Shown here: in pieces, positions 1 through 64,000 of the stretch
How positions within the stretch are numbered: position 1 is the first letter of the stretch
Layout of the letters: every line of letters begins with the position of its first letter
Assembly: GCA_964388275.1 (NCBI GenBank)
Contig: CAYLZD010000020.1
Location: 3,232-67,231, forward strand
Source of the DNA: an uncultured Chromatiales bacterium
GTDB taxonomy: Bacteria > Bacteroidota > Ignavibacteria > SZUA-365
Direction of reading: 5' to 3'
Length of the DNA: 64,000 bases
Translations under genes and position numbers: made by a program
Notes under the pieces: generated by a model
Told to the model about the DNA's origin: nothing
Database searches by the model: none
Seen by the model: the letters and a program-made list of their open reading frames with translations, nothing else

Positions 1-1098
1 TTCCGCGATGAAGTTAATCAGGCGCTCGCCCAGATCGCGGGATTCCTGTGGCGTGCCTCCCTCCAGCGTGAAGTACATGATCGTGCCGGGCGCGAAACGG
101 CCCTCGTAGTCCAGCATCTGCCTCAGGGCGAGCTCGCGTTGAGGATAGCTCTCGAGTCCCGGGTAAACCACGCGGCTCACGCGCGGGTGCTTCTCCAGAT
201 ACGCGGCCACGGCGCCCGCCGATTCGCTTTCCCGGCGCACTCTCACGGGCAGGGAGGGAAGGCCGTACACCAGTATGGGCCAGGCGCTCTTCGTGGCCAG
301 CACTCCGCCGAAATCCTTCCGGTAGAGCAGCAGCATGTCGTAGGCCCACTCGGGGCAGACGATCACGCCGCCCATGTCTGTCCCGAAGCCCCCGATCCCC
401 TTGGTGAGGGAGTGCATCACGAAATCGGCGCCGTGCTCCAGAGGCCGCTGGCAGTAAGGAGTCGCGAAGGTGTTGTCCACGACCACCCGTATGCGCTCGT
501 GCTCCTCCCTGCCGCTGTTGATGGCGGCGACGAGGCCGGTGACCGCTCGTATGTCGATCAATTCCATAGTGGGATTGATGGGCGTCTCGAAGAAAACCAC
601 CCGCGTGTTCGGCTTTATGGCCGCCTCGAGCTTGCCGATGTCGAGAAGCTGCGCGAAAGTCACGTCTATGCCGTATCTCGGGTACCAGCCGGTCAGCAGG
701 GAGTAGGTGCAGCCGTACAGCACGGGATGCGAGACGATGTGGTCGCCGGTCTTGAGCAGTATCCCGAACACGGCCGAGATGGCCGCCATGCCGGTGGCGA
801 AGGTGACCGCGCCGTCGCCTCCTTCGGCGAAGGCGAGATTCTCCTCGAGTATGTCCTTGTTGGGCTCGCCCAGCCGGTCATAGATGTAAATGGGTGACTT
901 GTGCCTGGTTTCCTCGGTTGTATGGGCGAATTCTATGAAACCCTGGGCGCCCCGCTGCGCCGAGTCCAGACGGTAAGTGGCCGATGAGGAAATGGGGGGT
1001 ATGACGTGATGCGAGTAGTCCCATTTCTCGGAATGGCTGCGCCCGTAAATCAGTCTGGTTTCCCTGGAATACTTCTCGTTGTTCAGTTCGTCGCTCAT
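1..1098 (-). CDS. Methionine gamma-lyase / Cys-Met metabolism PLP enzyme, 3' end runs off the window start
   Basis: Not in the ORF track because it has no stop in the window. Manual translation from ATG at 1098 gives MSDELNNEKYSRETRLIYG..IYDRLGEPN..FATGMAAI..LYGCTY..FFETPINPT..VVDNTFATP..HSLTKGIGG (PLP lysine). YGCT is typical of methionine gamma-lyases. Confidence 0.85.
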   Translation of the reverse strand, partial: MSDELNNEKYSRETRLIYGRSHSEKWDYSHHVIPPISSSATYRLDSAQRGAQGFIEFAHTTEETRHKSPIYIYDRLGEPNKDILEENLAFAEGGDGAVTFATGMAAISAVFGILLKTGDHIVSHPVLYGCTYSLLTGWYPRYGIDVTFAQLLDIGKLEAAIKPNTRVVFFETPINPTMELIDIRAVTGLVAAINSGREEHERIRVVVDNTFATPYCQRPLEHGADFVMHSLTKGIGGFGTDMGGVIVCPEWAYDMLLLYRKDFGGVLATKSAWPILVYGLPSLPVRVRRESESAGAVAAYLEKHPRVSRVVYPGLESYPQRELALRQMLDYEGRFAPGTIMYFTLEGGTPQESRDLGERLINFIAE

Positions 1099-1261
1099 GG
1101 CGTGACTCCGCTGACTTTCGGTGTGTGTCCCGGCGGGGTTTTCCCGCGTCGACCGCGCTCGCCCCACGCGCCTGCAAAAAATATCCCCTCGAAGCAGGAA
1201 AAACAAGGAAAGGAAATCACGGACGGGGAAATACGGATTTTACGGTGTGAAATACCGGGGG

Positions 1262-1296
1262 TTGCCCCGCGGCGGGCGGGGCGGTATTTTCGAGGC
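1262..1296 (+). promoter_or_regulatory. Sigma70-type promoter, apparently leaderless, for the HD gene
   Basis: TTGCCC (1262-1267), 17 nt, TATTTT (1285-1290), 6 nt, ATG (1297). Confidence 0.5.
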
Positions 1297-1851
1297 ATGT
1301 TTACGCGCGAAGACGCATGGAAGCTGCTTCGGGAATGGACCGCGGGAGAGCGGTTGCTGAAGCATGCGCTGGCGGTGGAAACCGCCATGCGCGCCCTCGC
1401 CGAGAAATTCGGCGGGGACGAGGAATCCTGGGGCATGGCCGGCCTGCTCCACGACATGGACTATGAGAAACACCCGGGAATGGACGAGCATCCCTTCGAA
1501 GGCGCCCGGAGACTGGCCGAGCTCGGATATCCGGAGGAAATCCGCCGCGCGGTGCTGTCGCATGCCGATCATACCGGTGTGGCCAGGGAATCGATAATGG
1601 AAAAGGCGCTCTTCGCCTGCGATGAACTCTGCGGCTTCCTGATCGCGGTCGCGTTGGTGCGGCCCGACAGGAAAATCGCGGGCGTGGAAGCGCGTTCGGT
1701 GCGGAAGAAAATGAAGGACAAGGCCTTCGCTCGCGCTGTTTCGCGCGACGACATGTTGAGAGGCGCCCGGGAGCTCGGCATGGAATTCGACGATTTGGTC
1801 GCCTGCCTCGTGACCGCGTTGAGCGCCCGGTCCGATCTATTGAGCGTTTGA
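1297..1851 (+). CDS. HD/HDIG-domain metal-dependent phosphohydrolase
   Basis: Motifs KHALAVE, LLHDMDYE, HPFEG, SHA, ACDELCG; start moved to MFTRED at 1297. Confidence 0.85.
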   Translation: MFTREDAWKLLREWTAGERLLKHALAVETAMRALAEKFGGDEESWGMAGLLHDMDYEKHPGMDEHPFEGARRLAELGYPEEIRRAVLSHADHTGVARESIMEKALFACDELCGFLIAVALVRPDRKIAGVEARSVRKKMKDKAFARAVSRDDMLRGARELGMEFDDLVACLVTALSARSDLLSV

Positions 1852-1867
1852 CGCCCCGCCGTCTCTG

Positions 1868-2821
1868 TCAGACGGCTTCGCCGCCCGCGGACAGTATGCT
1901 TTTCAACGCCGGCTCGAGCCGCGGATGCCGGAATTCGAAATCCGCTTCCATCAGGCGTTCGGGTGAAATCCTCTGTCCGCCGAGCAACGTCCCGGCGAAT
2001 TCTCCGATAAGCGCGCGCAAGAGGAAAGCCGGAACCGGGAAATAAAAAGGCCTCCTGAGCGCGCGCGCGACGGCTGCTCCGAACTCCCTGTTCCTCGCGG
2101 GATCCGGCGCCACCGCGGCGAAAGGTCCTCTGATTTCGCTATTTTCCAGCGCGAACATAATGATACGGACGGCGTCCTCGATGTGTATCCAGGGCAGCCA
2201 TTGCCTGCCGTTTCCCAAGGGCCCGCCCGCGAACATCCTGATCGGACGCGCGAGCAGCGGCAGCGCGCCTCCTTTCGCGGACAGCACTATGCCGAAACGC
2301 GGCACGGCCACCCTGGTTCCGGCGCGGCCCGCGGCCAGCGCCTCTTTTTCCCAGTCCTCGCAGAGGCGCGCGAGAAAATCGTCTCCGGCGGGCGCGTCTT
2401 CCGGCAGCGGCCGGTCGCCGGTGTCGCCGTAATAGCCGATGCCCGATACGCTGACGAACACCTCCGGAGGCGCGGCCGCGGAGGCGATCGCGCCGCTTAT
2501 GCCGCGCGTGCCCATGATGCGGCTGCCGGCGATACGTTTCTTGACCCGCTCGTTCCAACGGGCGCCTCCAATGGACTCGGCGGCGAGATGTACCACTGCG
2601 TAGGCGCCCGAAACGGCTTCAGTCCATCCCCCTGAAACGCCCGGCGTCCATTCCCGGAAATCGTCGATTCCTGGAATAGATACGGCCGCGCGCCGGACGT
2701 CGCGGCTCAACGCCGTGATTCGATAACCCCTTGCCGACAGTTCGGGCAGCAGGGCCCTTCCGAGGAGGCCCGTAGCCCCTGTGACCACAACGCGTTTGTG
2801 CGGATTCGAATCGGAGTCCAT
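1868..2821 (-). CDS. TIGR01777 family (YfcH-like) NAD-dependent epimerase/oxidoreductase
   Basis: VVVTGATGLLG Rossmann motif, HLAAESI..RW, SGIGYYG, QWLPWIHIED, DUF1731-like C-terminus; start at MDSDSN. Confidence 0.9.
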   Translation of the reverse strand: MDSDSNPHKRVVVTGATGLLGRALLPELSARGYRITALSRDVRRAAVSIPGIDDFREWTPGVSGGWTEAVSGAYAVVHLAAESIGGARWNERVKKRIAGSRIMGTRGISGAIASAAAPPEVFVSVSGIGYYGDTGDRPLPEDAPAGDDFLARLCEDWEKEALAAGRAGTRVAVPRFGIVLSAKGGALPLLARPIRMFAGGPLGNGRQWLPWIHIEDAVRIIMFALENSEIRGPFAAVAPDPARNREFGAAVARALRRPFYFPVPAFLLRALIGEFAGTLLGGQRISPERLMEADFEFRHPRLEPALKSILSAGGEAV

Positions 2822-2930
2822 GAAAGTTGGAACATAAGGGCGCCGCCGCGGGTTCCGCCCGGCTTGATCTTTCACGGTTTAACCAGTAATTTCATGCGAC
2901 CATTCAACCCTCACAATTCGAGAAATCGCC

Positions 2931-3983
2931 ATGTCAATCAACATTCAAGAACTGCTGGGCCAAGACGCGGAAAACCTCCTTTCTTTCGACAAGCCTCGCG
3001 TTCCGAAGGAATCGCTGCACCTCCCCGGACCCGATTTTGTGGACAGGATCTGGAAGGACAGCGATCGCAGTCCGAGGGTGCTGGTCAATCTTCAGCGCAT
3101 ATACTCCTCAGGCCGTCTCGCCGGCACCGGATACATGTCGATACTCCCCGTCGATCAGGGCATAGAACATTCGGCGGGCGCCTCCTTCGCGCCGAATCCG
3201 GCGTATTTCGATCCCGAGAATATCGTCCTCCTGGCGATGGAGGGCGGCTGCAACGCGGTTGCGAGCACGCTCGGAGTGCTCGGATCGGTGGCGAGACGCT
3301 ATGCTCACAAGATACCCTTCCTAGTGAAGATCAATCACAACGAACTGTTGACCTATCCGAACAAGCACGATCAGATACTCTTCGCTTCCTGCGAACAGGC
3401 GGCCGACATGGGCGCGGCCGCGGTGGGCGCCACCATATATTTCGGTTCGGAGGAATCCGCGAGGCAGATCGTGGAAATCTCGGAGGCCTTTTCCTACGCG
3501 CATGAACTCGGTCTGGCCACCGTCCTGTGGTGCTATCTGCGGAATCCGGCTTTCAAAACCGACAAGGACTATCACGTATCCGCCGACCTGACCGGACAGG
3601 CCAATCATCTCGGCGTGACGCTGGAAGCGGATATCATAAAACAGAAACTGCCCGAAAACAACGGCGGCTACAACGCGCTGTCCTTCGGGAAGACCAGCAA
3701 ACTGGTGTACGACAAGCTCACGAGCGGGCATCCGATAGACCTCGCCAGATACCAGGTGGTGAGCTGTTACATGGGCAGGGCGGGCCTTATCAACAGCGGC
3801 GGCGCGTCGTCGGGCGCCGCGGACACGGCCGAAGCCGTGAAAACGGCCGTGATAAACAAAAGAGCCGGAGGCCAGGGACTCATTTCGGGACGCAAGGCGT
3901 TTCAGCGTCCCATGAAAGAAGGGGCGGCGCTCCTGAACGCGATTCAGGACGTCTATCTGTCGCCCGAAGTAACCATCGCCTGA
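2931..3983 (+). CDS. fbaB: Class I fructose-bisphosphate aldolase
   Basis: [44 protein letters not shown]; 350 aa as in FbaB. Confidence 0.95.
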
Positions 3984-4007
3984 CGGCGCCGGCCGTCGTC
4001 CGATGCA

Positions 4008-4373
4008 ATGGATATAGCGGCTTTGCCGGCAAGACTGTACTGGCTGCTCTGGCCGCTCAACATTTCGCTTCTCATCGCGGGTGCGATGCTTCTGCGAGCC
4101 GGTTTGCGCAGGGGAGTATCGCTGCGCGGATACCTGGCCCAAGGTCCGGCGAAAGAGAAGCCCGGACGCACACGCGACATGGTTCCGACTCTGGCCGGTG
4201 TGACGGCTGTCGCATTCTCGCTCAACAATTCGGCGGGGATACCGGACGCGCTGGCGTTCTGCATAAGCGCGGAGATGATGCCGCTCGTGCGGTTCTTGTC
4301 GGCGCTGTTTTTTCTGGCAGTGGTTGCTGTTTTTCTTCTTTTTCTGGAGAAACGCCGTTTCCGGCGATTTTGA
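4008..4373 (+). CDS. Hypothetical small membrane protein (about 3 TM segments)
   Basis: Fills the gap between fbaB and DUF2851; hydrophobic segments; basic C-terminus. Confidence 0.5.
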   Translation: MDIAALPARLYWLLWPLNISLLIAGAMLLRAGLRRGVSLRGYLAQGPAKEKPGRTRDMVPTLAGVTAVAFSLNNSAGIPDALAFCISAEMMPLVRFLSALFFLAVVAVFLLFLEKRRFRRF

Positions 4374-4466
4374 CGGAGCGGCGTCCGTCGGCCGCGGCCG
4401 CGGAACGGGCGCCGCACTTCGCTTGTTAATGGGGGGACAGGCGCCTGAACCGCAACTGGAGGGAGA

Positions 4467-5831
4467 ATGGCCGTGAACACTCATCAAGCAGCCGGGCGCG
4501 GGGAACGTCCCGCGCATTCCGCATACCGGCCGGCCGGCCGCGCATTCCGCGTGCGTGAATCGGTCCGGAAGACGCCGCCCGGGAAAGCTCCTTGCTCCGC
4601 CCGCAATTCGCCTCGAGTTCCGGAGCAGCACGTGGCCGAGATGTGGATACGCCTTTGCTCGGAAGCCCGCACATTTCCACTGGCGGGCGGGGGCGGCGCC
4701 GAAGTTCTCGAAACCGGCGTCCGCAACATGCATGACGGACCGGATTTCCTCGGCGCGCTGCTGCTCGTCGACGGCGTCGCGCGCAGAGGCGATATTGAGA
4801 TTCACACGCGCGAGGAGGACTGGTTCCGCCACGGCCATGCCGGAGACAGAAGATACGAAGGTGTGATTCTGCATGTGGCGCTGTATCCCGCGCCGGTTTC
4901 GCCGCTGCCGATCGGCGCGGCCACGGTGATACTTTCACAGGTGCTGCGCCGTCCGCTCCGGCAGGCCTGGTCGGAAGTTCTGCAGGATTCGGGGTCGCGC
5001 TCGGCCCCACACTGCGTTGCGCTCGACGCGCCTCCCGGCGCCGCTCTCACGGCCGTCATGGCCTTGCTCTGCGCATCCGAGAGATTCGCCAGAAAAGTCG
5101 CCTCGGCGGAAGCGCGCCTCCTGGAATTCCGGAAGCTCGGCAACCGGCGCGAGGCGCTCGAAGGGGTTTTCCATGAAATGTCGGCCCGCGCCTTCGGATA
5201 CGGCGGGAACGAAAAGTCGTTTGAGAAGCTGGCGAGGACGCTGCCACTTAGGAAACTCGCGGAGAGCTGCGGATCCGACGCCGTCCGCATAGCCGAAGTG
5301 CTGTCGGAGCACTGCGCGCGCTCCGCCTACGAGTGGAATTCCGGATCCGTGCGCCCCGTCAATTCCGTGAAAATCCGCGCCGCGCAGCTGGCTTCCTGGG
5401 CTTCGGCTCTGATCGGCGGGAAACTGCTGCGCGAACTCGAACTGCTCATGCTTGAAAATCCGCCGTCGCCGCAACGGCTTCTGAGGCTGATCGCCCGCCG
5501 ATGCGCCGATCCCCGCCTGCGCGTCGAGGCGCCTGGAACCTCGCGCTGCGCGGAGATCGTCATCAACGTTCTGGCGCCTTTCTTCGCGGCGTCGGCGCGT
5601 TCGGAAAACAGGGAGAAGCTGCTGCGCAGCGCGGTCGCCTTGTACCACGGCTTTCCCATCGCCCCCGGGAACAGAAAAACCAGACGGCTTCAACCGCTGT
5701 TCGGCCGCGGCGTTGCGTTGAGTTCCGGGATGCAGCAGGGCCTGATAGAGCTTCACGATAAGTATTGCGAAACCTCGGCGTGCTCCGATTGTCTTATCTG
5801 GGCCCGGTTCCCGCTCGGCGGATGCCCATGA
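4467..5831 (+). CDS. DUF2851 family protein
   Basis: RNMHDGPDF, GDIEIH, WFRHGHAGD..Y..VILHV, AFGYGGN, C-terminal QGLIELHDKYC....C..C. Confidence 0.85.
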   Translation: MAVNTHQAAGRGERPAHSAYRPAGRAFRVRESVRKTPPGKAPCSARNSPRVPEQHVAEMWIRLCSEARTFPLAGGGGAEVLETGVRNMHDGPDFLGALLLVDGVARRGDIEIHTREEDWFRHGHAGDRRYEGVILHVALYPAPVSPLPIGAATVILSQVLRRPLRQAWSEVLQDSGSRSAPHCVALDAPPGAALTAVMALLCASERFARKVASAEARLLEFRKLGNRREALEGVFHEMSARAFGYGGNEKSFEKLARTLPLRKLAESCGSDAVRIAEVLSEHCARSAYEWNSGSVRPVNSVKIRAAQLASWASALIGGKLLRELELLMLENPPSPQRLLRLIARRCADPRLRVEAPGTSRCAEIVINVLAPFFAASARSENREKLLRSAVALYHGFPIAPGNRKTRRLQPLFGRGVALSSGMQQGLIELHDKYCETSACSDCLIWARFPLGGCP

Positions 5832-5870
5832 GACGGCATTTGCCTCGTTGATGCCGCGACATTATCTTGT

Positions 5871-5888
5871 TTGTGAAAATATTCTCGT
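5871..5888 (+). promoter_or_regulatory. Candidate Rex operator upstream of rex
   Basis: TTGTGAA-AATA-TTCTCGT versus Rex box TTGTGAA-N4-TTCACAA: left half 7/7, right half 4/7. Confidence 0.45.
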
Positions 5889-5997
5889 TCGGCGCGTTCC
5901 GGCTGCCTTCCCGAGGAGTATCAACTTATAACAGCGGTATTTCGGACATCGCTCGGCGAGTTCATCGGCATTATCCGTTCAACAGGAGTCCCCTCAC

Positions 5998-6675
5998 ATG
6001 CCAAATTCCGGTGACACCAGGCCGCCGTCAGGAAAGGGGGTATCGAAAGCCGCCTTTCGTCGCTTGCCGCATTATCATCAGATTGTCACGGCTTACGATG
6101 GACTTGGGAAGAAATATATCTCGAGCAAGGAATTGTCCGAGATACTCGAAATAAACGAGACTCTGGTGCGCAAGGACATGGCCGATCTGGAGATCCGCGG
6201 CCGGCAGAATCAGGGTTACGAAGTGAGAACCATGCTCGAAACGATCGAGGATTTCCTCGGAATACAGGAAATCACGGAGGCCCTTGTAATCGGCGCCGGA
6301 CATCTCGGCAAAGCCCTCGCCATGTACCCGGGTTTCGAACCCTACGGTCTGAGCATCGTGGGCGTCCTCGACAATGATCCGCAAAAAATAGGTTCCTATG
6401 TCGGCCGTTACGAGATACTGTCGGTTTTCCGCCTGGCCAGTCTGATCGAACGCCACCACATCAAATTGATAATACTCACGGTGCCGAAGGCGGCCGCGCA
6501 GGAAGTAACCGATATCGCCGTGGCCGCGGGCGTGAAAGCAATCTGGAATTTCACACCCATGGAATTGCGCTCGCCCCCCGATGTGTTCGTGCGCAATGAA
6601 CAGATAATCGCCGGTTTCATGGCGCTGTCGCATTTCCTCAAAAACCAGTTTACAGGCGAACAGGCACAGCCGTAG
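5998..6675 (+). CDS. rex: Redox-sensing transcriptional repressor Rex
   Basis: RRLPHY, LVRKDM, GYEV winged helix, IGAGHLGKAL NADH-binding motif, KAIWNFTP. Confidence 0.93.
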   Translation: MPNSGDTRPPSGKGVSKAAFRRLPHYHQIVTAYDGLGKKYISSKELSEILEINETLVRKDMADLEIRGRQNQGYEVRTMLETIEDFLGIQEITEALVIGAGHLGKALAMYPGFEPYGLSIVGVLDNDPQKIGSYVGRYEILSVFRLASLIERHHIKLIILTVPKAAAQEVTDIAVAAGVKAIWNFTPMELRSPPDVFVRNEQIIAGFMALSHFLKNQFTGEQAQP

Positions 6676-6776
6676 CGCGCGTCGCCCGCCGATCCGAGGA
6701 CAAGGCGGGACGCCGGTATTCCGCTCGCAAACGGCCTCCTGAGCGGGGCGCCGTTCCGCGCCGCCGCCGTTTTCGT

Positions 6777-8090
6777 CTAATGGAAAATGTCGTTGTAAAC
6801 GACCAGGACCATCAGGCCAATCAGGAGCACCCAGCCGGCGTTCAACATTGAAATCTGGACTTTGGTCGGGATTTCCCGGCGGAATATCAGTTCATAGAGA
6901 AGGAAAATGACGAAACCGCCGTCCAGCGCCGGAATCGGGAAGAGGTTGATGATCGCCAGACTGATGCTCAGGATGGCCAGGAATCCGAGAAACCTCAATA
7001 TGCCGCCCTCGGCTTCCTTCGCCGCGAGTTTCGCGATTTTTACAGGCCCGCCGATCGATTCCCTGAAACTCGCCTTTCCGGAAATGATGTGCCAGATGTT
7101 GGTGACCGTCAACACGGTCAGCGTCACTGTGTTGTCGAAACCGGCCGCCAGAGCGCCCGGGATGCTGAAGTGTTCCACCACTTTTTCCGCGTCGATGCTC
7201 GTGGTGATGCTGATCCCGATTTTCCCGCCTGCGTCGGGACTGACGTAACCTCTGAGCGTGTCGCCGTCGCGCAGCCAGACGGCCGGAAGCTCGGTTTCGG
7301 GATTCGCCTGCAGCAGAGCAATCACGTCGGTCTGCAGATTCATTTCCTTTCCGTTCAGCAGAAGAATGCGGTCGCCCGCCTTCAGACCCGCCTTTTCGGC
7401 GGGCCTGCCCGGGTCCACCGTGTTGATCAGGGGACGCGCTCCGAGAGGCAGCATGCCCAGGCCTTCGCCGTCGAGCCGCGCCAGATCCCGCTGGCGGATC
7501 ACTACTCCGACTTTTTCGGCGCCGCGGAGCACGCTCAACTGCACGTCTCCGGCGGCGCCTCCGTAGGCGATTTCCCGTTCGACGTCTTCCCAGTATTCAA
7601 CGGATTCGCCGTTGATGCTGACAATGCGGTCGCCGCTCGCGATTCCCGCCCTGGCGGCTAGCGAGCTGTCGGCCACGACTCCGATGGTGGTGACCTTGTG
7701 CATCTCCCTGCCGCGCGAGAGGTTCATGCCGGAGAATATCAGAACCGCGAGAACGATGTTCATGGCGACGCCCGCGAGAATGACGATCAGGCGCTGCCAC
7801 ACCGGTTTGGAGCGGAATTCCCACGGCTGCGGCTCGGACTTCGTGAACTCGGTGTCGAAGCTCTCGTCGATCATGCCGGCGATTTTCACGTAACCGCCGA
7901 AAGGAATCCAGGATATGCAATAATCGGTCTCGCCGAATTTCCGTCCGAAAGCGCGGGGGCCGAGTCCGATGGAGAAGCGGTCGACGCGCATGCGGAAGAG
8001 CTTGGCGGTGGCGAAATGCCCGAACTCGTGCACCAGCACGAGCAGGCTGATGACGATGAGGAAATAGAAGATATGGCTGAAAAATTCCAT
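6777..8090 (-). CDS. rseP: RIP metalloprotease RseP (M50, two PDZ domains)
   Basis: VLVHEFGHF, IPFGGYVKIAGM, ILAGVAMN, two PDZ-like segments, NLFPIPALDGG; directly downstream of dxr; start MEFFSH. Confidence 0.95.
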   Translation of the reverse strand: MEFFSHIFYFLIVISLLVLVHEFGHFATAKLFRMRVDRFSIGLGPRAFGRKFGETDYCISWIPFGGYVKIAGMIDESFDTEFTKSEPQPWEFRSKPVWQRLIVILAGVAMNIVLAVLIFSGMNLSRGREMHKVTTIGVVADSSLAARAGIASGDRIVSINGESVEYWEDVEREIAYGGAAGDVQLSVLRGAEKVGVVIRQRDLARLDGEGLGMLPLGARPLINTVDPGRPAEKAGLKAGDRILLLNGKEMNLQTDVIALLQANPETELPAVWLRDGDTLRGYVSPDAGGKIGISITTSIDAEKVVEHFSIPGALAAGFDNTVTLTVLTVTNIWHIISGKASFRESIGGPVKIAKLAAKEAEGGILRFLGFLAILSISLAIINLFPIPALDGGFVIFLLYELIFRREIPTKVQISMLNAGWVLLIGLMVLVVYNDIFH

Positions 8091-8091
8091 G

Positions 8092-9273
8092 TCAGGAGAC
8101 TGTGACAGGTTGTATGTGACGTTGTTGTTTGCGAAGCCGATCCTCGGCGAAGAGGCGGATCTCCCTGTCCGCCTCGATGACGGCCGCGATATCGCCGGCG
8201 GGACCGGCGCCGTGTTTTTCCAAAGCATCCTCGATGAGACGCGGGATATCGGAGAAGAGGATCCGGCCATCCAGAAATCCCTGCACGGCCACTTCATTCG
8301 CGGCGTTCAGCGCGGCCGGCGCGGTGCCGCCGCATCGAAGAGCGGATTCCGCCAGAGCCAGGCAGCGGAAAGTGCCGCGGTCGGCTTCCTCGAAAGTGAG
8401 CGCGCTCATGAGGGAAAGGTCCAGCCTGGGATAATCGGTTTCGATGCGGTCGGGCCAGGACAGCGCGTACTGTATCGGTATGCGCATGTCCGGCATGCCG
8501 AGTTGCGCCTTGAGAGATCCGTCCCGGAATTCGACGAAGGAATGCACGATGGATTGCGGATGCACGATCACGTCGATGCGGTCCGGCGGCAGTCCGAAAA
8601 GCCAGTGGGCTTCTATCACCTCCAGGCCCTTGTTCATGAGCGTGGCCGAGTCGATGGTGATTTTCCTTCCCATGTTCCACACCGGGTGCGCAAGGGCCTC
8701 GGCGGCCGTCACGTTTTCGAGCGACCGCGCGTTTCTTCCGCGGAAAGGCCCGCCGCTGGCAGTGAGCACGAGACGCCCGGCGCTGTCCTTGTTCTCCCCG
8801 TTGAGGCATTGAAGAATGGCGCTGTGTTCGCTGTCTATCGGTAGGAGCTGCGCTCCGGAGACGGCCATGGCGGCCGTGATGACCTCTCCCGCGGCCACGA
8901 GGGTTTCCTTGTTGGCGAGCGCTACCTTCCTGCCGAGCTCGATCGCCGCCAGGGTGGGCAGCACGCCGGCGAAACCCACGAGGCTGCTTACCATCACGTC
9001 ATAATCGGATCTGCGGGCGAGTTCGAGGAGGCCGTCAACGCCGGCCAGCACTTCGGTCTTGCTGCCCAGCCGCTCGCGCGCGGCGGCCGCGGCGCCCGCG
9101 TCGGCGAGAGCGACGGCCGCCGGATGGAATTCCGCCGCCTGCAGGAGCAGGGTTTCCACGTTGCGGTTGGTCGCCAGATAGCGAATCGAAAACAGCCCCG
9201 GATTCCGCCTGACCACATCCAGCGTATTTGCGCCGATGGAGCCCGTGGCGCCGAATACGGCAAGTGATTTCAT
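8092..9273 (-). CDS. dxr: 1-deoxy-D-xylulose-5-phosphate reductoisomerase
   Basis: GATGSIG, LANKETLV, PIDSEHSA, LTASGGPF, MGRKITIDSATLMNKGLE, NAANE. Confidence 0.97.
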   Translation of the reverse strand: MKSLAVFGATGSIGANTLDVVRRNPGLFSIRYLATNRNVETLLLQAAEFHPAAVALADAGAAAAARERLGSKTEVLAGVDGLLELARRSDYDVMVSSLVGFAGVLPTLAAIELGRKVALANKETLVAAGEVITAAMAVSGAQLLPIDSEHSAILQCLNGENKDSAGRLVLTASGGPFRGRNARSLENVTAAEALAHPVWNMGRKITIDSATLMNKGLEVIEAHWLFGLPPDRIDVIVHPQSIVHSFVEFRDGSLKAQLGMPDMRIPIQYALSWPDRIETDYPRLDLSLMSALTFEEADRGTFRCLALAESALRCGGTAPAALNAANEVAVQGFLDGRILFSDIPRLIEDALEKHGAGPAGDIAAVIEADREIRLFAEDRLRKQQRHIQPVTVS

Positions 9274-9438
9274 GGTGCCCCCATGATTGAAAGCGGGCAT
9301 ATCTCTTCCGGTACGGGCATGAATGTCAATATAATCATCTGCTTTTTATTTCGACGCATCGGCATGCAGCTTAGAACATCATTCGGCGAATAAAGGTTCG
9401 AATCGCGGTTTCACGGCCGGTCGAAAATACGGAACCGA

Positions 9439-9469
9439 TTGTATCGGCCCCGCGTTTCCTCTATTATTG
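9439..9469 (+). promoter_or_regulatory. Sigma70-type promoter for the TPR operon
   Basis: TTGTAT (9439-9444), 17 nt, TATTAT (9462-9467); ATG 9 nt downstream. Confidence 0.45.
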
Positions 9470-9476
9470 CATTGAT

Positions 9477-11363
9477 ATGATGACCAGGAAAAAGAATATG
9501 GCGGTGGCAGCGGGGGCGTTCGCAGCATTGATGCTGCTGTCGGCCGCTCCCCTCCGGGCACAGCACGCCGACGAAGGGGCCGCCTTCCGTCTGGCACAGA
9601 TTTACGAGCAATCGGGCAAATACGAGGACGCCCTGAGATACTATCAGGATCTCTCGCGTTCACAGCCGGCGAATCCGGCGTACTTCGACGGGCTGCGCCG
9701 CTGTCTGACGCAACTCAAGCGCTACGACGAGGCCGTGGCCATTCTCACCGAGCGGCTTCGCGCGCATCCTCGCGACGCCATGCTCCTGGTGCGCCGCGGC
9801 AGCGCGTATTTCAGATCCGGCAGCGAAGCGAAGGCGCGCGAGGATTGGGACGAAGCGTTGAGAAGGGAGCCGGGCAACGCGGGCATTTATTCGGCCATCG
9901 CCGAGGAAGCCATGGACAACCGGCTCTACGAGACGGCCGTCGAGTACCTGCTGCGCGGGAGAACGGCCCTGAAAATGCCGCAGCTTTTCGTGATGGAGAT
10001 CGCCAGGGCTCACGCGTCAGGCATGAAATTCGACGCGGCCATGAAGGAATACATCTCGCTAGTGATCGCCGTTCCGTCCGTCGTCTGGCAGGTGCAGCAG
10101 CAGATCGCGCAGTTCGCCGATCTGCCGGAAGCGTTGCAGAGCGCCGTGCGCGTCGCGCAGGAAGCGGCTGAGGAGGAGCCGTCGAACGCTTCGGTGAGAT
10201 ATCTGCTCTCGTGGCTGCATATGGAGCGCAAGGATTACAAGGCCGCGAAAAAGGTCTACGCTGAAATAGACCGGATCCGCAACGCCGGGGGCGCGGAGTT
10301 GATGTCCTTCGCGCAGAGAGCCTTCAGCGACAAGGCCTACGCGCCGGCGCGGGACGCGCTGAGCGAGCTGATCGCACGGTATCCGCGCGCGCAGTTCATA
10401 CCGGAGGCGGAGTACCTGCACGCCCGCTGCGTGGAGGAAGCGGCGGACGTTGAAATGCTGCCCGCGGCTCTGGATCCGTTCACACCCGCCCGGGAGGCGC
10501 CGGGCAGCGAAGCAATACCGGTTTACAAGGGCGCGATAGAACTTTACGAGCGGATAGCCGCCAAATACAAGGGGCTTCACTACGGTCTTGAAAGCTCGTA
10601 CAGGATAGCGCTCATCCGCTTCAAGCGCTTCCGCGACACCGACGGCGCGCTGAGCTTGCTGCGCGATCTCGCGCCTCTGCGCCGGAACGTCATGGGCAAG
10701 GTCGACGCCTACGTCCTGGCGGGCGACATACATCTGGCGCGCGGAGACATGCGGAAGGCGATCGAGGCCTACGAGGCGGCCCTGAAGATGAGCGGCCTCG
10801 CTCCGCAGGAGAGGCAGGAAGTGGAATTCCGCCGCGCGGAGATTTTCTACTTCCGCGGGGATATCGATTCCACCCTGTCGCTGCTGGAACCGCTCACGCG
10901 CAACAGCGGCGACGACATCGCGAACGACGCCCTCGAACTGAACCTGTTCATACTGCAGTTCAGGGCGCCCTCGGAGGAAGCCCTGCGGCTCTTCGCGCGG
11001 TCCGCTTTCCTGGAACGCTGCGGCAAGCTCTCCGAAGCCGCCGAATTGCTGCACGAGTTGATACTCAGGCACGGCTCGGCGCCGCTGGCCGACCAGGCCT
11101 ATCTGAAACGCGCTTTGCTTCAACGGGCCTCCGGGCAGCCGGAACAGGCCCGCGTCACGCTGAACTCGTTTCTCGAGACCTGCGCTGACTGCGTTTTGCG
11201 CGATCAGGCGCTGTTCGCGCTCGCCTCGCTGCTCGAGCATGAACTGCAGGCGCCCGACGCGGCACTGGAACTGTATCAGCGCGTACTCATGGAACATCCC
11301 GGCTCGAAATTGTCAGGCGCGGCGCGTGAACGAATTCTGGAACTGCGAAAGGGGAAAGCCTGA
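9477..11363 (+). CDS. Exported tetratricopeptide-repeat protein
   Basis: Signal peptide (..SAAPLRA-Q); many A..Y...L...P TPR-like helical repeats along the whole length. Confidence 0.85.
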   Translation: MMTRKKNMAVAAGAFAALMLLSAAPLRAQHADEGAAFRLAQIYEQSGKYEDALRYYQDLSRSQPANPAYFDGLRRCLTQLKRYDEAVAILTERLRAHPRDAMLLVRRGSAYFRSGSEAKAREDWDEALRREPGNAGIYSAIAEEAMDNRLYETAVEYLLRGRTALKMPQLFVMEIARAHASGMKFDAAMKEYISLVIAVPSVVWQVQQQIAQFADLPEALQSAVRVAQEAAEEEPSNASVRYLLSWLHMERKDYKAAKKVYAEIDRIRNAGGAELMSFAQRAFSDKAYAPARDALSELIARYPRAQFIPEAEYLHARCVEEAADVEMLPAALDPFTPAREAPGSEAIPVYKGAIELYERIAAKYKGLHYGLESSYRIALIRFKRFRDTDGALSLLRDLAPLRRNVMGKVDAYVLAGDIHLARGDMRKAIEAYEAALKMSGLAPQERQEVEFRRAEIFYFRGDIDSTLSLLEPLTRNSGDDIANDALELNLFILQFRAPSEEALRLFARSAFLERCGKLSEAAELLHELILRHGSAPLADQAYLKRALLQRASGQPEQARVTLNSFLETCADCVLRDQALFALASLLEHELQAPDAALELYQRVLMEHPGSKLSGAARERILELRKGKA

Positions 11364-12622
11364 TGAAACGGCTGTTGGCGATATGCATGCTGTCGCTGCT
11401 GCCCTCCGCCTTTCAGGCCCAGCAGAAGCTGCTGATTCCGATGGACCTGGAGCAAAGCGATCATCTCCGCGCCTACGGCATCGCTTACTGGGCCCTGACG
11501 CGTGGGATAGAGGTGGACTGGCTGCTGAATTACCGGGGCGGCGCTTTCATGATGCCGCATCACTCGTTCATAGACGCAGAGTGCCGTCTGCGCGGCGTGT
11601 CCGTCCAGGCCGTCGACGGCGCCCGAGCGGCGTCGATTTACGCGGAGGTGCAGGGACAGGAGAACAACACGGAGGCGGTGCGCCTCGAAAAGGCGCCCAA
11701 AGTGGCGGTTTATGTGCCGCCCAATTTCCAGCCCTGGGACGACGCCGTGACCCTGGCCCTCGAGTACGCGCAGATCCCTTATGACAAAGTATGGGATGAA
11801 GAGGTCCTCAAAGGAAAACTCTACGAATACGACTGGCTGCATCTGCATCACGAGGACTTCACCGGGCAGTACGGCAAATTCTACGCGCAGTTCAGCACGG
11901 CGCCCTGGTACATACAGCAGGTCGCCATCAACGAGTCGATGGCCCGCCAGCTGGGCTACCGCAAAGTCTCGGAACTGAAGAAAGCAGTGGCGCGCGCGAT
12001 AAAGGACTACGTGGGCAACGGCGGCTTCATGTTCGCGATGTGCTCGGCCACCGACAGCTATGACATCTCGCTTGCCGCGGAAGCCACGGACATCTGCGAC
12101 GTGATGTACGACGGAGATCCTCCGGATCCCGACTGCCAGGAGCGTCTCGACTACAATAAGACTTTCGCTTTCACGGACTTCCGGCTTGTGAAGAATCCGC
12201 TCGAATACGAGTACAGCGACATCGACATGACTCCGACCCTGGGCGGCAGGCCCGACGCAGACTACTTCACGCTGTTCGATTTCTCGGCCAAGTACGATCC
12301 GGTGCCGACCATGCTGACGCAAAGCCACGTCAATGTGATCCGCGGTTTTCTCGGCCAGACCACGGCGTTCAGGAAATCCCTCGTCAAGAAAAGCGTGGTC
12401 ATACTCGGCGAGAAACAGAACTCGGAAGAAGTAAAATACCTGCACGGAAATTTCGGGCGCGGAACTTTCACCTGGTTTGGAGGACACGATCCCGAAGACT
12501 ACCAGCACCTGGTGGGGGATCCGCCCACCGAGTTGGCTCTGCACAAGAACAGCCCGGGTTACCGGCTGATTCTGAACAACGTGCTGTTCCCCGCGGCGAA
12601 GAAGAAGCAGCAGAAGACTTAG
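11363..12622 (+). CDS. Conserved exported protein with class I glutamine amidotransferase-like domain (family often mislabelled asparagine synthetase B)
   Basis: Signal peptide; LLIPMD, DWLLNYRGG, WDDAVTL, HLHHEDFTGQYGKFY, FAMCSATD, GGHDPEDY; TGATG overlap with the TPR gene. Confidence 0.8.
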   Translation: MKRLLAICMLSLLPSAFQAQQKLLIPMDLEQSDHLRAYGIAYWALTRGIEVDWLLNYRGGAFMMPHHSFIDAECRLRGVSVQAVDGARAASIYAEVQGQENNTEAVRLEKAPKVAVYVPPNFQPWDDAVTLALEYAQIPYDKVWDEEVLKGKLYEYDWLHLHHEDFTGQYGKFYAQFSTAPWYIQQVAINESMARQLGYRKVSELKKAVARAIKDYVGNGGFMFAMCSATDSYDISLAAEATDICDVMYDGDPPDPDCQERLDYNKTFAFTDFRLVKNPLEYEYSDIDMTPTLGGRPDADYFTLFDFSAKYDPVPTMLTQSHVNVIRGFLGQTTAFRKSLVKKSVVILGEKQNSEEVKYLHGNFGRGTFTWFGGHDPEDYQHLVGDPPTELALHKNSPGYRLILNNVLFPAAKKKQQKT

Positions 12623-12630
12623 CGGAAGGA

Positions 12631-13452
12631 TCAGGCGCCGCCGCCGAGGTACACGGTCCGGAGCCTGAGGGCCTCCGCCGCGCGCGGGTCCGCGCAGCGG
12701 TGATCGTTGATCCGCGAAACCGGCAGCGGGCCGGTGAGGGCGTTGCTCGTCCAGACCGTCTCCGCCGAGAGAAGCATCTCCATCGAGATTGTCGAGCTGA
12801 AAATCCGTTCGCCTTCCTTCTCGAGCAGTCGGACGACGCGGGGAAGAGATATGCTGTCGAGCCGGCCTTCGACCGGGGGGTGGATCCAACCATCCACCGT
12901 CCTTATCAGTATCGCCGAAGCCGTGGTCTCGACCGGATTTCCCGCCGCGTCGGTCAGGAACGCGTCGTGAAATCCCGATCTCCGCGCCTCGTCGCGCAGC
13001 CGCAGGTGGTAGAGGTAATTCAGAGTCTTGTATCCCGAAAAGGGATGCCGCCGGCTCGCCTCCGGCAGATACAGCGCAACGACTGCGCCCGGCGCCGGAG
13101 CTTCGTAAGGCGCCGCGCACACGAAGGTCGTCGGCCGCCCGCCGTCCCCGGGAACGCCCCTTGTGACGATGACTTTTACGCGCATCTTCCCCCGCATGGC
13201 GTCCATCGCCTGCAGGAGATCCGTTATCCAGCGAATTATGGCGCCGTCGTCCGGCGCGCCCTTTATTTCCAGCATTTCCAGCGCGCGGCGGAGACGCCGG
13301 GCGTGGTCGCCGGCGTACAGCGCCTTGCCGTCCACGGCGCAAATGGTTTCGAAAGCGCCGTCGCCGAATTGAAAGCCGGCGTCGAACGGGGATATCCGCG
13401 CCTCCGACGCTGGTAGCACGGATCCGTTCAAACAGACGAGATCGCCTTTCAT
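12631..13452 (-). CDS. pabC: Class IV aminotransferase, probable 4-amino-4-deoxychorismate lyase
   Basis: GFQFGDGAFET, YKTLNY (PLP Lys), ETTAS, ETVWTSNAL; last gene of a pabA-pabB unit. Confidence 0.8.
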   Translation of the reverse strand: MKGDLVCLNGSVLPASEARISPFDAGFQFGDGAFETICAVDGKALYAGDHARRLRRALEMLEIKGAPDDGAIIRWITDLLQAMDAMRGKMRVKVIVTRGVPGDGGRPTTFVCAAPYEAPAPGAVVALYLPEASRRHPFSGYKTLNYLYHLRLRDEARRSGFHDAFLTDAAGNPVETTASAILIRTVDGWIHPPVEGRLDSISLPRVVRLLEKEGERIFSSTISMEMLLSAETVWTSNALTGPLPVSRINDHRCADPRAAEALRLRTVYLGGGA

Positions 13453-13456
13453 CGCC

Positions 13457-14926
13457 TCACGGTTCCTTGTGATCCGATGCCGGACGCGGCTGGACTTTCC
13501 CGCCGGTCGTTTCTCCGCCGCCGCGCGACGATCCCGCATCGAAGGCCTCCGTTCGCGCGCCGAAAAACGCGGCCCCCTTCGCGAGCGTTTCCTCGTACTC
13601 GGAAGCGGGATCGGAAGCGTAAACTATGCCGCCGCCGAGAGAAAGCCGGAAAGCGCCGCCGTGAATCGCCATGGTGCGTATCGCGATGCTGAGTTCCATG
13701 TCTCCGTCGGTCGAGATCCAACCGATGGAACCGGTGTAGATATGCCGCGATGCGGGCTCGAAGGAGTCCAGCAGTTCCATGGCCCTTATCCTCGGGCAGC
13801 CGGTTATGGATCCGCCCGGGAAAGCGGCGCGAAGCACATCCGCGGCGCCGCAGCCGCTCCGCGCGGACCCGCGGATGACCGACACCAGATGATGCACGTT
13901 TTTCCAGGACTCGAGTTTCTTGTGTCCGGCGATCTTCACGCTGCCCGGCAGGCATATCCTCGACAGGTCGTTGCGCAGAAGATCGACTATCATCGAAAGT
14001 TCGGCGTCGTCCTTGGCGCTGTGCAGCAGTTCGAAAGCGGCCCGCGCATCCTCCTCCGGCGTCGCGCCGCGAGGCCTCGTGCCCTTGATCGGACGCGTCT
14101 CGATTTCATTTCCCCTTTTGGAAATGAAGCGCTCCATGGATGTCGAGAGTACCTGATGATCCCCGGTGTTTATCCATGCGTAATAGGGCGCCGGATTGGC
14201 GGCGAAGAGAGAAGTCCAGTATTTCCAGGGATCGCCGTGGATGCGGCCGCTGTATTGCTGCGAGAGGTTGAGCTGATAAACCTCGCCGTCCCGGATGCGC
14301 CGCCGCGCCTCTTCGACGGCGGCCATGTACGCGTCGCGCGAAAATGTGCTGTCTTCGATATCGAGAGAGGCAAGGGGTCCTTCGGGAACCGTCTCCTCCG
14401 GGTCGATCGCCGGGAGTGTTTCTCCTCCGATCGTGTACTCGCGGCTTTGTTCGGTCAGCAGTCCCTCGGCGCGATCGTGCAGCAGCAAACGCGTCGGGAG
14501 GACGAGGTACACATCCGGCAGGTGTTCCGCGTCGACGGCGTGTCGCGGTAGGCGCTCGATGGAGTTTTTCAGATCGTAGGCGAAATAACCCGCGAGAAGG
14601 CCGGGGCGTCCCGGGTTCGGGTCGGTCGTCCCGCCGAGCAAGGCGTCGAGAGCGTCGAGCGGATTCATGCGGAAGGCGGCGTCGCCGCGGGCCGTGCGCA
14701 TGCGGATGCCGTCGTCCTTCATCCGGAACACCGCGGCAGGTCTCGAACAGAGCATGGAAACGCGTGCGCACTCATGCTCAGAGCCGCTCAGCAAGAGCAC
14801 GGCGCCGGCCGAACGCGCGTCGCCTTCGGCCCGCGAAAGAAAAGTTTCGTCCGCCGCGTTGCGCATCAGCACCGAGGAGCGTACGGAGCGAAGGACGGGA
14901 AAGGCGGGAAGCGCGGCGTCTCTCAT
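13457..14926 (-). CDS. pabB: Aminodeoxychorismate synthase component I
   Basis: RPIKGTRPR (Lys typical of PabB, Ala in TrpE), MIVDLLRNDL, FPGGSITGCP, YTGSIG, IAIRT, GGGIV. Confidence 0.85.
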   Translation of the reverse strand: MRDAALPAFPVLRSVRSSVLMRNAADETFLSRAEGDARSAGAVLLLSGSEHECARVSMLCSRPAAVFRMKDDGIRMRTARGDAAFRMNPLDALDALLGGTTDPNPGRPGLLAGYFAYDLKNSIERLPRHAVDAEHLPDVYLVLPTRLLLHDRAEGLLTEQSREYTIGGETLPAIDPEETVPEGPLASLDIEDSTFSRDAYMAAVEEARRRIRDGEVYQLNLSQQYSGRIHGDPWKYWTSLFAANPAPYYAWINTGDHQVLSTSMERFISKRGNEIETRPIKGTRPRGATPEEDARAAFELLHSAKDDAELSMIVDLLRNDLSRICLPGSVKIAGHKKLESWKNVHHLVSVIRGSARSGCGAADVLRAAFPGGSITGCPRIRAMELLDSFEPASRHIYTGSIGWISTDGDMELSIAIRTMAIHGGAFRLSLGGGIVYASDPASEYEETLAKGAAFFGARTEAFDAGSSRGGGETTGGKVQPRPASDHKEP

Positions 14927-15504
14927 ACGCGGGAATGCTCCGCGCAGAGTGCGAGAAAGTTCTCTGCGATTTCGCGGCCGTTCGGGGTCATGAAGGATTC
15001 CGGATGAAATTGCACACCCCAGACGGGCATCGCAGTGTGTTCCAAGGCCATCGGCACACCGTCCGGCGTTGACGCCGTGATCCGGAGTGATCCGCCCCGC
15101 GTCTCTATAGAAAGGGAATGATAGCGGGCGGCGCCGAAAGGCGAGGGCAGACCGGTGAACAGCCGGCTGCCGTCATGGATCACCGCATCGGCGCGGCCGT
15201 GAACCGGTTCCGGCGCGTGAATGGTCATTCCGCCGAACACTTCGTTTATCACCTGCATACCCAGGCATACCCCCAGTATCGGCATTGCGCCGGCGAAACG
15301 TCGCACGAGCAGGGGGCTGCAGCCGGAATCCGCGGGACCTCCGGGACCGGGAGAAATGCACAGCGCCTGAACGCCCGATGCCGGAATCCATGCGGCGTCG
15401 ACGGCGTCGTTTCTCCTGACGATGACCTCCGCTCCCGCGCAGATGAGCAGATGCGCAAGATTGTGAGTGAAAGAGTCGAAGTTGTCGACAAGCAGTATCC
15501 GCAT
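14923..15504 (-). CDS. pabA: Glutamine amidotransferase component II (PabA/TrpG family)
   Basis: VDNFDSFTHN, ISPGPGGP, GVCLGMQ, RYHSL, GVQFHPES. Confidence 0.9.
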   Translation of the reverse strand: MRILLVDNFDSFTHNLAHLLICAGAEVIVRRNDAVDAAWIPASGVQALCISPGPGGPADSGCSPLLVRRFAGAMPILGVCLGMQVINEVFGGMTIHAPEPVHGRADAVIHDGSRLFTGLPSPFGAARYHSLSIETRGGSLRITASTPDGVPMALEHTAMPVWGVQFHPESFMTPNGREIAENFLALCAEHSRV

Positions 15505-15521
15505 ACGCGAAAGTAGCATAC

Positions 15522-15552
15522 TTGCGCCAAACGAACCATCCTGCTATCTTTG
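15522..15552 (+). promoter_or_regulatory. Promoter of tRNA-Thr
   Basis: TTGCGC (15522-15527), 17 nt, TATCTT (15545-15550) with TG extension; also reads TATCTTTG, matching Bacteroidota TAnnTTTG. Confidence 0.65.
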
Positions 15553-15560
15553 TTCGCTAT

Positions 15561-15633
15561 GCCATCCTAGCTCAGTTGGTAGAGCAGCTCACTCGTAATG
15601 AGCAGGTCGTCGGTTCGAGTCCGATGGATGGCT
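15561..15633 (+). tRNA. tRNA-Thr (anticodon CGT), CCA not encoded
   Basis: Full 73-nt cloverleaf: acceptor GCCATCC/GGATGGC, D arm GCTC/GAGC, anticodon arm GCTCA-CTCGTAA-TGAGC, T loop TTCGAGT. Confidence 0.98.
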
Positions 15634-15643
15634 CGGAATATGG

Positions 15644-15670
15644 ACAGCCCCTCGCGGGCTGTTTTCATTT
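15644..15670 (+). terminator. Intrinsic terminator after tRNA-Thr
   Basis: ACAGCCC-CTCGC-GGGCTGT followed by TTTCATTT. Confidence 0.75.
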
Positions 15671-15833
15671 GATGAACCCGCCGCCTGCGGACGCCGCCCG
15701 CGCGGCGCCTTTCCTGCCGGCTCGGATCCGGAAGCTGGATTGTCGATAATGCGGCAGGATTGTCGGGAAAAAAAATTTGATGTAATTTTAAACGATAAAC
15801 ACTTTTCTACGATACAAAAGGAATCAAAAGCAT

Positions 15834-16976
<1,143 letters not shown>

Positions 16977-17003
16977 TCATCCCCGCAATTCACACGGAAA
17001 AAA

Positions 17004-18287
17004 ATGTCAACCAAAACACCCGCAAAGAACTACAAGGTCAAGGACCTTCGTCTCGCCTCGGAAGGCCGGAAAAAAATCGAATGGGCGGAAAGCCGCATGC
17101 CTGTATTGATGGCTCTGCGCGAGAAATACGGCAAAACAAAACCTCTTTCCGGCTACCGCATCGCAGGCTGCCTGCACGTCACCAAGGAAACCGCCGTGCT
17201 GGTCGAAACCCTCAAGGTCGCCGGAGCCGAAGTCAGCTGGAGCGGCTGCAATCCGCTCTCGACCAACGACGAGGTGGCCGCCGCGCTCGCAGCCGCGGGC
17301 GTCTCCATCTACGCATGGCACGGCATGAACGTCAAGGAGTTTTACTGGGCGATAGAGCGCACGCTCGATTTCAAGCCCAATCTCACGCTCGATGACGGCG
17401 CCGACCTCATATTCACGATACACAGCAAGCATCGGGAACTCATTCCGTACATACTCGGCGGAACCGAGGAGACCACGACGGGAGTGCACCGTCTGCGAGC
17501 CATGTCGGCCGCCGGTGAACTGAAGTACCCGATCATCGCCGTCAACGACGCCGAGACCAAGTGGGATTTCGACAACGTGTACGGCACCGGGCAGTCGACT
17601 TTGGACGGCATACTGCGCGCCACGAGCGTGCTGCTTGCCGGGAAAAATCTTGTCGTCGCCGGTTACGGCCATTGCGGCAAAGGAGTGGCCGATAGGGCCA
17701 AAGGCCTCGGCGCCAACACCATCGTCACCGAAGTCAAAGCCACCGCCGCGCTCAAAGCGACGCTCGAAGGGCATCAGGTGATGACCATGGACCAGGCGGC
17801 CAAGGTCGGCGACATCTTCGTGACGGCCACCGGCGTTAAGGACGTGATCCGCGAGAAGCATTTCCGGTCCATGAAGGACGGGGCCATAGTCTGCAACACA
17901 GGACATTACGATTGCGAAATCAACATTCCGGAACTCGAGGCTCTGGCCAAGTCGAGCCGCAACATTCGGCCCAACAACGATGAATACCTGATGCGGAACG
18001 GGCGGAGGATTTACCTGCTGGCACAGGGCCGTCTCGTCAATCTGGCCGCGGCGGAGGGGCATCCTTCCGAGGTGATGGACATGTCCTTTGCGAATCAGTT
18101 CATGGCGCAGCTTCGTCTCGCCGACCTGGCCGGGAAGGGCAAGAGGATGGAGGTTGCCGTTCACGACATCCCGGTGGAACAGGACCAGGAAATCGCCGGG
18201 CTCAAACTCAGGACGATGGGCTACCGAATAGACCGGCTGACCCCGGAGCAGCGCGCCTATATGGACGACTACAGCGCGGGCACCTGA
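17004..18287 (+). CDS. ahcY: S-adenosylhomocysteine hydrolase
   Basis: GCLHVTKET, NPLSTND, LDDGAD, EETTTG, KWDFDNVYGTGQS, GYGHCGKG, GRLVNL, GHPSEVMD. Confidence 0.97.
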   Translation: MSTKTPAKNYKVKDLRLASEGRKKIEWAESRMPVLMALREKYGKTKPLSGYRIAGCLHVTKETAVLVETLKVAGAEVSWSGCNPLSTNDEVAAALAAAGVSIYAWHGMNVKEFYWAIERTLDFKPNLTLDDGADLIFTIHSKHRELIPYILGGTEETTTGVHRLRAMSAAGELKYPIIAVNDAETKWDFDNVYGTGQSTLDGILRATSVLLAGKNLVVAGYGHCGKGVADRAKGLGANTIVTEVKATAALKATLEGHQVMTMDQAAKVGDIFVTATGVKDVIREKHFRSMKDGAIVCNTGHYDCEINIPELEALAKSSRNIRPNNDEYLMRNGRRIYLLAQGRLVNLAAAEGHPSEVMDMSFANQFMAQLRLADLAGKGKRMEVAVHDIPVEQDQEIAGLKLRTMGYRIDRLTPEQRAYMDDYSAGT

Positions 18288-18425
18288 TCCGCCCGGGGGA
18301 CCGCGAGCCAAGGCAGCATCGGCGCCGGTTGCGAGGGGTTTGATCCATCGCAACCGGCTTTCGTATGTTAGGGCCGGGCGCGGAAACGCGCCGTGCCGTA
18401 AAGCAAACCATAAGACGAAGATGCC

Positions 18426-19091
18426 ATGAAAACAGCCGAATTCGCGACTTCGGGCGCGCGCGCGCCCATCAACACAATTTTCTGCATAGGACGCAACTAC
18501 GTCCGCCATGCCGAGGAATTGGGCCACAAGGTTGAGGATACACCGGTCGTTTTTCTCAAACCGATATCATCGCTGATTTTCGAGGGCGAGCACATAGAGC
18601 TGCCGGGGTTTTCGACCAACGTGCACTTCGAGACGGAACTTGTGGCTCTCGTCGGACGTGGCGGGAAGGACATACCCCGCGACGAGGCGATGTCTCACAT
18701 AGCCGGCTATGCGGCCGGGCTGGACCTGACGGCGCGCGACGTACAGGATCGCCTGAAGGAGAAAGGACTGCCCTGGACGATATCGAAAGGTTTCGACACG
18801 TCGGCCTGCCTGTCGAAATTCCTCACCGCCGCGGAGATCGGCAATCCCCGCGCGGCGCGTTTTTCTCTGACGGTCAACGGGATTCTGCGGCAGAGCGGCA
18901 ATCCGGCCCTCATGGTTTTTCCGCTCGACGAATTGGTGTCCTATCTGAGCACGGTATTCACTTTGTCGGAAGGCGACCTCATTTTCACAGGCACGCCGGA
19001 AGGAGTGGCGCCGTTGACGGCAGGGGACAGGCTTGAAATATCCTTGATGGACAGGGTGCGGGCAGGTTTCAACGTCCGCGCCCGCCTCTGA
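18426..19091 (+). CDS. Fumarylacetoacetate hydrolase family protein (YcgM/FAHD1-like)
   Basis: CIGRNY..H..E, VFLKP, HFETEL, DLTARDVQ, KGFDT, TGTPEGV. Confidence 0.92.
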   Translation: MKTAEFATSGARAPINTIFCIGRNYVRHAEELGHKVEDTPVVFLKPISSLIFEGEHIELPGFSTNVHFETELVALVGRGGKDIPRDEAMSHIAGYAAGLDLTARDVQDRLKEKGLPWTISKGFDTSACLSKFLTAAEIGNPRAARFSLTVNGILRQSGNPALMVFPLDELVSYLSTVFTLSEGDLIFTGTPEGVAPLTAGDRLEISLMDRVRAGFNVRARL

Positions 19092-19094
19092 ACG

Positions 19095-21368
19095 ATGGCG
19101 CAGGCAAGCAAGGAGAGGAAGCGTATGCGCGCAGTGCTGATCATTCTGGCCCTGAGTTTCGCCTCGCCCGCCGCCTGGCATCTGGGCAGGGTACTGCTTG
19201 GTGAGAATGCCGGGGCAGGCGATCCGCAGAGAGAAAAAACGGTCCGCACGGAAACCGACTGGAACGACTACATGTGGCCGACGAACGCCGGCCGGATACG
19301 AACCTCGAGTTTCGCCGAATTCCGCTCCAATCATTTCCACGCCGGCATCGACGTCAGCACAGGCAACCGCACCGGATTCGACATGTACGCGTCGCGCTCC
19401 GGCTGGCTGCATTCCATTACCTTCCAACCGTACGGTTACGGCTGGCTGCTGGTGCTGCGCCATCCAGACGGTTATTACACTTGCTACGCTCATCTGAAGG
19501 GCTTCCCGAAAAAAGTCATCGAGGCCTATCACGCGAAACTCGCCTCGCTGGACCGAAGTTTCGGCCGTGTGGAATGGGCGAAGGGCGAAGTGCCCGTGCA
19601 AAAGGGGGAACTGGTCGCTTACACGGGAGACACGGGCGCCGGTCCGGCTCATATTCATTTCGAAGTGCGGGACGCGGATTTCAATCCCGTCAATCCCGAA
19701 ATAGGAGCGAAACTGCGCACACGCGACACCATCGCCCCGGAATTCCGGCAGATATGTTTCATGCCCCTGGACGCCCGCTCCTCGGTCAACGGAAAATCGG
19801 CGCCGCTGCTGCTCGACGCGTCGCGGCGGGACTCGAAGGGTTACCTGATCGCCGCCAAGCCCGTGTTGTCGGGTCGAGTGGGCGTGCTCGTGCGAGCGCA
19901 AGACCGGGCCCAGGATGCTCAGGACGCGCCCACCCCGCATGCGCTGCTGCTGTCCCTCGATGCCAAGCCGTTTTTCGAATCGCGCTTCGACCGCGTGCAG
20001 GACGACCACTCCTGGCACATCCGCATTGACAGGGACCACTGGTTGATGAAGGCGAAGAAGGGGGAGTTCCGCAAGCTTTTCAGGGAAGAGGGGAACACTC
20101 TCTCGGTTTACATCGATCACGGAAACTGCGACGGCGAATTGAGCGTCGAGTCGGCGCCCGCGGGAGAGCGCCGATTGCGCATCGATGCGAAGGACATTTC
20201 CGGCAACGCCTCGTCACTCCGCATAGCCGTCGTGATAGCGCCGGAGCGTTCCCCTGAGCTGAGATTCAAGGACGGCGCCCTGACTGTTTCCCTGCCTGAC
20301 GCGCGCGGCGCAGCCGCGCTGGCGCTGTTCGCCGACGCCGGCAAGGGCAGGTGGCGGGAGGTCAGGCGTTGGAAGACCCCGGAATCCGGCGAGGCGCAAC
20401 TTTACGAAACCTCCGGCACGCGTTCAACCTGGAAAGCGGCCGCCCTGAGCGCGGACGGCGTCGAACTTTCCGCCGCCTTCGCGTCCAATCTGTGGGACGG
20501 AGGAGACGCGAGGATCTCCACGACTATGGAGACGCGCTTCGACGAGATCGCATTGACCGTTGCCGGCAGGAGGCCTTTCGACGGGAAGCCATACGTCACC
20601 GTGACGCAGGGACGCGAGACGCGTCAGGCGGAGGTATTCTGGGAAGGACCGGGCCGAGTGCGCGCCGTGTTGAAGGCCTGGCAGGGCTTCGCGGGCGATG
20701 CTGTGATAAGGACGTCGGCGTCGATAGGCGGCGTCGCCGCGGAAGCCGAGGAAAGAATCAACATGACGCTGGTTTCAACGGAGAGCGGCGGCTCGGTGAA
20801 ATCCGGCGACGGGAAATGCGTCATCGATTTCGGCCCCCGCGACGTTTACAGATCGATGCTTGTGGCGCTGCGCGGATCGGACGACGCGTCGGGGAGAGCC
20901 TGTTACGAAGCCGCGCCCGACGATGTGCCGCTTGCGGGCAAGCCGGTAGTGCGCGTGCGTTCCGCAACGGAGGAGTCGAACGCCTGTTTCATCAAGGCGC
21001 ACAATTCCTTCGCGCATCTCCGTTTCGATCGCAGGGGAGAAGCGGGGCGCGGCGCCGCGGCGGGCGCGTTCGGGCGGCTGTTGGGACGCTATTGCCTGCT
21101 CGCCGACGCTGCGGGTCCGGAAATCTCGGTGTCGCCGGGAAGAGGAGGACTGGAGATACGGATCACCGACTCTCTTTCGGGAGTCGATCCGGAAAGCATA
21201 AGAGTGCGCGCCGGCGGCATTGCGCTGCCGCTGGAGTTTTCCGAGGCCGGCCGCGCCTACCTGCTGCCCCGTTCCATCGCGCGCGCCGTGAAGGACAAAA
21301 CCGTGCTTGTCGAAGCTTCGGACCTCATGGGCAACACCACGCGGCGACAGGCGTCCGCCGGCAGGTGA
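19095..21368 (+). CDS. M23 (LytM) family metallopeptidase with long C-terminal extension
   Basis: N-terminal hydrophobic anchor; HAGID, YAHL and HIHFE zinc ligands intact. Confidence 0.85.
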   Translation: MAQASKERKRMRAVLIILALSFASPAAWHLGRVLLGENAGAGDPQREKTVRTETDWNDYMWPTNAGRIRTSSFAEFRSNHFHAGIDVSTGNRTGFDMYASRSGWLHSITFQPYGYGWLLVLRHPDGYYTCYAHLKGFPKKVIEAYHAKLASLDRSFGRVEWAKGEVPVQKGELVAYTGDTGAGPAHIHFEVRDADFNPVNPEIGAKLRTRDTIAPEFRQICFMPLDARSSVNGKSAPLLLDASRRDSKGYLIAAKPVLSGRVGVLVRAQDRAQDAQDAPTPHALLLSLDAKPFFESRFDRVQDDHSWHIRIDRDHWLMKAKKGEFRKLFREEGNTLSVYIDHGNCDGELSVESAPAGERRLRIDAKDISGNASSLRIAVVIAPERSPELRFKDGALTVSLPDARGAAALALFADAGKGRWREVRRWKTPESGEAQLYETSGTRSTWKAAALSADGVELSAAFASNLWDGGDARISTTMETRFDEIALTVAGRRPFDGKPYVTVTQGRETRQAEVFWEGPGRVRAVLKAWQGFAGDAVIRTSASIGGVAAEAEERINMTLVSTESGGSVKSGDGKCVIDFGPRDVYRSMLVALRGSDDASGRACYEAAPDDVPLAGKPVVRVRSATEESNACFIKAHNSFAHLRFDRRGEAGRGAAAGAFGRLLGRYCLLADAAGPEISVSPGRGGLEIRITDSLSGVDPESIRVRAGGIALPLEFSEAGRAYLLPRSIARAVKDKTVLVEASDLMGNTTRRQASAGR

Positions 21369-21394
21369 CAAGCCCGCTTGAGCGGAAAAAGGAA

Positions 21395-21422
21395 GGGCCG
21401 CGCCCTCGGATCGGCGCGGCCC
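21395..21422 (-). terminator. Hairpin terminator between convergent genes
   Basis: GGGCCGCGCC-CTCGGATC-GGCGCGGCCC, followed by TTCCTTTTT on the minus strand. Confidence 0.6.
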
Positions 21423-21452
21423 AGCGAAAAGGGAGGGAGTGTTGAGGCGGCT

Positions 21453-22214
21453 TCAGAAGCCGTAGAGGGGCAACGCGAAAGCGACGTTGATGCGCACGTT
21501 GTGCACGCACCAGGAATCCGCGTACTTCGCGTCGATCGGGTGATCGAACCCGTAGTTGTAGTGCAGTTGGGGAGAGAAGAAACCGTACATGTAGAAGAAC
21601 TCGTAACCCAGCATCAGATCGAGCGACGCCCGCATGGGATTCGTATTTGTCAGCGGCCCCGTTACCGGCGGCCCCTTCTGTCCGGCGACCCAGCCGGGAT
21701 CGGTGATTGTGGCGGTGTTGACGAAGCGCTTGGCCGTCAGGAAGGAAACGCTGAAACCGGCGCCCAGGAAAAAGCCGGGACCGCCTCCGGGATAAACCTT
21801 CGCGTAGGCGCCAGCCGTGATGTAGCGTAGTATGTAATCGGTCGTGTGGTCACGGCGCACAGCATAGAGATTTCCGTCGTCGTCCGAAATTCTGTACGCC
21901 TCGAGGACGTTTTCCTTGACGATTCCGCTCATCGGATCCCAGCCGAGTTTGAGACCGGCGCTTACCGAGCGCGAAAATGGCTTCTCCACGAAAGCGAAGG
22001 CGTTGAAGTTGATCGCCTGACCGTTCGCGAAAGTCCTCATCTCGGGATCGGGCAGAACCGGCACGTCGCCCGCGTACATCGTGTAATTCATCCCGAGCGA
22101 GAGGCCGCCGCGGAACGCGTGCCAGGTGCGCTCTCCGACGCGCGTCCACTGCGCCGATACGTCCGGAGCGCAGAGAAATGCCGTCAGTGTCATGCAGAAA
22201 AGAATGCGCTTCAT
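21453..22214 (-). CDS. Outer-membrane beta-barrel protein (porin/OMP family)
   Basis: Signal peptide, alternating amphipathic strands (GLSLGMNY, FFLGAGFSV), C-terminal Phe; immediately downstream of the giant secreted protein. Confidence 0.75.
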   Translation of the reverse strand: MKRILFCMTLTAFLCAPDVSAQWTRVGERTWHAFRGGLSLGMNYTMYAGDVPVLPDPEMRTFANGQAINFNAFAFVEKPFSRSVSAGLKLGWDPMSGIVKENVLEAYRISDDDGNLYAVRRDHTTDYILRYITAGAYAKVYPGGGPGFFLGAGFSVSFLTAKRFVNTATITDPGWVAGQKGPPVTGPLTNTNPMRASLDLMLGYEFFYMYGFFSPQLHYNYGFDHPIDAKYADSWCVHNVRINVAFALPLYGF

Positions 22215-22226
22215 TGCTACGGTCTC

Positions 22227-25200
22227 CTATCTGGCGACTATGAGTTTCTGTGTCAGGAATTCCCCGCCCGTGTTGAGCGTGATAATGTACACTCCGGCCG
22301 GAAGGTCCGTCGGCGCGAACTCCGCCGTGTGCGGACCGCGCAGAGTCTGCCCTGAATGCAGCACCGACACCCGGTTTCCAAGTCCGTCGTAAACCGCGAG
22401 TTCCGCGTGCGCGTCCCGCGCGAGTTCAAAGGATATGACGGCTGCGGAAGAGCTGCTTTGCAGCAGCACGTTCGGCCTTGGAGGCAGAAGCTGCGAGATG
22501 CCTAGGTCGTACCATGTGCTCACACCGAATCTGGGGCGCACCCTGACCGTGGCCGAACAGTTCTGATCCGTCGAAAGCAGGCCGACGGACGGCGAAAAGC
22601 CGGGATCCCGGAGTTCGAAACCGCTCAACTTGTCCTTGCCGACCAGCACTTCCATAAGAAGTGTTCCGATGAGTCCGGCCCGGAAATCGGTCCCGACGAT
22701 GGTGACCAGCGCCTTGTCCGGCGCTTTGCGCTCGATGATTCCGCCGCCGCGCACAGTGCGTATTCCCACCGGGGCGAGATTGAAGACGTTGAATCCGACC
22801 TCGACCGAGAATTCCATCTCGAGCCCTCCGCAGCTTACGTCGCCCGAGAGATAGAGCGGCACCTCCAGGATGGCGCCGGGCAGCGCCTCGAGAGCGGGGG
22901 AGATCCCGGCTTCTTTTCCACAGGAGAGCGTCACATCAGTGCGGAGGAGCCGCACCGACAGCGCGATGGAAGTTTCGAAACCGCAGACTTCATCGATCGC
23001 CTTCAGCACCGCGTTTTCATCCCTGCCGGCGGTTCCGCTGAAGAGCACTGGAATCTCTACGCGCCGGCCGGGCGGGATGATGATGCTTCGGAGAGTGTCC
23101 GTCACCGTAAAGGAGGCGGATCCGCTCAATTCGAGCCGGACCGTTGCCGGAGCGGTTCCGGTGTTCAGAAGCGTCACCGGCAGGGCCGCGGTCTCGGCGG
23201 AGCAGGAAATCGTCGCCGTGACCGAATCCCTGAGGAAGGCGAGTCCTATGCGCTGGAAGCGCGCCGTGACGGGTATGCTGACTCGCTCCGGAAGGCAGGC
23301 GCTGTCGGGCCGCTCGACAGCGAGCTCCAGCGAGGCGGTCACAAACGCGAGAGATGTATCGGGCGCTTCGGAGAAACCGGCCTCGATGGACAGGGATGCG
23401 CCGGGCTGGATTATCACCGGCCAGGATGCCGGCCGCAGGATTCTGAACGGCGCGGACAACGGCCTCGTCTCTGCGCTTACAATCAGTGGAACGGCGCCCG
23501 TGTTGTACAGCGCGGCTTCCTTGACGAGTTTCTCGCGGTCGCTTTCCACAACGGAGCCCGAGGGGCAAATCGTCAGGGCGCCGAAAGCGAACTCCGCCGG
23601 TGAAACCGTGAAGGACGTCGGAAGGATCACGGCATTCACCGGGAAGGATTGTTCAGTTCCGCACGGATCCCCGTATACGCGGATCTCGCCGCCGTAAGCG
23701 CCCGGCGCCGATGCCGCAAGGCGCAGAATCACTTCCTTCGAGGCGGCGGGCTGCAATGTGAAGGGGAATTGACCGGGCGGATCCCAGACGAATCCTTCGG
23801 GAGGAACGGATCCGTCCGCTATCACGACAATGTCGGCGCCCGTGTTGGTGACGGTTGCGCGGAACTGGCGCGAGATGGATGTTTCACACGTCAGCACGGT
23901 GACCGGACCCGGGGGGGTCAGAGACGTGATTTCGAAACGCGGTTGTATGCCGTTGCCGGTGAGATCCAGTGTCAGTTCGCCCGGACAACCGTCGGAACGC
24001 AGCGACACAGCGGCGGCGTACATGCCCATCGCCGGTGGCTTGAAACGGACCGCGAAGTCCGCTGTCGCGCCCGGCTGAAGAGTGATTCGATAAGGCCTGG
24101 TGGTCAGTGAGAACGGTGCTCCGGGCGGGAAACCGTCCGAGGAGATCAAGAGCGGCATGTCGCCTGTGTTCTCCAGCGTCCAGTGCCGGATCGTGGTTTC
24201 ACCGACGCAGGTGCGCGCGAAATCGGCTTCTTCCGTCTTCTCGTGCAGCACGAAGGCGGGTCTGTAGCGTTCCCCGCTCAATGCCACGGACCGGCGCTCG
24301 CTGCATGAGCCGGTGGCGCCCGCGAATACCATGACAGTCAGCGAATCCGCAAACCGTCCGCCTCCGCCGGGCAGCGCTTGCACTTCGAAAATCTGTTCCG
24401 AGGACGGCGGGATCACGACTCCCTGAGTCGGGAAATCCGTTCCGCTCAGGAGCACCCTGTAACGCGAAGCAGGTGCGGAAGCCACGAGCAGCACCGGCAG
24501 AGAGGACGCGTTTCCGACTCTTACGGTTTTGCTGATGCCGGTAGAAGCCGTGTCACAGGAGATGATTCTGCCGAAATCCAGGGCGGCTGGGGCAATTGAA
24601 ACCTGCGGAATGATTCTCGAACCGGTGAGCCGGAAAGCCGCGCTCGTGCCGCAGGGCGATCCGATCCAGTTTACGCTCCCGCCGAATTCACCGTGCCGGC
24701 CGGCCGGCGGTCTGAATGTGACCCACGTTTCGAAAGCCGATGCGGGGCCGGGTTGTATGCTTACCGGCAGGGCCAGGGAAGGATCCCAGAAAAAGCCCTC
24801 AGGGAGCGGCGGAAGCTCTGAAAACACCGCCGCTTGCGAGCCCGTGTTCGTGACACGCAACAGCATTCTTCCCTCGTCTTCGCAGTCCGCGAGGACGATT
24901 GCTGCCGGTTGCAGCGACGCGTCGAGAAATTGCTGCGAGAAGGTGGCGCCTTGCAGCGACACCGAGCGCGCCAGATCGCAGCGGTCGGCCGTGATGCTCA
25001 AGGTGTCGCTGAAGGATCCAGCGGCCAGCGGATGGAAGCGCAATTCCACCTCGCGATGCCCGCCGGGCGGCAGTTCGAACGACGCAGAGAAGGCGTCGAC
25101 CTCGAAAGGCTGCGGCGCCGCCATCACAATGGACAATTCGGATGTGCCCGTGTTTACAACGCGTATGTATTTCGGCGCGGAGTACTCGCCGACGCAGATG

Positions 25201-26996
25201 GAGTCGAAAACCTGCGGCGGAAGGGCGCCGGGAGTCGCCGCCGCTTCCACGAGGAAAGAAGGATCCTCCCTGCGGCCCGTCAAAGAGATTTCTATGTTTT
25301 CACGGCATACGCCGAAATCGGCCTCGATCCCGAACACGGCCGCTATGTCGGCGGCGCCCGCGCGTTTGGCCTGCAGCGTCACTGCGAGCGTGCCGCCGGG
25401 CGGTATGGAAGCCGGTGCGGACGTCAGCAGAAAACCGGAGGGCAGTGCGTAGCGAAGCTGCGCCGGCGCAGAGTGCGCGTTGAAGAGAGTTATGACGCGC
25501 TCGGGCAGCGGGTCGGTCTCGCAGGAATTGATGATGCCGAACTCCAGCTCGCGAATGTCGGCGCTCACCGTGGGAGCGATGCGAGTTCCCTGAAGCTTGA
25601 AATGCGTCTGACGCCCGCAGGAAGTCGCTGTCATGATTATGTTGTCGACGATCGCTCCGCGCTGTTCGGGCAAAGGTCTGAATTCGAAATACAGGCGCGC
25701 CGAATCCCGGGGAGGTATCGACAAGGGGAAAAGCTCAGGGTTCTTGAGAATGAATCCCGGTCCGGGCGCCGGCTGCGACGGGAACGACACTGCCGTGAGC
25801 GATTCGTTGTAAAGCGTCACCGCTATCAGATCCTGCGCGTAAGGTTCGCAACTCAACAGCACGGGCGAGCCGAGCACGGAGGCCGTGACGTCGCTGCGTC
25901 CGATGCGCGCAATGACGGGCACTTCGATTGTTCGCGGAAAAGAAGCCGCTGACGTCAGTGTGATTTTTCCCGCGTGAGTCCCCTGGCAGGGGATTTCCGA
26001 AGTGCGGATCATGACCGTCACCGAATCATCGCCTCTCCCGCTGTTCTTAGAGAGCACTATCCATGGCTCCGAAACCGAGAAAGTCCAGTCTGCGCAATTC
26101 AGACCGCTGCCGAGTATGCGCAACGTCTGCGGAGGCGGCGCGGCGGGTCCGATAAGGAAGGTATCCAGCGTGGAGGCCGTGGTCGGAAAGCGACGGCGGA
26201 TGTAGTTCGCGATCACCGTCTTGTGGGTGTCCATCCGTATCGTGATCACCGGATTGTTCCCTGCGGCATTTCCGGACCAGTGCGAAAACACATGACAGGT
26301 GTCCGGCGGCGGCAGGTTGAGCGCGGAGAGAGTGACGATTTCATCGTGCATGTAATCGGGCTGATCCGGGACTTTCAGCACAGCCCCGCTCCCGGCCGGA
26401 GAAACACCCGTGTTCAGCACCCATCTCTGTAAAACAGGTCCGCCATAGCTGACCGTGACGATGTATCTGTTCACGCCTGCGGGCAGAAGAACCTGTGATT
26501 GCGCTGTCATGTCGGCCGACAGAACGGACGGATCCGGGAACGCGGCAATAAAAGCCGACGTGATGCCGGCCGACAGCGGTATCGACCAGGCGAGATATGT
26601 AAATGAAGCCCCCGCGGCTCGGCGCACCTGTACTTCATAACGCTGAACTATCGGCGGCGCAGTGTAGATGCCTCGCAGATCCAGCCAAACGCCGTTCCCG
26701 AGAAGCGAGGGCGACCGCAGATCGTTATCGATTATCCGCGCGTCGAAATTGCCCGCCAAGGGAGGCGGAAGGGGAAATTCACCAAGCCCGAAATCAATCC
26801 CGTCCGTCGCCGAGGAACTGATCCCGATTGTGATGATTCTGCTGTGACCGAGATTATCGAATGCGGTCAGCGCGGTCCTGATGTCCTGCGCAATGCTTTC
26901 AGTCGGCGGCGCAAGCAACACAACCGTGAGCAGAAACAGCATTTCTCGGAACCTCTCAAGTGAACGCCGGTTTGTATCAGGCATATTGGACCTCAT
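22227..26996 (-). CDS. 1589-aa multi-Ig-domain secreted protein with T9SS-type C-terminal domain
   Basis: Signal peptide; InlB-B-repeat-like and BACON-like segments; nine Cys-bracketed ASH/choice-of-anchor-D-like Ig repeats; cohesin-like module; CTD (AVYDGLGNRV..LPAGVYII..QKLIVAR). Confidence 0.85.
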   Translation of the reverse strand: MRSNMPDTNRRSLERFREMLFLLTVVLLAPPTESIAQDIRTALTAFDNLGHSRIITIGISSSATDGIDFGLGEFPLPPPLAGNFDARIIDNDLRSPSLLGNGVWLDLRGIYTAPPIVQRYEVQVRRAAGASFTYLAWSIPLSAGITSAFIAAFPDPSVLSADMTAQSQVLLPAGVNRYIVTVSYGGPVLQRWVLNTGVSPAGSGAVLKVPDQPDYMHDEIVTLSALNLPPPDTCHVFSHWSGNAAGNNPVITIRMDTHKTVIANYIRRRFPTTASTLDTFLIGPAAPPPQTLRILGSGLNCADWTFSVSEPWIVLSKNSGRGDDSVTVMIRTSEIPCQGTHAGKITLTSAASFPRTIEVPVIARIGRSDVTASVLGSPVLLSCEPYAQDLIAVTLYNESLTAVSFPSQPAPGPGFILKNPELFPLSIPPRDSARLYFEFRPLPEQRGAIVDNIIMTATSCGRQTHFKLQGTRIAPTVSADIRELEFGIINSCETDPLPERVITLFNAHSAPAQLRYALPSGFLLTSAPASIPPGGTLAVTLQAKRAGAADIAAVFGIEADFGVCRENIEISLTGRREDPSFLVEAAATPGALPPQVFDSICVGEYSAPKYIRVVNTGTSELSIVMAAPQPFEVDAFSASFELPPGGHREVELRFHPLAAGSFSDTLSITADRCDLARSVSLQGATFSQQFLDASLQPAAIVLADCEDEGRMLLRVTNTGSQAAVFSELPPLPEGFFWDPSLALPVSIQPGPASAFETWVTFRPPAGRHGEFGGSVNWIGSPCGTSAAFRLTGSRIIPQVSIAPAALDFGRIISCDTASTGISKTVRVGNASSLPVLLVASAPASRYRVLLSGTDFPTQGVVIPPSSEQIFEVQALPGGGGRFADSLTVMVFAGATGSCSERRSVALSGERYRPAFVLHEKTEEADFARTCVGETTIRHWTLENTGDMPLLISSDGFPPGAPFSLTTRPYRITLQPGATADFAVRFKPPAMGMYAAAVSLRSDGCPGELTLDLTGNGIQPRFEITSLTPPGPVTVLTCETSISRQFRATVTNTGADIVVIADGSVPPEGFVWDPPGQFPFTLQPAASKEVILRLAASAPGAYGGEIRVYGDPCGTEQSFPVNAVILPTSFTVSPAEFAFGALTICPSGSVVESDREKLVKEAALYNTGAVPLIVSAETRPLSAPFRILRPASWPVIIQPGASLSIEAGFSEAPDTSLAFVTASLELAVERPDSACLPERVSIPVTARFQRIGLAFLRDSVTATISCSAETAALPVTLLNTGTAPATVRLELSGSASFTVTDTLRSIIIPPGRRVEIPVLFSGTAGRDENAVLKAIDEVCGFETSIALSVRLLRTDVTLSCGKEAGISPALEALPGAILEVPLYLSGDVSCGGLEMEFSVEVGFNVFNLAPVGIRTVRGGGIIERKAPDKALVTIVGTDFRAGLIGTLLMEVLVGKDKLSGFELRDPGFSPSVGLLSTDQNCSATVRVRPRFGVSTWYDLGISQLLPPRPNVLLQSSSSAAVISFELARDAHAELAVYDGLGNRVSVLHSGQTLRGPHTAEFAPTDLPAGVYIITLNTGGEFLTQKLIVAR

Positions 26997-27174
26997 AACC
27001 TGTTGGATATGAATAGACTACCAGCCCTAATGTAAAGTAAAGAATGAAAAAAGTCCAGTAACGGAGAAAAAAAATGTGAACGATTTTGCATAAGCCTCTT
27101 TTTGCGTCTCGGTCGAGCCTGCCGGAAGAGAAGGCAACAGCGGGAAGAGACGGGCTTTTTCGCTAATTTCGCTG

Positions 27175-28062
27175 ATGTATGAAACAGGCGGCAAATTGAA
27201 CGGGCTTACGATACAGACCTGCAAACTCTGCGGCAGCCGGAAACTGAAGCGGCGCTGCAGACTCGATCATTACAAGCTGGACCTCCTGGAATGCACCGAG
27301 TGTACCTTCCGTTTTGTGGATTTCTTCAATACCGTTTCGCAGGCGGCGATGGATACAGGGTGGGATTATTCGGCACATGCGGCATCGCTTGCTGCGAAGT
27401 TTTCCTCCTATTGTGACCGTATAGAGCAATTTCTGCCTTTGAAGGGCCGTAGCATACTGGACGTCGGAGCGGGCGGCGGTGATTTTCTGAACCAGGCACG
27501 CTTGCGCGGCGCGCTTGTGAGCGGCTTGGATCTGGATTTGAGCGGCGTCCGCTTTGCGCGCGAAACTTACTGTATCGGGCTGGAGCAGAACATACTGGAG
27601 GAAGCCACGTACGAACCCTCGTCCTTCGATGCGATTTCGCTATGGGAGGTGATGGAACACCTGAACAGACCGCGGGAACTCGTGGCGGCCGCGGCGGATC
27701 TTCTGAAATCCGGCGGCTTTCTCTTTCTGTCCACACCTTCCCGCGACAGCTTGTGGGACAAGGCGGCCTTCGCTCTTTACGATATTTCTTTCGGTCTTGT
27801 GCAATTTCCGTTGTCCTATCGGTATTCCTGGACGCATTTGCAGATCTTCTCGGGCCGGGACATGGCAAGATTGCTGAAAGAGCATGGTTTCGAGATCGTG
27901 TTTCTGGAGAGACGGATGGAGTTTACCTATCCGCTGGAAGATTACCTTCACAGGGTGGGAAACCGGAGGCTTCGAAGAATGCTGGCTCGGTTGTTCGGAT
28001 GCTTCGTGAAAGCAGTGCCGGTGCGGAACAAGATGATCGTTTACGCTCGCAAGAAGCCATGA
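27175..28062 (+). CDS. Class I SAM-dependent methyltransferase with N-terminal Zn-ribbon-like CxxC pairs
   Basis: CKLC..CTEC, ILDVGAGGG, DAISLWEVMEHL, LKSGGFLFLSTP. Confidence 0.88.
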   Translation: MYETGGKLNGLTIQTCKLCGSRKLKRRCRLDHYKLDLLECTECTFRFVDFFNTVSQAAMDTGWDYSAHAASLAAKFSSYCDRIEQFLPLKGRSILDVGAGGGDFLNQARLRGALVSGLDLDLSGVRFARETYCIGLEQNILEEATYEPSSFDAISLWEVMEHLNRPRELVAAAADLLKSGGFLFLSTPSRDSLWDKAAFALYDISFGLVQFPLSYRYSWTHLQIFSGRDMARLLKEHGFEIVFLERRMEFTYPLEDYLHRVGNRRLRRMLARLFGCFVKAVPVRNKMIVYARKKP

Positions 28063-28073
28063 CGGCGATTTTG

Positions 28074-28090
28074 ACCGCCAAGACGCCATG
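28074..28090. repeat. Left arm of 17-bp imperfect inverted repeat (GCCAWGAC octamer units)
   Basis: ACCGCCAAGACGCCATG, 15/17 to the reverse complement of 28628-28644; extra units at 28056-28063 and 28092-28098. Confidence 0.65.
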
Positions 28091-28155
28091 ACACCAGGAT
28101 AATTTTTATACTGATACGTTGAGCGTCGTGCAATGGTTGGAGTTGGGAAGGTGGT

Positions 28156-28556
28156 TCAGCGTTGTGAGTCGATGATTCTTTTGATGCCTGATTTCAAAAC
28201 GGGGACATTGAAATTGATGAGAAGGCCGAGTCGACAGTCAAGGGCGCGGAGGTATGACATCACCTGAGCGGTGTGAACAGGGAGCAGAGCGTCACAGGCC
28301 TTCAGTTTGACGACCAGAACTCCTGCGATTAGGAAGTCCACTCTGCCGTTGCCGACCTGATGTCCTTTATGGTATATCGGCACGGTTTGTTGACGTCTGA
28401 ATGCAATTTTACGAAGTCCCAACCCATGGAAATCGCTTTTTCATAAATCGATTCCAGAAAACCTGGTCCGAGATTTCTGTGCACTTCAATCGACGCTCCC
28501 ACAACTGAATGCGCGAGTCGGTCGATCTCAATATCGGGTTCGGGAAATCCTGACAC
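28156..28556 (-). pseudogene. GxxExxY family (PD-(D/E)XK-fold) gene, frameshifted
   Basis: N-half (IEVHRNLGPGFLESIYEKA) and C-half (GRVDFLI..VVKLKA..QVMSYL..GLLINFNV) are in different frames; one-base loss near 28423 (ATG-GG-TTG-GGA); ExK reads KLK. Confidence 0.85.
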
Positions 28557-28627
28557 GTGTAGCTCAACCAGTTACACGCGTTTTATCAAGATATGTTCCC
28601 GCGTCCGATATCTTTTAAAAAAAATTC

Positions 28628-28644
28628 CTTGGCGTCATGGCGGT
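28628..28644. repeat. Right arm of the inverted repeat flanking the GxxExxY cassette
   Basis: CTTGGCGTCATGGCGGT; reverse complement ACCGCCATGACGCCAAG. Confidence 0.65.
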
Positions 28645-28658
28645 TTTATTTCCACTCT

Positions 28659-30374
28659 CTACTTTGTGCCGAATGCGAACGCCCTGCTGTACTGTACCCT
28701 TGTGTTCGTGCCGCTGTACGATGCCCGGCTGGGATTCGATGCGTCGTACGAATTGAATTGAAATCTCAACTCGAACTGATCAACCTGCGTCAGACGGTAC
28801 AGAGCTTGAAGCGTGATCAGATGCTGCGTGTCGGTCTCGCTCTCCGTGGATGCCTGCGTGAGATTCAATGTGTACGACAGCCCGGCGTTGAGCTTGTTTT
28901 CCAGAAAGCCCCGGTTGACGCCCAGCGTGATTCCCCTGATGATGTTCGTCAGGTAGGCCGTGTTCACCTCCGTATACTGCACGGCGCCCGAAAAACCGAT
29001 GCCGCTCATCAGCGTGCCCGAATAGTTCAGCATGGCCGTGGTCACGTCATTGTCGCTGAGTTTGCCTGTGAGAATGTTTCTGTCGGCGTAAGTCTGTTTT
29101 GTCACGAACAGCATGAGGAAATGCTGCATGGAACTGCTCATCAGCATGTAGCGCGGCGCCAGGGAGAAGGATTGCGTGACGTTCTCCACTCTTGTGGTGT
29201 CGTTGAGCTGGAAAGCCGCCGAACTGTTGCTCATGCTGTAATTCGAGAACTGCCCGTCCACGCCGAATTCCGCCGACGGCGCCCAGTTGACGCTTGCCGA
29301 GGAAATCACGCGTTTGGTGGTGTAGCCGCGGTCGTTGTACAGGTTGTCGCTTCTGAAGCCGAGCGATCCTCCCGCGCGGAGCGTCCCTTCGAAGAGCCGC
29401 ACCGTGGGGGCTATCGTTATGTCCTCCCTGTCGTTCTGAGTGTAACTGGTTCCGAAGGACTGATATTCCGGTTCCACGCGGGCGTATTCCAGGCGCAGCG
29501 ACCAAATTTCGGCGGAATATGTGCCGGCCGCTTTGAAAGCCAGGTTCACACGCGAGGAAACGCGGGTGTCGTAGATACCGGCGTCGAGAGCGGCGACGTC
29601 GGCGTTGGATACCGTCGGTTGTCTCGTGTCCCGGGTAAGGAAGCTGCCAGCGGCCTCGCCTTCGAACGACAGCTTGCCTTCGAGCATAGCGAAGCGGCCG
29701 TTCAGACCGGTCACGAGGTTCTCCTCCGGGAAAACAGTGTAACGGCTGGGTGGCGAGCTGAGCGATGTGGAGTCGTCCCAGCCGCGCATCACGTTGATGT
29801 CGAGAAAATCCTGCTCGCTTCCGAAACCGATTTTCACGGCGTAACCCATCCGTTTGAACACAGGTTGTATGGCGGCCGCGGAGTCCTCCTGCACGCTGCG
29901 CCGCAGCCGTCCGTACATCGCGGCGGCATGAAACCAGGAAGCCCGCGCCTCGCCGCCCGCTCCGAGGAATACCGCGTCCGACAACGTGAAGTCTGAAAAG
30001 CGCAGGGAGCGGTAACCGGCGTGCAGTGTCACGTTCTTGTAACTCGGACTCACGCCGAACTGGTTGAACGGTTGATTGTACGACCTCTCGTTGGTCGACA
30101 GCACGAAGCTGAAAGGCAGCGCGATACCGTAGAGAGTGAGCGTCGGATTGAAATAAACACGGGCCGTGTTCACCGGCCGCTGAGTCTGCATGCCCGGTAT
30201 CGAGTAGTTCTCCGCCGAAGTCACGAGCGAGCCCGTGAGCGTGATCGGGCGTAACTCCGGATTGGAGAGATCCTGCGAGCGCGCGGGCAGGACCGCCGCG
30301 GACAATATGATTGCCGCGGCGACGGAGCGCACGATGCCGGCGCAATTGCGGGCGGACGGATGCACAGCTTTCAT
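28659..30374 (-). CDS. Predicted large outer-membrane beta-barrel protein of unknown function
   Basis: Signal peptide (..VLPARS-Q), about 570 aa of amphipathic strands, YNQPFNQFGVSPSY motif; start set at MKAVHP. Confidence 0.75.
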   Translation of the reverse strand: MKAVHPSARNCAGIVRSVAAAIILSAAVLPARSQDLSNPELRPITLTGSLVTSAENYSIPGMQTQRPVNTARVYFNPTLTLYGIALPFSFVLSTNERSYNQPFNQFGVSPSYKNVTLHAGYRSLRFSDFTLSDAVFLGAGGEARASWFHAAAMYGRLRRSVQEDSAAAIQPVFKRMGYAVKIGFGSEQDFLDINVMRGWDDSTSLSSPPSRYTVFPEENLVTGLNGRFAMLEGKLSFEGEAAGSFLTRDTRQPTVSNADVAALDAGIYDTRVSSRVNLAFKAAGTYSAEIWSLRLEYARVEPEYQSFGTSYTQNDREDITIAPTVRLFEGTLRAGGSLGFRSDNLYNDRGYTTKRVISSASVNWAPSAEFGVDGQFSNYSMSNSSAAFQLNDTTRVENVTQSFSLAPRYMLMSSSMQHFLMLFVTKQTYADRNILTGKLSDNDVTTAMLNYSGTLMSGIGFSGAVQYTEVNTAYLTNIIRGITLGVNRGFLENKLNAGLSYTLNLTQASTESETDTQHLITLQALYRLTQVDQFELRFQFNSYDASNPSRASYSGTNTRVQYSRAFAFGTK

Positions 30375-30693
30375 AGCGGGGCTGGTTGAGTTTGCTTTGC
30401 TTGCCAGGAAATGCGGCGGAATAATGCGCATTTTGCCGATGAAAATCAAACGTGTATTCCCGTCAGTGTTTTTCTTGCGCGAGTCTCGCTGAAAGCTCAG
30501 GACCATCAACTCCAATTTCCATATTTGGCTCATAATACATATATTTCTCTGTTGATTCATCCAGTCCAACGTGAATCATACATTATACACGACTACAGGG
30601 GGAAGAAAAGGACTTTCGTTTCGGATTGCCGGGTAAGGATATTCGCGGTCGGTGATGCGAGTCTTTCAATCGGAGGCGGGGAAGCATTGAGGT

Positions 30694-33150
30694 ATGGCTG
30701 AGGAAGAGCGCTCGAATATGGCGTCCAAAGATGCATCGGACAAGTGTGTTGAAGGCGTGGACGTCCCCAGCAGGATGGAAGATGCAGGCGCCGGGCATGT
30801 GCGCGCCACCGGGATCGCGCCTGCCGGGCAGTTCAGCATACAGGGCAATGGCGTTTCAATGGAACGTAGGCGGTTCGAATTGCCTCCGGACGTCGATCCG
30901 TTGAGTATTTGCGGCTGCATCGCCGACGCTATGCCGACGGGCGTTGCCGTTATCGGCAGGGACCGGAAATTCGCATTCGTCAATTCCGCCGCGGCGGAAT
31001 TAGCAAACTCAACCCCTGAGCGGCTGTATGGAACTCCCGTGGCGAACGGACTGGGGATACCCGGCTCTTTCGCCGCGCTCGTCGAAGAGGCCGCCGAGAC
31101 GGCTTTGTATCGGGGCGCGCGCGCCAAATTTCTATTCGACGATCCGGATTCGCCGGAACGGCGGGTCTTCGATTGCGATGTTCTGCCGGTCGGCATCGAT
31201 TGCGGCATGCCTTTGTATGCGCTGCTGGTTATTAACGATGTTACAGGAGACGCTGAAACCAGGGAAGCTTTGAAAATACAGAGGGATCTTGCCGCCGCTC
31301 TTTGCGGATTATCGGATGCGCCCGATGTGTACGAGGTGATTTTCGATGCATTCCTCGGCGTCCAGGGCATCGAAGGTGCAGGACTGTACCTGCTCCGTGA
31401 AACGGACGGCGCCGCCTTTCTTACCGCCCACAGGGGGATGTCTCGGCGTTTCGTAGACGCTGTTGACTTCATGTCCCCGGACTCGGCGCCCATACAGTTG
31501 TTGAGCACAGGCAAGGCGCTCTATTTCGGTGTCGATGACGCCATCCCGGAGCTGAAGGAATTGTACAGGAACGAGAAACTCCGGTTCATTGCGGTAGTGC
31601 CGATTATCGACCGTAAATGTCTCATCGGCTGCCTGAATCTCGCTTCGAGATCCGTTGCGGATTTCAAACCGGCATTCAGATCGATTATCGAGTCCGCCGC
31701 GGCCCAGATCGGCTCGACTCTCGCTCGCATCGGCGCGACCGGCATGCTGCGGCGGAGCGAGGCCCGCTACAGGGGCATTGTCGATTCCGCCGTGGAGCTG
31801 ATTGTGCGGATCAACGCGGAAGGGCGAATCACTTTCGTCAACGAGGCGTTCTGCGAAACCTTCGGTTCAACTTTCGGACGCTTGTTCGGAACCCGAGCTT
31901 TGATGCATCTGGCCGTTGAGGGAGAATGGAGGACGATTCTCGATAAACTCACTCATCCTCCCCGCCGCTGCAGCTTCACCGGATATGCATCGACGTCCGC
32001 AGGGCGCCGGTGGTTTCGATGGGAGGCTGTCGGGATCGCGGGACCCGGAGACCGTGTGACCGAGTACCAGGCGGCCGGGCGCGATATCACCGAAGACAGG
32101 ATCGCGGCCGAGAGACAGCAAGTGTTTCAGCTGGCGTTGCAAAGCTCATCGGACATCGTGATGCTGTTGGATCCCGGCTTCAGGATCACCTTCCTGAACA
32201 GAGCTTGCGCCGCCGCGCTGGATATTCCGGAGAACAGCGCGCCCGGGTTAGGACTGGCACGCCTGCTGGAGGATTTCCATGCCCGGTTTCCGGCTGAAAT
32301 GCCCGGCGCCGCGGATGCGGGAGGCTGGTCCGGCATAATCGACGGCTACCGCCGCGACCGAAGGCGGCTGCATCTGCGCGCGGCCGTATCGGCCGTCAGA
32401 AACGAAAATGACACCGTCTCCGGCTACCTGCTCGTCGGCCGCGACATAACCGACGAAGTGCTCGCTGCCGAAAAAGAGCAGGACAATCGCCTCTTTGCGG
32501 CGGTCGGACGCGTGTCGTCGATGATCGCTCACGATCTGAAGACGCCCCTGACATCGATCACTCTCAATGTTGACATGATGGCCGACGAACTGGGCGATCG
32601 GCCTGAATACGAGAAATCTTTCGGCATAATCAAATCGGAACTGCTCCGGTTGCAGAAGATTGTCCGCCGAGGGCTCACGCTCAACGAAGCCGCGCAGATC
32701 TCGCGTGAACCCGTGCCGCTGCGCCAGCTTGTCGAGTGTGAAATCCATGCCCTGCGCTCGAAAGCCGGGCGGAAGGGGATCGCCCTTCACAATCGCCTGC
32801 CGGACGTTCGGGTCACCGGGGACCGGGAATTGCTCGTGTCCGTCTTCCGGAACCTGCTGGACAACGGTATCGAGGCGATCGAGCGTAATGGGACTGTGGT
32901 CGTGACGGGGCGGTATGCAAACGGGACGGGCATGATCGAGTGCTTCGTGACCGACAGCGGTTGCGGAATATCGGATGCTTCAAACCTGTTTCGTCCTTTC
33001 AGGACGACCAAGGAAGGCGGGTCGGGACTTGGACTTGCCACCGCGCACAAAGTCTGCGAGCTGCACGGCGGCGGGCTCGCTCTGCAGAGTTCCAGGCCGG
33101 GACTCACGGTTTTCCGGGTCACGCTGCCTCTCGCGGAGGACGAAAAATGA
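30694..33150 (+). CDS. Soluble PAS-GAF-PAS-PAS sensor histidine kinase
   Basis: PAS signatures (FVNSAA, FVNEAF, GRDIT twice), GAF segment, H box AHDLKTPL, N box NLLDNGIEA, DSGCGI, GSGLGL; no TM helix; exact start uncertain. Confidence 0.9.
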   Translation: MAEEERSNMASKDASDKCVEGVDVPSRMEDAGAGHVRATGIAPAGQFSIQGNGVSMERRRFELPPDVDPLSICGCIADAMPTGVAVIGRDRKFAFVNSAAAELANSTPERLYGTPVANGLGIPGSFAALVEEAAETALYRGARAKFLFDDPDSPERRVFDCDVLPVGIDCGMPLYALLVINDVTGDAETREALKIQRDLAAALCGLSDAPDVYEVIFDAFLGVQGIEGAGLYLLRETDGAAFLTAHRGMSRRFVDAVDFMSPDSAPIQLLSTGKALYFGVDDAIPELKELYRNEKLRFIAVVPIIDRKCLIGCLNLASRSVADFKPAFRSIIESAAAQIGSTLARIGATGMLRRSEARYRGIVDSAVELIVRINAEGRITFVNEAFCETFGSTFGRLFGTRALMHLAVEGEWRTILDKLTHPPRRCSFTGYASTSAGRRWFRWEAVGIAGPGDRVTEYQAAGRDITEDRIAAERQQVFQLALQSSSDIVMLLDPGFRITFLNRACAAALDIPENSAPGLGLARLLEDFHARFPAEMPGAADAGGWSGIIDGYRRDRRRLHLRAAVSAVRNENDTVSGYLLVGRDITDEVLAAEKEQDNRLFAAVGRVSSMIAHDLKTPLTSITLNVDMMADELGDRPEYEKSFGIIKSELLRLQKIVRRGLTLNEAAQISREPVPLRQLVECEIHALRSKAGRKGIALHNRLPDVRVTGDRELLVSVFRNLLDNGIEAIERNGTVVVTGRYANGTGMIECFVTDSGCGISDASNLFRPFRTTKEGGSGLGLATAHKVCELHGGGLALQSSRPGLTVFRVTLPLAEDEK

Positions 33151-34508
33151 TGCTCGGACGCCTGCTGGTGGTCGACGATGAAGCGTCGATACGCGAGTCG
33201 CTCGTCTTGTATTTCGAGCGCCTTGGCCTCGAAGTGAAACCGGCCGCCGGCGCGGAACAGGCGCTTTCGGCGCTCGATTCCTGGCCGCCCGATCTGATCA
33301 TCGCCGACATCTGCATGCCGGGCATGTCAGGCCTGGAAATGCTTGACCGGATTCACGAACGGATTCCGGGCCTTCCGGTGATCATGATGACCGCCTACGA
33401 TGAAATGGAGAACGCAATTCAATCCATTCAGAGAGGCGCCTACGAATACGTCGAGAAACCCCTGGACACGGAGCGACTGCGTGATATCGTCGAGGCGGCC
33501 CTGCAGAGCCGCTGCCTCGGAATAAAAGTAGACAGCGTTGCGGTTCTCGCACAGACCCCGCCCAGCCCTCGGCGCACGGCGCGGCTCATCGGCCAGACCC
33601 GGCCGATGAAGCAGATCTTCAAGCAGATTGGACAGGTTTCCAATACCCGTGTGACGGTATTGCTGCAGGGCGGGAGCGGCACTGGAAAGGAACTGATCGC
33701 CAGGGTCATACACGAAGCGGGCGTGACTCTCGATCATCCGTTCATCGCCGTCAACTGCGCTGTTCTGAGCGAGGGGTTGCTGGAGAGCGAGTTGTTCGGG
33801 CATGTGCGCGGCGCTTTCACGGGCGCCATCCGCGACAAGCGAGGCAAATTCGCTCTCGCGAGGGAGGGCACGATTTTCCTCGACGAGATAGCCGACATCT
33901 CTCCCGCGTTCCAGATGAAACTGTTGAGGGTGTTGCAGGAACGCGAATACGAACAGGTAGGGGGCGAGCGGACTTTTCCCATGCAGGCCCGCGTAATCGC
34001 TGCCTCGAACAGGGATCTCGAACGGCTGACCGCGGAGGGGATTTTCCGCGAGGATCTGTACTACCGGCTCAGCGTATTCCGCATCGACGTGCCTCCGCTG
34101 CGCGACAGGCGCGACGACATACCGGCTCTCGTGCTGCATTTCCTGCAGAAAATAAATGCGGAAGTGCACAAGAATGTCAGAACTATTCCATACAAGACCA
34201 TGGAATTGCTGCAAGCATACGACTGGCCGGGCAATGTTCGCGAACTCGAAAACACGCTGATGCAGGCCGTCATCCGGGCCAAAAGCGAGGTCCTAGAACC
34301 GCAGGACATCACGCCGCACCGCCTGCCTCATCCCGCCGATGCGCCGGAAGTCCCGGACGTCATGCCGAGTCTCAGGGAACTGGAGCAACAACATATTCTT
34401 CGCGTGCTCGAACACACTGGATGGAACAGGCAAAAGACGTGTTCCATACTCGGCATATCGAAACCCACTCTCAACAGGAAGATCGGCGAGTACGGGCTCA
34501 AGAGGTGA
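33147..34508 (+). CDS. NtrC-family sigma54-dependent response regulator (REC-AAA+-HTH)
   Basis: VVDDE, DICMPGMSG, GGSGTGKE, ESELFGH, GAFTGA, FLDEI, FREDLYYRL, WPGNVREL, Fis-type HTH; ATGA overlap with the kinase. Confidence 0.95.
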   Translation: MMLGRLLVVDDEASIRESLVLYFERLGLEVKPAAGAEQALSALDSWPPDLIIADICMPGMSGLEMLDRIHERIPGLPVIMMTAYDEMENAIQSIQRGAYEYVEKPLDTERLRDIVEAALQSRCLGIKVDSVAVLAQTPPSPRRTARLIGQTRPMKQIFKQIGQVSNTRVTVLLQGGSGTGKELIARVIHEAGVTLDHPFIAVNCAVLSEGLLESELFGHVRGAFTGAIRDKRGKFALAREGTIFLDEIADISPAFQMKLLRVLQEREYEQVGGERTFPMQARVIAASNRDLERLTAEGIFREDLYYRLSVFRIDVPPLRDRRDDIPALVLHFLQKINAEVHKNVRTIPYKTMELLQAYDWPGNVRELENTLMQAVIRAKSEVLEPQDITPHRLPHPADAPEVPDVMPSLRELEQQHILRVLEHTGWNRQKTCSILGISKPTLNRKIGEYGLKR

Positions 34509-34509
34509 G

Positions 34510-34530
34510 GGGATTGGGGATTGCGGATTG
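34510..34530. repeat. Short tandem heptamer repeat (SGGATTG x3)
   Basis: GGGATTG GGGATTG CGGATTG directly after the response-regulator stop codon. Confidence 0.55.
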
Positions 34531-34730
34531 GGAGCTGTAGGTCCGGATTTGTCGGGTATACTCCGTTGATTGAGTTCGTCAGGCGTCTTACGCGCTTGTG
34601 ATTGGGGCGTTTTTCGCATAGATTCTGTCTTCGCACAGATATGCGGATGATCCGGCCGCAAGGTACCGCGGTGAGGAACGCCGTGGCCATGTTCGAGTCA
34701 TCGAATTCTCACAATTGATTGGAGGCGGAA

Positions 34731-36161
34731 ATGATTATCCGAATTCGGGAGCGTTCCAAGTCGCTCATGGCTGCGTTTCTCGCGGGTCTGCTGCCGCTGT
34801 TTGCAGCGGCCCAGGACTGGCCGATGACCGGTGGAAATTCGATGAGAACCGGTTGGGCAGGCAATAATGCCGGCATCGCGCCTCCGCTTGTCGCCGGAGC
34901 TCAGGTTGCCGTTCCGGTGGATGGATGCGAGCAGTTCATCATAACGGGTGGAATCCTTTATGCCGCGGCAGGCGGCGAGCCGAATGTCCTGAATGCCGTT
35001 GACCTTTCGAGCGGAACCGTTCGCTGGTCGTTCAGAGTGCCAGGCTCCCGAGCCGCCAACGGCAAAGTGCCGGCAGCGGGCGCCGGGATAGTGCTCATCG
35101 GAGGGCAGCATTCCGACAGCTTGTTCGCCCTGCGTCCGGCGGACGGTACGCTGATGTGGAGCAAGTTCGTGGGACCGTCCTATGCGCGCAACGCGATCAT
35201 CGACGCCGGTAGAGCCTTCATCGTCGCCGACAGCGCGTACTGCATGGATGCGCCATCGGGGGAAAGCGTCTGGACATATCCGTTCGACCGTCCAACGACC
35301 CCTGCTGTGGACGCGGAAAATGTTTATCTGTGCGGCGGCGGCATCCTGCATGCGCTGAACAGGCTGACCGGCATAGAGCGCTGGAGAGCGCGTGTTACAG
35401 CCCAGTCATACGGTTCCGTGGCTGTGTCGGGCGATCTGGTTCTCGCCGCAGGGCGCGACACGGTTTATGCCGTGAAGAAGGCGGACGGCGACGTGGTATG
35501 GAGGGCGCCGCTGCTCGGAATAGCATCCGAACTCGCCGCCGGCGCTCTTGCCGTCTCCGACGACGCCGTCTGCGTCGCGTTCTGGAATGATCCGCTTGAC
35601 CGCGGCGGAGTCGCCTGCTTCGAGAGAAGCGACGGCAGTCCGCGCTGGCGGCATACTTTCCTTACGCCGGGCGCCATGACTCCGACGATTGTGGACGGCG
35701 TCGCCTATTTCGTGAACTGGACGGAGCGATTGCTCGTCGGCATAAACATGGTCAACGGCGGATTGGTTTTTCAAGGGACCGGCGTGTCCGCCATGTATCA
35801 ACCGGTCGTGGCCGACAGCGCGCTGTGGGTGAGCACCGGAACGGGAGTCATTCCTTTTCGTTCGATCGGTTCGGGCGCCGGCGGTTTCGGTCCGGACGAC
35901 ATCCGGCTGTCCGCCTTCCCGAATCCTTCGACGTCGGAATTCGCCATCCGAGCCGAATCCCGGGGTGAGAAAAAAGCGTTTCTGGAAATCGTCGATCCGC
36001 TCGGACGCCGGGTCGCGCTGCTCGCGGACGCCTCTTTGACCGCGGGCGGCGGTGAATACCGGTGGAATCCCGCGGAAGCGGGTTTGTCCGCCGGTCTCTA
36101 CATGCTCGTCCTGCGCGGCGCCCGTGAAACGAGGGCCGTCCGGTTGTTGTACCTCAAGTAA
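34731..36161 (+). CDS. PQQ-like (BamB-type) beta-propeller protein with T9SS-type CTD
   Basis: GGAGG SD at 34721; repeats ALN..TG..RW, A....DG.VVW; CTD AFPNPS..EIVDPLGRRV..LSAGLYML. Confidence 0.85.
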   Translation: MIIRIRERSKSLMAAFLAGLLPLFAAAQDWPMTGGNSMRTGWAGNNAGIAPPLVAGAQVAVPVDGCEQFIITGGILYAAAGGEPNVLNAVDLSSGTVRWSFRVPGSRAANGKVPAAGAGIVLIGGQHSDSLFALRPADGTLMWSKFVGPSYARNAIIDAGRAFIVADSAYCMDAPSGESVWTYPFDRPTTPAVDAENVYLCGGGILHALNRLTGIERWRARVTAQSYGSVAVSGDLVLAAGRDTVYAVKKADGDVVWRAPLLGIASELAAGALAVSDDAVCVAFWNDPLDRGGVACFERSDGSPRWRHTFLTPGAMTPTIVDGVAYFVNWTERLLVGINMVNGGLVFQGTGVSAMYQPVVADSALWVSTGTGVIPFRSIGSGAGGFGPDDIRLSAFPNPSTSEFAIRAESRGEKKAFLEIVDPLGRRVALLADASLTAGGGEYRWNPAEAGLSAGLYMLVLRGARETRAVRLLYLK

Positions 36162-36207
36162 ACCCGGAATGCGGGGCCGGGAGCGCCGCGCCGGCTGAGG
36201 CGCGTGC

Positions 36208-39200
36208 TCAGGGCAGTACGGCCACTCTTGTGGACGTCCTGAATCGCCCTGTCTCGAGCACCAAGTGGTAGATGCCTGCTGACACGCGGCGTGGAGCGTC
36301 GAGGAGCAGAGTGCCGTCCGCCCGGACCCAGGCAAGCTGCGACTTTACAGCTTTGCCGAGAGCATCGAACCAGCGGACGGTGAGCTGTTCCGCCACAGCG
36401 CCGGAAACCGACAAGCTTAGCATGCCGTTGTTGATTCCGCTCAGGTGCAGAGGATTGGGATGCGCCGAACCGATGGTGAATTCGGCAGCACGGGCCTCAC
36501 GTGTGACGGATGATATGGGCCCCAGCGGATTGAGGACGAAGGTGTCGCGGTAGGTCACCGGCACCGTCGGACGCAGGATCAGGGAATCGCCCTTCGTGAA
36601 AGTAGACGCGCTGTCCTTTGCGTACACCCAGCCCGCATACATTATGGGTATAGACTTGGCGTCGTCGAGCAAGGCGGCTGAAAGAAGGTCCGGGTCCGGC
36701 TGGCCTGTGTACGGCGCGTCCAGCACGAACAGATACTCGCGGTCGGCCGCTGCGCGCGGGTCCCAGGTGTTGTTCGCCCGCGGGCCCCCGAGCTGCTCGA
36801 CGAAGGCGAGTTCGATCCGGCGGGGGGATGACGGGTCTCGGATGTCCCAAGCGCTCACAGGGATCTCGTGATATCCGGTGCAGCCGTAATTGGGCGTGCC
36901 GCCTCTTAAATATCCGTACGCCTTTTGAGGAGAGGACGGATCGAAGACCAGCGCGACCGCGTACAGCTCCATCAGGCCGGTCCTTGTGCCCCAGCCCCAA
37001 GCGTGACCCGTTCCGAATGGGATGTAGTCGATGAACCACTTGTTGCCGCTCGGCATGTACTCGACCGACAGCATTTCTTCTTCGAGCCTCCAGATCGGAT
37101 CGGCGTCGTAATCCAGCCAGTTCGAGTTCGCCGTGCCCAGCGTAAGCTTCCAGCCGTCGACGACGGGCATTTCATGCGCGTACAGCGAAGGAAGGGGCCG
37201 CCGCGTCAACAGTACGCGCGCGTCCGTGGCGTCTTCTATTGTCACGTAACGCTGAGCGTCCGTTTCCTCGCCCTCGATGTGGACGACGTAGGTGTGGTCC
37301 TTCATGGCGCCGCGGTCGACTACGCGGTAACCGAGGGCGCCGGTGCCGGGCCCGGAAATATGCCGCGTCAATGAATCGGCGGGAGGCGACGCGAACGCTT
37401 GCGCGGCGAGCTCGAGCGTGTCGCACCAGCAGTTGTTCACGGTGTCGTTTATGCTTACGGGCAGAAGGAAGATCTCGCCGTCCGTCGCGGCCGCGGGGAC
37501 ATCGAAACTGAGATAGGAAAGCTCGTCGAACGGATCATAGGGCCGGACGGTTTCGCTGTTGGAAGACACGAACGGCGTCTCTATGAACTCCGGCCGCCGC
37601 GGCTCGAAATCACGAGCGTACACCTTGACGGCCCCGGCATCGAAAGGCGTCGAATTCCGCACCGCGGCGCTGAAACGCACGTTCTCTCCCGGATTGGCTG
37701 CGCCGTCGAAATTCAGATGATCGGATTCGATCCTGTGCAGCCGGGCTGATACCTGTCCCGCAAGCGGTATGCACACACCGCCCGGCCATTCCATGCGTTT
37801 ATCGCCATCGTAGCCGGCTTCGACCGTAAAATCGACTCCGGCGTGTCTCCGCGGCGTGATCCACGAAGCCGAATAGACGAAATCCCCCGCGGACCCGTCA
37901 CCGTGCAGTCCGTCGTCGAAGAGCATGAAACGGGCGATCTCGATTCCCTGCTTGTCGCGGACGATCGCGCGGGCGGAGGAGCTGTTCAGAAGCGCGGCTC
38001 TGACGATCAATTCGGATGAATCGGTGTGGAAATACACGATTTCGTGCGAGATCTCCGGCAGGATATTCTCGCAAGCGGGATTGTCGTGGCACAATTGCAG
38101 TATGTCGGACGCTTTCCTCAATTCGACTATCTCCTCCCTCAGAAGAGGGCGCTGCGCGACGAGGTAGGCGTAAACCACTTCCTGCGTGTCTCCCCGCGCC
38201 ATCGTGAACGGTCCGGATGACAGCAGCATCCGACGGTCAGAGGGCTGGTGCACATCACCGTCGATCCAGCCGGCGCCGGTCGCAGGATCTCCGGCAAGAG
38301 GAAAGTTTGTGGGCGTTTTTGTATGCGGATCCACATGGGATCCCCCGGCGAACAGCCGTCCCTGCATGTTGTTGTAGAGCTGCGCCGCGCCGTACGGAGT
38401 TCCGAGATTCGGATCTCGGTACACCGCGTCGCTGTTGATATAGAAGGTAAAAGCGGTGATCGGAAGATTCCTGAAACCTTCACGCAATCCGGCGCCGAAG
38501 CGGGCGGTGGCGCCGCTCTCCGGCGCAATGGGGCCCTGAATCATGCGTATGCCGAGAGCCGGCGGATCGCCGTATCCGCCGTCCCGGGTCCTGCCGTTAT
38601 AGACAAATGCCATGTTCCGTGTCGTGTCCACTCCCACAAGATCATCCAGCCCGTCGCCCAGATCGGGATCGGTCCATCGTGCGAAATAAACGTCCTCGAA
38701 ATCGGAGGCGCCCCGGTTGATCAGAGTGTGCTTCACGAAAACCGCGTTGTCCAGAGGCGCGGGATTTCTGAATGCCCAGACCATTGTGCGGATTTCGAGT
38801 CCGACGGGCGGTGTTCCATAGAGCGTCGCCGTCCTGGTCGGATCCAGGTCGTTGGAGACGAACCACAGCGCCTCGTCGCCCGGGTATAGGGGCTTGTCGC
38901 CGGCCGACGAGTCGCTCAGCCAGGCGTTGAAATCCGGATCGTATTGTCCGTTGCCGTCCTCGTCGAAAATAGGCGCTCCGCCGCCGGCCGGCCATTCCGT
39001 GAAGTCGCGGCGCAGACGCTCCTGTTCCCGCGGCGGCAGGACGTCGAACTCAGCCCGCGTGATTCGCCGCGCCTTGTAGATGCGGAAAGCCGGATCGGAT
39101 GGGTCGGCCGCCTCGCCGTCGCTCTCTATGCCGCCGGCTTGCCAGCCGTAGCGGTACGTGGCGCCGCCCGCGCGAAACTCGCCGTCGGCTTTGCCCGCGT

Positions 39201-39462
39201 AAACCAGTCCGTCCGCGAAAATGCAATGTTTCCCCGAACCGCGGGGCCATTCGAAGCCCGCGCCGTCGCTCCCCGGATTATGCGCGGCGCTGCCGTTGCT
39301 GGAAAACCACATAAAAATGTTGTTGACGGAAACGGAATCGAAAACATCGTTTGTCAGCGATGCCACGGGGGATGTTTCCGCCGGCGCCACGGGACTCTGG
39401 CCCGCGGATTCGCCCGAATGCAACAGCAACAGTAAAACGATACAGCCCGGAATTCCTTTCAT
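36208..39462 (-). CDS. Large secreted protein of unknown function with T9SS-type CTD
   Basis: Signal peptide; GFEWPRGSG N-terminal region; FDDGLHGDGSAGDFVYS motif; CTD AHPNP..WFDALGKAV..SAGIYHL; start set at MKGIPG. Confidence 0.82.
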   Translation of the reverse strand: MKGIPGCIVLLLLLHSGESAGQSPVAPAETSPVASLTNDVFDSVSVNNIFMWFSSNGSAAHNPGSDGAGFEWPRGSGKHCIFADGLVYAGKADGEFRAGGATYRYGWQAGGIESDGEAADPSDPAFRIYKARRITRAEFDVLPPREQERLRRDFTEWPAGGGAPIFDEDGNGQYDPDFNAWLSDSSAGDKPLYPGDEALWFVSNDLDPTRTATLYGTPPVGLEIRTMVWAFRNPAPLDNAVFVKHTLINRGASDFEDVYFARWTDPDLGDGLDDLVGVDTTRNMAFVYNGRTRDGGYGDPPALGIRMIQGPIAPESGATARFGAGLREGFRNLPITAFTFYINSDAVYRDPNLGTPYGAAQLYNNMQGRLFAGGSHVDPHTKTPTNFPLAGDPATGAGWIDGDVHQPSDRRMLLSSGPFTMARGDTQEVVYAYLVAQRPLLREEIVELRKASDILQLCHDNPACENILPEISHEIVYFHTDSSELIVRAALLNSSSARAIVRDKQGIEIARFMLFDDGLHGDGSAGDFVYSASWITPRRHAGVDFTVEAGYDGDKRMEWPGGVCIPLAGQVSARLHRIESDHLNFDGAANPGENVRFSAAVRNSTPFDAGAVKVYARDFEPRRPEFIETPFVSSNSETVRPYDPFDELSYLSFDVPAAATDGEIFLLPVSINDTVNNCWCDTLELAAQAFASPPADSLTRHISGPGTGALGYRVVDRGAMKDHTYVVHIEGEETDAQRYVTIEDATDARVLLTRRPLPSLYAHEMPVVDGWKLTLGTANSNWLDYDADPIWRLEEEMLSVEYMPSGNKWFIDYIPFGTGHAWGWGTRTGLMELYAVALVFDPSSPQKAYGYLRGGTPNYGCTGYHEIPVSAWDIRDPSSPRRIELAFVEQLGGPRANNTWDPRAAADREYLFVLDAPYTGQPDPDLLSAALLDDAKSIPIMYAGWVYAKDSASTFTKGDSLILRPTVPVTYRDTFVLNPLGPISSVTREARAAEFTIGSAHPNPLHLSGINNGMLSLSVSGAVAEQLTVRWFDALGKAVKSQLAWVRADGTLLLDAPRRVSAGIYHLVLETGRFRTSTRVAVLP

Positions 39463-39613
39463 TTTGCCCTGCCCTGGGATGGTGAAGAGACCTGAATGCC
39501 GATCTCTTGACACTGCAACGGAGAGTCGGTTACATTCGCCCGAAGTTTCTTCGATGATTCGCGCTTGTTTAGATTGCCGGAGGACGAGTCCGTACTCGGC
39601 GCATTAATCATCG

Positions 39614-40264
39614 ATGGATACGCAATATATGAAGACACCCAAAAGACGCGGATCCGGGCCGTACACCGTGGGCGTAGCCGGAGGCAGCGGCTCGGGCAAG
39701 ACGACCTTCGCGCGCATGATCGCCGAGCGGCTCGGATGGGACATCGTGCTGCTGTTCCAGCATGACGCGTACTACAGGGAACTTCCGGGGCTCTCGTATG
39801 ATCAGCGTTCCGCCGTCAACTTCGATCACCCCGACGCGCTCGACGCTGAACTCTGCGCCGCTCAGCTGGAAGCGCTGCGCGGAGGCGCCAGCGTGCGGCA
39901 GCCCGTCTATGATTTCTCGACGCATCTCAGAAAAGCCGAAACGCTGCGACTCGATCCGAAGCCCGTCATAATCGTGGAGGGCATACTCGCGCTTTCGGAC
40001 GCCGGTCTGACCCGGCTGATGGATCTCCGAGTTTTCATGGACGCCGAAGAACACGTCCGCTATTCGAGACGCCTCGGGCGGGACGTCCGGGAGCGCGGCC
40101 GCACTTCCGAGTCCGTCCGCATGCAGTGGGAAGCCACCGTTCAGCCGATGTATGAGCGTTTCGTCGCTCCTTCGGCGAAACGCGCGCATCTGCTGGTCCC
40201 TTCCGGCGAGGGAAACGACCTCGCCGCCGACATTCTCACCGCGTTTATCATAACGATGCTTTGA
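39614..40264 (+). CDS. udk: Uridine kinase
   Basis: GVAGGSGSGKTT, QHDAYY, NFDHPDA, PVYDF, IVEGIL, RDVRERGRT. Confidence 0.95.
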   Translation: MDTQYMKTPKRRGSGPYTVGVAGGSGSGKTTFARMIAERLGWDIVLLFQHDAYYRELPGLSYDQRSAVNFDHPDALDAELCAAQLEALRGGASVRQPVYDFSTHLRKAETLRLDPKPVIIVEGILALSDAGLTRLMDLRVFMDAEEHVRYSRRLGRDVRERGRTSESVRMQWEATVQPMYERFVAPSAKRAHLLVPSGEGNDLAADILTAFIITML

Positions 40265-40277
40265 AGCGTCCCGACTC

Positions 40278-41003
40278 CTATTCGCCCTTCCTCCCTATCA
40301 CGCCGAAATATCCCATCCATCTTCGCCCGCCCTGCTTCAGATACACGTCGATTTCGTGTTTGTAATGTTTCACGAGAGCCTTATGCTGTTTGAAACCCTC
40401 GAATCCCGCGCCAGCGATTTTCCGCACGTCGCCGGTGAATTGAGTGTAGAACGGTTCCAAATGCTCTGTCGCGTCGTGAATCGACGTATCGGTGAATCCG
40501 GTTTCAGCCGTCAGTTCGAGCAATTCGCCGACGCTGAGCACCGAATACTCCCGGGATTCCCAGACGTCGCGCACGTAGGTCGGCGCAGCCGCTTCCAGCC
40601 AGACGGGTGTGGTGAGCAGCAGGGCGCCCCCGGGTTTCAACACACGGCGCGCCTCTCGCAGATGCTTGCGCTTGTTGTAGGAAGACAGCAGTCCGTCGGA
40701 AATCACCACGTCGATAGATTCCCGCGCGGGGTCCAGAGAAAGCGGCGACATGGATCGGAACGACACGCGGCCATTGAAATCCCCGGCCTGCGACTTGCAG
40801 AACAGCAGGGCTTCGGCGTCTTCATCTGCGGCCATGATTTTGCCGGGAAAAATCCCGGCCGTCGCGAACACGTTTTCTCCGTATCTGCTTCCAATGTACA
40901 TGAGCAGGGAGTCCTGTGTTTTCAAACCGGCGGGCAATGCGGACAGCAGCCTGCGAATGAGTCCAGGTCCGCCGGGGGTGAGATTGAAAGGGTGCTTCTG
41001 CAT
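40278..41003 (-). CDS. Class I methyltransferase-like protein with divergent motif I
   Basis: TPGG, DVVISDG, EARRVLKPGG, W; SAM motif reads YIGSRYG. Confidence 0.7.
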   Translation of the reverse strand: MQKHPFNLTPGGPGLIRRLLSALPAGLKTQDSLLMYIGSRYGENVFATAGIFPGKIMAADEDAEALLFCKSQAGDFNGRVSFRSMSPLSLDPARESIDVVISDGLLSSYNKRKHLREARRVLKPGGALLLTTPVWLEAAAPTYVRDVWESREYSVLSVGELLELTAETGFTDTSIHDATEHLEPFYTQFTGDVRKIAGAGFEGFKQHKALVKHYKHEIDVYLKQGGRRWMGYFGVIGRKGE

Positions 41004-41024
41004 CGAAGGTCCGCGGGAATGGTT

Positions 41025-41909
41025 TCAGCTCCGAGCCACAAGTGTCTCGCGGAGGAATCTGCTGATCGATACCAGGCTTCCGATCAGTCCCAGCAGGCCG
41101 CCGATGAGCACCAGGAAAAAATAAAAGGCGAAGTCGATGTTGAATGAGAGCAATAGGTCTTCTGAAATTGGTTCGATGAAAAATCCGAAGGAAATGCCCA
41201 GCAGTATCGAGGCCAGCACACCGCCGACCGCGCCGTGAAAAACGCCTTCGAGCACGAAGGGCATCCGTATGAACATGGAGGTGGCGCCGACCAGCTTCAT
41301 CGTCCTGATGATACCCCGCTTCGCCTCTATCGTGAGACGTATGGTATTGGCTACGAGAATGACCGCCGAAAGCCCGAGCACTATGCCGATGAAGAGGGTC
41401 GCGTAGCTGAAAGTCCGGGCGCGGGTGTCGATCAGCGCGAGAAACTGCTTCCGGTAAACGACGTTGTCGACGCCGCGTATCGCTTCCGCCTTCTTCGCGA
41501 TGGCTGCTATGCTGTCGGCGTTGTCGTAGCCCTGGTGTATTCGGAGCCTGTATGAAGCCGGCAGGGGATTCTCGTCCAGCAGGTCCCTGTAATCCTCGCC
41601 GAATTCCTGTTTGAAAATTCGGGCCGCGTCTTCCTTGGATACATAAGTGACCTCCTCGACGCCTCTGACGGCCTTCAGTCCGGCCCCTATCTTCCGGTGT
41701 TGATCCGCGTTGAGGCCGTTTTTCAGAAACGCCTCGACTTCCACCCGCGCGCGGATTTCATCCACCATCTCGCTGAAATTCATTGTTATTATCGTGAACA
41801 CGCCGAGCAACAGCAGCGAAATGCTCACCGTGAAAATCGTGATGAGCGTCGCAGCCCTGTTTCTTCTGAATCCGGCGAGGCTCTCCTCAAGGGTGTATCG
41901 GAAGCTCAT
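41025..41909 (-). CDS. ftsX: Cell-division permease FtsX
   Basis: N-terminal TM, periplasmic YVSKEDA..NPLPAS, NTIRLTI..R..I..MKLVGAT..FIRMPFVLEG. Confidence 0.92.
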   Translation of the reverse strand: MSFRYTLEESLAGFRRNRAATLITIFTVSISLLLLGVFTIITMNFSEMVDEIRARVEVEAFLKNGLNADQHRKIGAGLKAVRGVEEVTYVSKEDAARIFKQEFGEDYRDLLDENPLPASYRLRIHQGYDNADSIAAIAKKAEAIRGVDNVVYRKQFLALIDTRARTFSYATLFIGIVLGLSAVILVANTIRLTIEAKRGIIRTMKLVGATSMFIRMPFVLEGVFHGAVGGVLASILLGISFGFFIEPISEDLLLSFNIDFAFYFFLVLIGGLLGLIGSLVSISRFLRETLVARS

Positions 41910-41989
41910 GGGGCTTAATCTCGACTAAACCTATGTCTTTTGCCATGCAAAGGCAAGCGTAATCGGGATTTGACTGCTATATTGCCGCT

Positions 41990-42760
41990 ATGAATGATTA
42001 CACTTTTGAAAGACTGCTCTTGATAATGAAACAATTGCGGAGCGAATGTCCCTGGGACAGGGCTCAGACTCACGACTCCATCAAAGGGCACACCATTGAA
42101 GAGGCGTACGAGGTCGTGGAAGCCATCGACCACGGCAATTTCGAGGATCTGAAGTCGGAACTGGGCGACCTTCTGCTGCATGTCGTTTTCCACGCGGAGA
42201 TCGCCGAGGGGGACGGCCGCTTCTGCATTTCGGATGTTCTTGCCGGCATCATTGAAAAACTCATACGCAGGCATCCGCACATTTTCGGCGACGTGAAGGT
42301 CGACGGGGCGGACGACGTCAAGCGCAATTGGGAACAGATAAAGCTCGCTGAAGGACGGGATTCGATAATCGACGGCGTGCCCGCCGTTCTGCCCGCTCTC
42401 CTGAAAGCGCATCGCGTCCAGGAAAAGGCTTCGAAAGTGGGTTTCGACTGGCCTGATCAGGAACAGGTGTGGGACAAGGTACGGGAAGAGATGGAGGAAC
42501 TCCGCGAGGCGGTCGGCCGGGCTGAGCCGGACAGGGACGGGATCGAGGAGGAATTCGGCGACCTTCTCTTCGCTCTCGTGAATTACTCGCGATTCGTGCG
42601 CGTCAATCCGGAAGATGCGCTGCGAAAGGCCGTGGATAAATTCTCGCAGCGCTTCAGGCACATCGAGAGACGGATGCGGGAAGAGGGCATGGACATGCGG
42701 AATTCCACGCTCGAGGAAATGGACCGTTACTGGGAGGAAGCCAAGAACCTGCGGCTCTGA
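41990..42760 (+). CDS. mazG: Nucleoside triphosphate pyrophosphohydrolase MazG
   Basis: CPWDRAQTH, EEAYEV, ELGDLL, KLIRRHPHIF, second EEEFGDLLF domain. Confidence 0.95.
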   Translation: MNDYTFERLLLIMKQLRSECPWDRAQTHDSIKGHTIEEAYEVVEAIDHGNFEDLKSELGDLLLHVVFHAEIAEGDGRFCISDVLAGIIEKLIRRHPHIFGDVKVDGADDVKRNWEQIKLAEGRDSIIDGVPAVLPALLKAHRVQEKASKVGFDWPDQEQVWDKVREEMEELREAVGRAEPDRDGIEEEFGDLLFALVNYSRFVRVNPEDALRKAVDKFSQRFRHIERRMREEGMDMRNSTLEEMDRYWEEAKNLRL

Positions 42761-42805
42761 AGCGGCGCCAGGCGATGTCCTCTTTCAGCCGAAATCCGAA
42801 GCCGT

Positions 42806-43951
42806 TCAAACGCGCCGACCGGCGAGGGAGAGCGCCAGCTCCGCAACGCGCGAGGACGCTCCCGGCGTCCCAAGTTTATCCCGCACCGCCAGGAGGCGCG
42901 CGCGCATGCCTTCACGAGCCTCAGCGCTTGCGAAAAAAGGTGAAAGCGCCTCTGCCAGGGCCTCGGCGGTCAAGTCGCTCTGAACGAATTCCGGGGACAC
43001 GGTTTCTCCCGCGAGTATGTTGACCATGCCGATGTTCCGGACCGTGATAAGTCGCTTTCCGATCTGGTAGTTCAGCCATCCGGTCCTGTACACTACCGCC
43101 ATGGGCGTTCCGTAGCAGGCCGTTTCCACGGTGGCCGTGCCGGATGTCACCATGGCGGCATGCGCATGCTGCATGAGGCCGTGTGTCGCGTTGCGCAGTA
43201 GCGCAGCGTCTTCATGGCCGCGCAGATGAGGCAGGTAATGGCTGTCCGGAAGCCGCGCCGCGCCAATCGCCCTCGCGCAGCCGTGGCGCTGCGAGAGTAT
43301 GCGCGACGCTTCGAGCATGACCGGGAGCATGCGTCTGACCTCCTGGGCGCGGGACCCTGGGAGCAGCGCGAGAATAGGACGCTCGGGAAGCCCTGTTGAT
43401 GCCAGGAATGCGCCGCGGTCGATTTCGGGCAGGATTTCCATGAGCGGATGGCCGACGAAGGTCGATGGGATGCCGAGTCTCCGGTACATCTCCTCCTCGA
43501 ACGGGAAGGCGACCGCGATATGGTCGACAAGTTCCCTCATAGCGGCCGCCCGCTTTCCGCCCCATGCCCAAACCTGAGGGCTTATGTAATACAGCACCGG
43601 AATGCCCGCTGCTTTCGCCGTGCGGGCGAGCCGCATGTTGAAGCCTGGGTAATCGATGAGTATCAGGGCGTCGGGCCGCCTGCGCAGCAGTTCATCGCGG
43701 CAGCGTTTCAGCATCGCGCGCAGAAAAGTGAAGCGCCGCGCCACTTCGATGAAGCCCATCACGGATGTGTCCCTGACGTGGTACAGGCATTCGCAGTCCT
43801 CGCCTTCCATCAGATCTCCACCGATGCCGAAAATGCGGACTCCCGGCGCCCGGTTGCGCAGAGCGGCCGCAGCTCGCGCGCCGTACATGTCGCCCGAGCT
43901 CTCGCCCGCAACCATCATGAACGACGGTCCGCCGTTTATCTGAACAGCCAT
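42806..43951 (-). CDS. lpxB: Lipid A disaccharide synthase
   Basis: AGESSGDMYG, IDYPGFN, YYISPQVWAW, FPFE, VGHPL, LLPGSR, SGTATVE; start set at MAVQIN. Confidence 0.95.
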   Translation of the reverse strand: MAVQINGGPSFMMVAGESSGDMYGARAAAALRNRAPGVRIFGIGGDLMEGEDCECLYHVRDTSVMGFIEVARRFTFLRAMLKRCRDELLRRRPDALILIDYPGFNMRLARTAKAAGIPVLYYISPQVWAWGGKRAAAMRELVDHIAVAFPFEEEMYRRLGIPSTFVGHPLMEILPEIDRGAFLASTGLPERPILALLPGSRAQEVRRMLPVMLEASRILSQRHGCARAIGAARLPDSHYLPHLRGHEDAALLRNATHGLMQHAHAAMVTSGTATVETACYGTPMAVVYRTGWLNYQIGKRLITVRNIGMVNILAGETVSPEFVQSDLTAEALAEALSPFFASAEAREGMRARLLAVRDKLGTPGASSRVAELALSLAGRRV

Positions 43952-44508
43952 ATTGCGACAATCACGGCGATGATCAGCGCGAAAGCTTGAAGCGTCCTGG
44001 CCTCCGATTGGCGGCCGGCCCGCCAATCGGGTTTGGTCTTCCGGGCGCCCGGCCATGGTGAAAGCCGGAACATGAAGCGCGGAACCGCGGCGCAATAAGT
44101 CCGGTATTCGTCGCCGAAACGCTGTATCAGAAAGCGCTCCTCCTCGCGGACGATCAGCGAGTACTGTATCGAGAAAAACACCAGGGCGGCCAGCGGCAGC
44201 CAGGGCATGAGAGCCATGGACATGACGCCCACTCCGAGATACATCATGATGTTTCCTAGATACAGGGGATTGCGCGTGTGCGCGAAGGGGCCGGCGGTCA
44301 CAAGACGGCTGGCGCCCACCTCGCCGGTGACTCGAGTTTCCGCTCCCACGTGCAGCACGCCCCAGGCCCTCAACGCTTCGCCTGCGAGGGCGAGGACGAA
44401 GCCGGACGCCAGGCTCGCGAGGGTGGGCCGCGCGAATATCAACATCACCGTCAGGAACGGAACAGGGGTGTAACCGCGGTATTTGAAGAACAAGGCGCTG
44501 GCGTTCAT
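43936..44508 (-). CDS. Isoprenylcysteine carboxyl methyltransferase (Ste14/ICMT) family membrane protein, LmtA-like
   Basis: FFKYRGYTP, GEALRAW, LVTAGPFAHTRNPLYLGN, EERFL..FGDEY..Y...VPRF; overlaps the lpxB start. Confidence 0.85.
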   Translation of the reverse strand: MNASALFFKYRGYTPVPFLTVMLIFARPTLASLASGFVLALAGEALRAWGVLHVGAETRVTGEVGASRLVTAGPFAHTRNPLYLGNIMMYLGVGVMSMALMPWLPLAALVFFSIQYSLIVREEERFLIQRFGDEYRTYCAAVPRFMFRLSPWPGARKTKPDWRAGRQSEARTLQAFALIIAVIVAIWLFR

Positions 44509-44543
44509 TAGCGCAAACTAATATCGAAAGGGAGCAATGCCAA
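44509..44543 (-). promoter_or_regulatory. Sigma70-type promoter, apparently leaderless, for the ICMT-lpxB operon
   Basis: Minus strand TTGGCA, 17 nt, TAGTTT, 6 nt, ATG (44508). Confidence 0.55.
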
Positions 44544-44671
44544 GAGATCCCGCATGATACCGGTGCGTCCGCTCGCGTTTCCATTCACGCTGAGGACCGG
44601 ATTCGTAATTTCGGAGGATTGCTTATATTGCCTTGTTGAATGTCGCTCAGCGCGAAGATCACGCACCGCAC

Positions 44672-45421
44672 ATGATTTCCAATCCGGGCAGATTGCAAAA
44701 GAAAACCGACGACAGGCTTCGACGCGGACGCCTTCTTTTCGAGGGACACACGAAACGTGTGTTCGAGACGAGCATTCCCGACAATGTCCTTCTCGAGTTC
44801 AAAGCGGAATTCTCCGGCCTCGATGAGAAACGAAGCGCCTCCGCTCCGCGCAAAGCGGCGCTTATGAACGACATCGCCGCGCACATCTTTCAATATCTGC
44901 AGAGCTTCCGCATACCCTCTCACTTCATTCAGAAACACGACGAGACGCAGTTGCTGGTGGCGCGGCTCGACATGATCCCTCTGGCAGTTGTCGTCAGAAA
45001 CATCGCCGAGGGATCGCTCTGCGGGCGGTACGGAATCGAAGAGCGGCGGGAGCTGGAGTTTCCGGTTGTCGAACTCATTTACCGCAACAGTCAACTCGAT
45101 TATCCTTTGGTAAACGAATCGCATCTGCTGGCGTTCGGCGTGTCGACGCCCGAGGAAATCCGGACCACGGTGCGCATCGCGACCAAGGCCAACGCCGTGC
45201 TGCGCTCTTTCATGGAGCGCCGCCGTCTGCGCCTCGTCGACATGTGGATGGAATTCGGGCGGAAAAACGGCGAGATACTGCTTGGCGATGCGATCATTCC
45301 CGACTCCATGCGCCTTCTCGACACCGAGACGGACGAACTGCACGACGGCGCGATATTCAGATTGGGCATAGGCGATTATCAGAAAGCTTACCGGGATTTG
45401 CATCAACGACTGCTCTCCTGA
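44672..45421 (+). CDS. SAICAR synthetase (PurC) homolog with degenerate active-site motifs
   Basis: Aligns end to end with PurC (VVVRN..GSL, P.VNESH, LVD..EFG, LLGD, PD.RL.D) but many invariant residues are changed; start may be 44633. Confidence 0.8.
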   Translation: MISNPGRLQKKTDDRLRRGRLLFEGHTKRVFETSIPDNVLLEFKAEFSGLDEKRSASAPRKAALMNDIAAHIFQYLQSFRIPSHFIQKHDETQLLVARLDMIPLAVVVRNIAEGSLCGRYGIEERRELEFPVVELIYRNSQLDYPLVNESHLLAFGVSTPEEIRTTVRIATKANAVLRSFMERRRLRLVDMWMEFGRKNGEILLGDAIIPDSMRLLDTETDELHDGAIFRLGIGDYQKAYRDLHQRLLS

Positions 45422-45431
45422 CGGAATTCAG

Positions 45432-46130
45432 ATGATACTTACGAAATACGGGCTCGACGTGGCAGTGCCGATCCTCGTCGTCTCCCTGGTGATGATAGCG
45501 GGAGCGTTTTTCATAACAAGCCTGCCGTTCAAGATCATATTTATTGCTCTTGGAGCCGCCATTTTCCTTTTCACCGCCAATTTTTTCCGCGATCCCGAGA
45601 GGCTGACCCCGCCGGATGAAAATGCGGTCGTTTCGCCCGCCGACGGCAAAGTCGTGTCGATCTCGGATGTGGAAGAGCCGGTTTTCATTGGCGGAAAGGC
45701 GAGGCAGGTGTGCATATTCATGTCACCGTTCGATGTGCACGTCAACCGTTTCCCGTCGACCGGCCGCGTGGGGTACTTCAGGCATATCGACGGCGCGTAT
45801 ACCGTGGCTTTCGCCGAGAAGTCCTCCGAGGTCAACGAGCGCACGCTGATTGGGCTGGAGACGGCGCACGGTCGCCTGCTGTTCAAGCAGATAGCCGGCT
45901 TCGTTGCCCGCAGAATCGTGTGCAAGCTCAATGTGGGTGACAAAGCCGTCGCCGGCGAGCGTTTCGGCATGATAAGGTTCGGATCGCGCGTGGATGTGCT
46001 CATGCCACCCGGCGTGGAAGTCGAAGTGTCGATTGGCCAGCGCGTCAAGGCGGGGGAAACCGTGATCGCGCATTTTTCGAAGCCGGGCGCCGCGAAGGCA
46101 ATTACGGACAGCGAAGGATCGACTCGGTGA
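45432..46130 (+). CDS. psd: Phosphatidylserine decarboxylase proenzyme
   Basis: FFRDPER, VSPADGKV, IFMSPFDVHVNR, QIAGFVARRI, FGSRVD cleavage site. Confidence 0.95.
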   Translation: MILTKYGLDVAVPILVVSLVMIAGAFFITSLPFKIIFIALGAAIFLFTANFFRDPERLTPPDENAVVSPADGKVVSISDVEEPVFIGGKARQVCIFMSPFDVHVNRFPSTGRVGYFRHIDGAYTVAFAEKSSEVNERTLIGLETAHGRLLFKQIAGFVARRIVCKLNVGDKAVAGERFGMIRFGSRVDVLMPPGVEVEVSIGQRVKAGETVIAHFSKPGAAKAITDSEGSTR

Positions 46131-46918
46131 GAATCCGACTCAGCCGATCGATCATTCCGAACCTTTTCACGGTTCTGAACATATACTTCGGCTTTTTGTG
46201 CATCGTGTACGCGTTTCATGGGCGTTACATGCTGGCGGGAATGTACGTGATATTGTCGGCGCTTTGCGACACGCTCGACGGCATCATGGCGCGACTGACG
46301 CATTCGGCCAGCGAGTTCGGCGTGGAATTGGATTCGCTCGCAGATGTGGTCAGCTTCGGCGCCGCGCCGTCCGTTCTCGTTTACCAGCTTTTCCTCCGCG
46401 ATCTCGGCCCCTTCGGCATGTTGCTGGCCGCCGCTCAGCTCATCTTCGGCGCCCTCAGATTAGCGCGTTTCAACGTGCAGCTGACGGGTCTTCACAAGGA
46501 GTATTTTACCGGAGTGCCCATACCCCTGTCGGCTCTGACGATCGTTTCCTTCATGTTCTTCTTCACCCCGGCAGCGATAGATCCCGCGTCCGCGTCCGAT
46601 CCGACCCTGCGCCACGTGTTCATCGGAGTGATAATTTCCTGCGGACTTCTGATGGTCAGCACCTTGCGCTATCCGGTGCTCCCGAAGCCCGGTTTGCGAA
46701 TGTTGCGTGAACATCCGATCCGCGCATTGATTTTTCTTGCCGCCGCCGCCGCTGCCGCGGTGTTTCAGGAGAAGGCGCTGTTTCCGATATTCGCCGCGAT
46801 CGTGCTGTCGGGCATTGTGAGAGCCGCGGTGGTGCGCATCGGCGGCGGCGCCCGTCGCAGACACTCCCAGAAGGAGAGCGAGGCGGGCAGCCCTGTACCT
46901 CTTGACACCAATCCTTGA
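46127..46918 (+). CDS. pssA: CDP-diacylglycerol--serine O-phosphatidyltransferase
   Basis: IPNLFT, DTLDGIMAR, GVELDSLADVVSFG, ALRLARFN; follows psd. Confidence 0.92.
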   Translation: MRIRLSRSIIPNLFTVLNIYFGFLCIVYAFHGRYMLAGMYVILSALCDTLDGIMARLTHSASEFGVELDSLADVVSFGAAPSVLVYQLFLRDLGPFGMLLAAAQLIFGALRLARFNVQLTGLHKEYFTGVPIPLSALTIVSFMFFFTPAAIDPASASDPTLRHVFIGVIISCGLLMVSTLRYPVLPKPGLRMLREHPIRALIFLAAAAAAAVFQEKALFPIFAAIVLSGIVRAAVVRIGGGARRRHSQKESEAGSPVPLDTNP

Positions 46919-46926
46919 GGATTCAT

Positions 46927-47184
46927 ATGCTCTTTCAAGCTTCCGTCACAGTCACGCGCCGGCCAACGATACTCGATCCGGAAGGCAAGGCCATCGAACA
47001 CGCGCTGCATGAGCTCGGATTGAATTCATTGTCGCAGGTCCGTGTCGGCAAGCGAATCGACACACGGGTGGAAGCGGCTGACGAGGCGGAAGCGCGCGCC
47101 GCGCTCGTAGAATCGTGCAGAAAACTGTTGGCAAATCCGGTGATGGACGACTTCGTCATCGAGTTGACGCCCGTGGAGGCCTGA
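46927..47184 (+). CDS. purS: FGAM synthase subunit PurS
   Basis: [24 protein letters not shown]. Confidence 0.92.
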
Positions 47185-47185
47185 C

Positions 47186-47914
47186 ATGCGACCTGTCCGT
47201 TTCGGAGTCGTCGTATTCCCCGGTTCCAACTGCGATCACGACGCCTATCACGCCGCGAAGCACGCGCTGGGCCAGGACGCGGAATTCCTCTGGCACAGGG
47301 ATGTATCGCTTCGAGAAAGCGATGTCGTGATTTTGCCGGGCGGATTCTCATACGGCGACTATCTCCGCTGCGGTTCGATAGCGCGCTTCTCGCCCATAAT
47401 GAAAGAAGTCATACGATTCGCAGAAGACGGCGGCTACGTCCTGGGCATCTGCAACGGTTTTCAGATTCTGTGCGAGTCGGGTTTGCTGCCCGGCGCGCTC
47501 CTGAGAAACGCGTCGCTGCGTTTCGTCTGCCGCCGAGTGCATCTCCGCGCGGAAAATCCCCGAACGGCCTTCACACGCGCGCTGTCTCCCGGCCGTGTCC
47601 TCTCGATTCCCATTGCGCATGGAGAGGGAAATTACTATACTGACACCGATACACTGGCCGAATTGAACACCCGCGGCCAGGTGCTTTTCCGTTATTGCGA
47701 CGCGGAGGGCCGAGTCACCGGCGAGGCGAATCCGAACGGCTCCTGCGAGAATATAGCAGGGATAATGAACCGGCGGGGCAATGTCGTGGGCATGATGCCG
47801 CATCCGGAACGAAGCATGGAAACCATTTTGGGTTCGGTGGATGGAAAAGGAATATTTCAGTCAATGATCGACACGATCACAGGCGTCATTCAGAACGCCA
47901 AAGGCAAGGAGTGA
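47186..47914 (+). CDS. purQ: FGAM synthase glutaminase subunit PurQ
   Basis: [38 protein letters not shown]. Confidence 0.97.
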
Positions 47915-47918
47915 CATC

Positions 47919-48113
47919 ATGTTCGGAAATATAGGCACAGGCGAAATAATTCTCCTCCTGGTCATCGTTCTGGTGTTCTTCGGCGCCAGGAAAATTCCGG
48001 AACTGGCGCAGGGTCTCGGGAAAGGGCTCAGGGAATTTCGCAAAGCGACGAAGGATATCCAGGATGACATCTCGCTGGAAGACAGAAAAATCGAAGAGAA
48101 GAAACAGAACTGA
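47919..48113 (+). CDS. tatA: Twin-arginine translocase subunit TatA/E
   Basis: MFGNIG..EIILLLVIVLVFFG..KIPELA.GLGKGLREF; AGGAG SD. Confidence 0.93.
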   Translation: MFGNIGTGEIILLLVIVLVFFGARKIPELAQGLGKGLREFRKATKDIQDDISLEDRKIEEKKQN

Positions 48114-48173
48114 GAAATTCCCGTTCCGGCCGGGATTCCGGATAATCGCGCCTGAAGCGGGATTCAAACGCTG

Positions 48174-49589
48174 ATGACTTACTCATCCGCGCGCGCCGCG
48201 CTGTTTGCAGGCGAGACCAGCTGCAGACGCCTGGTCACGGACGCGCTTGAGACAGCGGGCGCATCCCGGCAGTTCAACGCCTTCCTCGAACTCTATGAAG
48301 ACGCTCTCGACGAGGCCGAAAAGATAGACGCCAGAATCGCCGCCGGGAGAGGCGGGCCGTTGGCCGGTCTGACCGTCGCGGTCAAGGACAACATGTGCCG
48401 CCGCGGCAAACGTCTTTCCTGCGGGTCGCGCATACTCGAGGGCTTCACTTCGGTATACGATGCAACGGCCCTGCGCCGGCTTCTGGAGGCCGATGCGATC
48501 CTGATCGGGCGCACGAACATGGATGAATTCGCGATGGGATCCTCCAACGAGAACTCGGCGTTCGGGCCGGTCCTGAATCCCGCGGATCCTGAACGCGTCC
48601 CCGGCGGTTCGAGCGGGGGATCTGCAGTGGCGGTGGCCTCCGGCGCGGTCATGGCGGCGCTCGGCTCCGACACGGGGGGCTCGGTGCGGCAACCGGCCGC
48701 ATTCACCGGCGTCGTCGGATTGAAACCCGGCTACGGTAGAATATCCAGGCACGGGCTGGTCGCTTTCGCTTCCTCGCTCGATCAGATCGGAATTTTCTCC
48801 TCGAACGTGGAGGACGCCGCCCGAGTGCTCTCGGTCATTGCGGGCCATGATCCGCGCGACTCCACGAGCGACACTGCGCCTTCGGAGGACTACACGGCAC
48901 GCTTGACGGAGCCGATAAAGGGGCTCCGGGTGGGGATACCAGGCGAGTTCCTCCCGCCCGAGCTCGAAGAGGGCCCACGCGCCGCTGTGGACAGGGCCGC
49001 GGCCGCGTTTCACCGGATCGATGCGGGGGTGGTTCCGGTGTCGCTGCCCCATTCCTGCTATACGATTCCAACATACGCCATCATAGCCACCGCAGAGGCC
49101 TCCTCCAATCTGGCCCGCTTCGACGGCATACGGTACGGTTTGCGCCGCGCCGGGGATTCCCACGGCGAAACCAATATCCGGACACGTTCATCCGGATTTG
49201 GCGGCGAAGTCAAGCGGCGCATAATGCTCGGCGCATACGTCCTTTCGGCAGGATACGTGGACGCCTATTATCGCAGGGCCCAGAAGGTGAGGACGTTGAT
49301 CGCGAGGGATTTCGAGGAGGCGTTCCGCGGCGCGGACCTTCTAATGACCCCGACCACGCCGGGCACCGCCTTCAGGCTGGGGGAACGCGTCCGGGATCCG
49401 CTGAAAATGTATCTTTCCGACCTTTTCACCGCGTCCGCCAATCTCGCCGGCTTGCCCGCGATGCATGTGCCTGCCGGCCGCGACGCGGAAGGACTGCCCG
49501 TCGGAGTTCAACTGATCGCTCCGGAAAGAAACGAGGCGCTGATGCTGCGCGCCGCCGCAACTCTGGAGCGGGAACTGCAAGATGTGTGA
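48174..49589 (+). CDS. gatA: Glu/Asp-tRNA amidotransferase subunit A
   Basis: VKDN, NMDEFAMGSS, PGGSSGGS, GSDTGGSVRQPA, SNLARFDG, EVKRRIMLG. Confidence 0.95.
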   Translation: MTYSSARAALFAGETSCRRLVTDALETAGASRQFNAFLELYEDALDEAEKIDARIAAGRGGPLAGLTVAVKDNMCRRGKRLSCGSRILEGFTSVYDATALRRLLEADAILIGRTNMDEFAMGSSNENSAFGPVLNPADPERVPGGSSGGSAVAVASGAVMAALGSDTGGSVRQPAAFTGVVGLKPGYGRISRHGLVAFASSLDQIGIFSSNVEDAARVLSVIAGHDPRDSTSDTAPSEDYTARLTEPIKGLRVGIPGEFLPPELEEGPRAAVDRAAAAFHRIDAGVVPVSLPHSCYTIPTYAIIATAEASSNLARFDGIRYGLRRAGDSHGETNIRTRSSGFGGEVKRRIMLGAYVLSAGYVDAYYRRAQKVRTLIARDFEEAFRGADLLMTPTTPGTAFRLGERVRDPLKMYLSDLFTASANLAGLPAMHVPAGRDAEGLPVGVQLIAPERNEALMLRAAATLERELQDV

Positions 49590-50355
49590 TCGCGATTCGA
49601 CAGGCGCGCGGATGAAGGCGGAATCGGATCGGAGCGAGCAGCCGGCGCCGATGCTGAGGATTTACTGCGATTTCGACGGGACTGCGACGCCCGTGGATGT
49701 GGGCGACGAATTTTTCCCTCGCTTCGCCGGACCGGAAGCTCTCGAAGTCAACCGGCTGTACCGAGACGGCAGCATTTCGGGCCGCGAGGCCTTCTCACGG
49801 TACGCGGACATGCTGGAGGGCGTGGACGAGGAATCGATCGAGCTGTTCTCCATAGGATATTCCCTGCGGCCTTCCTTCATTCCTTTCGTCGAATGGGCCG
49901 GCAGAGCGGGAATTTCGCTCATGATCCTGAGTGACGGACTCGACGCGTATATCGAACCGATACTCAGGGATTCGGGTGTTTCTATCCCGGTCAGAACGAA
50001 CCAACTGAAGATTCGCAAAGACTCCGCCTGCAGAATCGTTCATCCGTACAGCGACGAGAATTGCGCCGCCTGCGGAACCTGCAAGAGAAACGTCATGCTC
50101 TGCGGCGCGGCGGATCGCGACATCATCGTGCTCATCGGAGACGGGATGTCGGATTTCTGTCCCGCCGGATACGCCGACATCGTGTTCGCGACCGGCGAAC
50201 TGGTGGATTACTGCCGGCGGCAGAACATCAGTTACCGCCGTTTCGAAACGTTCGACGATGTGCGGCGGGATCTTTGCGGCATGCTGCAACGCGGGAAAAT
50301 GCGCCGTCCCCGGCAGGCGTTACAGGCCCGCGAGCTGGTGTGGCGGAGCGGATGA
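49582..50355 (+). CDS. HAD-IB phosphatase, MtnX-like
   Basis: CDFDGT motif I, SDG, CAACGTCK, IGDGMSD; start uncertain. Confidence 0.8.
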   Translation: MCDRDSTGARMKAESDRSEQPAPMLRIYCDFDGTATPVDVGDEFFPRFAGPEALEVNRLYRDGSISGREAFSRYADMLEGVDEESIELFSIGYSLRPSFIPFVEWAGRAGISLMILSDGLDAYIEPILRDSGVSIPVRTNQLKIRKDSACRIVHPYSDENCAACGTCKRNVMLCGAADRDIIVLIGDGMSDFCPAGYADIVFATGELVDYCRRQNISYRRFETFDDVRRDLCGMLQRGKMRRPRQALQARELVWRSG

Positions 50356-50389
50356 AAGCCCTGAAGACGCCGGAACAGAAACAGCCGCA

Positions 50390-51418
50390 ATGCAAACCAC
50401 AACCATAGACGCGCCCCAACGCGATCCTTCGCTCAGACCGGGGCAGATAATCAAGCACCTCGCCTTATTGCTGTTGACCTTGCTCACCACGCTCGTAGCG
50501 GGCATGCTGTGGCAGAACGTCAGGGATCTGACCCAAATCGGTCTGGGACTTCCGTACGCTCTCAGCCTTTTATTCATATTGTCCTGTCACGAATTCGGAC
50601 ATTACTTCGCCGCGAGACGTCACAAGGTCTCGGTGACGCTTCCGTATTTCATACCGCTGCCCCCGATCGACATTATAAGCTTCGGAACGCTCGGCGCCGT
50701 CATCAGAACAAGGCAGCGCATCGACAATCCAAAATCGCTTTTTGATATCGGAATCGCTGGACCGATAGCCGGCTTCATTGCCAGCATGGTGGTGCTCGCA
50801 GTCGGGTTCATGAGTCTTCCCGGACCCGAGTTCATCCTCTCGATTCATCCGGATTTCGACTTCGCGATCAATACGATACCCGGCATACCGCCGGGCATGA
50901 CGCTGACGTTCGGAAGGCCCTTGCTCTACGGAGTATTTGAACATCTCTTCGCTCCGGCAGGCGCCTGGGTTCCTCCAATGTGGGAAATGTATCACTATCC
51001 TCTGCTGATGACGGGATGGTTCGGCCTTTTCGTTACCGCCATGAATCTTCTGCCTGTGGGCCAGCTCGACGGCGGTCACATACTCTTCGCACTCAATCAG
51101 CGCATGCATCGCCGGATCGCCAGAGTGGTCGTTTTTTTTCTGCTTTTTTTCGGATTGATGGGCTTGCTGCCGGATCTTTTGCATTTTACCGGCCAGGAAA
51201 TAATTGCAATCGAGTTGCTTGAATTATTTGCAAATTACAGGGCTCTTTTCTGGCCCGGGTGGTTGTTCTGGCTTTTTATAATCTTATTTTTTATTAAGAT
51301 CGATCATCCGGAGATCAGAATAAACGAAGAACCGGGGCAGCGAAGAATCCTGCTCGGGATCGTCGCCATGCTGATTTTCGTCTTATCGATAGCTCCGGCG
51401 CCTCTATTTTTCCAGTAA
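50390..51418 (+). CDS. Site-2 protease family (M50) membrane metalloprotease
   Basis: HEFGH, PYFIP, GTLGAVI, IAGP, NLLPVGQLDGGH; start set at MQTTTI. Confidence 0.9.
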   Translation: MQTTTIDAPQRDPSLRPGQIIKHLALLLLTLLTTLVAGMLWQNVRDLTQIGLGLPYALSLLFILSCHEFGHYFAARRHKVSVTLPYFIPLPPIDIISFGTLGAVIRTRQRIDNPKSLFDIGIAGPIAGFIASMVVLAVGFMSLPGPEFILSIHPDFDFAINTIPGIPPGMTLTFGRPLLYGVFEHLFAPAGAWVPPMWEMYHYPLLMTGWFGLFVTAMNLLPVGQLDGGHILFALNQRMHRRIARVVVFFLLFFGLMGLLPDLLHFTGQEIIAIELLELFANYRALFWPGWLFWLFIILFFIKIDHPEIRINEEPGQRRILLGIVAMLIFVLSIAPAPLFFQ

Positions 51419-51457
51419 ATTTTTTCAGAAAAAAAGCGCAGTGGACCTATTCTGGAA

Positions 51458-51488
51458 TTGACTTTTGCATGGCTGTTGGGTATGTTTG
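51458..51488 (+). promoter_or_regulatory. Strong sigma70-type promoter of the lipoprotein-PorV operon
   Basis: TTGACT (51458-51463), 17 nt, TATGTT (51481-51486); also reads TATGTTTG. Confidence 0.65.
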
Positions 51489-51581
51489 TTTTGCCTCCTT
51501 GATAGTGTGATTGTAAGCCGGGGCATGCATCCAAAAGGTGCCCCGGCTTCGTCATATCAGGACACTTTATAACCGAATTGA

Positions 51582-52406
51582 ATGATAGCGTGTTTTAGAT
51601 TTCTCTTCGTATTCACTGTCGCTGCGGTTTTTCTAGCATGCAGTGAAGATTCCTCCGTATCGGACCCGGCGTTTCCGGACACACCCAAGTCGTTCACCGG
51701 TTTGCGGCTGTCGGAATATGTTTACGATACGGATTCGATAGACGTGCAAGCGGGACGCGACAAGTCGCCCGCCGACAGGATCACTTTGAATATCCGGGTC
51801 GAAGCCGAAGCGGATTCGGCTGTTCAGGACGGACCGCCTGTGGTGAGCGCGCGCTGTGCGATAACACAGGACGGCAAGGACCGCACTCTCGCCGAAGCGG
51901 AACTTCAGCGGGATTCTTCGGGGAGTTTCGGCGGAGTCGTCCGGCTCGGCATTGCCCGCGGGGATGTGGGAGACTACCGCCTGACCGTGAGGGGATTCGA
52001 TGCGAGAGGAAACGCGTCGCTGCCGATTCACACCAAGCTCCGCGTTCTCGCGGGCGGTAGACCGCCGTACTTCTGCGGACTCACGGCCCCGGACACGGTC
52101 GATCTGCCTGACGACGGTTTCATACTCATTCTTATCGAGGCCTGCGTGGCGGATTCAAGCGGCGCGGGAGACATCAAGCGGGTGCTGTTCAATTCCTTTC
52201 TGCCCAGCGGCACGCCGTCCAGCGGAAATCCATTCTTCATGTTCGACGACGGAAGCCATGGCGACCGCATCGCGGGCGATGGAATATATTCCCTGAACAT
52301 TCAACTCCCCTCCACGGCGCAGAAAGGCCGTTACCGTTTCGAATTCTTCGCTTACGATCTGGGCAATCTGAACGCCTTTCTTTCACACACGATCACAGTT
52401 CGCTGA
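51582..52406 (+). CDS. Lipoprotein with two Ig-like domains and a choice-of-anchor-X-like motif
   Basis: Lipobox FLA-C followed by acidic SEDS; FDDGSHGDRIAGDGIYS. Confidence 0.8.
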   Translation: MIACFRFLFVFTVAAVFLACSEDSSVSDPAFPDTPKSFTGLRLSEYVYDTDSIDVQAGRDKSPADRITLNIRVEAEADSAVQDGPPVVSARCAITQDGKDRTLAEAELQRDSSGSFGGVVRLGIARGDVGDYRLTVRGFDARGNASLPIHTKLRVLAGGRPPYFCGLTAPDTVDLPDDGFILILIEACVADSSGAGDIKRVLFNSFLPSGTPSSGNPFFMFDDGSHGDRIAGDGIYSLNIQLPSTAQKGRYRFEFFAYDLGNLNAFLSHTITVR

Positions 52407-52407
52407 C

Positions 52408-54012
52408 ATGACGACTCGGAAACGCCGTAAGTCGGCCGCCTTCATCCTCAGCATCATCCTCATCCCGTTTTCCGCAGCCGCATACGGGCAGGCTGGGCCT
52501 GAATCTTTCGGTTTGAACAAGATCGTTTCGAGCGGCGGCACGCGTCCTCTCAGCAACAGCGCCATCGACATGCTCGCGCGCGGCGACAGCATTTGGATCG
52601 CCGGGGGCAAGGGATTGGACCTCACGACGGACGGCGGCCGTTCATGGCGTCACTTGGGCGAAGAAGCGCCTTTCGATCTCGAGGACATAGCCGCGCTGGA
52701 TGCGCACGGATCCGTGATCTGGGTCTCGCTCGCGGGCTCCGAGAAACTCGACGACGGATCCACACTGCCGAAAGGACTGGGCCTCGCGGTGTCCACGGAC
52801 AACGGCGCTTCCTGGACTCGGATCGAACAACCGCAGGAAGCGGTCGGCGACTCGACTTTCGAGATCATGTACGGCGCGAACCGCATAAAAGGCCTGGCGA
52901 TCACGACGCCCATAAACAACATCACTTACGATATCGCGGTCACCTCCCGCGCCGTATGGACGGCGAGCTTTGCGGGAGGACTTCGAAAATCCTCCGACGG
53001 AGGCCGCACGTTTTCACCCGTCCTGTTGCCGGGCGACAACCTGGACTCGATAAGGGACACAGATACGCTGAACTTCGAACTTTCGCCGGTCGACCGTCCG
53101 GATCTCTGGAATCAGGGCGGCACATCTAAAGGCATGCGAGGCAGTCTCAACCATCGTGTGTTCTCTCTGTATGCGGAGGATGACACGACACTCTGGGTGG
53201 GCACGGCGGGCGGGATCAATCTCACAACGGATGAAGGGCGTTCATGGCGCAAATTCACGTATGCCAATCAGAGTTTTCCGATATCGGGAAATTTTGTGGT
53301 GGCTCTCGGAAGCAATACCATCGACGGCTCGCGACGCCTGTGGGCCTCGACGATCAACGCGCTGGAGCCGCAGGAATTCCGCTCCGTCAGCATGACCTCG
53401 GACCGGGGGGCGACCTGGACGAACGCGCTGAGGGGAGAATTCACGCATAATTTCGGATTCAAGGGTTCCGTGGTCTACGCGGCCACGAATTCGGGCGTAT
53501 TCCGTTCCGACGACGCTGGGCGTACGTGGACGCTGCACGACGTGTTCGTCGATCCGATATCGCGCAGCCGTTCCGTGGATCCGCGATGCTATTCAGCGGC
53601 CGTGCTCGGCGACACGGTCTGGGTGGCCAATGCGGACGGACTGATGACGACGGTGGATTCCCGGGATCGCTTTTTCGGATCCTCCTGGTCGCTCAAGCGC
53701 GCTGCTCGTCCTCCGGATGCGGACGGCATGGCGTATGCCTATCCGAATCCTTTCACTCCCGCGAATGACGTCTGCCGCGTGAGATACAGAACGGACGCCG
53801 CCGGCACGGTCAGCATCGACGTTTTCGATTTCGCGATGTATCCGGTGCGCGCATTGTTGAGAAACGCCGCGAGGCCTGCGGATACGGAATTGGACGAGAT
53901 CTGGGATGGAACAGACGACGGCGGGCAGCGTGTCGCCAACGGACTCTACTATATCCGGGTTCAAGCGGGAAACCGGGATGCCGCGTGGACCAAGGTGGTG
54001 GCGCTGCAATGA
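52408..54012 (+). CDS. Secreted BNR/Asp-box beta-propeller with FlgD-Ig-type CTD
   Basis: Repeated S/T-x-D-x-G-x-S/T-W boxes; C-terminal YAYPNPF..WDGTDDGG..VANGLYYI. Confidence 0.85.
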   Translation: MTTRKRRKSAAFILSIILIPFSAAAYGQAGPESFGLNKIVSSGGTRPLSNSAIDMLARGDSIWIAGGKGLDLTTDGGRSWRHLGEEAPFDLEDIAALDAHGSVIWVSLAGSEKLDDGSTLPKGLGLAVSTDNGASWTRIEQPQEAVGDSTFEIMYGANRIKGLAITTPINNITYDIAVTSRAVWTASFAGGLRKSSDGGRTFSPVLLPGDNLDSIRDTDTLNFELSPVDRPDLWNQGGTSKGMRGSLNHRVFSLYAEDDTTLWVGTAGGINLTTDEGRSWRKFTYANQSFPISGNFVVALGSNTIDGSRRLWASTINALEPQEFRSVSMTSDRGATWTNALRGEFTHNFGFKGSVVYAATNSGVFRSDDAGRTWTLHDVFVDPISRSRSVDPRCYSAAVLGDTVWVANADGLMTTVDSRDRFFGSSWSLKRAARPPDADGMAYAYPNPFTPANDVCRVRYRTDAAGTVSIDVFDFAMYPVRALLRNAARPADTELDEIWDGTDDGGQRVANGLYYIRVQAGNRDAAWTKVVALQ

Positions 54013-55094
54013 ACGGCGAGCTGTTGACAGGCATAGGCGCCATGCGGAAGCAATCCATTACCGCGGCCCGAAATCCGGAAAGAAGTGCGGTAGCATCGCG
54101 CGTGTGGTTCGTCATCGCCCTGTTGACCTTTCTCGCGGTTTCCCTGGAAGCGCAGCCCGGCGGCAGAGCCGGAGCGTTTACGCGCCTCGGTTTCGGCGCG
54201 AGGGGACAGGGCATGGGCAACGCTCTAACGGCGGTCAACACCGGGCACATTACAACCGTGTACAATCCGGCTCTTTCGCCCTTTCAGAAGAGCAGGCTTC
54301 TTTACGGCAGCTACGGCATGCTCGCTCTCGACCGCAAGCTGAACCAGATCTGTTACATTCAACCGATACGCATCGAGAAAAAGGGCGCGAACAAATACGC
54401 CGAGGATCCCGACGCGCAATCCCTGGCCGGCGTTTCGGCAGGCTGGATCAACGCCGGGGACGCGGACGTTCAAGGATACGACAGCGACGGATTCAAAACC
54501 GAAATGCTCAGCGTATTCGAGAACCAGTTCTACCTGAATTTCGGCACTCGCTTCAGCGAGAGACTCTCGGTGGGTTTCAACGCGAAGTTCTATTACTCCG
54601 GCCTGTATCGCGACGTGACAAGCTCCGGTTTCGGAATAGATCTGGGAGCGCTTTATCAGTTGGCGGATGGCCTGACCGTGGCCGTTGTCCTGCAGGATCT
54701 TCTCACGAAGTACAAATGGGATACCGGGAAGCTCTACGGTCCCGAGCAGGGACGCGCCACTGAAGACGCTTTTCCCCTGATCACGCGCCTGGGCGCGGCT
54801 TACATGATTGACCTCATGGGAGGCCTCCTTATCGCCGCCGATATGGAGCTGTTCGACGGCGGCGCGCCGCTTGCCCGGATAGGAGGAGAACTGCGCCTGG
54901 CGGAGCAGTTCTCCGTCCGCGCCGGCGCCGACCGCATCGATCTGGGAGGTTCCGGAATCGACGCCAGGCCTTCCGCGGGCGTCTCATTCTCGCAGCCGGT
55001 CGCGTCATTGCGCCCGGAAATACAGTATGCCTTCATTCTCGAGCCCGTTGCGCCGTCGCCCACTCATGTGCTTTCGTTCTTACTTTCGTTCTGA
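54009..55094 (+). CDS. PorV/UPF0164-family outer-membrane barrel, paralog 1
   Basis: GFGARGQGMGNA..YNPA N-terminal motif, GFGIDLGALY, C-terminal Phe. Confidence 0.78.
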   Translation: MNGELLTGIGAMRKQSITAARNPERSAVASRVWFVIALLTFLAVSLEAQPGGRAGAFTRLGFGARGQGMGNALTAVNTGHITTVYNPALSPFQKSRLLYGSYGMLALDRKLNQICYIQPIRIEKKGANKYAEDPDAQSLAGVSAGWINAGDADVQGYDSDGFKTEMLSVFENQFYLNFGTRFSERLSVGFNAKFYYSGLYRDVTSSGFGIDLGALYQLADGLTVAVVLQDLLTKYKWDTGKLYGPEQGRATEDAFPLITRLGAAYMIDLMGGLLIAADMELFDGGAPLARIGGELRLAEQFSVRAGADRIDLGGSGIDARPSAGVSFSQPVASLRPEIQYAFILEPVAPSPTHVLSFLLSF

Positions 55095-55095
55095 C

Positions 55096-56019
55096 ATGAA
55101 GATTCATAGAAGATTATTTGCATCCGCATTTTTAATCCTGCTGCCCGCCGCTTTCTCATCGGCACAACCCGGCGGCACGGGCATGGCATTCCTTCGCAAC
55201 GGCGTCGGCGCCAGAGCAGTGGCGATGGGGGAGACCGGCGTCGCTGGATCCTCATTCGGAGAAGTTCTCTATTACAATCCGGCAATGGCGGCTGTATCGG
55301 GAAACTCCTCGCTGACCATCATGCACCAGCAGGCGGTGCAGGACCTTCATTCGCAATATCTCGGCGCTGTTGCCGCATTGGACGGCTGGTCGCTGGGATT
55401 GCACATACACCTCGCGAGCATTGAGGATATCGAGGCGCGCGCTCTGCCGGGAGACCCGGAAGGCATGTTCACGTCCCGCAATTTCTCCCTGGGATTCACC
55501 GCCGCGTATCGACTGACCGAGAGGATATCCCTGGGCGCCAACGCCAAATTTCTTTTTGAAAAAATCTATGTGGACGATGCGAGCGGATACGCGTTCGATC
55601 TCGGCATTCGAGCGCTCCCGTTCGGTCAAGGACCGCTGGAGAGCCTGTCCTTCGGCGTCGCCGTCTCAAACCTGGGCGCAATGAGCGATTTGAAGACCGT
55701 GTCTACCAAACTGCCTGTCCTGATTCGGGGCGGCTTCGCATATGATTTGCCCATCGAGACAGGCCGGGCGAAAATTTCGGCGGCCGCCGAGGGCGTCTAC
55801 CATCCTTCCGACGAGAGATTCAGGGCGCATCTCGGGGCGGAAGCGAGTTATGACGAACTTCTCGCCCTGCGGGTCGGATATCAGACCGGTTTCGACATCA
55901 AGGGATTTTCCGCCGGAGTCGGTTTCATCCTCTCCCCCGCGCGCTTCGATTACGCTTTCGTGCCCTACAGCGAGAACTTCGGGACGGCGCATTCCTTTTC
56001 GGTGTCGCTCATCTTTTAA
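55096..56019 (+). CDS. PorV/UPF0164-family outer-membrane barrel, paralog 2
   Basis: GVGARAVAMG..YYNPA, AFDLG, SNLG, LALRVGY, AGVGF, DYAFVP, C-terminal Phe. Confidence 0.82.
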   Translation: MKIHRRLFASAFLILLPAAFSSAQPGGTGMAFLRNGVGARAVAMGETGVAGSSFGEVLYYNPAMAAVSGNSSLTIMHQQAVQDLHSQYLGAVAALDGWSLGLHIHLASIEDIEARALPGDPEGMFTSRNFSLGFTAAYRLTERISLGANAKFLFEKIYVDDASGYAFDLGIRALPFGQGPLESLSFGVAVSNLGAMSDLKTVSTKLPVLIRGGFAYDLPIETGRAKISAAAEGVYHPSDERFRAHLGAEASYDELLALRVGYQTGFDIKGFSAGVGFILSPARFDYAFVPYSENFGTAHSFSVSLIF

Positions 56020-56040
56020 CTTGTCGCCGCGACGTTTCAC

Positions 56041-57177
56041 ATGCGCGCGCGCATCGGCATTGCGGTAGTCGGCGACGTCAGGCGCGATTCACGCTGTCTG
56101 CGCATGGCCCGCACGCTGGCGGAGGCCTACGAAACGACGGTTTATTCGCTGGGAGATGAAGCGGAGAGTTTTTCGGACGGCCAGGTCCGTCATATCGTTC
56201 TGCCCCGTGCGGACGCATCGGATCTGCGGGCCTCGCTCCGCGCGTTCTGGAAGGAGAATCCGGGCGGGAGGGGCGGATCAGCGGACATCTGGCTGGCCGG
56301 CGACCTCTACTCGCTGCCTCTGGCTTCGCGCATGGCCCGGCGTCAAAGAGCCGCGCTGCTGTATGATTCGCGCGAACTGTATCCCTACATCGCAGCCCTG
56401 TCCGGCCGGCCTATCAGCCGGTTCTACTGGCGCTGGATGGAACGGCTGCACGCCGGTCGCGCCTCGGTGATCTTCGCGGTGAACGACTCGATTGCGGAGC
56501 GCCTGAGGAGGCGCTACCCACGCATTCCGGTCGAAGTGCTGCGCAATTACCCGGATTGGGAAAGACCGGAGAAGGCGCGGGATCTGAGAAGTTTGTTCGG
56601 CATTCCTGACTCGGCAGTGATACTTCTCTCGCAGGGCGGTCTGCAGCGCGGAAGGGGAGGGGAAGCTTGCCTGCGCGCATTGCTACGTCTGGATAACTGC
56701 GCGCTCGTGTTTCTCGGCTCCGGCGCCGAGGAAGCCGGATTGAGATCGCTCGCATCCGAACTGGGTGTGGGTGAGAGGGCGCATTTTCACACCGCGGCGA
56801 CGGCGGAGGAACTGCCTTCCTACACGACCGCGGCGGATATAGGACTCTGCATCATAGAGAACCTGGGTGAGAGCTACTATCTATCGTTGCCGAACAAGCT
56901 TTTCGAGTATGCCGCCGCCGGTCTCCCGGTCGTCGCCAGCGACTTTCCGGAAATCCGCAAAGTCGTGCTCGGCGAGAAACTGGGCCTGCTTGTGGATCCG
57001 GGCGATGAGAACGCGCTGGCCGACGCCCTCAGACATCTCGTGGAAGATGCGCGCGCTCGCGACCATTTCCGGGCCAACGCGATCCGCGCCTCCGCCCGCC
57101 TGAACTGGAGTACGGAAGGCGCCCGCCTGCTGGTCACGACCGCGGATTTGCTCCGCCGCCGGGCATCGATCCGATGA
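56041..57177 (+). CDS. GT4-family glycosyltransferase
   Basis: DSRCLRMA, LYDSRE, YQGG-like SQGG, LPNKLFEYAAAGLPVVASDFP. Confidence 0.88.
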   Translation: MRARIGIAVVGDVRRDSRCLRMARTLAEAYETTVYSLGDEAESFSDGQVRHIVLPRADASDLRASLRAFWKENPGGRGGSADIWLAGDLYSLPLASRMARRQRAALLYDSRELYPYIAALSGRPISRFYWRWMERLHAGRASVIFAVNDSIAERLRRRYPRIPVEVLRNYPDWERPEKARDLRSLFGIPDSAVILLSQGGLQRGRGGEACLRALLRLDNCALVFLGSGAEEAGLRSLASELGVGERAHFHTAATAEELPSYTTAADIGLCIIENLGESYYLSLPNKLFEYAAAGLPVVASDFPEIRKVVLGEKLGLLVDPGDENALADALRHLVEDARARDHFRANAIRASARLNWSTEGARLLVTTADLLRRRASIR

Positions 57178-57192
57178 GCCGGGAGCCGGCTG

Positions 57193-58074
57193 TCAGCCCG
57201 GCGCGGTTTCGTCGTCTCCGATGGCTTCGAGCAGCATCGCTTCCTTTGTTTCCGGCAGCTTGGCGAGTCTGACAGAGCGCAGCACCAGCTCGCGGTACAG
57301 ATCGACCAGCCCGGGAACATACTCGCGCTGGAGTTCGAGATGCTTGCGGATGGTATCCGCGTCTCCTCGGGCAACCGGGCCGGTCAGCGCAGCTCGCGGC
57401 GAATTCTGTTCTATGCCGTTAAGGACTCCCAAGATCATCGGCGCCAGATGCTCGAAGGCGCCGCCGTCAGTGGACTCCTCAAGCAGGTCGAGGGATTCCG
57501 CTATAAGCGAAGTAATGAAATTACCGGCGAAAACACAGGCGAGATGATACAGGGGCTTCAGCTCCTTTCTCACCATGATCGGCTTCCAGCCGAGAAAATC
57601 CGCGAACTCCCGGCCCGAGGCGAGGAAATCTCCGTTCCCTTCGAGCCCGCAACCGATCCCTTCAATCCTCGAGATGTCGACATAGTAAGATGGAAAAGAC
57701 TGAATAGGATGCATGGATCCGATGATTGCTCCCCGAGAGGCGAGGGGCAGAAGCTCGTCGGCGGTCCTGATGCCGGAAGTGTGGGCGACGAAGACGCCGT
57801 CGAGTGGGTGATCGATGCGGGATAATTCTTCCGCGGCGCCTGAAATTTCGCCGTCCTGCACACAGATTATGAAACAGCGCGGGACGCTTTTCAGAGCTCC
57901 GGGCGAAGGCGAGAAGCCATCGGCGAATACCGCGGAGCGCGCTCTTTCCAGCTTCATCTCGTCCCGGTCGACAACGGCCGACACCGTCAAGCCCCGGCTG
58001 TAAAGGAAGCGGCTGATCGTGCATCCGACATTGCCGGCGCCGATCACGCAGACTCTGTGATAGAATGGAATCAC
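57193..58074 (-). CDS. Rossmann-like / DUF2520 oxidoreductase
   Basis: VIGAGNVG, VAHTSG, SMHPIQSF, YHLACVFAGN, ALTGPVARGD..TI..H. Confidence 0.88.
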   Translation of the reverse strand: MIPFYHRVCVIGAGNVGCTISRFLYSRGLTVSAVVDRDEMKLERARSAVFADGFSPSPGALKSVPRCFIICVQDGEISGAAEELSRIDHPLDGVFVAHTSGIRTADELLPLASRGAIIGSMHPIQSFPSYYVDISRIEGIGCGLEGNGDFLASGREFADFLGWKPIMVRKELKPLYHLACVFAGNFITSLIAESLDLLEESTDGGAFEHLAPMILGVLNGIEQNSPRAALTGPVARGDADTIRKHLELQREYVPGLVDLYRELVLRSVRLAKLPETKEAMLLEAIGDDETAPG

Positions 58075-58922
58075 CGCGGCCCTCCTTCGTCCGCCGCGCC
58101 CCGCAGGAAAGCCGCGGACAGATAACCGACTACTTTTGATCTGTCCCCGCTCGCGTCGCCCGAGTTCGAGGTGCGGAGTATGAGCGCCTTGTCCGCTCCG
58201 AGCAGCATGGCCGCGTGCATCACGGCACAGACCGGGCCTCCGCCGCAGGCTTCGGTCCTGTGAGCCGACAGGTCCTTGAGCAGTCCGGATACGGACATCC
58301 CGAGTATATGCCGCTCGGCGATAGCATCGAGCCGGCGCGCCTCGGAGTCGTCGTGCATATGCGAAAGGTCGGACGAGGCGATGAGGATCGTTTCATCCCC
58401 ACCGGCCGACTCGGCGAGTATGCGGCCCAGCATGAGGCACATTTCCCCGCCCTGATCGCCCATGCAAACCGGCAGGATGCGCGCGTCGGGATTCACTCTT
58501 TGCAGGAAAGGCAAGTGGACTTCGATGGCATGCTCGCCTCGATGTCCGAAACACGACGGCGTCAGCAGGCCTTTGTTGCGAAGCAGGCGGTTCCGCATGT
58601 CCGCGTCCACCTCCACTATTCCGAGAGGCGTTCGGTAAGCGTCGCCGTCGTAAATCGATATGCCGTTGAAACTCTCGCAGTGGCTCGGGGCAACGATGAC
58701 GGCCGTGTTGAAGCGGCGCCGGCGCAACAGTGCATAGGCCGCGCCCGCGGTCCTGCCTGAATAGATGTAACCCGCGTGCGGAGCGACCAATCCCAGCACG
58801 GTTCCCTGAAGAACGGCCTGCTCCTGTTCTTCAAGGAAGGCGTCGACCTGCAGCGCCAGAAGCGTCGGGTCCGAGGGATAGAATCTGCCGCTGACGGCGG
58901 GTGGGCGTATCCGCATCATCAT
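58071..58922 (-). CDS. amrB: AmmeMemoRadiSam system protein B (MEMO1 family)
   Basis: RPPAVSGRFYP, VAPHAGYIYSG, APSH, EHAIEVHLPFL, ASSDLSH, CGGGP. Confidence 0.93.
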   Translation of the reverse strand: MMMRIRPPAVSGRFYPSDPTLLALQVDAFLEEQEQAVLQGTVLGLVAPHAGYIYSGRTAGAAYALLRRRRFNTAVIVAPSHCESFNGISIYDGDAYRTPLGIVEVDADMRNRLLRNKGLLTPSCFGHRGEHAIEVHLPFLQRVNPDARILPVCMGDQGGEMCLMLGRILAESAGGDETILIASSDLSHMHDDSEARRLDAIAERHILGMSVSGLLKDLSAHRTEACGGGPVCAVMHAAMLLGADKALILRTSNSGDASGDRSKVVGYLSAAFLRGAADEGGPR

Positions 58923-59512
58923 GCTTCTCCAGCAGTCGCGATACCGTTTCTTTCAATGCCGGACAGCACTCTCGCTCCGAAGCGATGCAGGCGCGTTTCG
59001 GGTTGGCGCCAGGCGTGATCCGGCAGTCCGGCCTTCCTGCAAGCCGCGCAGAGAAACTGCTCCTGATCCCAACCTTGTTCGGTGGCCACCTTGGGCAGCA
59101 GCAGCCCCCGGCGCATGCCCTTTTCGACCAGGATGCCGTGTTTTCCGACGACGATTTCGGTTGGAGAAACGAAGGGCGACATCGGTTCCAGCAGGGTTAT
59201 CTCGAAGCGCATGAGCTTCAGCTCCGTCGAAAGCAGGGGCTCGAAGCGCAGATCGCGTGATGCTGCGTCGCCCGCCGCTCGCAGAACCGCGCCACCCAGA
59301 GGCATGGCGGGATCAAGCACTCCAAGGCAACCCCGGAGTTTTTCGTCCACGTAAATCGTGACGAAAACTCCATTGTGCGGCAACATATCGACCTCGGACT
59401 TGAGGATCTCCATTGCGCTCGTCAGGCGTCGCGAGGCCGCGGCGCCTGAGGCGGCTTGCGATATTGCCAGACCCGCCAGTTGAACCAGGCTTTTCAGTTC
59501 ATCTTCCTTCAT
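58919..59512 (-). CDS. amrA: AmmeMemoRadiSam system protein A (AMMECR1 family)
   Basis: GVFVTI, LRGCLG, GKHGILV, GLLLP.VA.EQGW, CRKAGL; ATG at 59512 (TTG at 59518 possible). Confidence 0.88.
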   Translation of the reverse strand: MKEDELKSLVQLAGLAISQAASGAAASRRLTSAMEILKSEVDMLPHNGVFVTIYVDEKLRGCLGVLDPAMPLGGAVLRAAGDAASRDLRFEPLLSTELKLMRFEITLLEPMSPFVSPTEIVVGKHGILVEKGMRRGLLLPKVATEQGWDQEQFLCAACRKAGLPDHAWRQPETRLHRFGARVLSGIERNGIATAGEA

Positions 59513-59606
59513 GTTCAATGAGGTTTATCGCCGGTGGCGTCCAAAAAGTAACATATCCATTTTCGCGCCTTTTCGCAATCCGCGGGAAAGGGCATGCAGA
59601 TTTCGG

Positions 59607-59636
59607 TTGTTTATATTTTCACTTCGCTCTATTTTG
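59607..59636 (+). promoter_or_regulatory. Sigma70-type promoter directly upstream of the structured RNA
   Basis: TTGTTT (59607-59612), 17 nt, TATTTT (59630-59635); predicted start near 59642-59643. Confidence 0.55.
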
Positions 59637-59642
59637 AGACAA

Positions 59643-59819
59643 GGGCAGAGCGCCTGGAGTGACGATGCCCCGAAAACCGCGTAAAGCGGTCCGATATACG
59701 GCTGTAATTCGCTGATTACAGGAACGGCGGCTGCATTAAAACCCGGCGGGGTTCTATATCCCGCTTAGGATATCCATTAGCAGCACCTCTTCGGTCGCAG
59801 CCCGGCAGACGGGCTTTTT
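59643..59819 (+). ncRNA. Structured non-coding RNA, 6S RNA-like rod (alternative: leader/attenuator)
   Basis: Nested pairings 59643-59661/59784-59803, 59667-59672/59747-59752, 59686-59691/59729-59734; apical CTGTAAT/ATTACAG; side hairpin ATATCC/GGATAT; own promoter and terminator. Confidence 0.6.
59799..59819 (+). terminator. Intrinsic terminator ending the structured RNA
   Basis: AGCCCG-GCAGA-CGGGCT followed by TTTT. Confidence 0.75.
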
Positions 59820-59894
59820 ATGTAAAAATCAAACAATCGAGAAATATCCAACGAATTCAATGAATTTCTTTCGCTCCTAAAGAGGATTTCCATC

Positions 59895-62516
59895 ATGAAA
59901 AGAACCTTACGAAAATTCATGTTACTGACGCTGTCAGCTCTATTCGCCCTCGCCTTGCCGGATATGACTTCGCTTTTACTGGGAACAGGCGATCAACAGT
60001 CCGCAGGCAAACGCCCTCGCCGCGCGGAAAGAGCGCCTCTCATGCGCGAGTACTTCTACGCGCAGAGGTTGTTCGGCTGTCCCGACGCCGACATTATCGG
60101 CCGCACCATGTATGAAGCCGAGAGGATGCGCATCGAGGAGAAGCGGCTGAACAAGGCCACGCTTCCGGGCAATATTTGGATAGAGGAGGGGCCGTGGAAC
60201 ATAGGCGGCCGCATGCGCGCCATCGCGGTGCATCCCTCGAATCCGAACGTCGTGTATGCCGGCGCCGCTTCAGGAGGCATCTGGAAATCCAACGATTTCG
60301 GTGAAAACTGGCTTCCGATCGGCGACAACATTCCCATACTGCCGGTGGGCGCCATTGCGATCGATCCAAACAACCCGGCCCGCATCTACGCCGGAACCGG
60401 CGAACCGGTGGCCGCCGGTTATCAGGGCGGGAGCTACGTAAACGGGCGCATCAACGCCTCGCCGGTCTGGAGCACGGGCGCCGGTGTGATGCGTTCCGAC
60501 GACGGCGGGCTCACATGGACGCAGAAAAGCTGGAACAGTCCGTTCGCCGTTCATAGAATCGCGGTGAGTCCGGACGGCGGAGACACGGTGTTCGCCGCGA
60601 GCATAAACGGTCTCTGGAAAACGACGAACGGCGGCGACAATTGGTCGCGCACGTCCACCGGAATAATAACCGACACCAAGATCAAGCCGGGCCAGTCCGG
60701 CCGCGTATATCTGGCTATCGGCAACGACGACGGCGACGGCGCGAACGGAGTGTACGTGTCCGATGCAGGCGGCCGCTCGTTCTCCTGGAGAAAGATCTCG
60801 GTCAATTTCCCGGCGCCGGATTCCTGCGGGCGCATTCTGCTCGACATATCACCCGCCGATCCCGACAGGATATACGCCGCCGTCGCGCGCAGCCACAAGA
60901 CCCTCGCAACCCGTGATAACGACTTCCTTCTGCTCATGGTATCGACGAACGGCGGAGATACATGGGAGAGGAAGATCAACGCCATCAGCACAGGATTCCC
61001 CAACGGGCAGGCCTACTACGATCTCGCGCTGGCCGTCTCGCCGTCGGACCCGAACGTCGTGTTCCTCGGCGGCTTGGACGTGTATCGCAGCACCAACGGG
61101 GGCGGCAGCTTCGTGCGCATGACGCGCAGCGACGTCCCGTACACCGACTCCCGTTACGTGCACGTGGACATCCATCATTTCGCTTTCAAACCGGGCGATC
61201 CGAATACGATCATGGTCGCCAACGACGGGGGATTCAGCGTTTCGACGAATCTCGGCGTGGGCTGGTCGCGCCGCGTCAACAACCTGGGCACCGTCCAGTA
61301 CTATTCCTGCAACTACGATCCGGGCAATCCGACATATTTCTTCGGCGGGACGCAGGACAACGGCACGCACGGGAAGTTCAGCAACGACAACGCGGCCTGG
61401 TACGAGCTGTTCGGCGGAGACGGAGGCAGCGTCGTGGTGGATCCGGCGAAACCGACGGTCAGGTACGTGAACTCGCTGTACAGCAATCCCTCTGGAAGCG
61501 GATACATACGTCCGATAATCCGCCTCGGCGTCGGAAACGCCACGGTGCTGGGCACCGGACTCAACAGCGGAGAAAACGCCGACAGGTTCACCTGGGTGCC
61601 CCCTCTCATGTTCCATCCGACGGACAGGACTCGTCTGTACACGGCCACCCAGTACGTTTACACGATGCGGAATCCGGACGTCGGCACGAACCCGCGCTGG
61701 AACATCATCAGCCCAGAACTCGGACTCATAGTCACCAGGCTCGCCGTGGCGCCTTCACAGACGGATCGGATGTACGCGGTCACATCCAACGGCTGGGCAT
61801 GGGTGACCAACAACGTCACGTCGACCTCGCCGACCTGGACCCGCGTCATCACCGGACTGCCGTCGCGTTGGCTGACCGACCTAGCCATCGACGGAAGCAA
61901 CGCGGATCTCGCATATGTGACAGCGTCCGGCTACGGAGCCGGACACGTGTTCAAGACCACGAACGCGGGACAGGCCTGGACCAACATCAGCTCGAATCTG
62001 CCGGACCTTCCCGCCAACGCGATAGAAATATCCCGGTCCGATCCGAACACGCTTTTTGTCGCGACCGATATCGGCGTCTACTACACGGTGAACGGCGGCG
62101 CGTCCTGGCAGAGATTCGGCGACGGCCTGCCGAATGCCATCGTTTACGACATGGTGCTGACACCGCAGAACAAACTCCTCGCCGGCACTTTCGGCAGGGG
62201 CATGTGGACGACGGACGCTGTGGTCTCGGCCGGAGACCTGCCGCAGGCGGGAGCTATATCTCTCGGACAGTGCTACCCGTCGGCCGCGCGCTTGTCCACG
62301 ACGATACCGTTCTCGCTCACGCGCCGGGCTTCCCTGTCCCTGAAGCTGTACGACGTCAATGGACGCTTCGTCAAGGCGCTCGGCGAAGGAAGCTTCGGTG
62401 CCGGCAATCATTCGATCGACGCGCGTGTCGCGGATCTGGCGCCGGGAATGTACTACTATCGGCTGACGGCGGGCGGTGGTTTTGAGCAGACCCGCAAGAT
62501 GCTGGTCGTCCGCTGA
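59895..62516 (+). CDS. Secreted VPS10/BNR-type double beta-propeller protein with T9SS-type CTD
   Basis: GPWNIGGRMRAIA, many S-x-D/N-G-G-x-x-W boxes, VHVDIH, GGTQDNGT, GDGG; CTD LYDVNGRFV..LAPGMYYYRL..TRKMLVVR. Confidence 0.88.
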   Translation: MKRTLRKFMLLTLSALFALALPDMTSLLLGTGDQQSAGKRPRRAERAPLMREYFYAQRLFGCPDADIIGRTMYEAERMRIEEKRLNKATLPGNIWIEEGPWNIGGRMRAIAVHPSNPNVVYAGAASGGIWKSNDFGENWLPIGDNIPILPVGAIAIDPNNPARIYAGTGEPVAAGYQGGSYVNGRINASPVWSTGAGVMRSDDGGLTWTQKSWNSPFAVHRIAVSPDGGDTVFAASINGLWKTTNGGDNWSRTSTGIITDTKIKPGQSGRVYLAIGNDDGDGANGVYVSDAGGRSFSWRKISVNFPAPDSCGRILLDISPADPDRIYAAVARSHKTLATRDNDFLLLMVSTNGGDTWERKINAISTGFPNGQAYYDLALAVSPSDPNVVFLGGLDVYRSTNGGGSFVRMTRSDVPYTDSRYVHVDIHHFAFKPGDPNTIMVANDGGFSVSTNLGVGWSRRVNNLGTVQYYSCNYDPGNPTYFFGGTQDNGTHGKFSNDNAAWYELFGGDGGSVVVDPAKPTVRYVNSLYSNPSGSGYIRPIIRLGVGNATVLGTGLNSGENADRFTWVPPLMFHPTDRTRLYTATQYVYTMRNPDVGTNPRWNIISPELGLIVTRLAVAPSQTDRMYAVTSNGWAWVTNNVTSTSPTWTRVITGLPSRWLTDLAIDGSNADLAYVTASGYGAGHVFKTTNAGQAWTNISSNLPDLPANAIEISRSDPNTLFVATDIGVYYTVNGGASWQRFGDGLPNAIVYDMVLTPQNKLLAGTFGRGMWTTDAVVSAGDLPQAGAISLGQCYPSAARLSTTIPFSLTRRASLSLKLYDVNGRFVKALGEGSFGAGNHSIDARVADLAPGMYYYRLTAGGGFEQTRKMLVVR

Positions 62517-62625
62517 ACGGCACGAAACATTTGCCGGCCCTGTCTTACCGGTCGCTCGTGAAAGCGGCGCAGGGCCGCGAATAGCAACCGCCGCGGCGGA
62601 CCATGCAATTACAGGAGTGTGAACT

Positions 62626-64000
62626 ATGAAGATGAAAGGACCGATTCTGTTTACCTGCGCAGCGGCGCTGTTCCTGCTCTTCGCGCCGGATTCCGGCCGC
62701 GATGCATCGAGCAGAGATTCCGGAAGCGCGGCGGTTGAGGAATCGCCGGAGCAGCTGAAGTATTTCTATGAAATGCGCCTTTACGGCGATCCTGATATCG
62801 ATCCGTATCAGCGCCTATGGCAAGCCGCGCTCGATCCGCGCGTCCGCGATCAATTTTCGATGAAGAAATCCAACCTCTCGCTTATGAATCAGTGGGAATG
62901 CGCGGGACCGGTCAACATTTCCGGCAGAGTCAGAGCTCTGGCCGTCCATCCGGCCGACAACAATGTCATCTATGCGGCAACAGCCACCGGAGGAGTCTGG
63001 AAAACCACGAATTCCGGCGCCGACTGGTTCCCTATGTCCGACAACACCCCCGCGCTGGCCTCGGGCGCCATCGCCATCGACCCTTTCGATCCGAATACGA
63101 TCTATGTCGGAACCGGCGAGCCTATCGGTCTGAGTTCTCCGTCGCACAGCAGGGCATCTCCCGCATACAGCGGGGTCGGAGTGCTGAAGAGCACGGACGC
63201 TGGCGGCACCTGGGAACTACTGCCCTGGTCGAGTTCGAGCAGCATGATTCACCGCATCGCGCTGCATCCGGAAAATTCCGATACCGTCATGGTCGCTTCC
63301 ACTTCAGGCCTGCTGAAATCGACGAACGCGGGCCGGAACTGGTCGAGCGTGCTCTCGGGCACGGTGACGGAGCTTTTCTACGCCCCCGGCCGCCCGTCCC
63401 GTATTTATGCCGCCCTAGGCAACGACAACGGGGCGTCTTCGAACGGAGTGTATGTGTCGGACGCGGGCGGAAAGAATTTCTCCTGGGTCAAGCTCACCAA
63501 CAACTTTCCGCGAGGTGATTCCACCGGTCGCATAATACTCGCCGTTGCTCCGTCAGATCCGAACCGGCTCTATGCGGCCGTCGCGCTCAGACGCGGCCTG
63601 ATTTCCGGCAGCAACGGCTTTTTCATGGTGTGCGTGTCGAGCGACGGGGGCGAGACCTGGCAGAGAAGACCGGGCGCCATCCCGCGGAATTTCACGAACT
63701 ACATGCCTTATTATTGTCTCGCCATGAAAGTGTCTCCTGTCGATCCTGATTTCGTGATGCTGGGCTCCGTCGACTGGTGGCGCAGCACGAACGGCGGGCT
63801 GAACTTCGTCCGCAACACCGACTGGTCCCTGCGGACCTCCAATCCGAACAGCCCGCGCTACGTGCATGCCGACCAGCACGACCTGGTCTTCAAGCCGGGC
63901 GATCCGAATACGATGATAGTCGCGAGCGACGGCGGTGTTCATCTCTCGACCAATAAGGGCGATACCTGGACGATGCGCACATTCGGGATGATAACCACTC
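62626..64000 (+). CDS. Tandem paralog of the preceding propeller protein, runs off the window end
   Basis: Not in the ORF track. AGGAG SD; manual translation MKMKGPILF..GPVNISGRVRALAVHP..GGVWKTTN..VGTGEP..SDAGGKNFSW..GDSTGRI..YVHADQH..FKPGDPNTM..SDGG. Confidence 0.88.
   Translation, partial: MKMKGPILFTCAAALFLLFAPDSGRDASSRDSGSAAVEESPEQLKYFYEMRLYGDPDIDPYQRLWQAALDPRVRDQFSMKKSNLSLMNQWECAGPVNISGRVRALAVHPADNNVIYAATATGGVWKTTNSGADWFPMSDNTPALASGAIAIDPFDPNTIYVGTGEPIGLSSPSHSRASPAYSGVGVLKSTDAGGTWELLPWSSSSSMIHRIALHPENSDTVMVASTSGLLKSTNAGRNWSSVLSGTVTELFYAPGRPSRIYAALGNDNGASSNGVYVSDAGGKNFSWVKLTNNFPRGDSTGRIILAVAPSDPNRLYAAVALRRGLISGSNGFFMVCVSSDGGETWQRRPGAIPRNFTNYMPYYCLAMKVSPVDPDFVMLGSVDWWRSTNGGLNFVRNTDWSLRTSNPNSPRYVHADQHDLVFKPGDPNTMIVASDGGVHLSTNKGDTWTMRTFGMITT

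Follow-up and report, generated by a model that had tools for sequence, protein, structure and literature searches.

An ICMT-fold methyltransferase gene overlapping lpxB in an Ignavibacteria-like genome: a candidate lipid A methyltransferase related to Leptospira LmtA

In the window, the whole stretch of 64,000 nucleotides analysed here, a gene for a membrane methyltransferase of the ICMT type overlaps the start of lpxB. Almost every relative examined keeps the pairing with lpxB, which makes lipid A the probable substrate of the enzyme. Some role in the tailoring of lipid A is likely, whatever the group modified. The narrower assignment, drawn from sequence comparison, is that of a putative SAM-dependent methyltransferase of lipid A or a lipid A precursor, acting most likely at the 1-phosphate, and we put its chances at about even.

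The gene pair, its surroundings and the lipid A pathway

The methyltransferase gene occupies 43936..44508 on the minus strand and encodes a protein of 190 residues with the ICMT fold and five predicted membrane helices; its open reading frame (P0001) runs from the ATG at 44508 to the TAA stop at 43938..43936. On the same strand lpxB (42806..43951), the sole copy in the genome, codes for the 381-residue lipid-A-disaccharide synthase P0002; its ATG is at 43951..43949 and its reading frame ends at 42806. The two genes share the 16 nt at 43936..43951 (minus strand), read in different frames, and the coordinates of the two reading frames thus bear out an earlier note on this DNA, which had described a 16-nt overlap of a Ste14/ICMT-family gene with the lpxB start. 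Translational coupling through this overlap is possible. Ahead of the GE.SGD motif, the one alternative in-frame start of lpxB is the ATG pair M12/M13 (43918/43915), and initiation there would replace the overlap by a 17-nt spacer; overlapping lpxB starts, at -4 to -19 nt, are also found in the closest relatives, L005 and L008. A 592-residue open reading frame spanning 42806..44584 was considered as a fusion of the two genes and rejected, as it is merely the lpxB frame, which stays open across the methyltransferase gene because the DNA is GC-rich.

The scan for sigma70-like promoters, which left promoters of the FCB group (Fibrobacteres-Chlorobi-Bacteroidetes) outside its scope, returned no site within the methyltransferase gene and a single weak site 5' of it, at 44554..44583 on the minus strand (9 of 12 matches, with 0.4 expected by chance; a match to the consensus only). 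The earlier note ends this segment at 44543, a position 35 nt 5' of the ATG of the methyltransferase gene. Downstream of lpxB sits a convergent mazG. On the other side, a divergent intergenic region (44509..44632) separates the methyltransferase-lpxB pair from a plus-strand string made up of a purC-like gene, psd, pssA and purQ. Although psd and pssA are within 2.5 kb of the methyltransferase gene, they belong to a separate operon, because they are on the other strand and in the purC-like string.

The protein P0002 is LpxB by its profile matches (TIGR00215, 235.6 bits against a cut-off of 190.25; PF02684, 267 bits). It provides the one PF02684 match in the genome that holds the window (G000; 4.4 Mb, 98% complete, Ignavibacteria-like), in which lpxB is thus single-copy. 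Elsewhere in this genome lpxC/fabZ, lpxA and a gene for a GnnA-like oxidoreductase (matching PDB 7bvj at 7.9e-57) form one gene string, and lpxK and waaA are also present. With one lpxB together with lpxC/fabZ, lpxA, lpxK and waaA, the genome therefore offers a complete lipid A pathway on which the methyltransferase could act. The lipid A backbone of this organism is probably of the diamino-sugar type. The GnnA-like gene is found in 147 of 151 sampled genomes of the class, including families that lack the methyltransferase, so that the backbone is probably unusual in the class; within these 151 genomes the co-occurrence of GnnA with the methyltransferase is without discrimination. In the Raetz pathway, LpxB works on the cytoplasmic side of the inner membrane, where it couples UDP-2,3-diacylglucosamine with lipid X. 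Lipid X is the acceptor substrate and the source of the 1-phosphate of the product, and both acceptor and product carry this 1-phosphate and no carboxylate.

Fold, motifs and relation to the LmtA profile

The placement of the methyltransferase in the ICMT family, already made in the earlier note, is confirmed by Pfam matches above cut-off to PEMT (PF04191; 41 bits, cut-off 25) and ICMT (PF04140; 32.9 bits, cut-off 24) and by the ICMT fold of the AF2 model (pLDDT 88.6, built from an alignment of 80 relatives). In VIA-align the model superposes on the eukaryotic ICMT 5vg9 with a Z of 13.2 and an rmsd of 2.0 Å for 133 aligned residues, and on Ma-ICMT (4a2n) with a Z of 11.0 and an rmsd of 3.0 Å for 144 aligned residues, over residues 1–148; unrelated rows reach a Z of 6 or less. 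Residues 150–190 have no counterpart in 5vg9 or 4a2n and contain a conserved S-E-x-R-T-L-Q motif and one extra membrane helix, the family-specific C-terminal helix predicted at residues 162–189.

At the N-terminus, the motif F-x-x-R-[SG]-Y-T-P-x-P (F8 to P17, here F-K-Y-R-G-Y-T-P-V-P; 44458..44487, minus strand) is invariant in the family. The segment R-N-P-L-Y-L-G-N at residues 79–86 (44251..44274, minus strand) is the counterpart of the first half of RHPxY...EE, the cofactor-site motif of the Ste14/ICMT family. R79-N80-P81-L82-Y83 aligns with R-H-P-M-Y of Ma-ICMT and, similarly, E123-E124 (44137..44142, minus strand) aligns with its EE. Both RNPLY and EE are invariant in the 80 relatives, the histidine being replaced by asparagine throughout the family. 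The full set of cofactor-site motifs (RNPxYxGN, QY, EE and FG..Y) is invariant or nearly so across the family, which argues, at the level of sequence, that catalysis has been retained. Three further ICMT-type paralogues are encoded in G000. The Pfam name PEMT carries little information here, because PF04191 matches all four ICMT-type genes of this genome. Databases give the members of the window family only the generic name 'isoprenylcysteine carboxylmethyltransferase family protein'.

LmtA of Leptospira interrogans is a lipid A Kdo2 1-phosphate O-methyltransferase (Boon Hinckley et al. 2005, as cited in PMC4402001). Its profile, TIGR04571, is the top NCBIfam match of the window protein, whose score of 55.7 bits compares with a cut-off of 325 and whose residues 31–152 align with profile positions 48–169 of 252. 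The same profile matches all 80 aligned relatives (best 1.4e-21) and is the top match for each of ten diverse members, several of which are collinear with it from residues 4–189 (profile positions 7–200). The second-best match, in 80 of 80, is NF040696 (isoprenylcysteine carboxyl methyltransferase), of which only the last ~80 positions are covered. The three other ICMT-type paralogues of G000 score 27–36 bits with TIGR04571. The window family is without the last ~50 positions of the profile and without an insertion after helix 1. Proteins of 240–262 residues that match TIGR04571 end to end, at 65–106 bits, have both the C-terminal part and the helix-1 insertion. They also give an indirect view of the N-terminal motif that the earlier note compared with LmtA: its F-F-[KR]-Y-R part is shared by them, with F8 and R11 invariant, and T-P-x-P is absent from them.

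A quick IQ-TREE run, in which the LmtA-profile intermediates were included and authentic LmtA was not, left the order of the subfamilies without resolution. The paralogues C25 and C21 stand apart from the assemblage holding the window family and the LmtA-profile intermediates, and the paralogue C71 falls on a very long branch inside the part of the backbone that is without resolution. With likeness judged by the TIGR04571 profile, the window family is a distinct LmtA-like subfamily and not an LmtA orthologue, because its members reach only 42–69 bits where the cut-off is 325. The likeness to LmtA proposed in the earlier note therefore holds in part: TIGR04571 is the best curated family for the protein and for 80 of 80 relatives, whereas the low score (55.7 against 325 bits) and the absence of the C-terminal ~50 positions stand against a closer equivalence.

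Conservation of the lpxB pairing, distant relatives and fusions

A scan of one genome per species gave 80 loci (from Ignavibacteria, Melioribacteraceae, Kryptonia-type MAGs and the cultured Stygiobacter electus, L080), to which a 400-genome sample of the phylum added 29, for a total of 109 genome-derived loci. In 108 of them lpxB lies directly downstream on the same strand; in the one remaining locus the contig breaks off 8 nt past the methyltransferase gene. Across these loci the identity of LpxB to that of the window drops to 31%. The other neighbours vary: neither mazG nor ftsX adjoins the gene in any of the 109 loci, and psd does so in 4, which are all closely related to the window. In the 91 scorable loci, the plausible lpxB start closest to the methyltransferase stop lies at a median distance of 1 nt; 78 of these loci have a gap of at most 20 nt, including 32 overlaps. 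Because the closest start is chosen, this measure somewhat favours short distances. The survey of lpxB co-occurrence that the earlier note had put forward as a check thus reveals a strongly conserved linkage, which gene fusions further support.

Orthologues at E 1e-52 or better are present in ~66 of the 98 genomes of the window's class in the phylum sample. Among ~300 genomes from other classes of the phylum no such orthologue was found (best 1.5e-19), and the scores are bimodal. Five genomes of the class without the methyltransferase were examined; all five have lpxB, two of them in a string of lpxB, DUF374 and lpxK, and no remnant of a methyltransferase gene was found upstream of lpxB in any of the five. 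Since lpxB persists in genomes without it, the methyltransferase gene is an accessory tailoring gene of the pathway and not a core step.

An exhaustive search of cluster representatives returned 62 clusters at E ≤ 1e-30 and 1679 at E ≤ 1e-10, and the signature motifs are traceable to ~33% identity. A metagenome scan seeded with distant members supplied 80 further loci. Where these are at least 45% identical to the window protein and have room downstream, lpxB follows in 31 of 34; in L140, one of the three exceptions, the methyltransferase overlaps a gene for a GnnA-like oxidoreductase (7bvj, 1.4e-57), itself a gene of lipid A synthesis. Two loci inside the lpxB-linked clade, L144 and L158, have no lipid A gene nearby. 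In each of the 11 loci of a separate metagenomic sister clade at 35–44% identity (L161–L176 and L192), lpxB lies downstream. A third arrangement is displayed by L178 and L179, in which lpxB is followed by an LpxB-like paralogue and then by the methyltransferase, with overlaps of 4–8 nt; members of the L179-type cluster are named Candidatus Xenobia (Eremiobacterota) and 'bacterium CPR1'. In other clades, at 34–44% identity, the neighbours are genes for cation efflux, a thiolase or a sugar epimerase, with no connection to lipid A. Since these clades lie in unrelated contexts, the lipid A association is confined to particular clades of a larger family.

In P0274 (619 residues), its fragment P0216 and P0295 (609 residues), an LpxB-related glycosyltransferase forms the N-terminal part and the methyltransferase the C-terminal part of a single fused protein. 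P0295 is encoded on a 102-kb contig and bears the JGI name lipid-A-disaccharide synthase. The C-terminal domains of the fusions align with the whole of the window protein, N-terminal motif included, at 36–42% identity, and the best match of the glycosyltransferase part is TIGR03492 or TIGR00215, well below the cut-offs. In P0298, which is a more remote member, the fusion partner is an RfaE domain II heptose-1-phosphate adenylyltransferase, and tandem double-domain forms of the methyltransferase family exist.

Proposed reaction, alternatives and known systems

An integral membrane methyltransferase of the ICMT fold, made from the same message as LpxB, would modify lipid A or a precursor on the cytoplasmic side of the inner membrane, where cytoplasmic SAM would meet an ICMT-fold active site opening to the inner leaflet. 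Production from the same message as LpxB and fusion to LpxB-type domains are best explained by action on the lipids of LpxB or on a later intermediate. The likeliest reaction would be O-methylation of the 1-phosphate, by analogy with Leptospira LmtA, and it is the likeness to LmtA that points to this acceptor. The group methylated would be the 1-phosphate carried by lipid X, and the pathway stage may be the lipid substrate of LpxB, its product or a later intermediate. Several points weigh against this reading: the score far below the LmtA cut-off, with an alignment limited to part of the profile; the range of groups (carboxyl, amine, thiol or phosphate) on which enzymes of the ICMT fold act and which sequence does not tell apart; and lmtA of Leptospira, which itself is not known to be linked to lpxB. 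In the papers searched we found no lipid A structure for Ignavibacteria, no description of lipid A methylation outside Leptospira and no link between lpxB and an ICMT-type gene.

Action on an unrelated membrane lipid or on a prenylated substrate, with the lpxB coupling reduced to inherited co-expression of envelope genes, is unlikely. The relatives at 34–44% identity in contexts other than lipid A, together with L144 and L158, where the linkage has been lost within the lpxB-linked clade, count against a lipid A role and would be accommodated by such a substrate, as would the generic names given to the family in databases. However, lpxB is the sole conserved neighbour while all other flanks change, and the linkage recurs in three arrangements and in fusions, in distinct clades and phyla, a recurrence not expected from inheritance alone.

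It is quite improbable that the enzyme tailors lipid A or LPS at another acceptor, either by esterifying the carboxylate of Kdo or of a uronic acid or by methylating a hydroxyl or amine of a GlcN3N backbone. The linkage to lpxB, LpxB-like and GnnA genes applies equally to such acceptors; esterification of a carboxyl is the canonical chemistry of ICMT, whose model NF040696 comes second in all 80 relatives, and a probably unusual backbone is suggested by the GnnA-like gene in 147 of 151 class genomes. These acceptors are disfavoured by the LmtA profile, which consistently scores higher than the carboxyl-methyltransferase model and covers a much longer stretch of the protein (positions 7–200 as opposed to the last ~80), and by the acceptor and product of LpxB, which offer a 1-phosphate and no carboxylate.

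The alternative offered in the earlier note, N-methylation by a PEMT-like enzyme of the phosphatidylethanolamine that the neighbouring psd and pssA supply, lacks support and is very improbable: PEMT is indeed the top Pfam match (41 bits) and both genes are within 2.5 kb, but they are divergently transcribed on the opposite strand as part of the purC-like operon, they adjoin the methyltransferase in no more than 4 of the 109 loci, each from a close relative, and PF04191 also matches every other ICMT-type paralogue of G000. Finally, the protein might serve LpxB, a peripheral enzyme, as a membrane anchor or partner with no catalysis of its own. The overlapping genes and LpxB-like fusions would fit such a physical complex, but this role is hardly credible given the invariant or nearly invariant RNPxYxGN, QY, EE and FG..Y motifs, from which retained catalysis is argued, and given that lpxB occurs without the methyltransferase in about one third of the class genomes sampled.

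A lipid A methyltransferase acting most likely at the 1-phosphate would, if borne out, make phosphate methylation of lipid A far more widespread than thought, with the lpxB-welded subfamily, which is spread over an entire bacterial class and linked or fused to LpxB-type genes in other lineages, as its genomic marker. Methylation of a lipid A phosphate, by which negative charge is lost from the endotoxin anchor, has been demonstrated in Leptospira only, and the lipid A of Leptospira has been tied to an unusual recognition by innate immune receptors. The prediction is directly testable, since there are cultured strains among the carriers. A bolder extension, which we regard as speculative and doubtful, is that the family is an unrecognised and widespread component of lipid A assembly, physically complexed with LpxB-type glycosyltransferases and methylating the 1-phosphate early, at the stage of lipid X or the disaccharide-1-phosphate. 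The outer membranes of most Ignavibacteria, and those of several uncultured phyla, Xenobia/Eremiobacterota among them, would then be anchored by default through phosphomethyl lipid A, the product of a built-in step and not of a late decoration.

Of the known systems, ICMT/Ste14 (5vg9, 5v7p and 4a2n; PF04140 and NF040696) has the fold in common with the window protein (Z 11–13.2 over residues 1–148) and displays the same C-terminal pattern of cofactor motifs, RNPLY here standing for RHPxY and followed by EE. The two differ in sequence (~20% identity), in the N-terminal motif and in the additional membrane helix that follows the S-E-x-R motif at the C-terminus of the window protein, and CaaX-type prenylated proteins are not known to serve it as substrates in these bacteria. 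The PEMT/Opi3 type (PF04191) belongs to the same superfamily, with a Pfam match above the gathering cut-off; the window family has no conserved linkage to phospholipid genes. The LpxB-related glycosyltransferases of TIGR03492 provide the best match for the N-terminal domains of P0295 and P0274 and for the middle gene of L178 and L179, at only 38–62 bits against a cut-off of 219. In contrast, the partner of the methyltransferase in the window is a true, single-copy LpxB encoded by a separate gene. Leptospira LmtA, like the window protein, is a polytopic membrane protein of the ICMT fold, and its profile is collinear with many relatives of the window protein from the N-terminal F..R motif to about position 200. 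The window protein is ~60 residues shorter and, unlike LmtA, its family is coupled or fused to LpxB-type genes and has an activity that is predicted only. Both LmtA and the window family are tied to lipid A, a tie that is proven for the former and predicted for the latter.

Reading frames across the lpxB–methyltransferase pair

On the minus strand, the lpxB frame remains open for 592 codons (window 42806–44584), spanning the whole ICMT-fold methyltransferase gene. The open frame stems from the GC-rich sequence and is not a fusion, but an annotation could mistake it for a long LpxB. On the opposite strand to the methyltransferase, a 12-bp GC-rich inverted repeat is followed by a T-rich tail (window 44003–44031, plus strand); it is terminator-like, yet lies inside coding sequence, in the 3′ portion of that gene.

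lpxB layouts and related ICMT-type proteins

Two genomes of the class that lack the methyltransferase display an operon arrangement around lpxB that differs from that of the window, with lpxB, DUF374 and lpxK forming an overlapping string (L124:1423–4069 and L127:1492–4081). At two Xenobia-type loci (L178:1352–4418 and L179:1475–4582) the true lpxB is separated from the methyltransferase gene by a second, divergent LpxB-like glycosyltransferase gene, TIGR03492-like. In the natural fusions P0295 and P0274 this glycosyltransferase domain and the methyltransferase form a single protein. P0128, P0142, P0186, P0219 and P0239 (410–604 residues) are naturally occurring tandem duplications, each carrying a pair of ICMT-type domains; domain 1 of P0128 matches the LmtA profile as far as the C-terminal end of the profile. 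More distant ICMT-type domains are fused to RfaE domain II (heptose-1-phosphate adenylyltransferase, LPS core) in P0298 and to a YbdK/GCS2 carboxylate-amine ligase in P0296. Within the window's own genome, ICMT/PEMT-type genes on contigs C25 (L002:1159–1845), C21 (L003:1447–2046) and C71 (L004:1444–1962) match the LmtA profile far more weakly (27–36 bits) than the window methyltransferase, and none of the three adjoins a lipid A gene.

Predicted lipid A backbone

Outside the window, contig C1 of the same genome carries lpxC/fabZ, lpxA and then a GnnA-like GFO/IDH/MocA oxidoreductase as a single gene string (oxidoreductase at G000:C1:103966–104958, equivalent to L211:6967–7962; match to PDB 7bvj, 7.9e-57). 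Given this neighbourhood and the presence of oxidoreductase homologues in 147 of the 151 class genomes sampled, lipid A throughout the class is predicted to have a diamino-sugar (GlcN3N) backbone. The predicted backbone resembles that of Leptospira, whose lipid A is built on GlcN3N.

Follow-up and report, generated by a model that had tools for sequence, protein, structure and literature searches.

The gene at the head of a psd-pssA-purS-purQ operon in a 64-kb window (the whole stretch of DNA that was analyzed) probably encodes a pseudoenzyme derived from PurC, here called PurC*, which would be a relic of a purine operon maintained by selection and possibly a ligand-binding accessory of the neighboring phospholipid enzymes Psd and PssA. 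We give this reading, which is drawn from comparison of sequences and predicted structures, a probability of roughly 60%.

The features of the locus are as follows.

42806 to 43951, minus strand: lpxB, divergent from PurC*.
43936 to 44508, minus strand: PEMT/ICMT-family membrane methyltransferase gene, divergent from and upstream of PurC*.
44509 to 44671, no strand: divergent intergenic region of 163 nt between the PEMT-like gene (minus) and PurC* (plus), the presumed promoter region.
44672 to 45421, plus strand: PurC*, 249-aa PurC-derived protein with the SAICAR-synthetase fold.
45173 to 45223, plus strand: codons of the conserved helix, residues 168 to 184 (R-IAT-K-A-NAVLRSF-M-ERR).
45432 to 46130, plus strand: psd, short-type phosphatidylserine decarboxylase, with its start 10 nt past the PurC* stop.
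46127 to 46918, plus strand: pssA, CDP-diacylglycerol-serine O-phosphatidyltransferase, with a 4-nt overlap with the psd stop.
46915 to 47184, plus strand: purS, above the NCBIfam equivalog cut-off; the JGI start is ATG 46927.
47186 to 47914, plus strand: purQ, FGAM synthase glutaminase subunit, equivalog score 340.7 against a cut-off of 212.
47919 to 48113, plus strand: tatA, 4 nt past purQ, a member of the conserved block.
48174 to 49589, plus strand: gatA-like amidase gene, downstream, a member of the conserved block in most lineages.

A sequence-only reading of this DNA had described a full-length, intact ORF alignable to PurC, and our analyses confirmed this. The ORF runs from an ATG at 44672 to a stop ending at 45421 with identical boundaries in three JGI metagenome contigs; an alternative TTG start at 44633 is possible but unsupported by relatives. 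The protein matches PF01259 with an E value of 7.6e-52 over profile positions 2 to 231 of 233, and its best matches among solved structures are short-form PurCs, which align without gaps at ∼35 to 40% identity. Its AF2 model has a pLDDT of 87 and a TM score of 0.82 to 2YWV/3NUA/2GQR. However, the protein scores 139.6 bits against the TIGR00081 equivalog model, below the cut-off of 189.9, whereas canonical controls score 231.6 and 271.1 bits. The long-form NCBIfam model NF009251 matches it with an E value of only 8e-11.

Every replaced PurC signature motif listed in the sequence-only reading is present: the P-loop GKAK has become G25-H-T-K28, FKDDATAF is FKAEFSGL, KGxxNN is KAALMN, EVVVRN is A105-VVVRN, KDDxxxDP is R138-NSQLD-Y144-P, DFKLEFG is D190-M-W192-MEFG, GDE is GDA, and DKDxFR is D225-G226-A227-IFR. 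Two of these changes were over-read. Human PAICS has V in place of the E of GDE, which is therefore not a universal catalytic residue, and in the K-D-D strand, where K123 and D125 correspond to R138 and S140, the K to R change is conservative, with K at 138 in 10 of 34 clade members.

In human PAICS, E97 and D137 ligate MgB and MgC, the two metals to which the CAIR carboxylate and the ATP γ-phosphate bind in PurC; K191, K228, T40, and R232 contact the carboxylates of Asp, and E193 and D207 lie within the modelled active site (PMC9376930). The MgB/MgC carboxylates (E. coli E90/D129) are absent from PurC*, which has A105 and Y144 in their place; within its clade, position 105 is A in 30 of 34 sequences and position 144 is N, Y, H, or S, and the canonical sequences compared have E and D. 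Also absent are the Asp-binding lysines, with W192 in 34/34 and G226 in 33/34 clade sequences, and the DDATAFN loop. Thus, at the positions of human T40, K191, K228, and R232, PurC* has S48 (variable in the clade), W192, G226, and R230, and R230 alone is kept. We take human E193 and D207 to be the MgA ligands, assigning them from E. coli E179 and D191. The latter correspond in PurC* to E194 and D206, and both are kept.

The CAIR 5′-phosphate/ribose ligands are likewise kept: R109, S115, D190, R214, and R230 (E. coli R94, S100, D175, R199, and R215). R109, D190, R214, R230, E194, and D206 are invariant in the clade, and S115 is found in 23 of 34 sequences. In the ATP loop GKxK, G25 and K28 are retained, K28 being clade-invariant, and the first K is H in PurC* and R, Q, H, or K across the clade; N110 is also kept. 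At the former aspartate site, W192, F47, and G226 are new (near-)invariant residues of the clade. A105 is near-invariant as well. Because the ATP/MgA and 5-phosphoribosyl ligands are invariant, and W192, F47, and G226 line the former aspartate site, we infer that PurC* in the window's clade has kept the ability to bind a nucleotide, a ribotide, or both. The invariance of the phosphoribosyl and ATP–MgA ligands also makes the "ligand sensor" role proposed in the sequence-only reading plausible for this clade. As a SAICAR synthetase, PurC* is predicted to be catalytically inactive. Brown et al. (2011) suggested that some PurC-like proteins are not SAICAR synthetases (PMC3261824). PurC* retains each of the six residues, by E. 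coli numbering R94, S100, D175, E179, R199, and R215, whose contacts served in that study to recognize archaeal PurCs, and for this reason it may have reduced or altered activity.

The active-site changes are not recent. We compared 22 key-site columns in the window protein, 33 close relatives, and the 26 nearest canonical PurCs listed (P0035 to P0060). The window protein is altered at 13 of the 22 sites and the relatives (52 to 73% identical to it) at 10 to 15, whereas 25 of the 26 canonical proteins listed show no differences, the exception being P0041, which has a garbled C-terminus; by these counts, no sequence is intermediate between the canonical PurCs and the PurC* clade. Similarly, 63 columns are at least 95% conserved in 86 nonclade PurCs, and the clade keeps 30 of them. 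The sequence-only reading held that intact motifs in relatives would point to recent decay, and we found the opposite, since the 33 relatives carry the changes. In unsaturated pairs of relatives, the dN/dS of PurC*, computed by NG86, is 0.02 to 0.14, with psd, pssA, and purQ in the same range; for the pair that includes the window protein, dS is saturated (1.44) and dN/dS is 0.19. These shared changes and dN/dS values exclude recent decay of PurC*. Together with the kept fold of the model, the clade-wide substitutions and the strong purifying selection in relatives support the proposal of a protein retained and repurposed, as opposed to a working SAICAR synthetase or a gene in decay.

The operon is conserved at 32 loci of GTDB genomes and 80 of metagenomes, and the order PurC*-psd-pssA-purS-purQ-tatA-gatA also occurs in Ignavibacteriales and Calditrichia MAGs. 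The gene had been placed at the head of psd-pssA-purS-purQ, correctly, and the block extends onward to tatA and gatA. From PurC* through tatA, the spacers measure −4 to +10 nt. The lpxB and PEMT-like genes are conserved beside PurC* in the window's clade, making this a lipid-biosynthesis neighborhood. No Rfam riboswitch reached the gathering score over the window, with only chance-level hits in 44440 to 44740, and a scan for σ70 promoters and terminators is uninformative for this phylum. At the same operon position, three further lineages, with Ignavibacteriales and Calditrichia MAGs among the hosts, carry head genes that are degraded differently. The Calditrichia proteins have lost the ribotide ligands and kept the ATP site alone; the Ignavibacteriaceae proteins have lost the P-loop and the E194 equivalent and keep little of the active site. 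The SAICAR-synthetase fold is likewise retained in the predicted model of the Ignavibacteriaceae form. TIGR00081 scores of the degenerate lineages are all below the cut-off (139 to 142, 117, 150, 40, and none), and Pfam no longer recognizes one group. A neighbor-joining tree places the degenerate lineages to one side of the canonical cluster, a placement that carries little weight given possible long-branch effects. Across the family, a single enzyme scaffold can be followed through successive degrees of loss of its active site, with a helix and the operon position fixed throughout.

This helix, with the motif NAVLRSFxERR, is the sole segment conserved across all four degenerate lineages. From helix periodicity, R168, K172, A175, S179, and E182-R183 would form an exposed stripe, and the segment R168..K172.NAVLRSFxERR184 is a candidate partner-contact surface. 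Canonical Chlorobium PurC has part of NAVLRSF, and the motif may be structural instead of an interface.

The sequence-only reading had proposed that another gene supplies SAICAR synthesis. We searched by tblastn and phmmer with the window protein, three canonical short-form PurCs, yeast Ade1, and Ignavibacteria long-form fragments. No second purC was found in the 64-kb window or in the loci of its clade. The only match across the loci searched was contig L110, an Ignavibacteria-type contig of a sister lineage with a canonical long-form purC 6.6 kb from PurC*; no further contig pairing a pseudo-PurC with a long-form PurC was found among the matches compared. Named long-form PurCs come from Ignavibacteriaceae, Ignavibacteriales, and Melioribacteraceae; amino acid composition singles out none of the long-form matches as that of the window's organism. 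The proposal is therefore borne out directly in the sister lineage only, the search of the window's own genome covering 64 kb, and SAICAR is most likely made by a separate long-form PurC in these lineages.

Other explanations were weighed against these data. Decay into a pseudogene, or upkeep of the ORF for the sake of operon architecture (promoter or translational coupling) with no selection on the protein, would fit the loss of many catalytic residues and the tight spacing to psd (at most 17 nt from the PurC* stop to the psd start in 92 of 98 loci). However, the ORF is free of internal stops at every complete site among ∼110 loci, amino acid identity within the clade is the same for PurC* as for psd, pssA, and purQ, the predicted fold is confident, and the low dN/dS in relatives effectively refutes this reading, to which we assign almost no probability. 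A noncatalytic role in the FGAM synthase complex (PurS/PurQ/PurL), as a subunit or as the scaffold also raised in the sequence-only reading, is very improbable. PurC* is co-operonic with purS-purQ in most loci, and purC-purS-purQ, as seen at a Sulfobacillus locus, is an old order, but PurC* immediately adjoins psd in all loci and never purS. Moreover, the scaffold role is weakened by one sublineage in which four loci have PurC*-psd-pssA-tatA-gatA, with neither purS nor purQ there, and PurC* nevertheless shows a dN/dS of 0.08 to 0.10.

Two enzymatic readings carry more weight. Despite its unusually divergent active site, PurC* could still serve the organism as SAICAR synthetase; it shares its operon with intact purS and purQ, keeps E. 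coli R94, S100, D175, E179, D191, R199, and R215, is annotated as PurC in databases, and has no other purC visible within 64 kb. Against this, E90, D129, K177, and K211, which are missing here, are unchanged in human PAICS and in all but one canonical PurC compared, the TIGR00081 score is subequivalog, and the proteins of sister lineages at the locus are far too degraded for an enzymatic function, with a canonical long-form purC nearby in at least one of these lineages. We therefore consider it improbable. Somewhat less unlikely, but still doubtful, is a neofunctionalized enzyme that uses ATP-Mg and a 5-phosphoribosyl substrate for other chemistry, such as phosphoryl transfer, or a ligation in which the place of aspartate is taken by some small or hydrophobic nucleophile. 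The ATP/MgA and phosphoribosyl ligands are invariant over 34 clade sequences of ∼50% mean identity, and the (near-)invariance of W192, G226, F47, and A105 suggests a remodelled rather than drifting pocket. Yet both MgB/MgC carboxylates, which the fold needs to position the γ-phosphate and the acceptor (PMC9376930), are gone, and no catalytic site is common to the family, the Calditrichia proteins lacking ribotide ligands and the Ignavibacteriaceae proteins the P-loop and E194 equivalent.

Under the preferred reading, that of a selected pseudoenzyme, a short-form purC would once have headed a purC-(psd-pssA)-purS-purQ block in the ancestor of Ignavibacteria-like and Calditrichia-like bacteria, with PurC* its positional descendant. 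A separate long-form PurC most likely makes SAICAR, and the operon copy would have lost this chemistry. Specifically, with A105 and Y144 in place of E and D, the two Mg2+ ions for the CAIR carboxylate and the ATP γ-phosphate would no longer be held, and with W192, G226, and loss of the DDATAFN loop, both aspartate carboxylates would no longer be bound. Strong purifying selection would have kept PurC* as a folded protein other than a SAICAR synthetase. Its most likely partner, via the helix, would be the co-translated Psd/PssA phospholipid module, for which PurC* may act as a noncatalytic, possibly nucleotide-responsive accessory factor. Gene order alone does not separate a functional Psd/PssA link from operon inertia.

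A large PurC-derived family in Ignavibacteria-like bacteria is unrecognized, and databases still label it as a working enzyme. It comprises at least 400 protein clusters, ∼34 belonging to the window's clade and 372 or more found by a profile search, labelled "phosphoribosylaminoimidazolesuccinocarboxamide synthase" wherever sources give a name. Because of these labels, the purine step may be counted on the wrong gene when the metabolism of Ignavibacteria-like and Calditrichia-like MAGs is reconstructed, and real pathway gaps may be missed. The DNA runs that contain the gene are anaerobic-digester, wastewater, and bioreactor metagenomes, and the gene was found in no RNA run. We found no paper on a bacterial PurC pseudoenzyme, and purines are not a topic of the genome papers on Ignavibacterium album and Melioribacter roseus. 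The consistent joining of PurC* to psd-pssA, with lpxB and the PEMT-like gene adjacent in this clade, points to a possible link of a purine-enzyme fold with membrane-lipid synthesis. As a speculative extension, which we think more apt to be wrong than right by a wide measure, PurC* could found a widespread, unrecognized PurC-pseudoenzyme family (Ignavibacteriota, Calditrichota, and related members of the Bacteroidota group) of soluble accessory or regulatory subunits of phosphatidylserine synthase/decarboxylase, whose retained nucleotide/ribotide pocket, in the window's clade, would couple membrane phospholipid synthesis to purine-nucleotide status through the helix.

Among known systems, PurC* is closest to short-form PurC (EC 6.3.2.6; PF01259, TIGR00081; 2GQR/2GQS from E. 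coli, 2YWV from G. kaustophilus, and 3NUA from C. perfringens), with which it shares the fold, the length, a gap-free alignment over residues 21 to 247, the CAIR-phosphate/ribose and MgA ligands, the second P-loop lysine, and the ancestral position by purS-purQ. Unlike short-form PurC, it lacks E. coli E90, D129, K177, K211, D212, K11, and the DDATAFN loop, has the new residues W192, G226, and F47, falls below the equivalog cut-off, and is separated from purS by psd-pssA. Long-form PurC (the yeast Ade1/Mycobacterium/Bacteroidota type) belongs to the same superfamily but is ∼300 aa, lies at another locus, adjoining pgsA-pgpA-cinA-recA in Ignavibacteria-type contigs, and has intact motifs (GKVRD, DRxSAFD, E-xVRGY-GS, DTKxEFG, DE..TPDSSRFW, and DKQ..R); it is probably the actual SAICAR maker in these lineages. 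The extra or truncated archaeal purC-like genes (Thermococcus TK0432/TGAM_1268 and M. barkeri Mbar_A3291) similarly present a second PurC-like gene of doubtful activity beside a canonical one, but they arose by truncation or recent duplication and retain the contact residues (PMC3261824), whereas PurC* belongs to a deep, multilineage family with coordinated active-site loss and a lipid-gene context. By sequence logic, PurC* resembles the regulatory pseudoenzymes derived from metabolic enzymes and kinases in its kept fold, lost catalytic residues, purifying selection, and active paralogue, the last being in a sister lineage.

The PurC-like gene of the window heads a tightly packed block, listed here together with the divergent gene pair upstream of it:

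42806-44508, minus strand, lpxB and a PEMT/ICMT-family membrane methyltransferase gene, divergent, upstream of the PurC-like gene
44672-45421, plus strand, PurC-like gene, intact ORF of 249 aa
45432-46130, plus strand, psd
46127-46918, plus strand, pssA
ending at 47184, plus strand, purS, above its equivalog cut-off
47186-47914, plus strand, purQ, above its equivalog cut-off
47919-48113, plus strand, tatA
48174-49589, plus strand, gatA

Gene callers agree on the PurC-like ORF, and the identical protein occurs on one Logan contig and three contigs of JGI metagenomes. Its match to Pfam SAICAR_synt (PF01259; E 7.6e-52, 176.8 bits) spans nearly the entire profile, yet the protein scores 139.6 bits on TIGR00081, the NCBI PurC equivalog model, below the cut-off of 189.9 bits; two canonical PurC controls scored 231.6 and 271.1 bits. 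The closest solved structures are short-form PurCs, to which the alignment is gap-free, with a constant offset relative to E. coli 2GQR (window residue = E. coli residue + 15). An AlphaFold2 model with 33 relatives as input gave a mean pLDDT of 87, a pTM of 0.83 and a TM of ∼0.82 to short-form SAICAR synthetases, values that indicate an intact predicted fold. We regard the protein as a variant form within a known family rather than as a system of a new kind.

The sequence-only reading had described coordinated replacement of PurC signature residues, and this is borne out beyond chance. At 22 key columns the window protein has 13 differences and its close relatives 10-15, with no intermediates between these and the canonical PurCs. 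Among the 26 nearest of the latter listed (P0035-P0060), 25 have zero, and P0041, the remaining one, is garbled at its C-terminus. Two items of its list are weak, namely the GDE motif, whose E is V in human PAICS, and R138, a conservative exchange for E. coli K123 that is K in 10/34 members of the window's clade (the window protein and 33 close relatives). Among 63 columns at least 95% conserved in 86 nonclade PurCs, the clade retains 30. Residue roles come from a quantum-chemical study of human PAICS built on E. coli ADP-CAIR and human SAICAR/AMP-PNP structures, in which E97 and D137 are ligands of MgB and MgC, which hold the CAIR carboxylate/N3 and the ATP γ-phosphate; K19, N43 and K131 contact ATP; T40, K191, K228 and R232 bind aspartate through its two carboxylates; and E193 and D207 lie within the modelled active site (PMC9376930). 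The window protein has lost the residues below, and its DDATAFN loop, which bears T40 and N43, has become AEFSGLD.

Residues lost (human PAICS; E. coli PurC; window)
E97; E90; A105
D137; D129; Y144
K191; K177; W192
K228; K211; G226
none given; D212; A227
K17; K11; H26
D133; D125; S140

Retained, with E. coli numbers in parentheses, are K28 (K13), R109 (R94), N110, S115 (S100), R138 (conservative for K123), D190 (D175), E194 (E179), D206 (D191), R214 (R199) and R230 (R215). We take human E193 and D207 to belong to MgA, from E. coli E179 and D191. All six ADP/CAIR contact residues by which Brown et al. judged archaeal PurCs (PMC3261824) are present; therefore, not everything has been lost, and the loss is specific to the carboxylate-activation and aspartate sites.

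A homologue search returned 33 clusters at 52-73% identity to the window protein, followed by a sharp fall to canonical PurCs at ≤44%. All 33 relatives share the changes (A/S/G/P at position 105, N/Y/H at 144), so that none has the intact motifs expected of recent decay; several replacement residues are themselves invariant or nearly so, namely W192 (34/34 sequences), F47 and G226 (33/34). Nei-Gojobori dN/dS values for unsaturated pairs of relatives were 0.051 (L018/L019), 0.022 (L019/L020), 0.034 (L033/L034), 0.056 (L024/L026), 0.120 (L038/L039) and 0.144 (L043/L044), within the range that psd, pssA, purS and purQ show across those pairs, indicating purifying selection as on the neighbor genes. 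Pairs that involve the window sequence approach or reach saturation (W/L014, 0.19 at dS 1.44). Between clade members the PurC-like protein, at 63% identity, is conserved to the same degree as the neighboring products (psd, 59-63%; purQ, 65-71%). Thus, although many catalytic residues are gone, the pattern of substitution excludes a decaying pseudogene, a reading whose probability we regard as negligible.

The arrangement extends well beyond the window. Scanning one genome per GTDB species with a clade profile yielded 32 loci, 30 of which retain the order PurC-like gene, psd, then pssA/purS/purQ/tatA/gatA as far as the locus reaches. The other two are L027, where the locus stops shortly after the PurC-like gene, and Sulfobacillus L029, which has a fully canonical PurC in the presumably older order purC-purS-purQ. 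The loci are labeled Ignavibacteria, Ignavibacteriales, Ignavibacteriaceae, Calditrichia, Bacteroidota or Chlorobiota, apart from a few TPA MAGs whose Chromatiales/Ectothiorhodospiraceae labels are evidently wrong; L013, L017, L021 and L022, so titled, carry a Bacteroidota/Ignavibacteria-type operon with lpxB and PEMT, and L017 has T9SS-type genes beside it. A scan of JGI metagenome contigs added 80 loci, all of the more degraded Ignavibacteriaceae type (IgnA). In many Ignavibacteriaceae loci (L032-L035, L045, many of L046-L125) purQ is followed by tatA in two, sometimes three, tandem copies; the window has one.

Degradation of the head gene differs by lineage. The Calditrichia form retains the P-loop, K131, E193 and D207 and lacks ribotide ligands (R>Y, R>T/L, D>R/N/S). 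IgnA lacks the P-loop, E193, R101 and more, its model still showing the SAICAR-synthetase fold (pLDDT 87, TM ∼0.8), and a further lineage, IgnB, is degraded to the point of escaping both Pfam and NCBIfam. TIGR00081 scores were 150 bits for Calditrichia, 139-142 for the window's clade, 117 for L022 and 40 for IgnA, with no hit for IgnB. A profile search places at least 372 clusters in the family; where sources name them, the name is that of the active enzyme. K17, T40, E97 and K191 are lost in every degenerate lineage. These common losses would fit a single ancestral relaxation followed by lineage-specific drift, with which an NJ tree is compatible but not decisive.

In one Ignavibacteriaceae sublineage (L074, L077, L082, L097; e.g., L077:6154-10153) the block reads PurC-like gene-psd-pssA-tatA-tatA-gatA, with no space for purS/purQ, and dN/dS of the PurC-like gene there is 0.08-0.10. 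Its stop lies ≤17 nt from the nearest in-frame psd start in 92/98 loci. Both observations argue that the protein goes with psd-pssA, or with the head position, and not with purS/purQ. A scaffold for PurS/Q/L, which would suit the window's own gene order, is thus very improbable. The lpxB/PEMT pair adjoining the block is conserved in the window's clade; lpxB overlaps the PEMT/ICMT-family gene and, with psd and pssA, forms a compact lipid-biosynthesis neighborhood, also conserved there.

The 64-kb window holds no pur gene beyond the PurC-like gene, purS and purQ and no second PurC-like ORF, and no riboswitch was found upstream of the PurC-like gene. Metagenomes in which the organism is found come from anaerobic digesters, wastewater and bioreactors. 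Downstream, 50258-55094 and 59895-64000 contain a run shared with other clade members (also L005, L007) that encodes a HAD phosphatase, a second M50 peptidase, an unknown protein and Sortilin/BNR-repeat proteins. Very large ORFs lie at 22227-26996, 36208-39513 and 28659-30569 (all minus strand); the 1589-aa ORF carries HYDIN/ASH/DUF1573 Ig-like repeats, and those of 1101 and 636 aa have no Pfam match. G+C falls to 0.55 across ∼26-32 kb vs. ∼0.61 elsewhere. At 13457-18287, trpE/trpG (anthranilate synthase, minus strand) precede a tRNA (15561-15633) and adjoining metK (SAM synthetase) and ahcY (SAH hydrolase).

A candidate source of SAICAR was located on L110, a 29,956-bp Baltic Sea contig bearing both the PurC-like gene and, 6.6 kb upstream at the contig edge, the N-terminal 122 aa of a canonical long-form PurC with GKVRDIY, STDRLSAFD, KGKVL and IESVVRGYITGS. 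This fragment gave 1558 matches, the closest named being Ignavibacteriaceae (90% identity), Ignavibacteriales, Melioribacteraceae and Ignavibacteria MAGs. Long-form loci keep the order purC(long), GBBH-like, pgsA, pgpA, cinA, ligT, recA, recX, with the other motifs intact (ADTK(M/F)EFG, DE..TPDSSRFW, FDKQFVRD). In L126:10001-10900, L127:10001-10889, L129:331-1230 and L130:10001-10900 the long-form gene is split by one frameshift, probably an assembly or sequencing error and expected, since a query this short retrieved fragment proteins only. Long-form purC also lies beside phospholipid genes (L126:10001-12000, L129:331-2580, L130:10001-12257; GBBH-like_N and pgsA, a CDP-alcohol phosphatidyltransferase), so both PurC forms neighbor CDP-alcohol phosphatidyltransferases. 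Thus, judging from these loci, Ignavibacteriaceae-type genomes, at least, appear to have a bona fide PurC elsewhere, which most likely performs the SAICAR chemistry; carrying this over to the clade of the window is extrapolation. That the PurC-like protein is itself a divergent yet active SAICAR synthetase would accord with its retained ADP/CAIR contacts, but given the lost aspartate site we consider it improbable.

The four degenerate lineages share scattered residues (Y75, L76, P82, N110, L128, P131, L188, F195) and a single contiguous segment, helix 168-184, with the pattern R-x3-K-x-N-A-V-L-(R/K)-S-F-x-(E/D)-R-(R/K), a helix that varies in most canonical PurCs. Helix periodicity would place R168, K172, A175, S179 and E182/R183 on one face, small residues central and charges flanking, and this face may be a contact surface. 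A canonical Chlorobium PurC already has ...NTVLRSFFAERK...; the motif therefore predates loss of catalysis, and it could be partly structural.

Together, we favor, at a probability of about 0.6, the reading that the protein derives from PurC, has ceased to make SAICAR and is kept for a different role. In the window's clade, continued binding of nucleotide and/or ribotide is suggested because the ATP-MgA and phosphoribosyl ligands are invariant and the former aspartate pocket is remodelled and invariant. The same features would suit a neofunctionalised ATP-dependent enzyme, which we hold unlikely; the helix common to the whole family suggests that a partner protein exists, and gene order points to Psd/PssA as candidates. 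The searchable literature yielded no account of a bacterial family derived from PurC in this way; the nearest discussed case is that of the extra or truncated purC-like genes of archaea (PMC3261824).

Follow-up and report, generated by a model that had tools for sequence, protein, structure and literature searches.

Leaders that pair a terminator with an antiterminator are known as transcription attenuators and as the expression platforms of 'ON' riboswitches, for example the pbuE/ydhL adenine riboswitch. Attenuators of the leader-peptide type (trp/his) depend on the ribosome for antitermination, and the polysaccharide loci of Bacteroides carry long 5' leaders that need UpxY/NusG-like processive antitermination. 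In the Bacteroidota the consensus of sigma-A promoters consists of TTTG at -33 and TAnnTTTG at -7.

Here we analyze a candidate structured RNA in a 64-kb stretch of DNA (64,000 nucleotides, hereafter the window) with a G+C content of about 62%. We assign the window to an uncultured bacterium of the FCB group because the closest database relatives of one of its secreted propeller proteins are metagenome-assembled genomes labelled Bacteroidota, Ignavibacteria, or Ignavibacteriae. An earlier note on this DNA had proposed that positions 59607-59819 encode either a divergent 6S RNA or an unannotated cis-regulatory RNA. We suggest instead that a tandem propeller operon has a long, lineage-specific 5' leader of about 252 nt and that the segment would be the promoter-proximal portion of this leader. 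Among the available explanations, an attenuator leader with termination as its default fits best; we put it forward tentatively, since it falls somewhat short of being probable.

Results

The segment sits in a 382-nt gap that separates two divergent gene sets. The minus-strand set contains AMMECR1 (58919-59512), Memo (58071-58922) and a DUF2520/Rossmann gene. The plus-strand set opens with the first of two tandem propeller genes of the BNR/Sortilin type, secreted by the type IX system (T9SS). It spans 59895-62516, encodes 873 amino acids matching Pfam Sortilin-Vps10 and Por_Secre_tail, and its homologs align from residue 1; the second propeller gene, also on the plus strand, starts at 62628. 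In four lineages a GT4 glycosyltransferase gene is followed by DUF2520/Rossmann, Memo and AMMECR1, and two tandem T9SS propeller genes diverge from this set (56041-62516 onward in the window); the arrangement is conserved although the propellers are only 52-67% identical. In the related loci (L005, L006, and L007/L008) genes for ferritin and for an MFS/PTR2 transporter come after the propeller pair, and neither there nor in the window does a radical-SAM (AmrS) partner lie beside AMMECR1/Memo. T9SS-related genes are abundant in the neighborhood, given that another BNR/Sortilin-type propeller protein of 534 amino acids (52408-54012) is encoded 6 kb upstream, with a PorV/PorP-like outer-membrane protein (55027-56019) after it. 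The 17 neighboring open reading frames annotated in 42.8-63.5 kb include no regulator or NusG-like gene.

The earlier note had placed a -35/-10 pair just before GGGC at 59643, and this was borne out. The promoter of the propeller operon (59607-59636, plus strand) is of the Bacteroidota -33/-7 type, as indicated by its sequence, its conservation and its likeness to a tRNA promoter. It is composed of TTGTTT (59607-59612), a 17-nt spacer and TATTTTG (59630-59636), and ends 6 nt short of GGGC, so that transcription would start at about 59641-59644. The layout, TTG-N20-TAttTTG, is one T short of the Bacteroidota consensus, and a scan with the sigma-70 consensus did not call this site. The only tRNA gene of the window (15561-15633) has a promoter at 15522-15552 with the exact Bacteroidota consensus, TTG-N20-TATCTTTG, and downstream of the gene lie a short G+C hairpin and a T-run (15645-15661), which together offer an in-genome reference for how promoters and terminators look. 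The propeller and tRNA promoters share the layout TTG-N20-TAnnTT(T)G, which is that of the Bacteroidota sigma-A -33/-7 type.

Alignment of five sequences from four lineages (the window, L004, L005, L006, and L008) revealed that TTGT.TTT-N13-TCTAT.TT is invariant; both motifs are thus found with the right spacing at orthologous positions, and the location of the promoter ahead of the propeller gene is fixed across the four lineages. Judged by this conservation, the promoter is real, ancient and a property of the propeller operon. Upstream of it, the alignment with L004 delimits a conserved intergenic block (59549-59606, no strand assigned). The divergent promoter of AMMECR1 is probably located in this block, on the minus strand, where TTGCGA-17-TATGTT was picked out by eye. 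Identity between the window and L004 is 97% in the stretch 59564-59623 and 86% across the alignment as a whole, and their similarity falls off at the inferred transcription start.

The U-tailed terminator of the earlier note also held. A terminator scan, ensemble folding and simulation all point to an intrinsic (Rho-independent) terminator on the plus strand at 59799-59820, between the promoter and the propeller start codon. It consists of AGCCCG-GCAGA-CGGGCU followed by T5, that is, a 6-bp stem with five G-C pairs and a 5-nt loop, and GCCC at 59800-59803 belongs to its 5' arm, as had been claimed. Its folding energy is -10.8 kcal/mol, compared with -9.6 for the hairpin after the tRNA gene, and its pair probability is about 1. 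When a strict terminator is defined by five perfect G-C pairs and T5 within one base of the stem, criteria that were set after seeing the site, this is the only one in 64 kb. Simulated sequence contains 0.23 strict terminators per 64 kb and about 0.001 per 252-nt leader, a large margin despite the post hoc criteria.

Beyond the terminator, the distal leader (59821-59894, 74 nt, plus strand) carries a ribosome-binding site, AGAGGA, at 59881-59886. Inspection of its sequence showed no TAnnTTTG-type motif, and hence expression of the propellers probably needs read-through. An inverted repeat of 17 nt (13/17 matching; 59603-59619 and 59824-59840) has one arm at the -35 region and the other at the bases immediately past the terminator. 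Since its left arm is ancestral promoter sequence including the -35 box, this repeat is probably due to chance and not a transposon end. A mobile-element origin of the segment was rejected on the same ground, together with its single copy in the window and the lack of plasmid or phage similarity.

Both the minimum free energy (MFE) structure and the centroid of the leader consist of local hairpins lined up within a multibranch loop. The first of them, H1 (GGGCA...UGCCC, 59643-59670, plus strand; pair probabilities 0.79-0.94; -11.1 kcal/mol), encloses a Shine-Dalgarno (SD)-like GGAG and the AUG of a small open reading frame, and its 5' arm GGGCA is retained in L004. Three adjacent plus-strand hairpins occupy 59676-59721 with pair probabilities of 0.78-0.99, namely ACCGC/GCGGU (59676-59690), CCG/CGG (59691-59701) and CUGUAAUU/GAUUACAG (59702-59721). 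They are followed by a longer hairpin on the same strand (59730-59784; 0.86-0.98) with an outer GCUGC/GCAGC and an inner GGCGGGGU/AUCCCGCU stem. The local hairpins listed in the earlier note, ACCGC/GCGGT among them, are therefore present in the folding and pair probabilities. The ATATCC/GGATAT hairpin at 59756-59773 can indeed pair, but it uses the same bases as the inner stem GGCGGGGU/AUCCCGCU, is mutually exclusive with it and loses to it (-4.8 vs. -12.7 kcal/mol).

The long nested rod that had been described gave way to this string of hairpins. Its GGGC/GCCC closing stem has 4 bp and an ensemble probability of 0.0005, and forms only when the 3' arm of the terminator is withheld; forcing it incurs a penalty of 4.8 kcal/mol and the result is still a multibranch loop. 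The 183-nt fold has z = -1.53; of 200 shuffled sequences, 17 fold equally well, and the reverse complement reaches -66.3 kcal/mol (z = -1.51). As modeled, then, the leader fold has neither excess stability nor a strand signal; the stems are plain Watson-Crick palindromes and so convey no strand information.

The mutual exclusivity of closing stem and terminator had also been proposed. It recurs in a slightly longer form as a helix, 59643-59654/59792-59803, that ties up the 5' arm of the terminator in silico. The 3' strand of this candidate antiterminator helix (59792-59803, plus strand) overlaps the terminator 5' arm. The helix comprises nine interrupted pairs (4+3+2 bp) and is the MFE solution only if the terminator 3' arm is unavailable, as is the case during transcription; the corresponding fold has -59.4 kcal/mol, 6.4 worse than the terminated one (-65.8), and an equilibrium probability of 0.0005. 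By these predictions the alternative helix is weak, and chance readily yields helices of this kind and trivially yields a 4-bp GGGC/GCCC match such as the one within it. The only small open reading frame of the leader (59665-59715, plus strand) has 16 codons (MPRKPRKAVRYTAVIR) and a GGAG 5 nt upstream of its ATG; its start overlaps H1, and in this one sequence it lacks a regulatory codon run.

To place the segment among described RNAs, we compared it with the 4227 families of Rfam 15, using the 64 kb at the gathering score and 59450-59950 (501 nt) at E<=10 with permissive filters. The first search returned tRNA only. The second gave no match to a 6S model or any relevant family, and matched no described riboswitch aptamer or leader family. 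Two sub-threshold matches, an 18-nt fragment of ROSE_2 (E 8.3) and sR5 (E 7.8), are noise. ARAGORN found no tRNA or tmRNA at the element, and the literature on AmmeMemoRadiSam and on Ignavibacteria 6S RNA yielded nothing relevant. The stretches CCGAUAU and UUAAAAC, which the earlier note ascribed to Escherichia coli 6S RNA, are consistent with the sequence, but two shared 7-mers are about what chance would give. Between two 180-nt sequences 174 x 174 / 4^7 = 1.85 are expected, and the matches consequently carry no weight.

Leaders were compared across the syntenic loci of the nearest relatives available, with the start assumed 8 nt after the -7 box. The leader is about 252 nt long in the window and contains the terminator. 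It measures about 185 nt in L005 (propeller identity 67%), about 80 nt in L006 (56%) and about 62 nt in L008 (52% for L007/L008); in these three the sequence is unrelated and has no terminator, and that of L005 folds with z = -0.68. The L005 leader contains a 58-codon upstream open reading frame (3648-3824) whose stop overlaps the propeller start codon (ATGA). The syntenic intergenic regions of L005, L006, and L008 are without the element, about 10 kb having been searched per relative. The distal 74 nt of the window leader are about as long as the complete leaders of L006 and L008, and for this reason an insertion of about 180 nt fits. The simplest history would be that about 180 nt were added between the old promoter and the old short leader in one lineage.

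All copies of the element that were recovered are 100% identical; look-ups with the exact proteins led to the intergenic copies of L001-L003, which come from independent samples. Searching with AMMECR1 gave one 84%-identical relative (L004), on a contig of 1179 bp that ends 11 nt into the element. Neither the full propeller protein nor its N-terminal 200 amino acids retrieved a relative between 67% and 100% identity. Scans of genome contigs returned no relative with the AMMECR1 protein and five loci with the propeller alignment, none closer than 65%. A promoter 19-mer gave 13 chance matches in metagenome contigs, a collection that does not include the source samples; a 28-mer of the element gave none, and a promoter/5'-end pattern one chance match, inside an Elusimicrobia reading frame. 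A single-sequence covariance model of the element matched nothing in L004-L008 or L024-L026, whether or not filters were applied, and there is no second copy in the window. On the evidence of these searches, the element is not conserved beyond roughly the genus level and is confined to one narrow uncultured Ignavibacteria-like lineage.

Discussion

We propose that transcription from the conserved Bacteroidota-type promoter would start at about 59643 and would stop by default at the terminator, producing an RNA of about 178 nt, with the propeller genes expressed only upon read-through. The most likely route to read-through would be the helix 59643-59654/59792-59803, which may tie up the terminator 5' arm in competition with H1. 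Because H1 encloses the SD and AUG of the 16-codon open reading frame, a ribosome or another factor that opens it could favor antitermination. A ligand, a protein, or ribosome occupancy of that reading frame might each act as the trigger. The cis-regulatory half of the earlier proposal survives in this form as a proposal only, with a conserved promoter, a terminator, no second recognizable promoter and an alternative pairing in silico on its side. That termination occurs, that it is conditional and that this particular switch is used are what the model would predict. In support of the attenuator, sequence comparison indicates that in relatives without the insert the conserved promoter drives the propeller gene directly. 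Against it, the predicted fold is no better than shuffles and equally good on the opposite strand, and the closest relatives with the same operon manage without the element.

These same observations favor the next reading, in which the segment has no dedicated RNA function. About 180 nt of essentially neutral leader growth would contain ordinary hairpins, and the terminator would be a leaky constitutive damper or simply tolerated. The z of about -1.5 on both strands, the absence of the element from all more distant syntenic loci, the lack of any family match and the long yet unrelated L005 leader, which implies that leader length drifts in this group, all agree with such a history. It is difficult to reconcile with a perfect G+C stem and immediate T5, which are very improbable by chance in 252 nt, and a terminator placed between the start codon of the operon and its sole recognizable promoter would be expected to exact a cost if it had no use. 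We regard neutral growth as a possible but rather doubtful account.

Less plausible still, and in our judgment unlikely, is a free-standing gene for a trans-acting small RNA of about 178 nt, with the propellers transcribed by occasional read-through or from an unrecognized promoter. Promoter and terminator do bracket a unit of typical small-RNA size between divergent genes. However, in relatives the same promoter serves the propeller gene and is followed by a short leader, no copy or relative of the unit was found elsewhere in the window, the related loci or the public collections searched, and it is without a known target.

Alternatively, the palindromes might act as DNA, with CTGTAAT-N6-ATTACAG, ATATCC-N6-GGATAT and the clustered ATATCC serving as operators for a repressor or activator bound downstream of the start site, a scenario that we consider improbable. 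The stems are almost pure Watson-Crick palindromes, such that folding is equally good on either strand. Five copies of ATATCC lie in some 300 nt (59553-59849) and 42 in the whole window, where 18.4 +/- 4 are expected from shuffles. Nevertheless, AT-rich hexamers are expected to cluster in AT-richer intergenic DNA, no regulator gene is adjacent and the choice of motif was post hoc. The 8-bp palindrome GGATATCC is present five times in the 64 kb, and beyond the intergenic region the positions noted for these motifs are 1525, 13390, 48053 and 55523; it or ATATCC could be a protein-binding or methylation motif. Equally improbable is the most far-reaching version of the attenuator, a new and narrowly distributed 'ON' antiterminator RNA that responds to a ligand, a protein or translation and that was recently inserted to gate propeller expression.

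Finally, the reading as a divergent 6S RNA, which would sequester RNA polymerase by mimicking open promoter DNA, is effectively refuted in silico. Although about 178 nt falls in the 6S size range and two 7-mers noted by the earlier reader are common with E. coli 6S, none of the Rfam models matches at either threshold, hairpins in a multibranch arrangement are predicted in place of a rod, the closing stem almost never forms, nothing occupies the syntenic site in relatives, the shared 7-mers are at chance level and the element lies inside an mRNA leader.

The main value of the analysis is accordingly negative: the segment is not the 6S RNA of this organism, nor a member of any described RNA family. 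Should the terminator be conditional, the leader would represent a rare case of an attenuator gained recently within the FCB group, for which regulation by RNA is poorly charted, and it would hint at the conditions under which the abundant, uncharacterized T9SS propeller proteins are made.

How does the leader compare with known systems? With 6S RNA (RF00013 and the flavobacterial 6S family) it shares only a size of about 178 nt and a 3' end defined by a terminator; model match, rod, stable closing stem and conservation are all missing, and it is located in an mRNA leader. The resemblance to the UpxY-dependent leaders of Bacteroides resides in the FCB group itself, the Bacteroidota-type promoter and a long leader before genes for surface or secreted products, whereas the 17 open reading frames include no NusG-like gene, no ops-like element was identified and the genes downstream do not form a capsule locus. 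Relative to trp/his attenuators, the leader has no regulatory codon run and the stop of its small open reading frame is about 85 nt from the terminator; in common with them it has a 16-codon reading frame with GGAG near the 5' end, whose SD and AUG lie in a hairpin that competes with the antiterminator. Unlike leaders of the pbuE/ydhL type, it has no conserved aptamer or family match, and its alternative helix is short and interrupted. It is like them in being a promoter-proximal leader with an intrinsic terminator upstream of the genes that would be regulated, and in having a helix between its 5' end and the terminator 5' arm that is predicted to exclude the terminator. The leader is thus an ordinary kind of feature that is unique in sequence and belongs to a single uncultured lineage.
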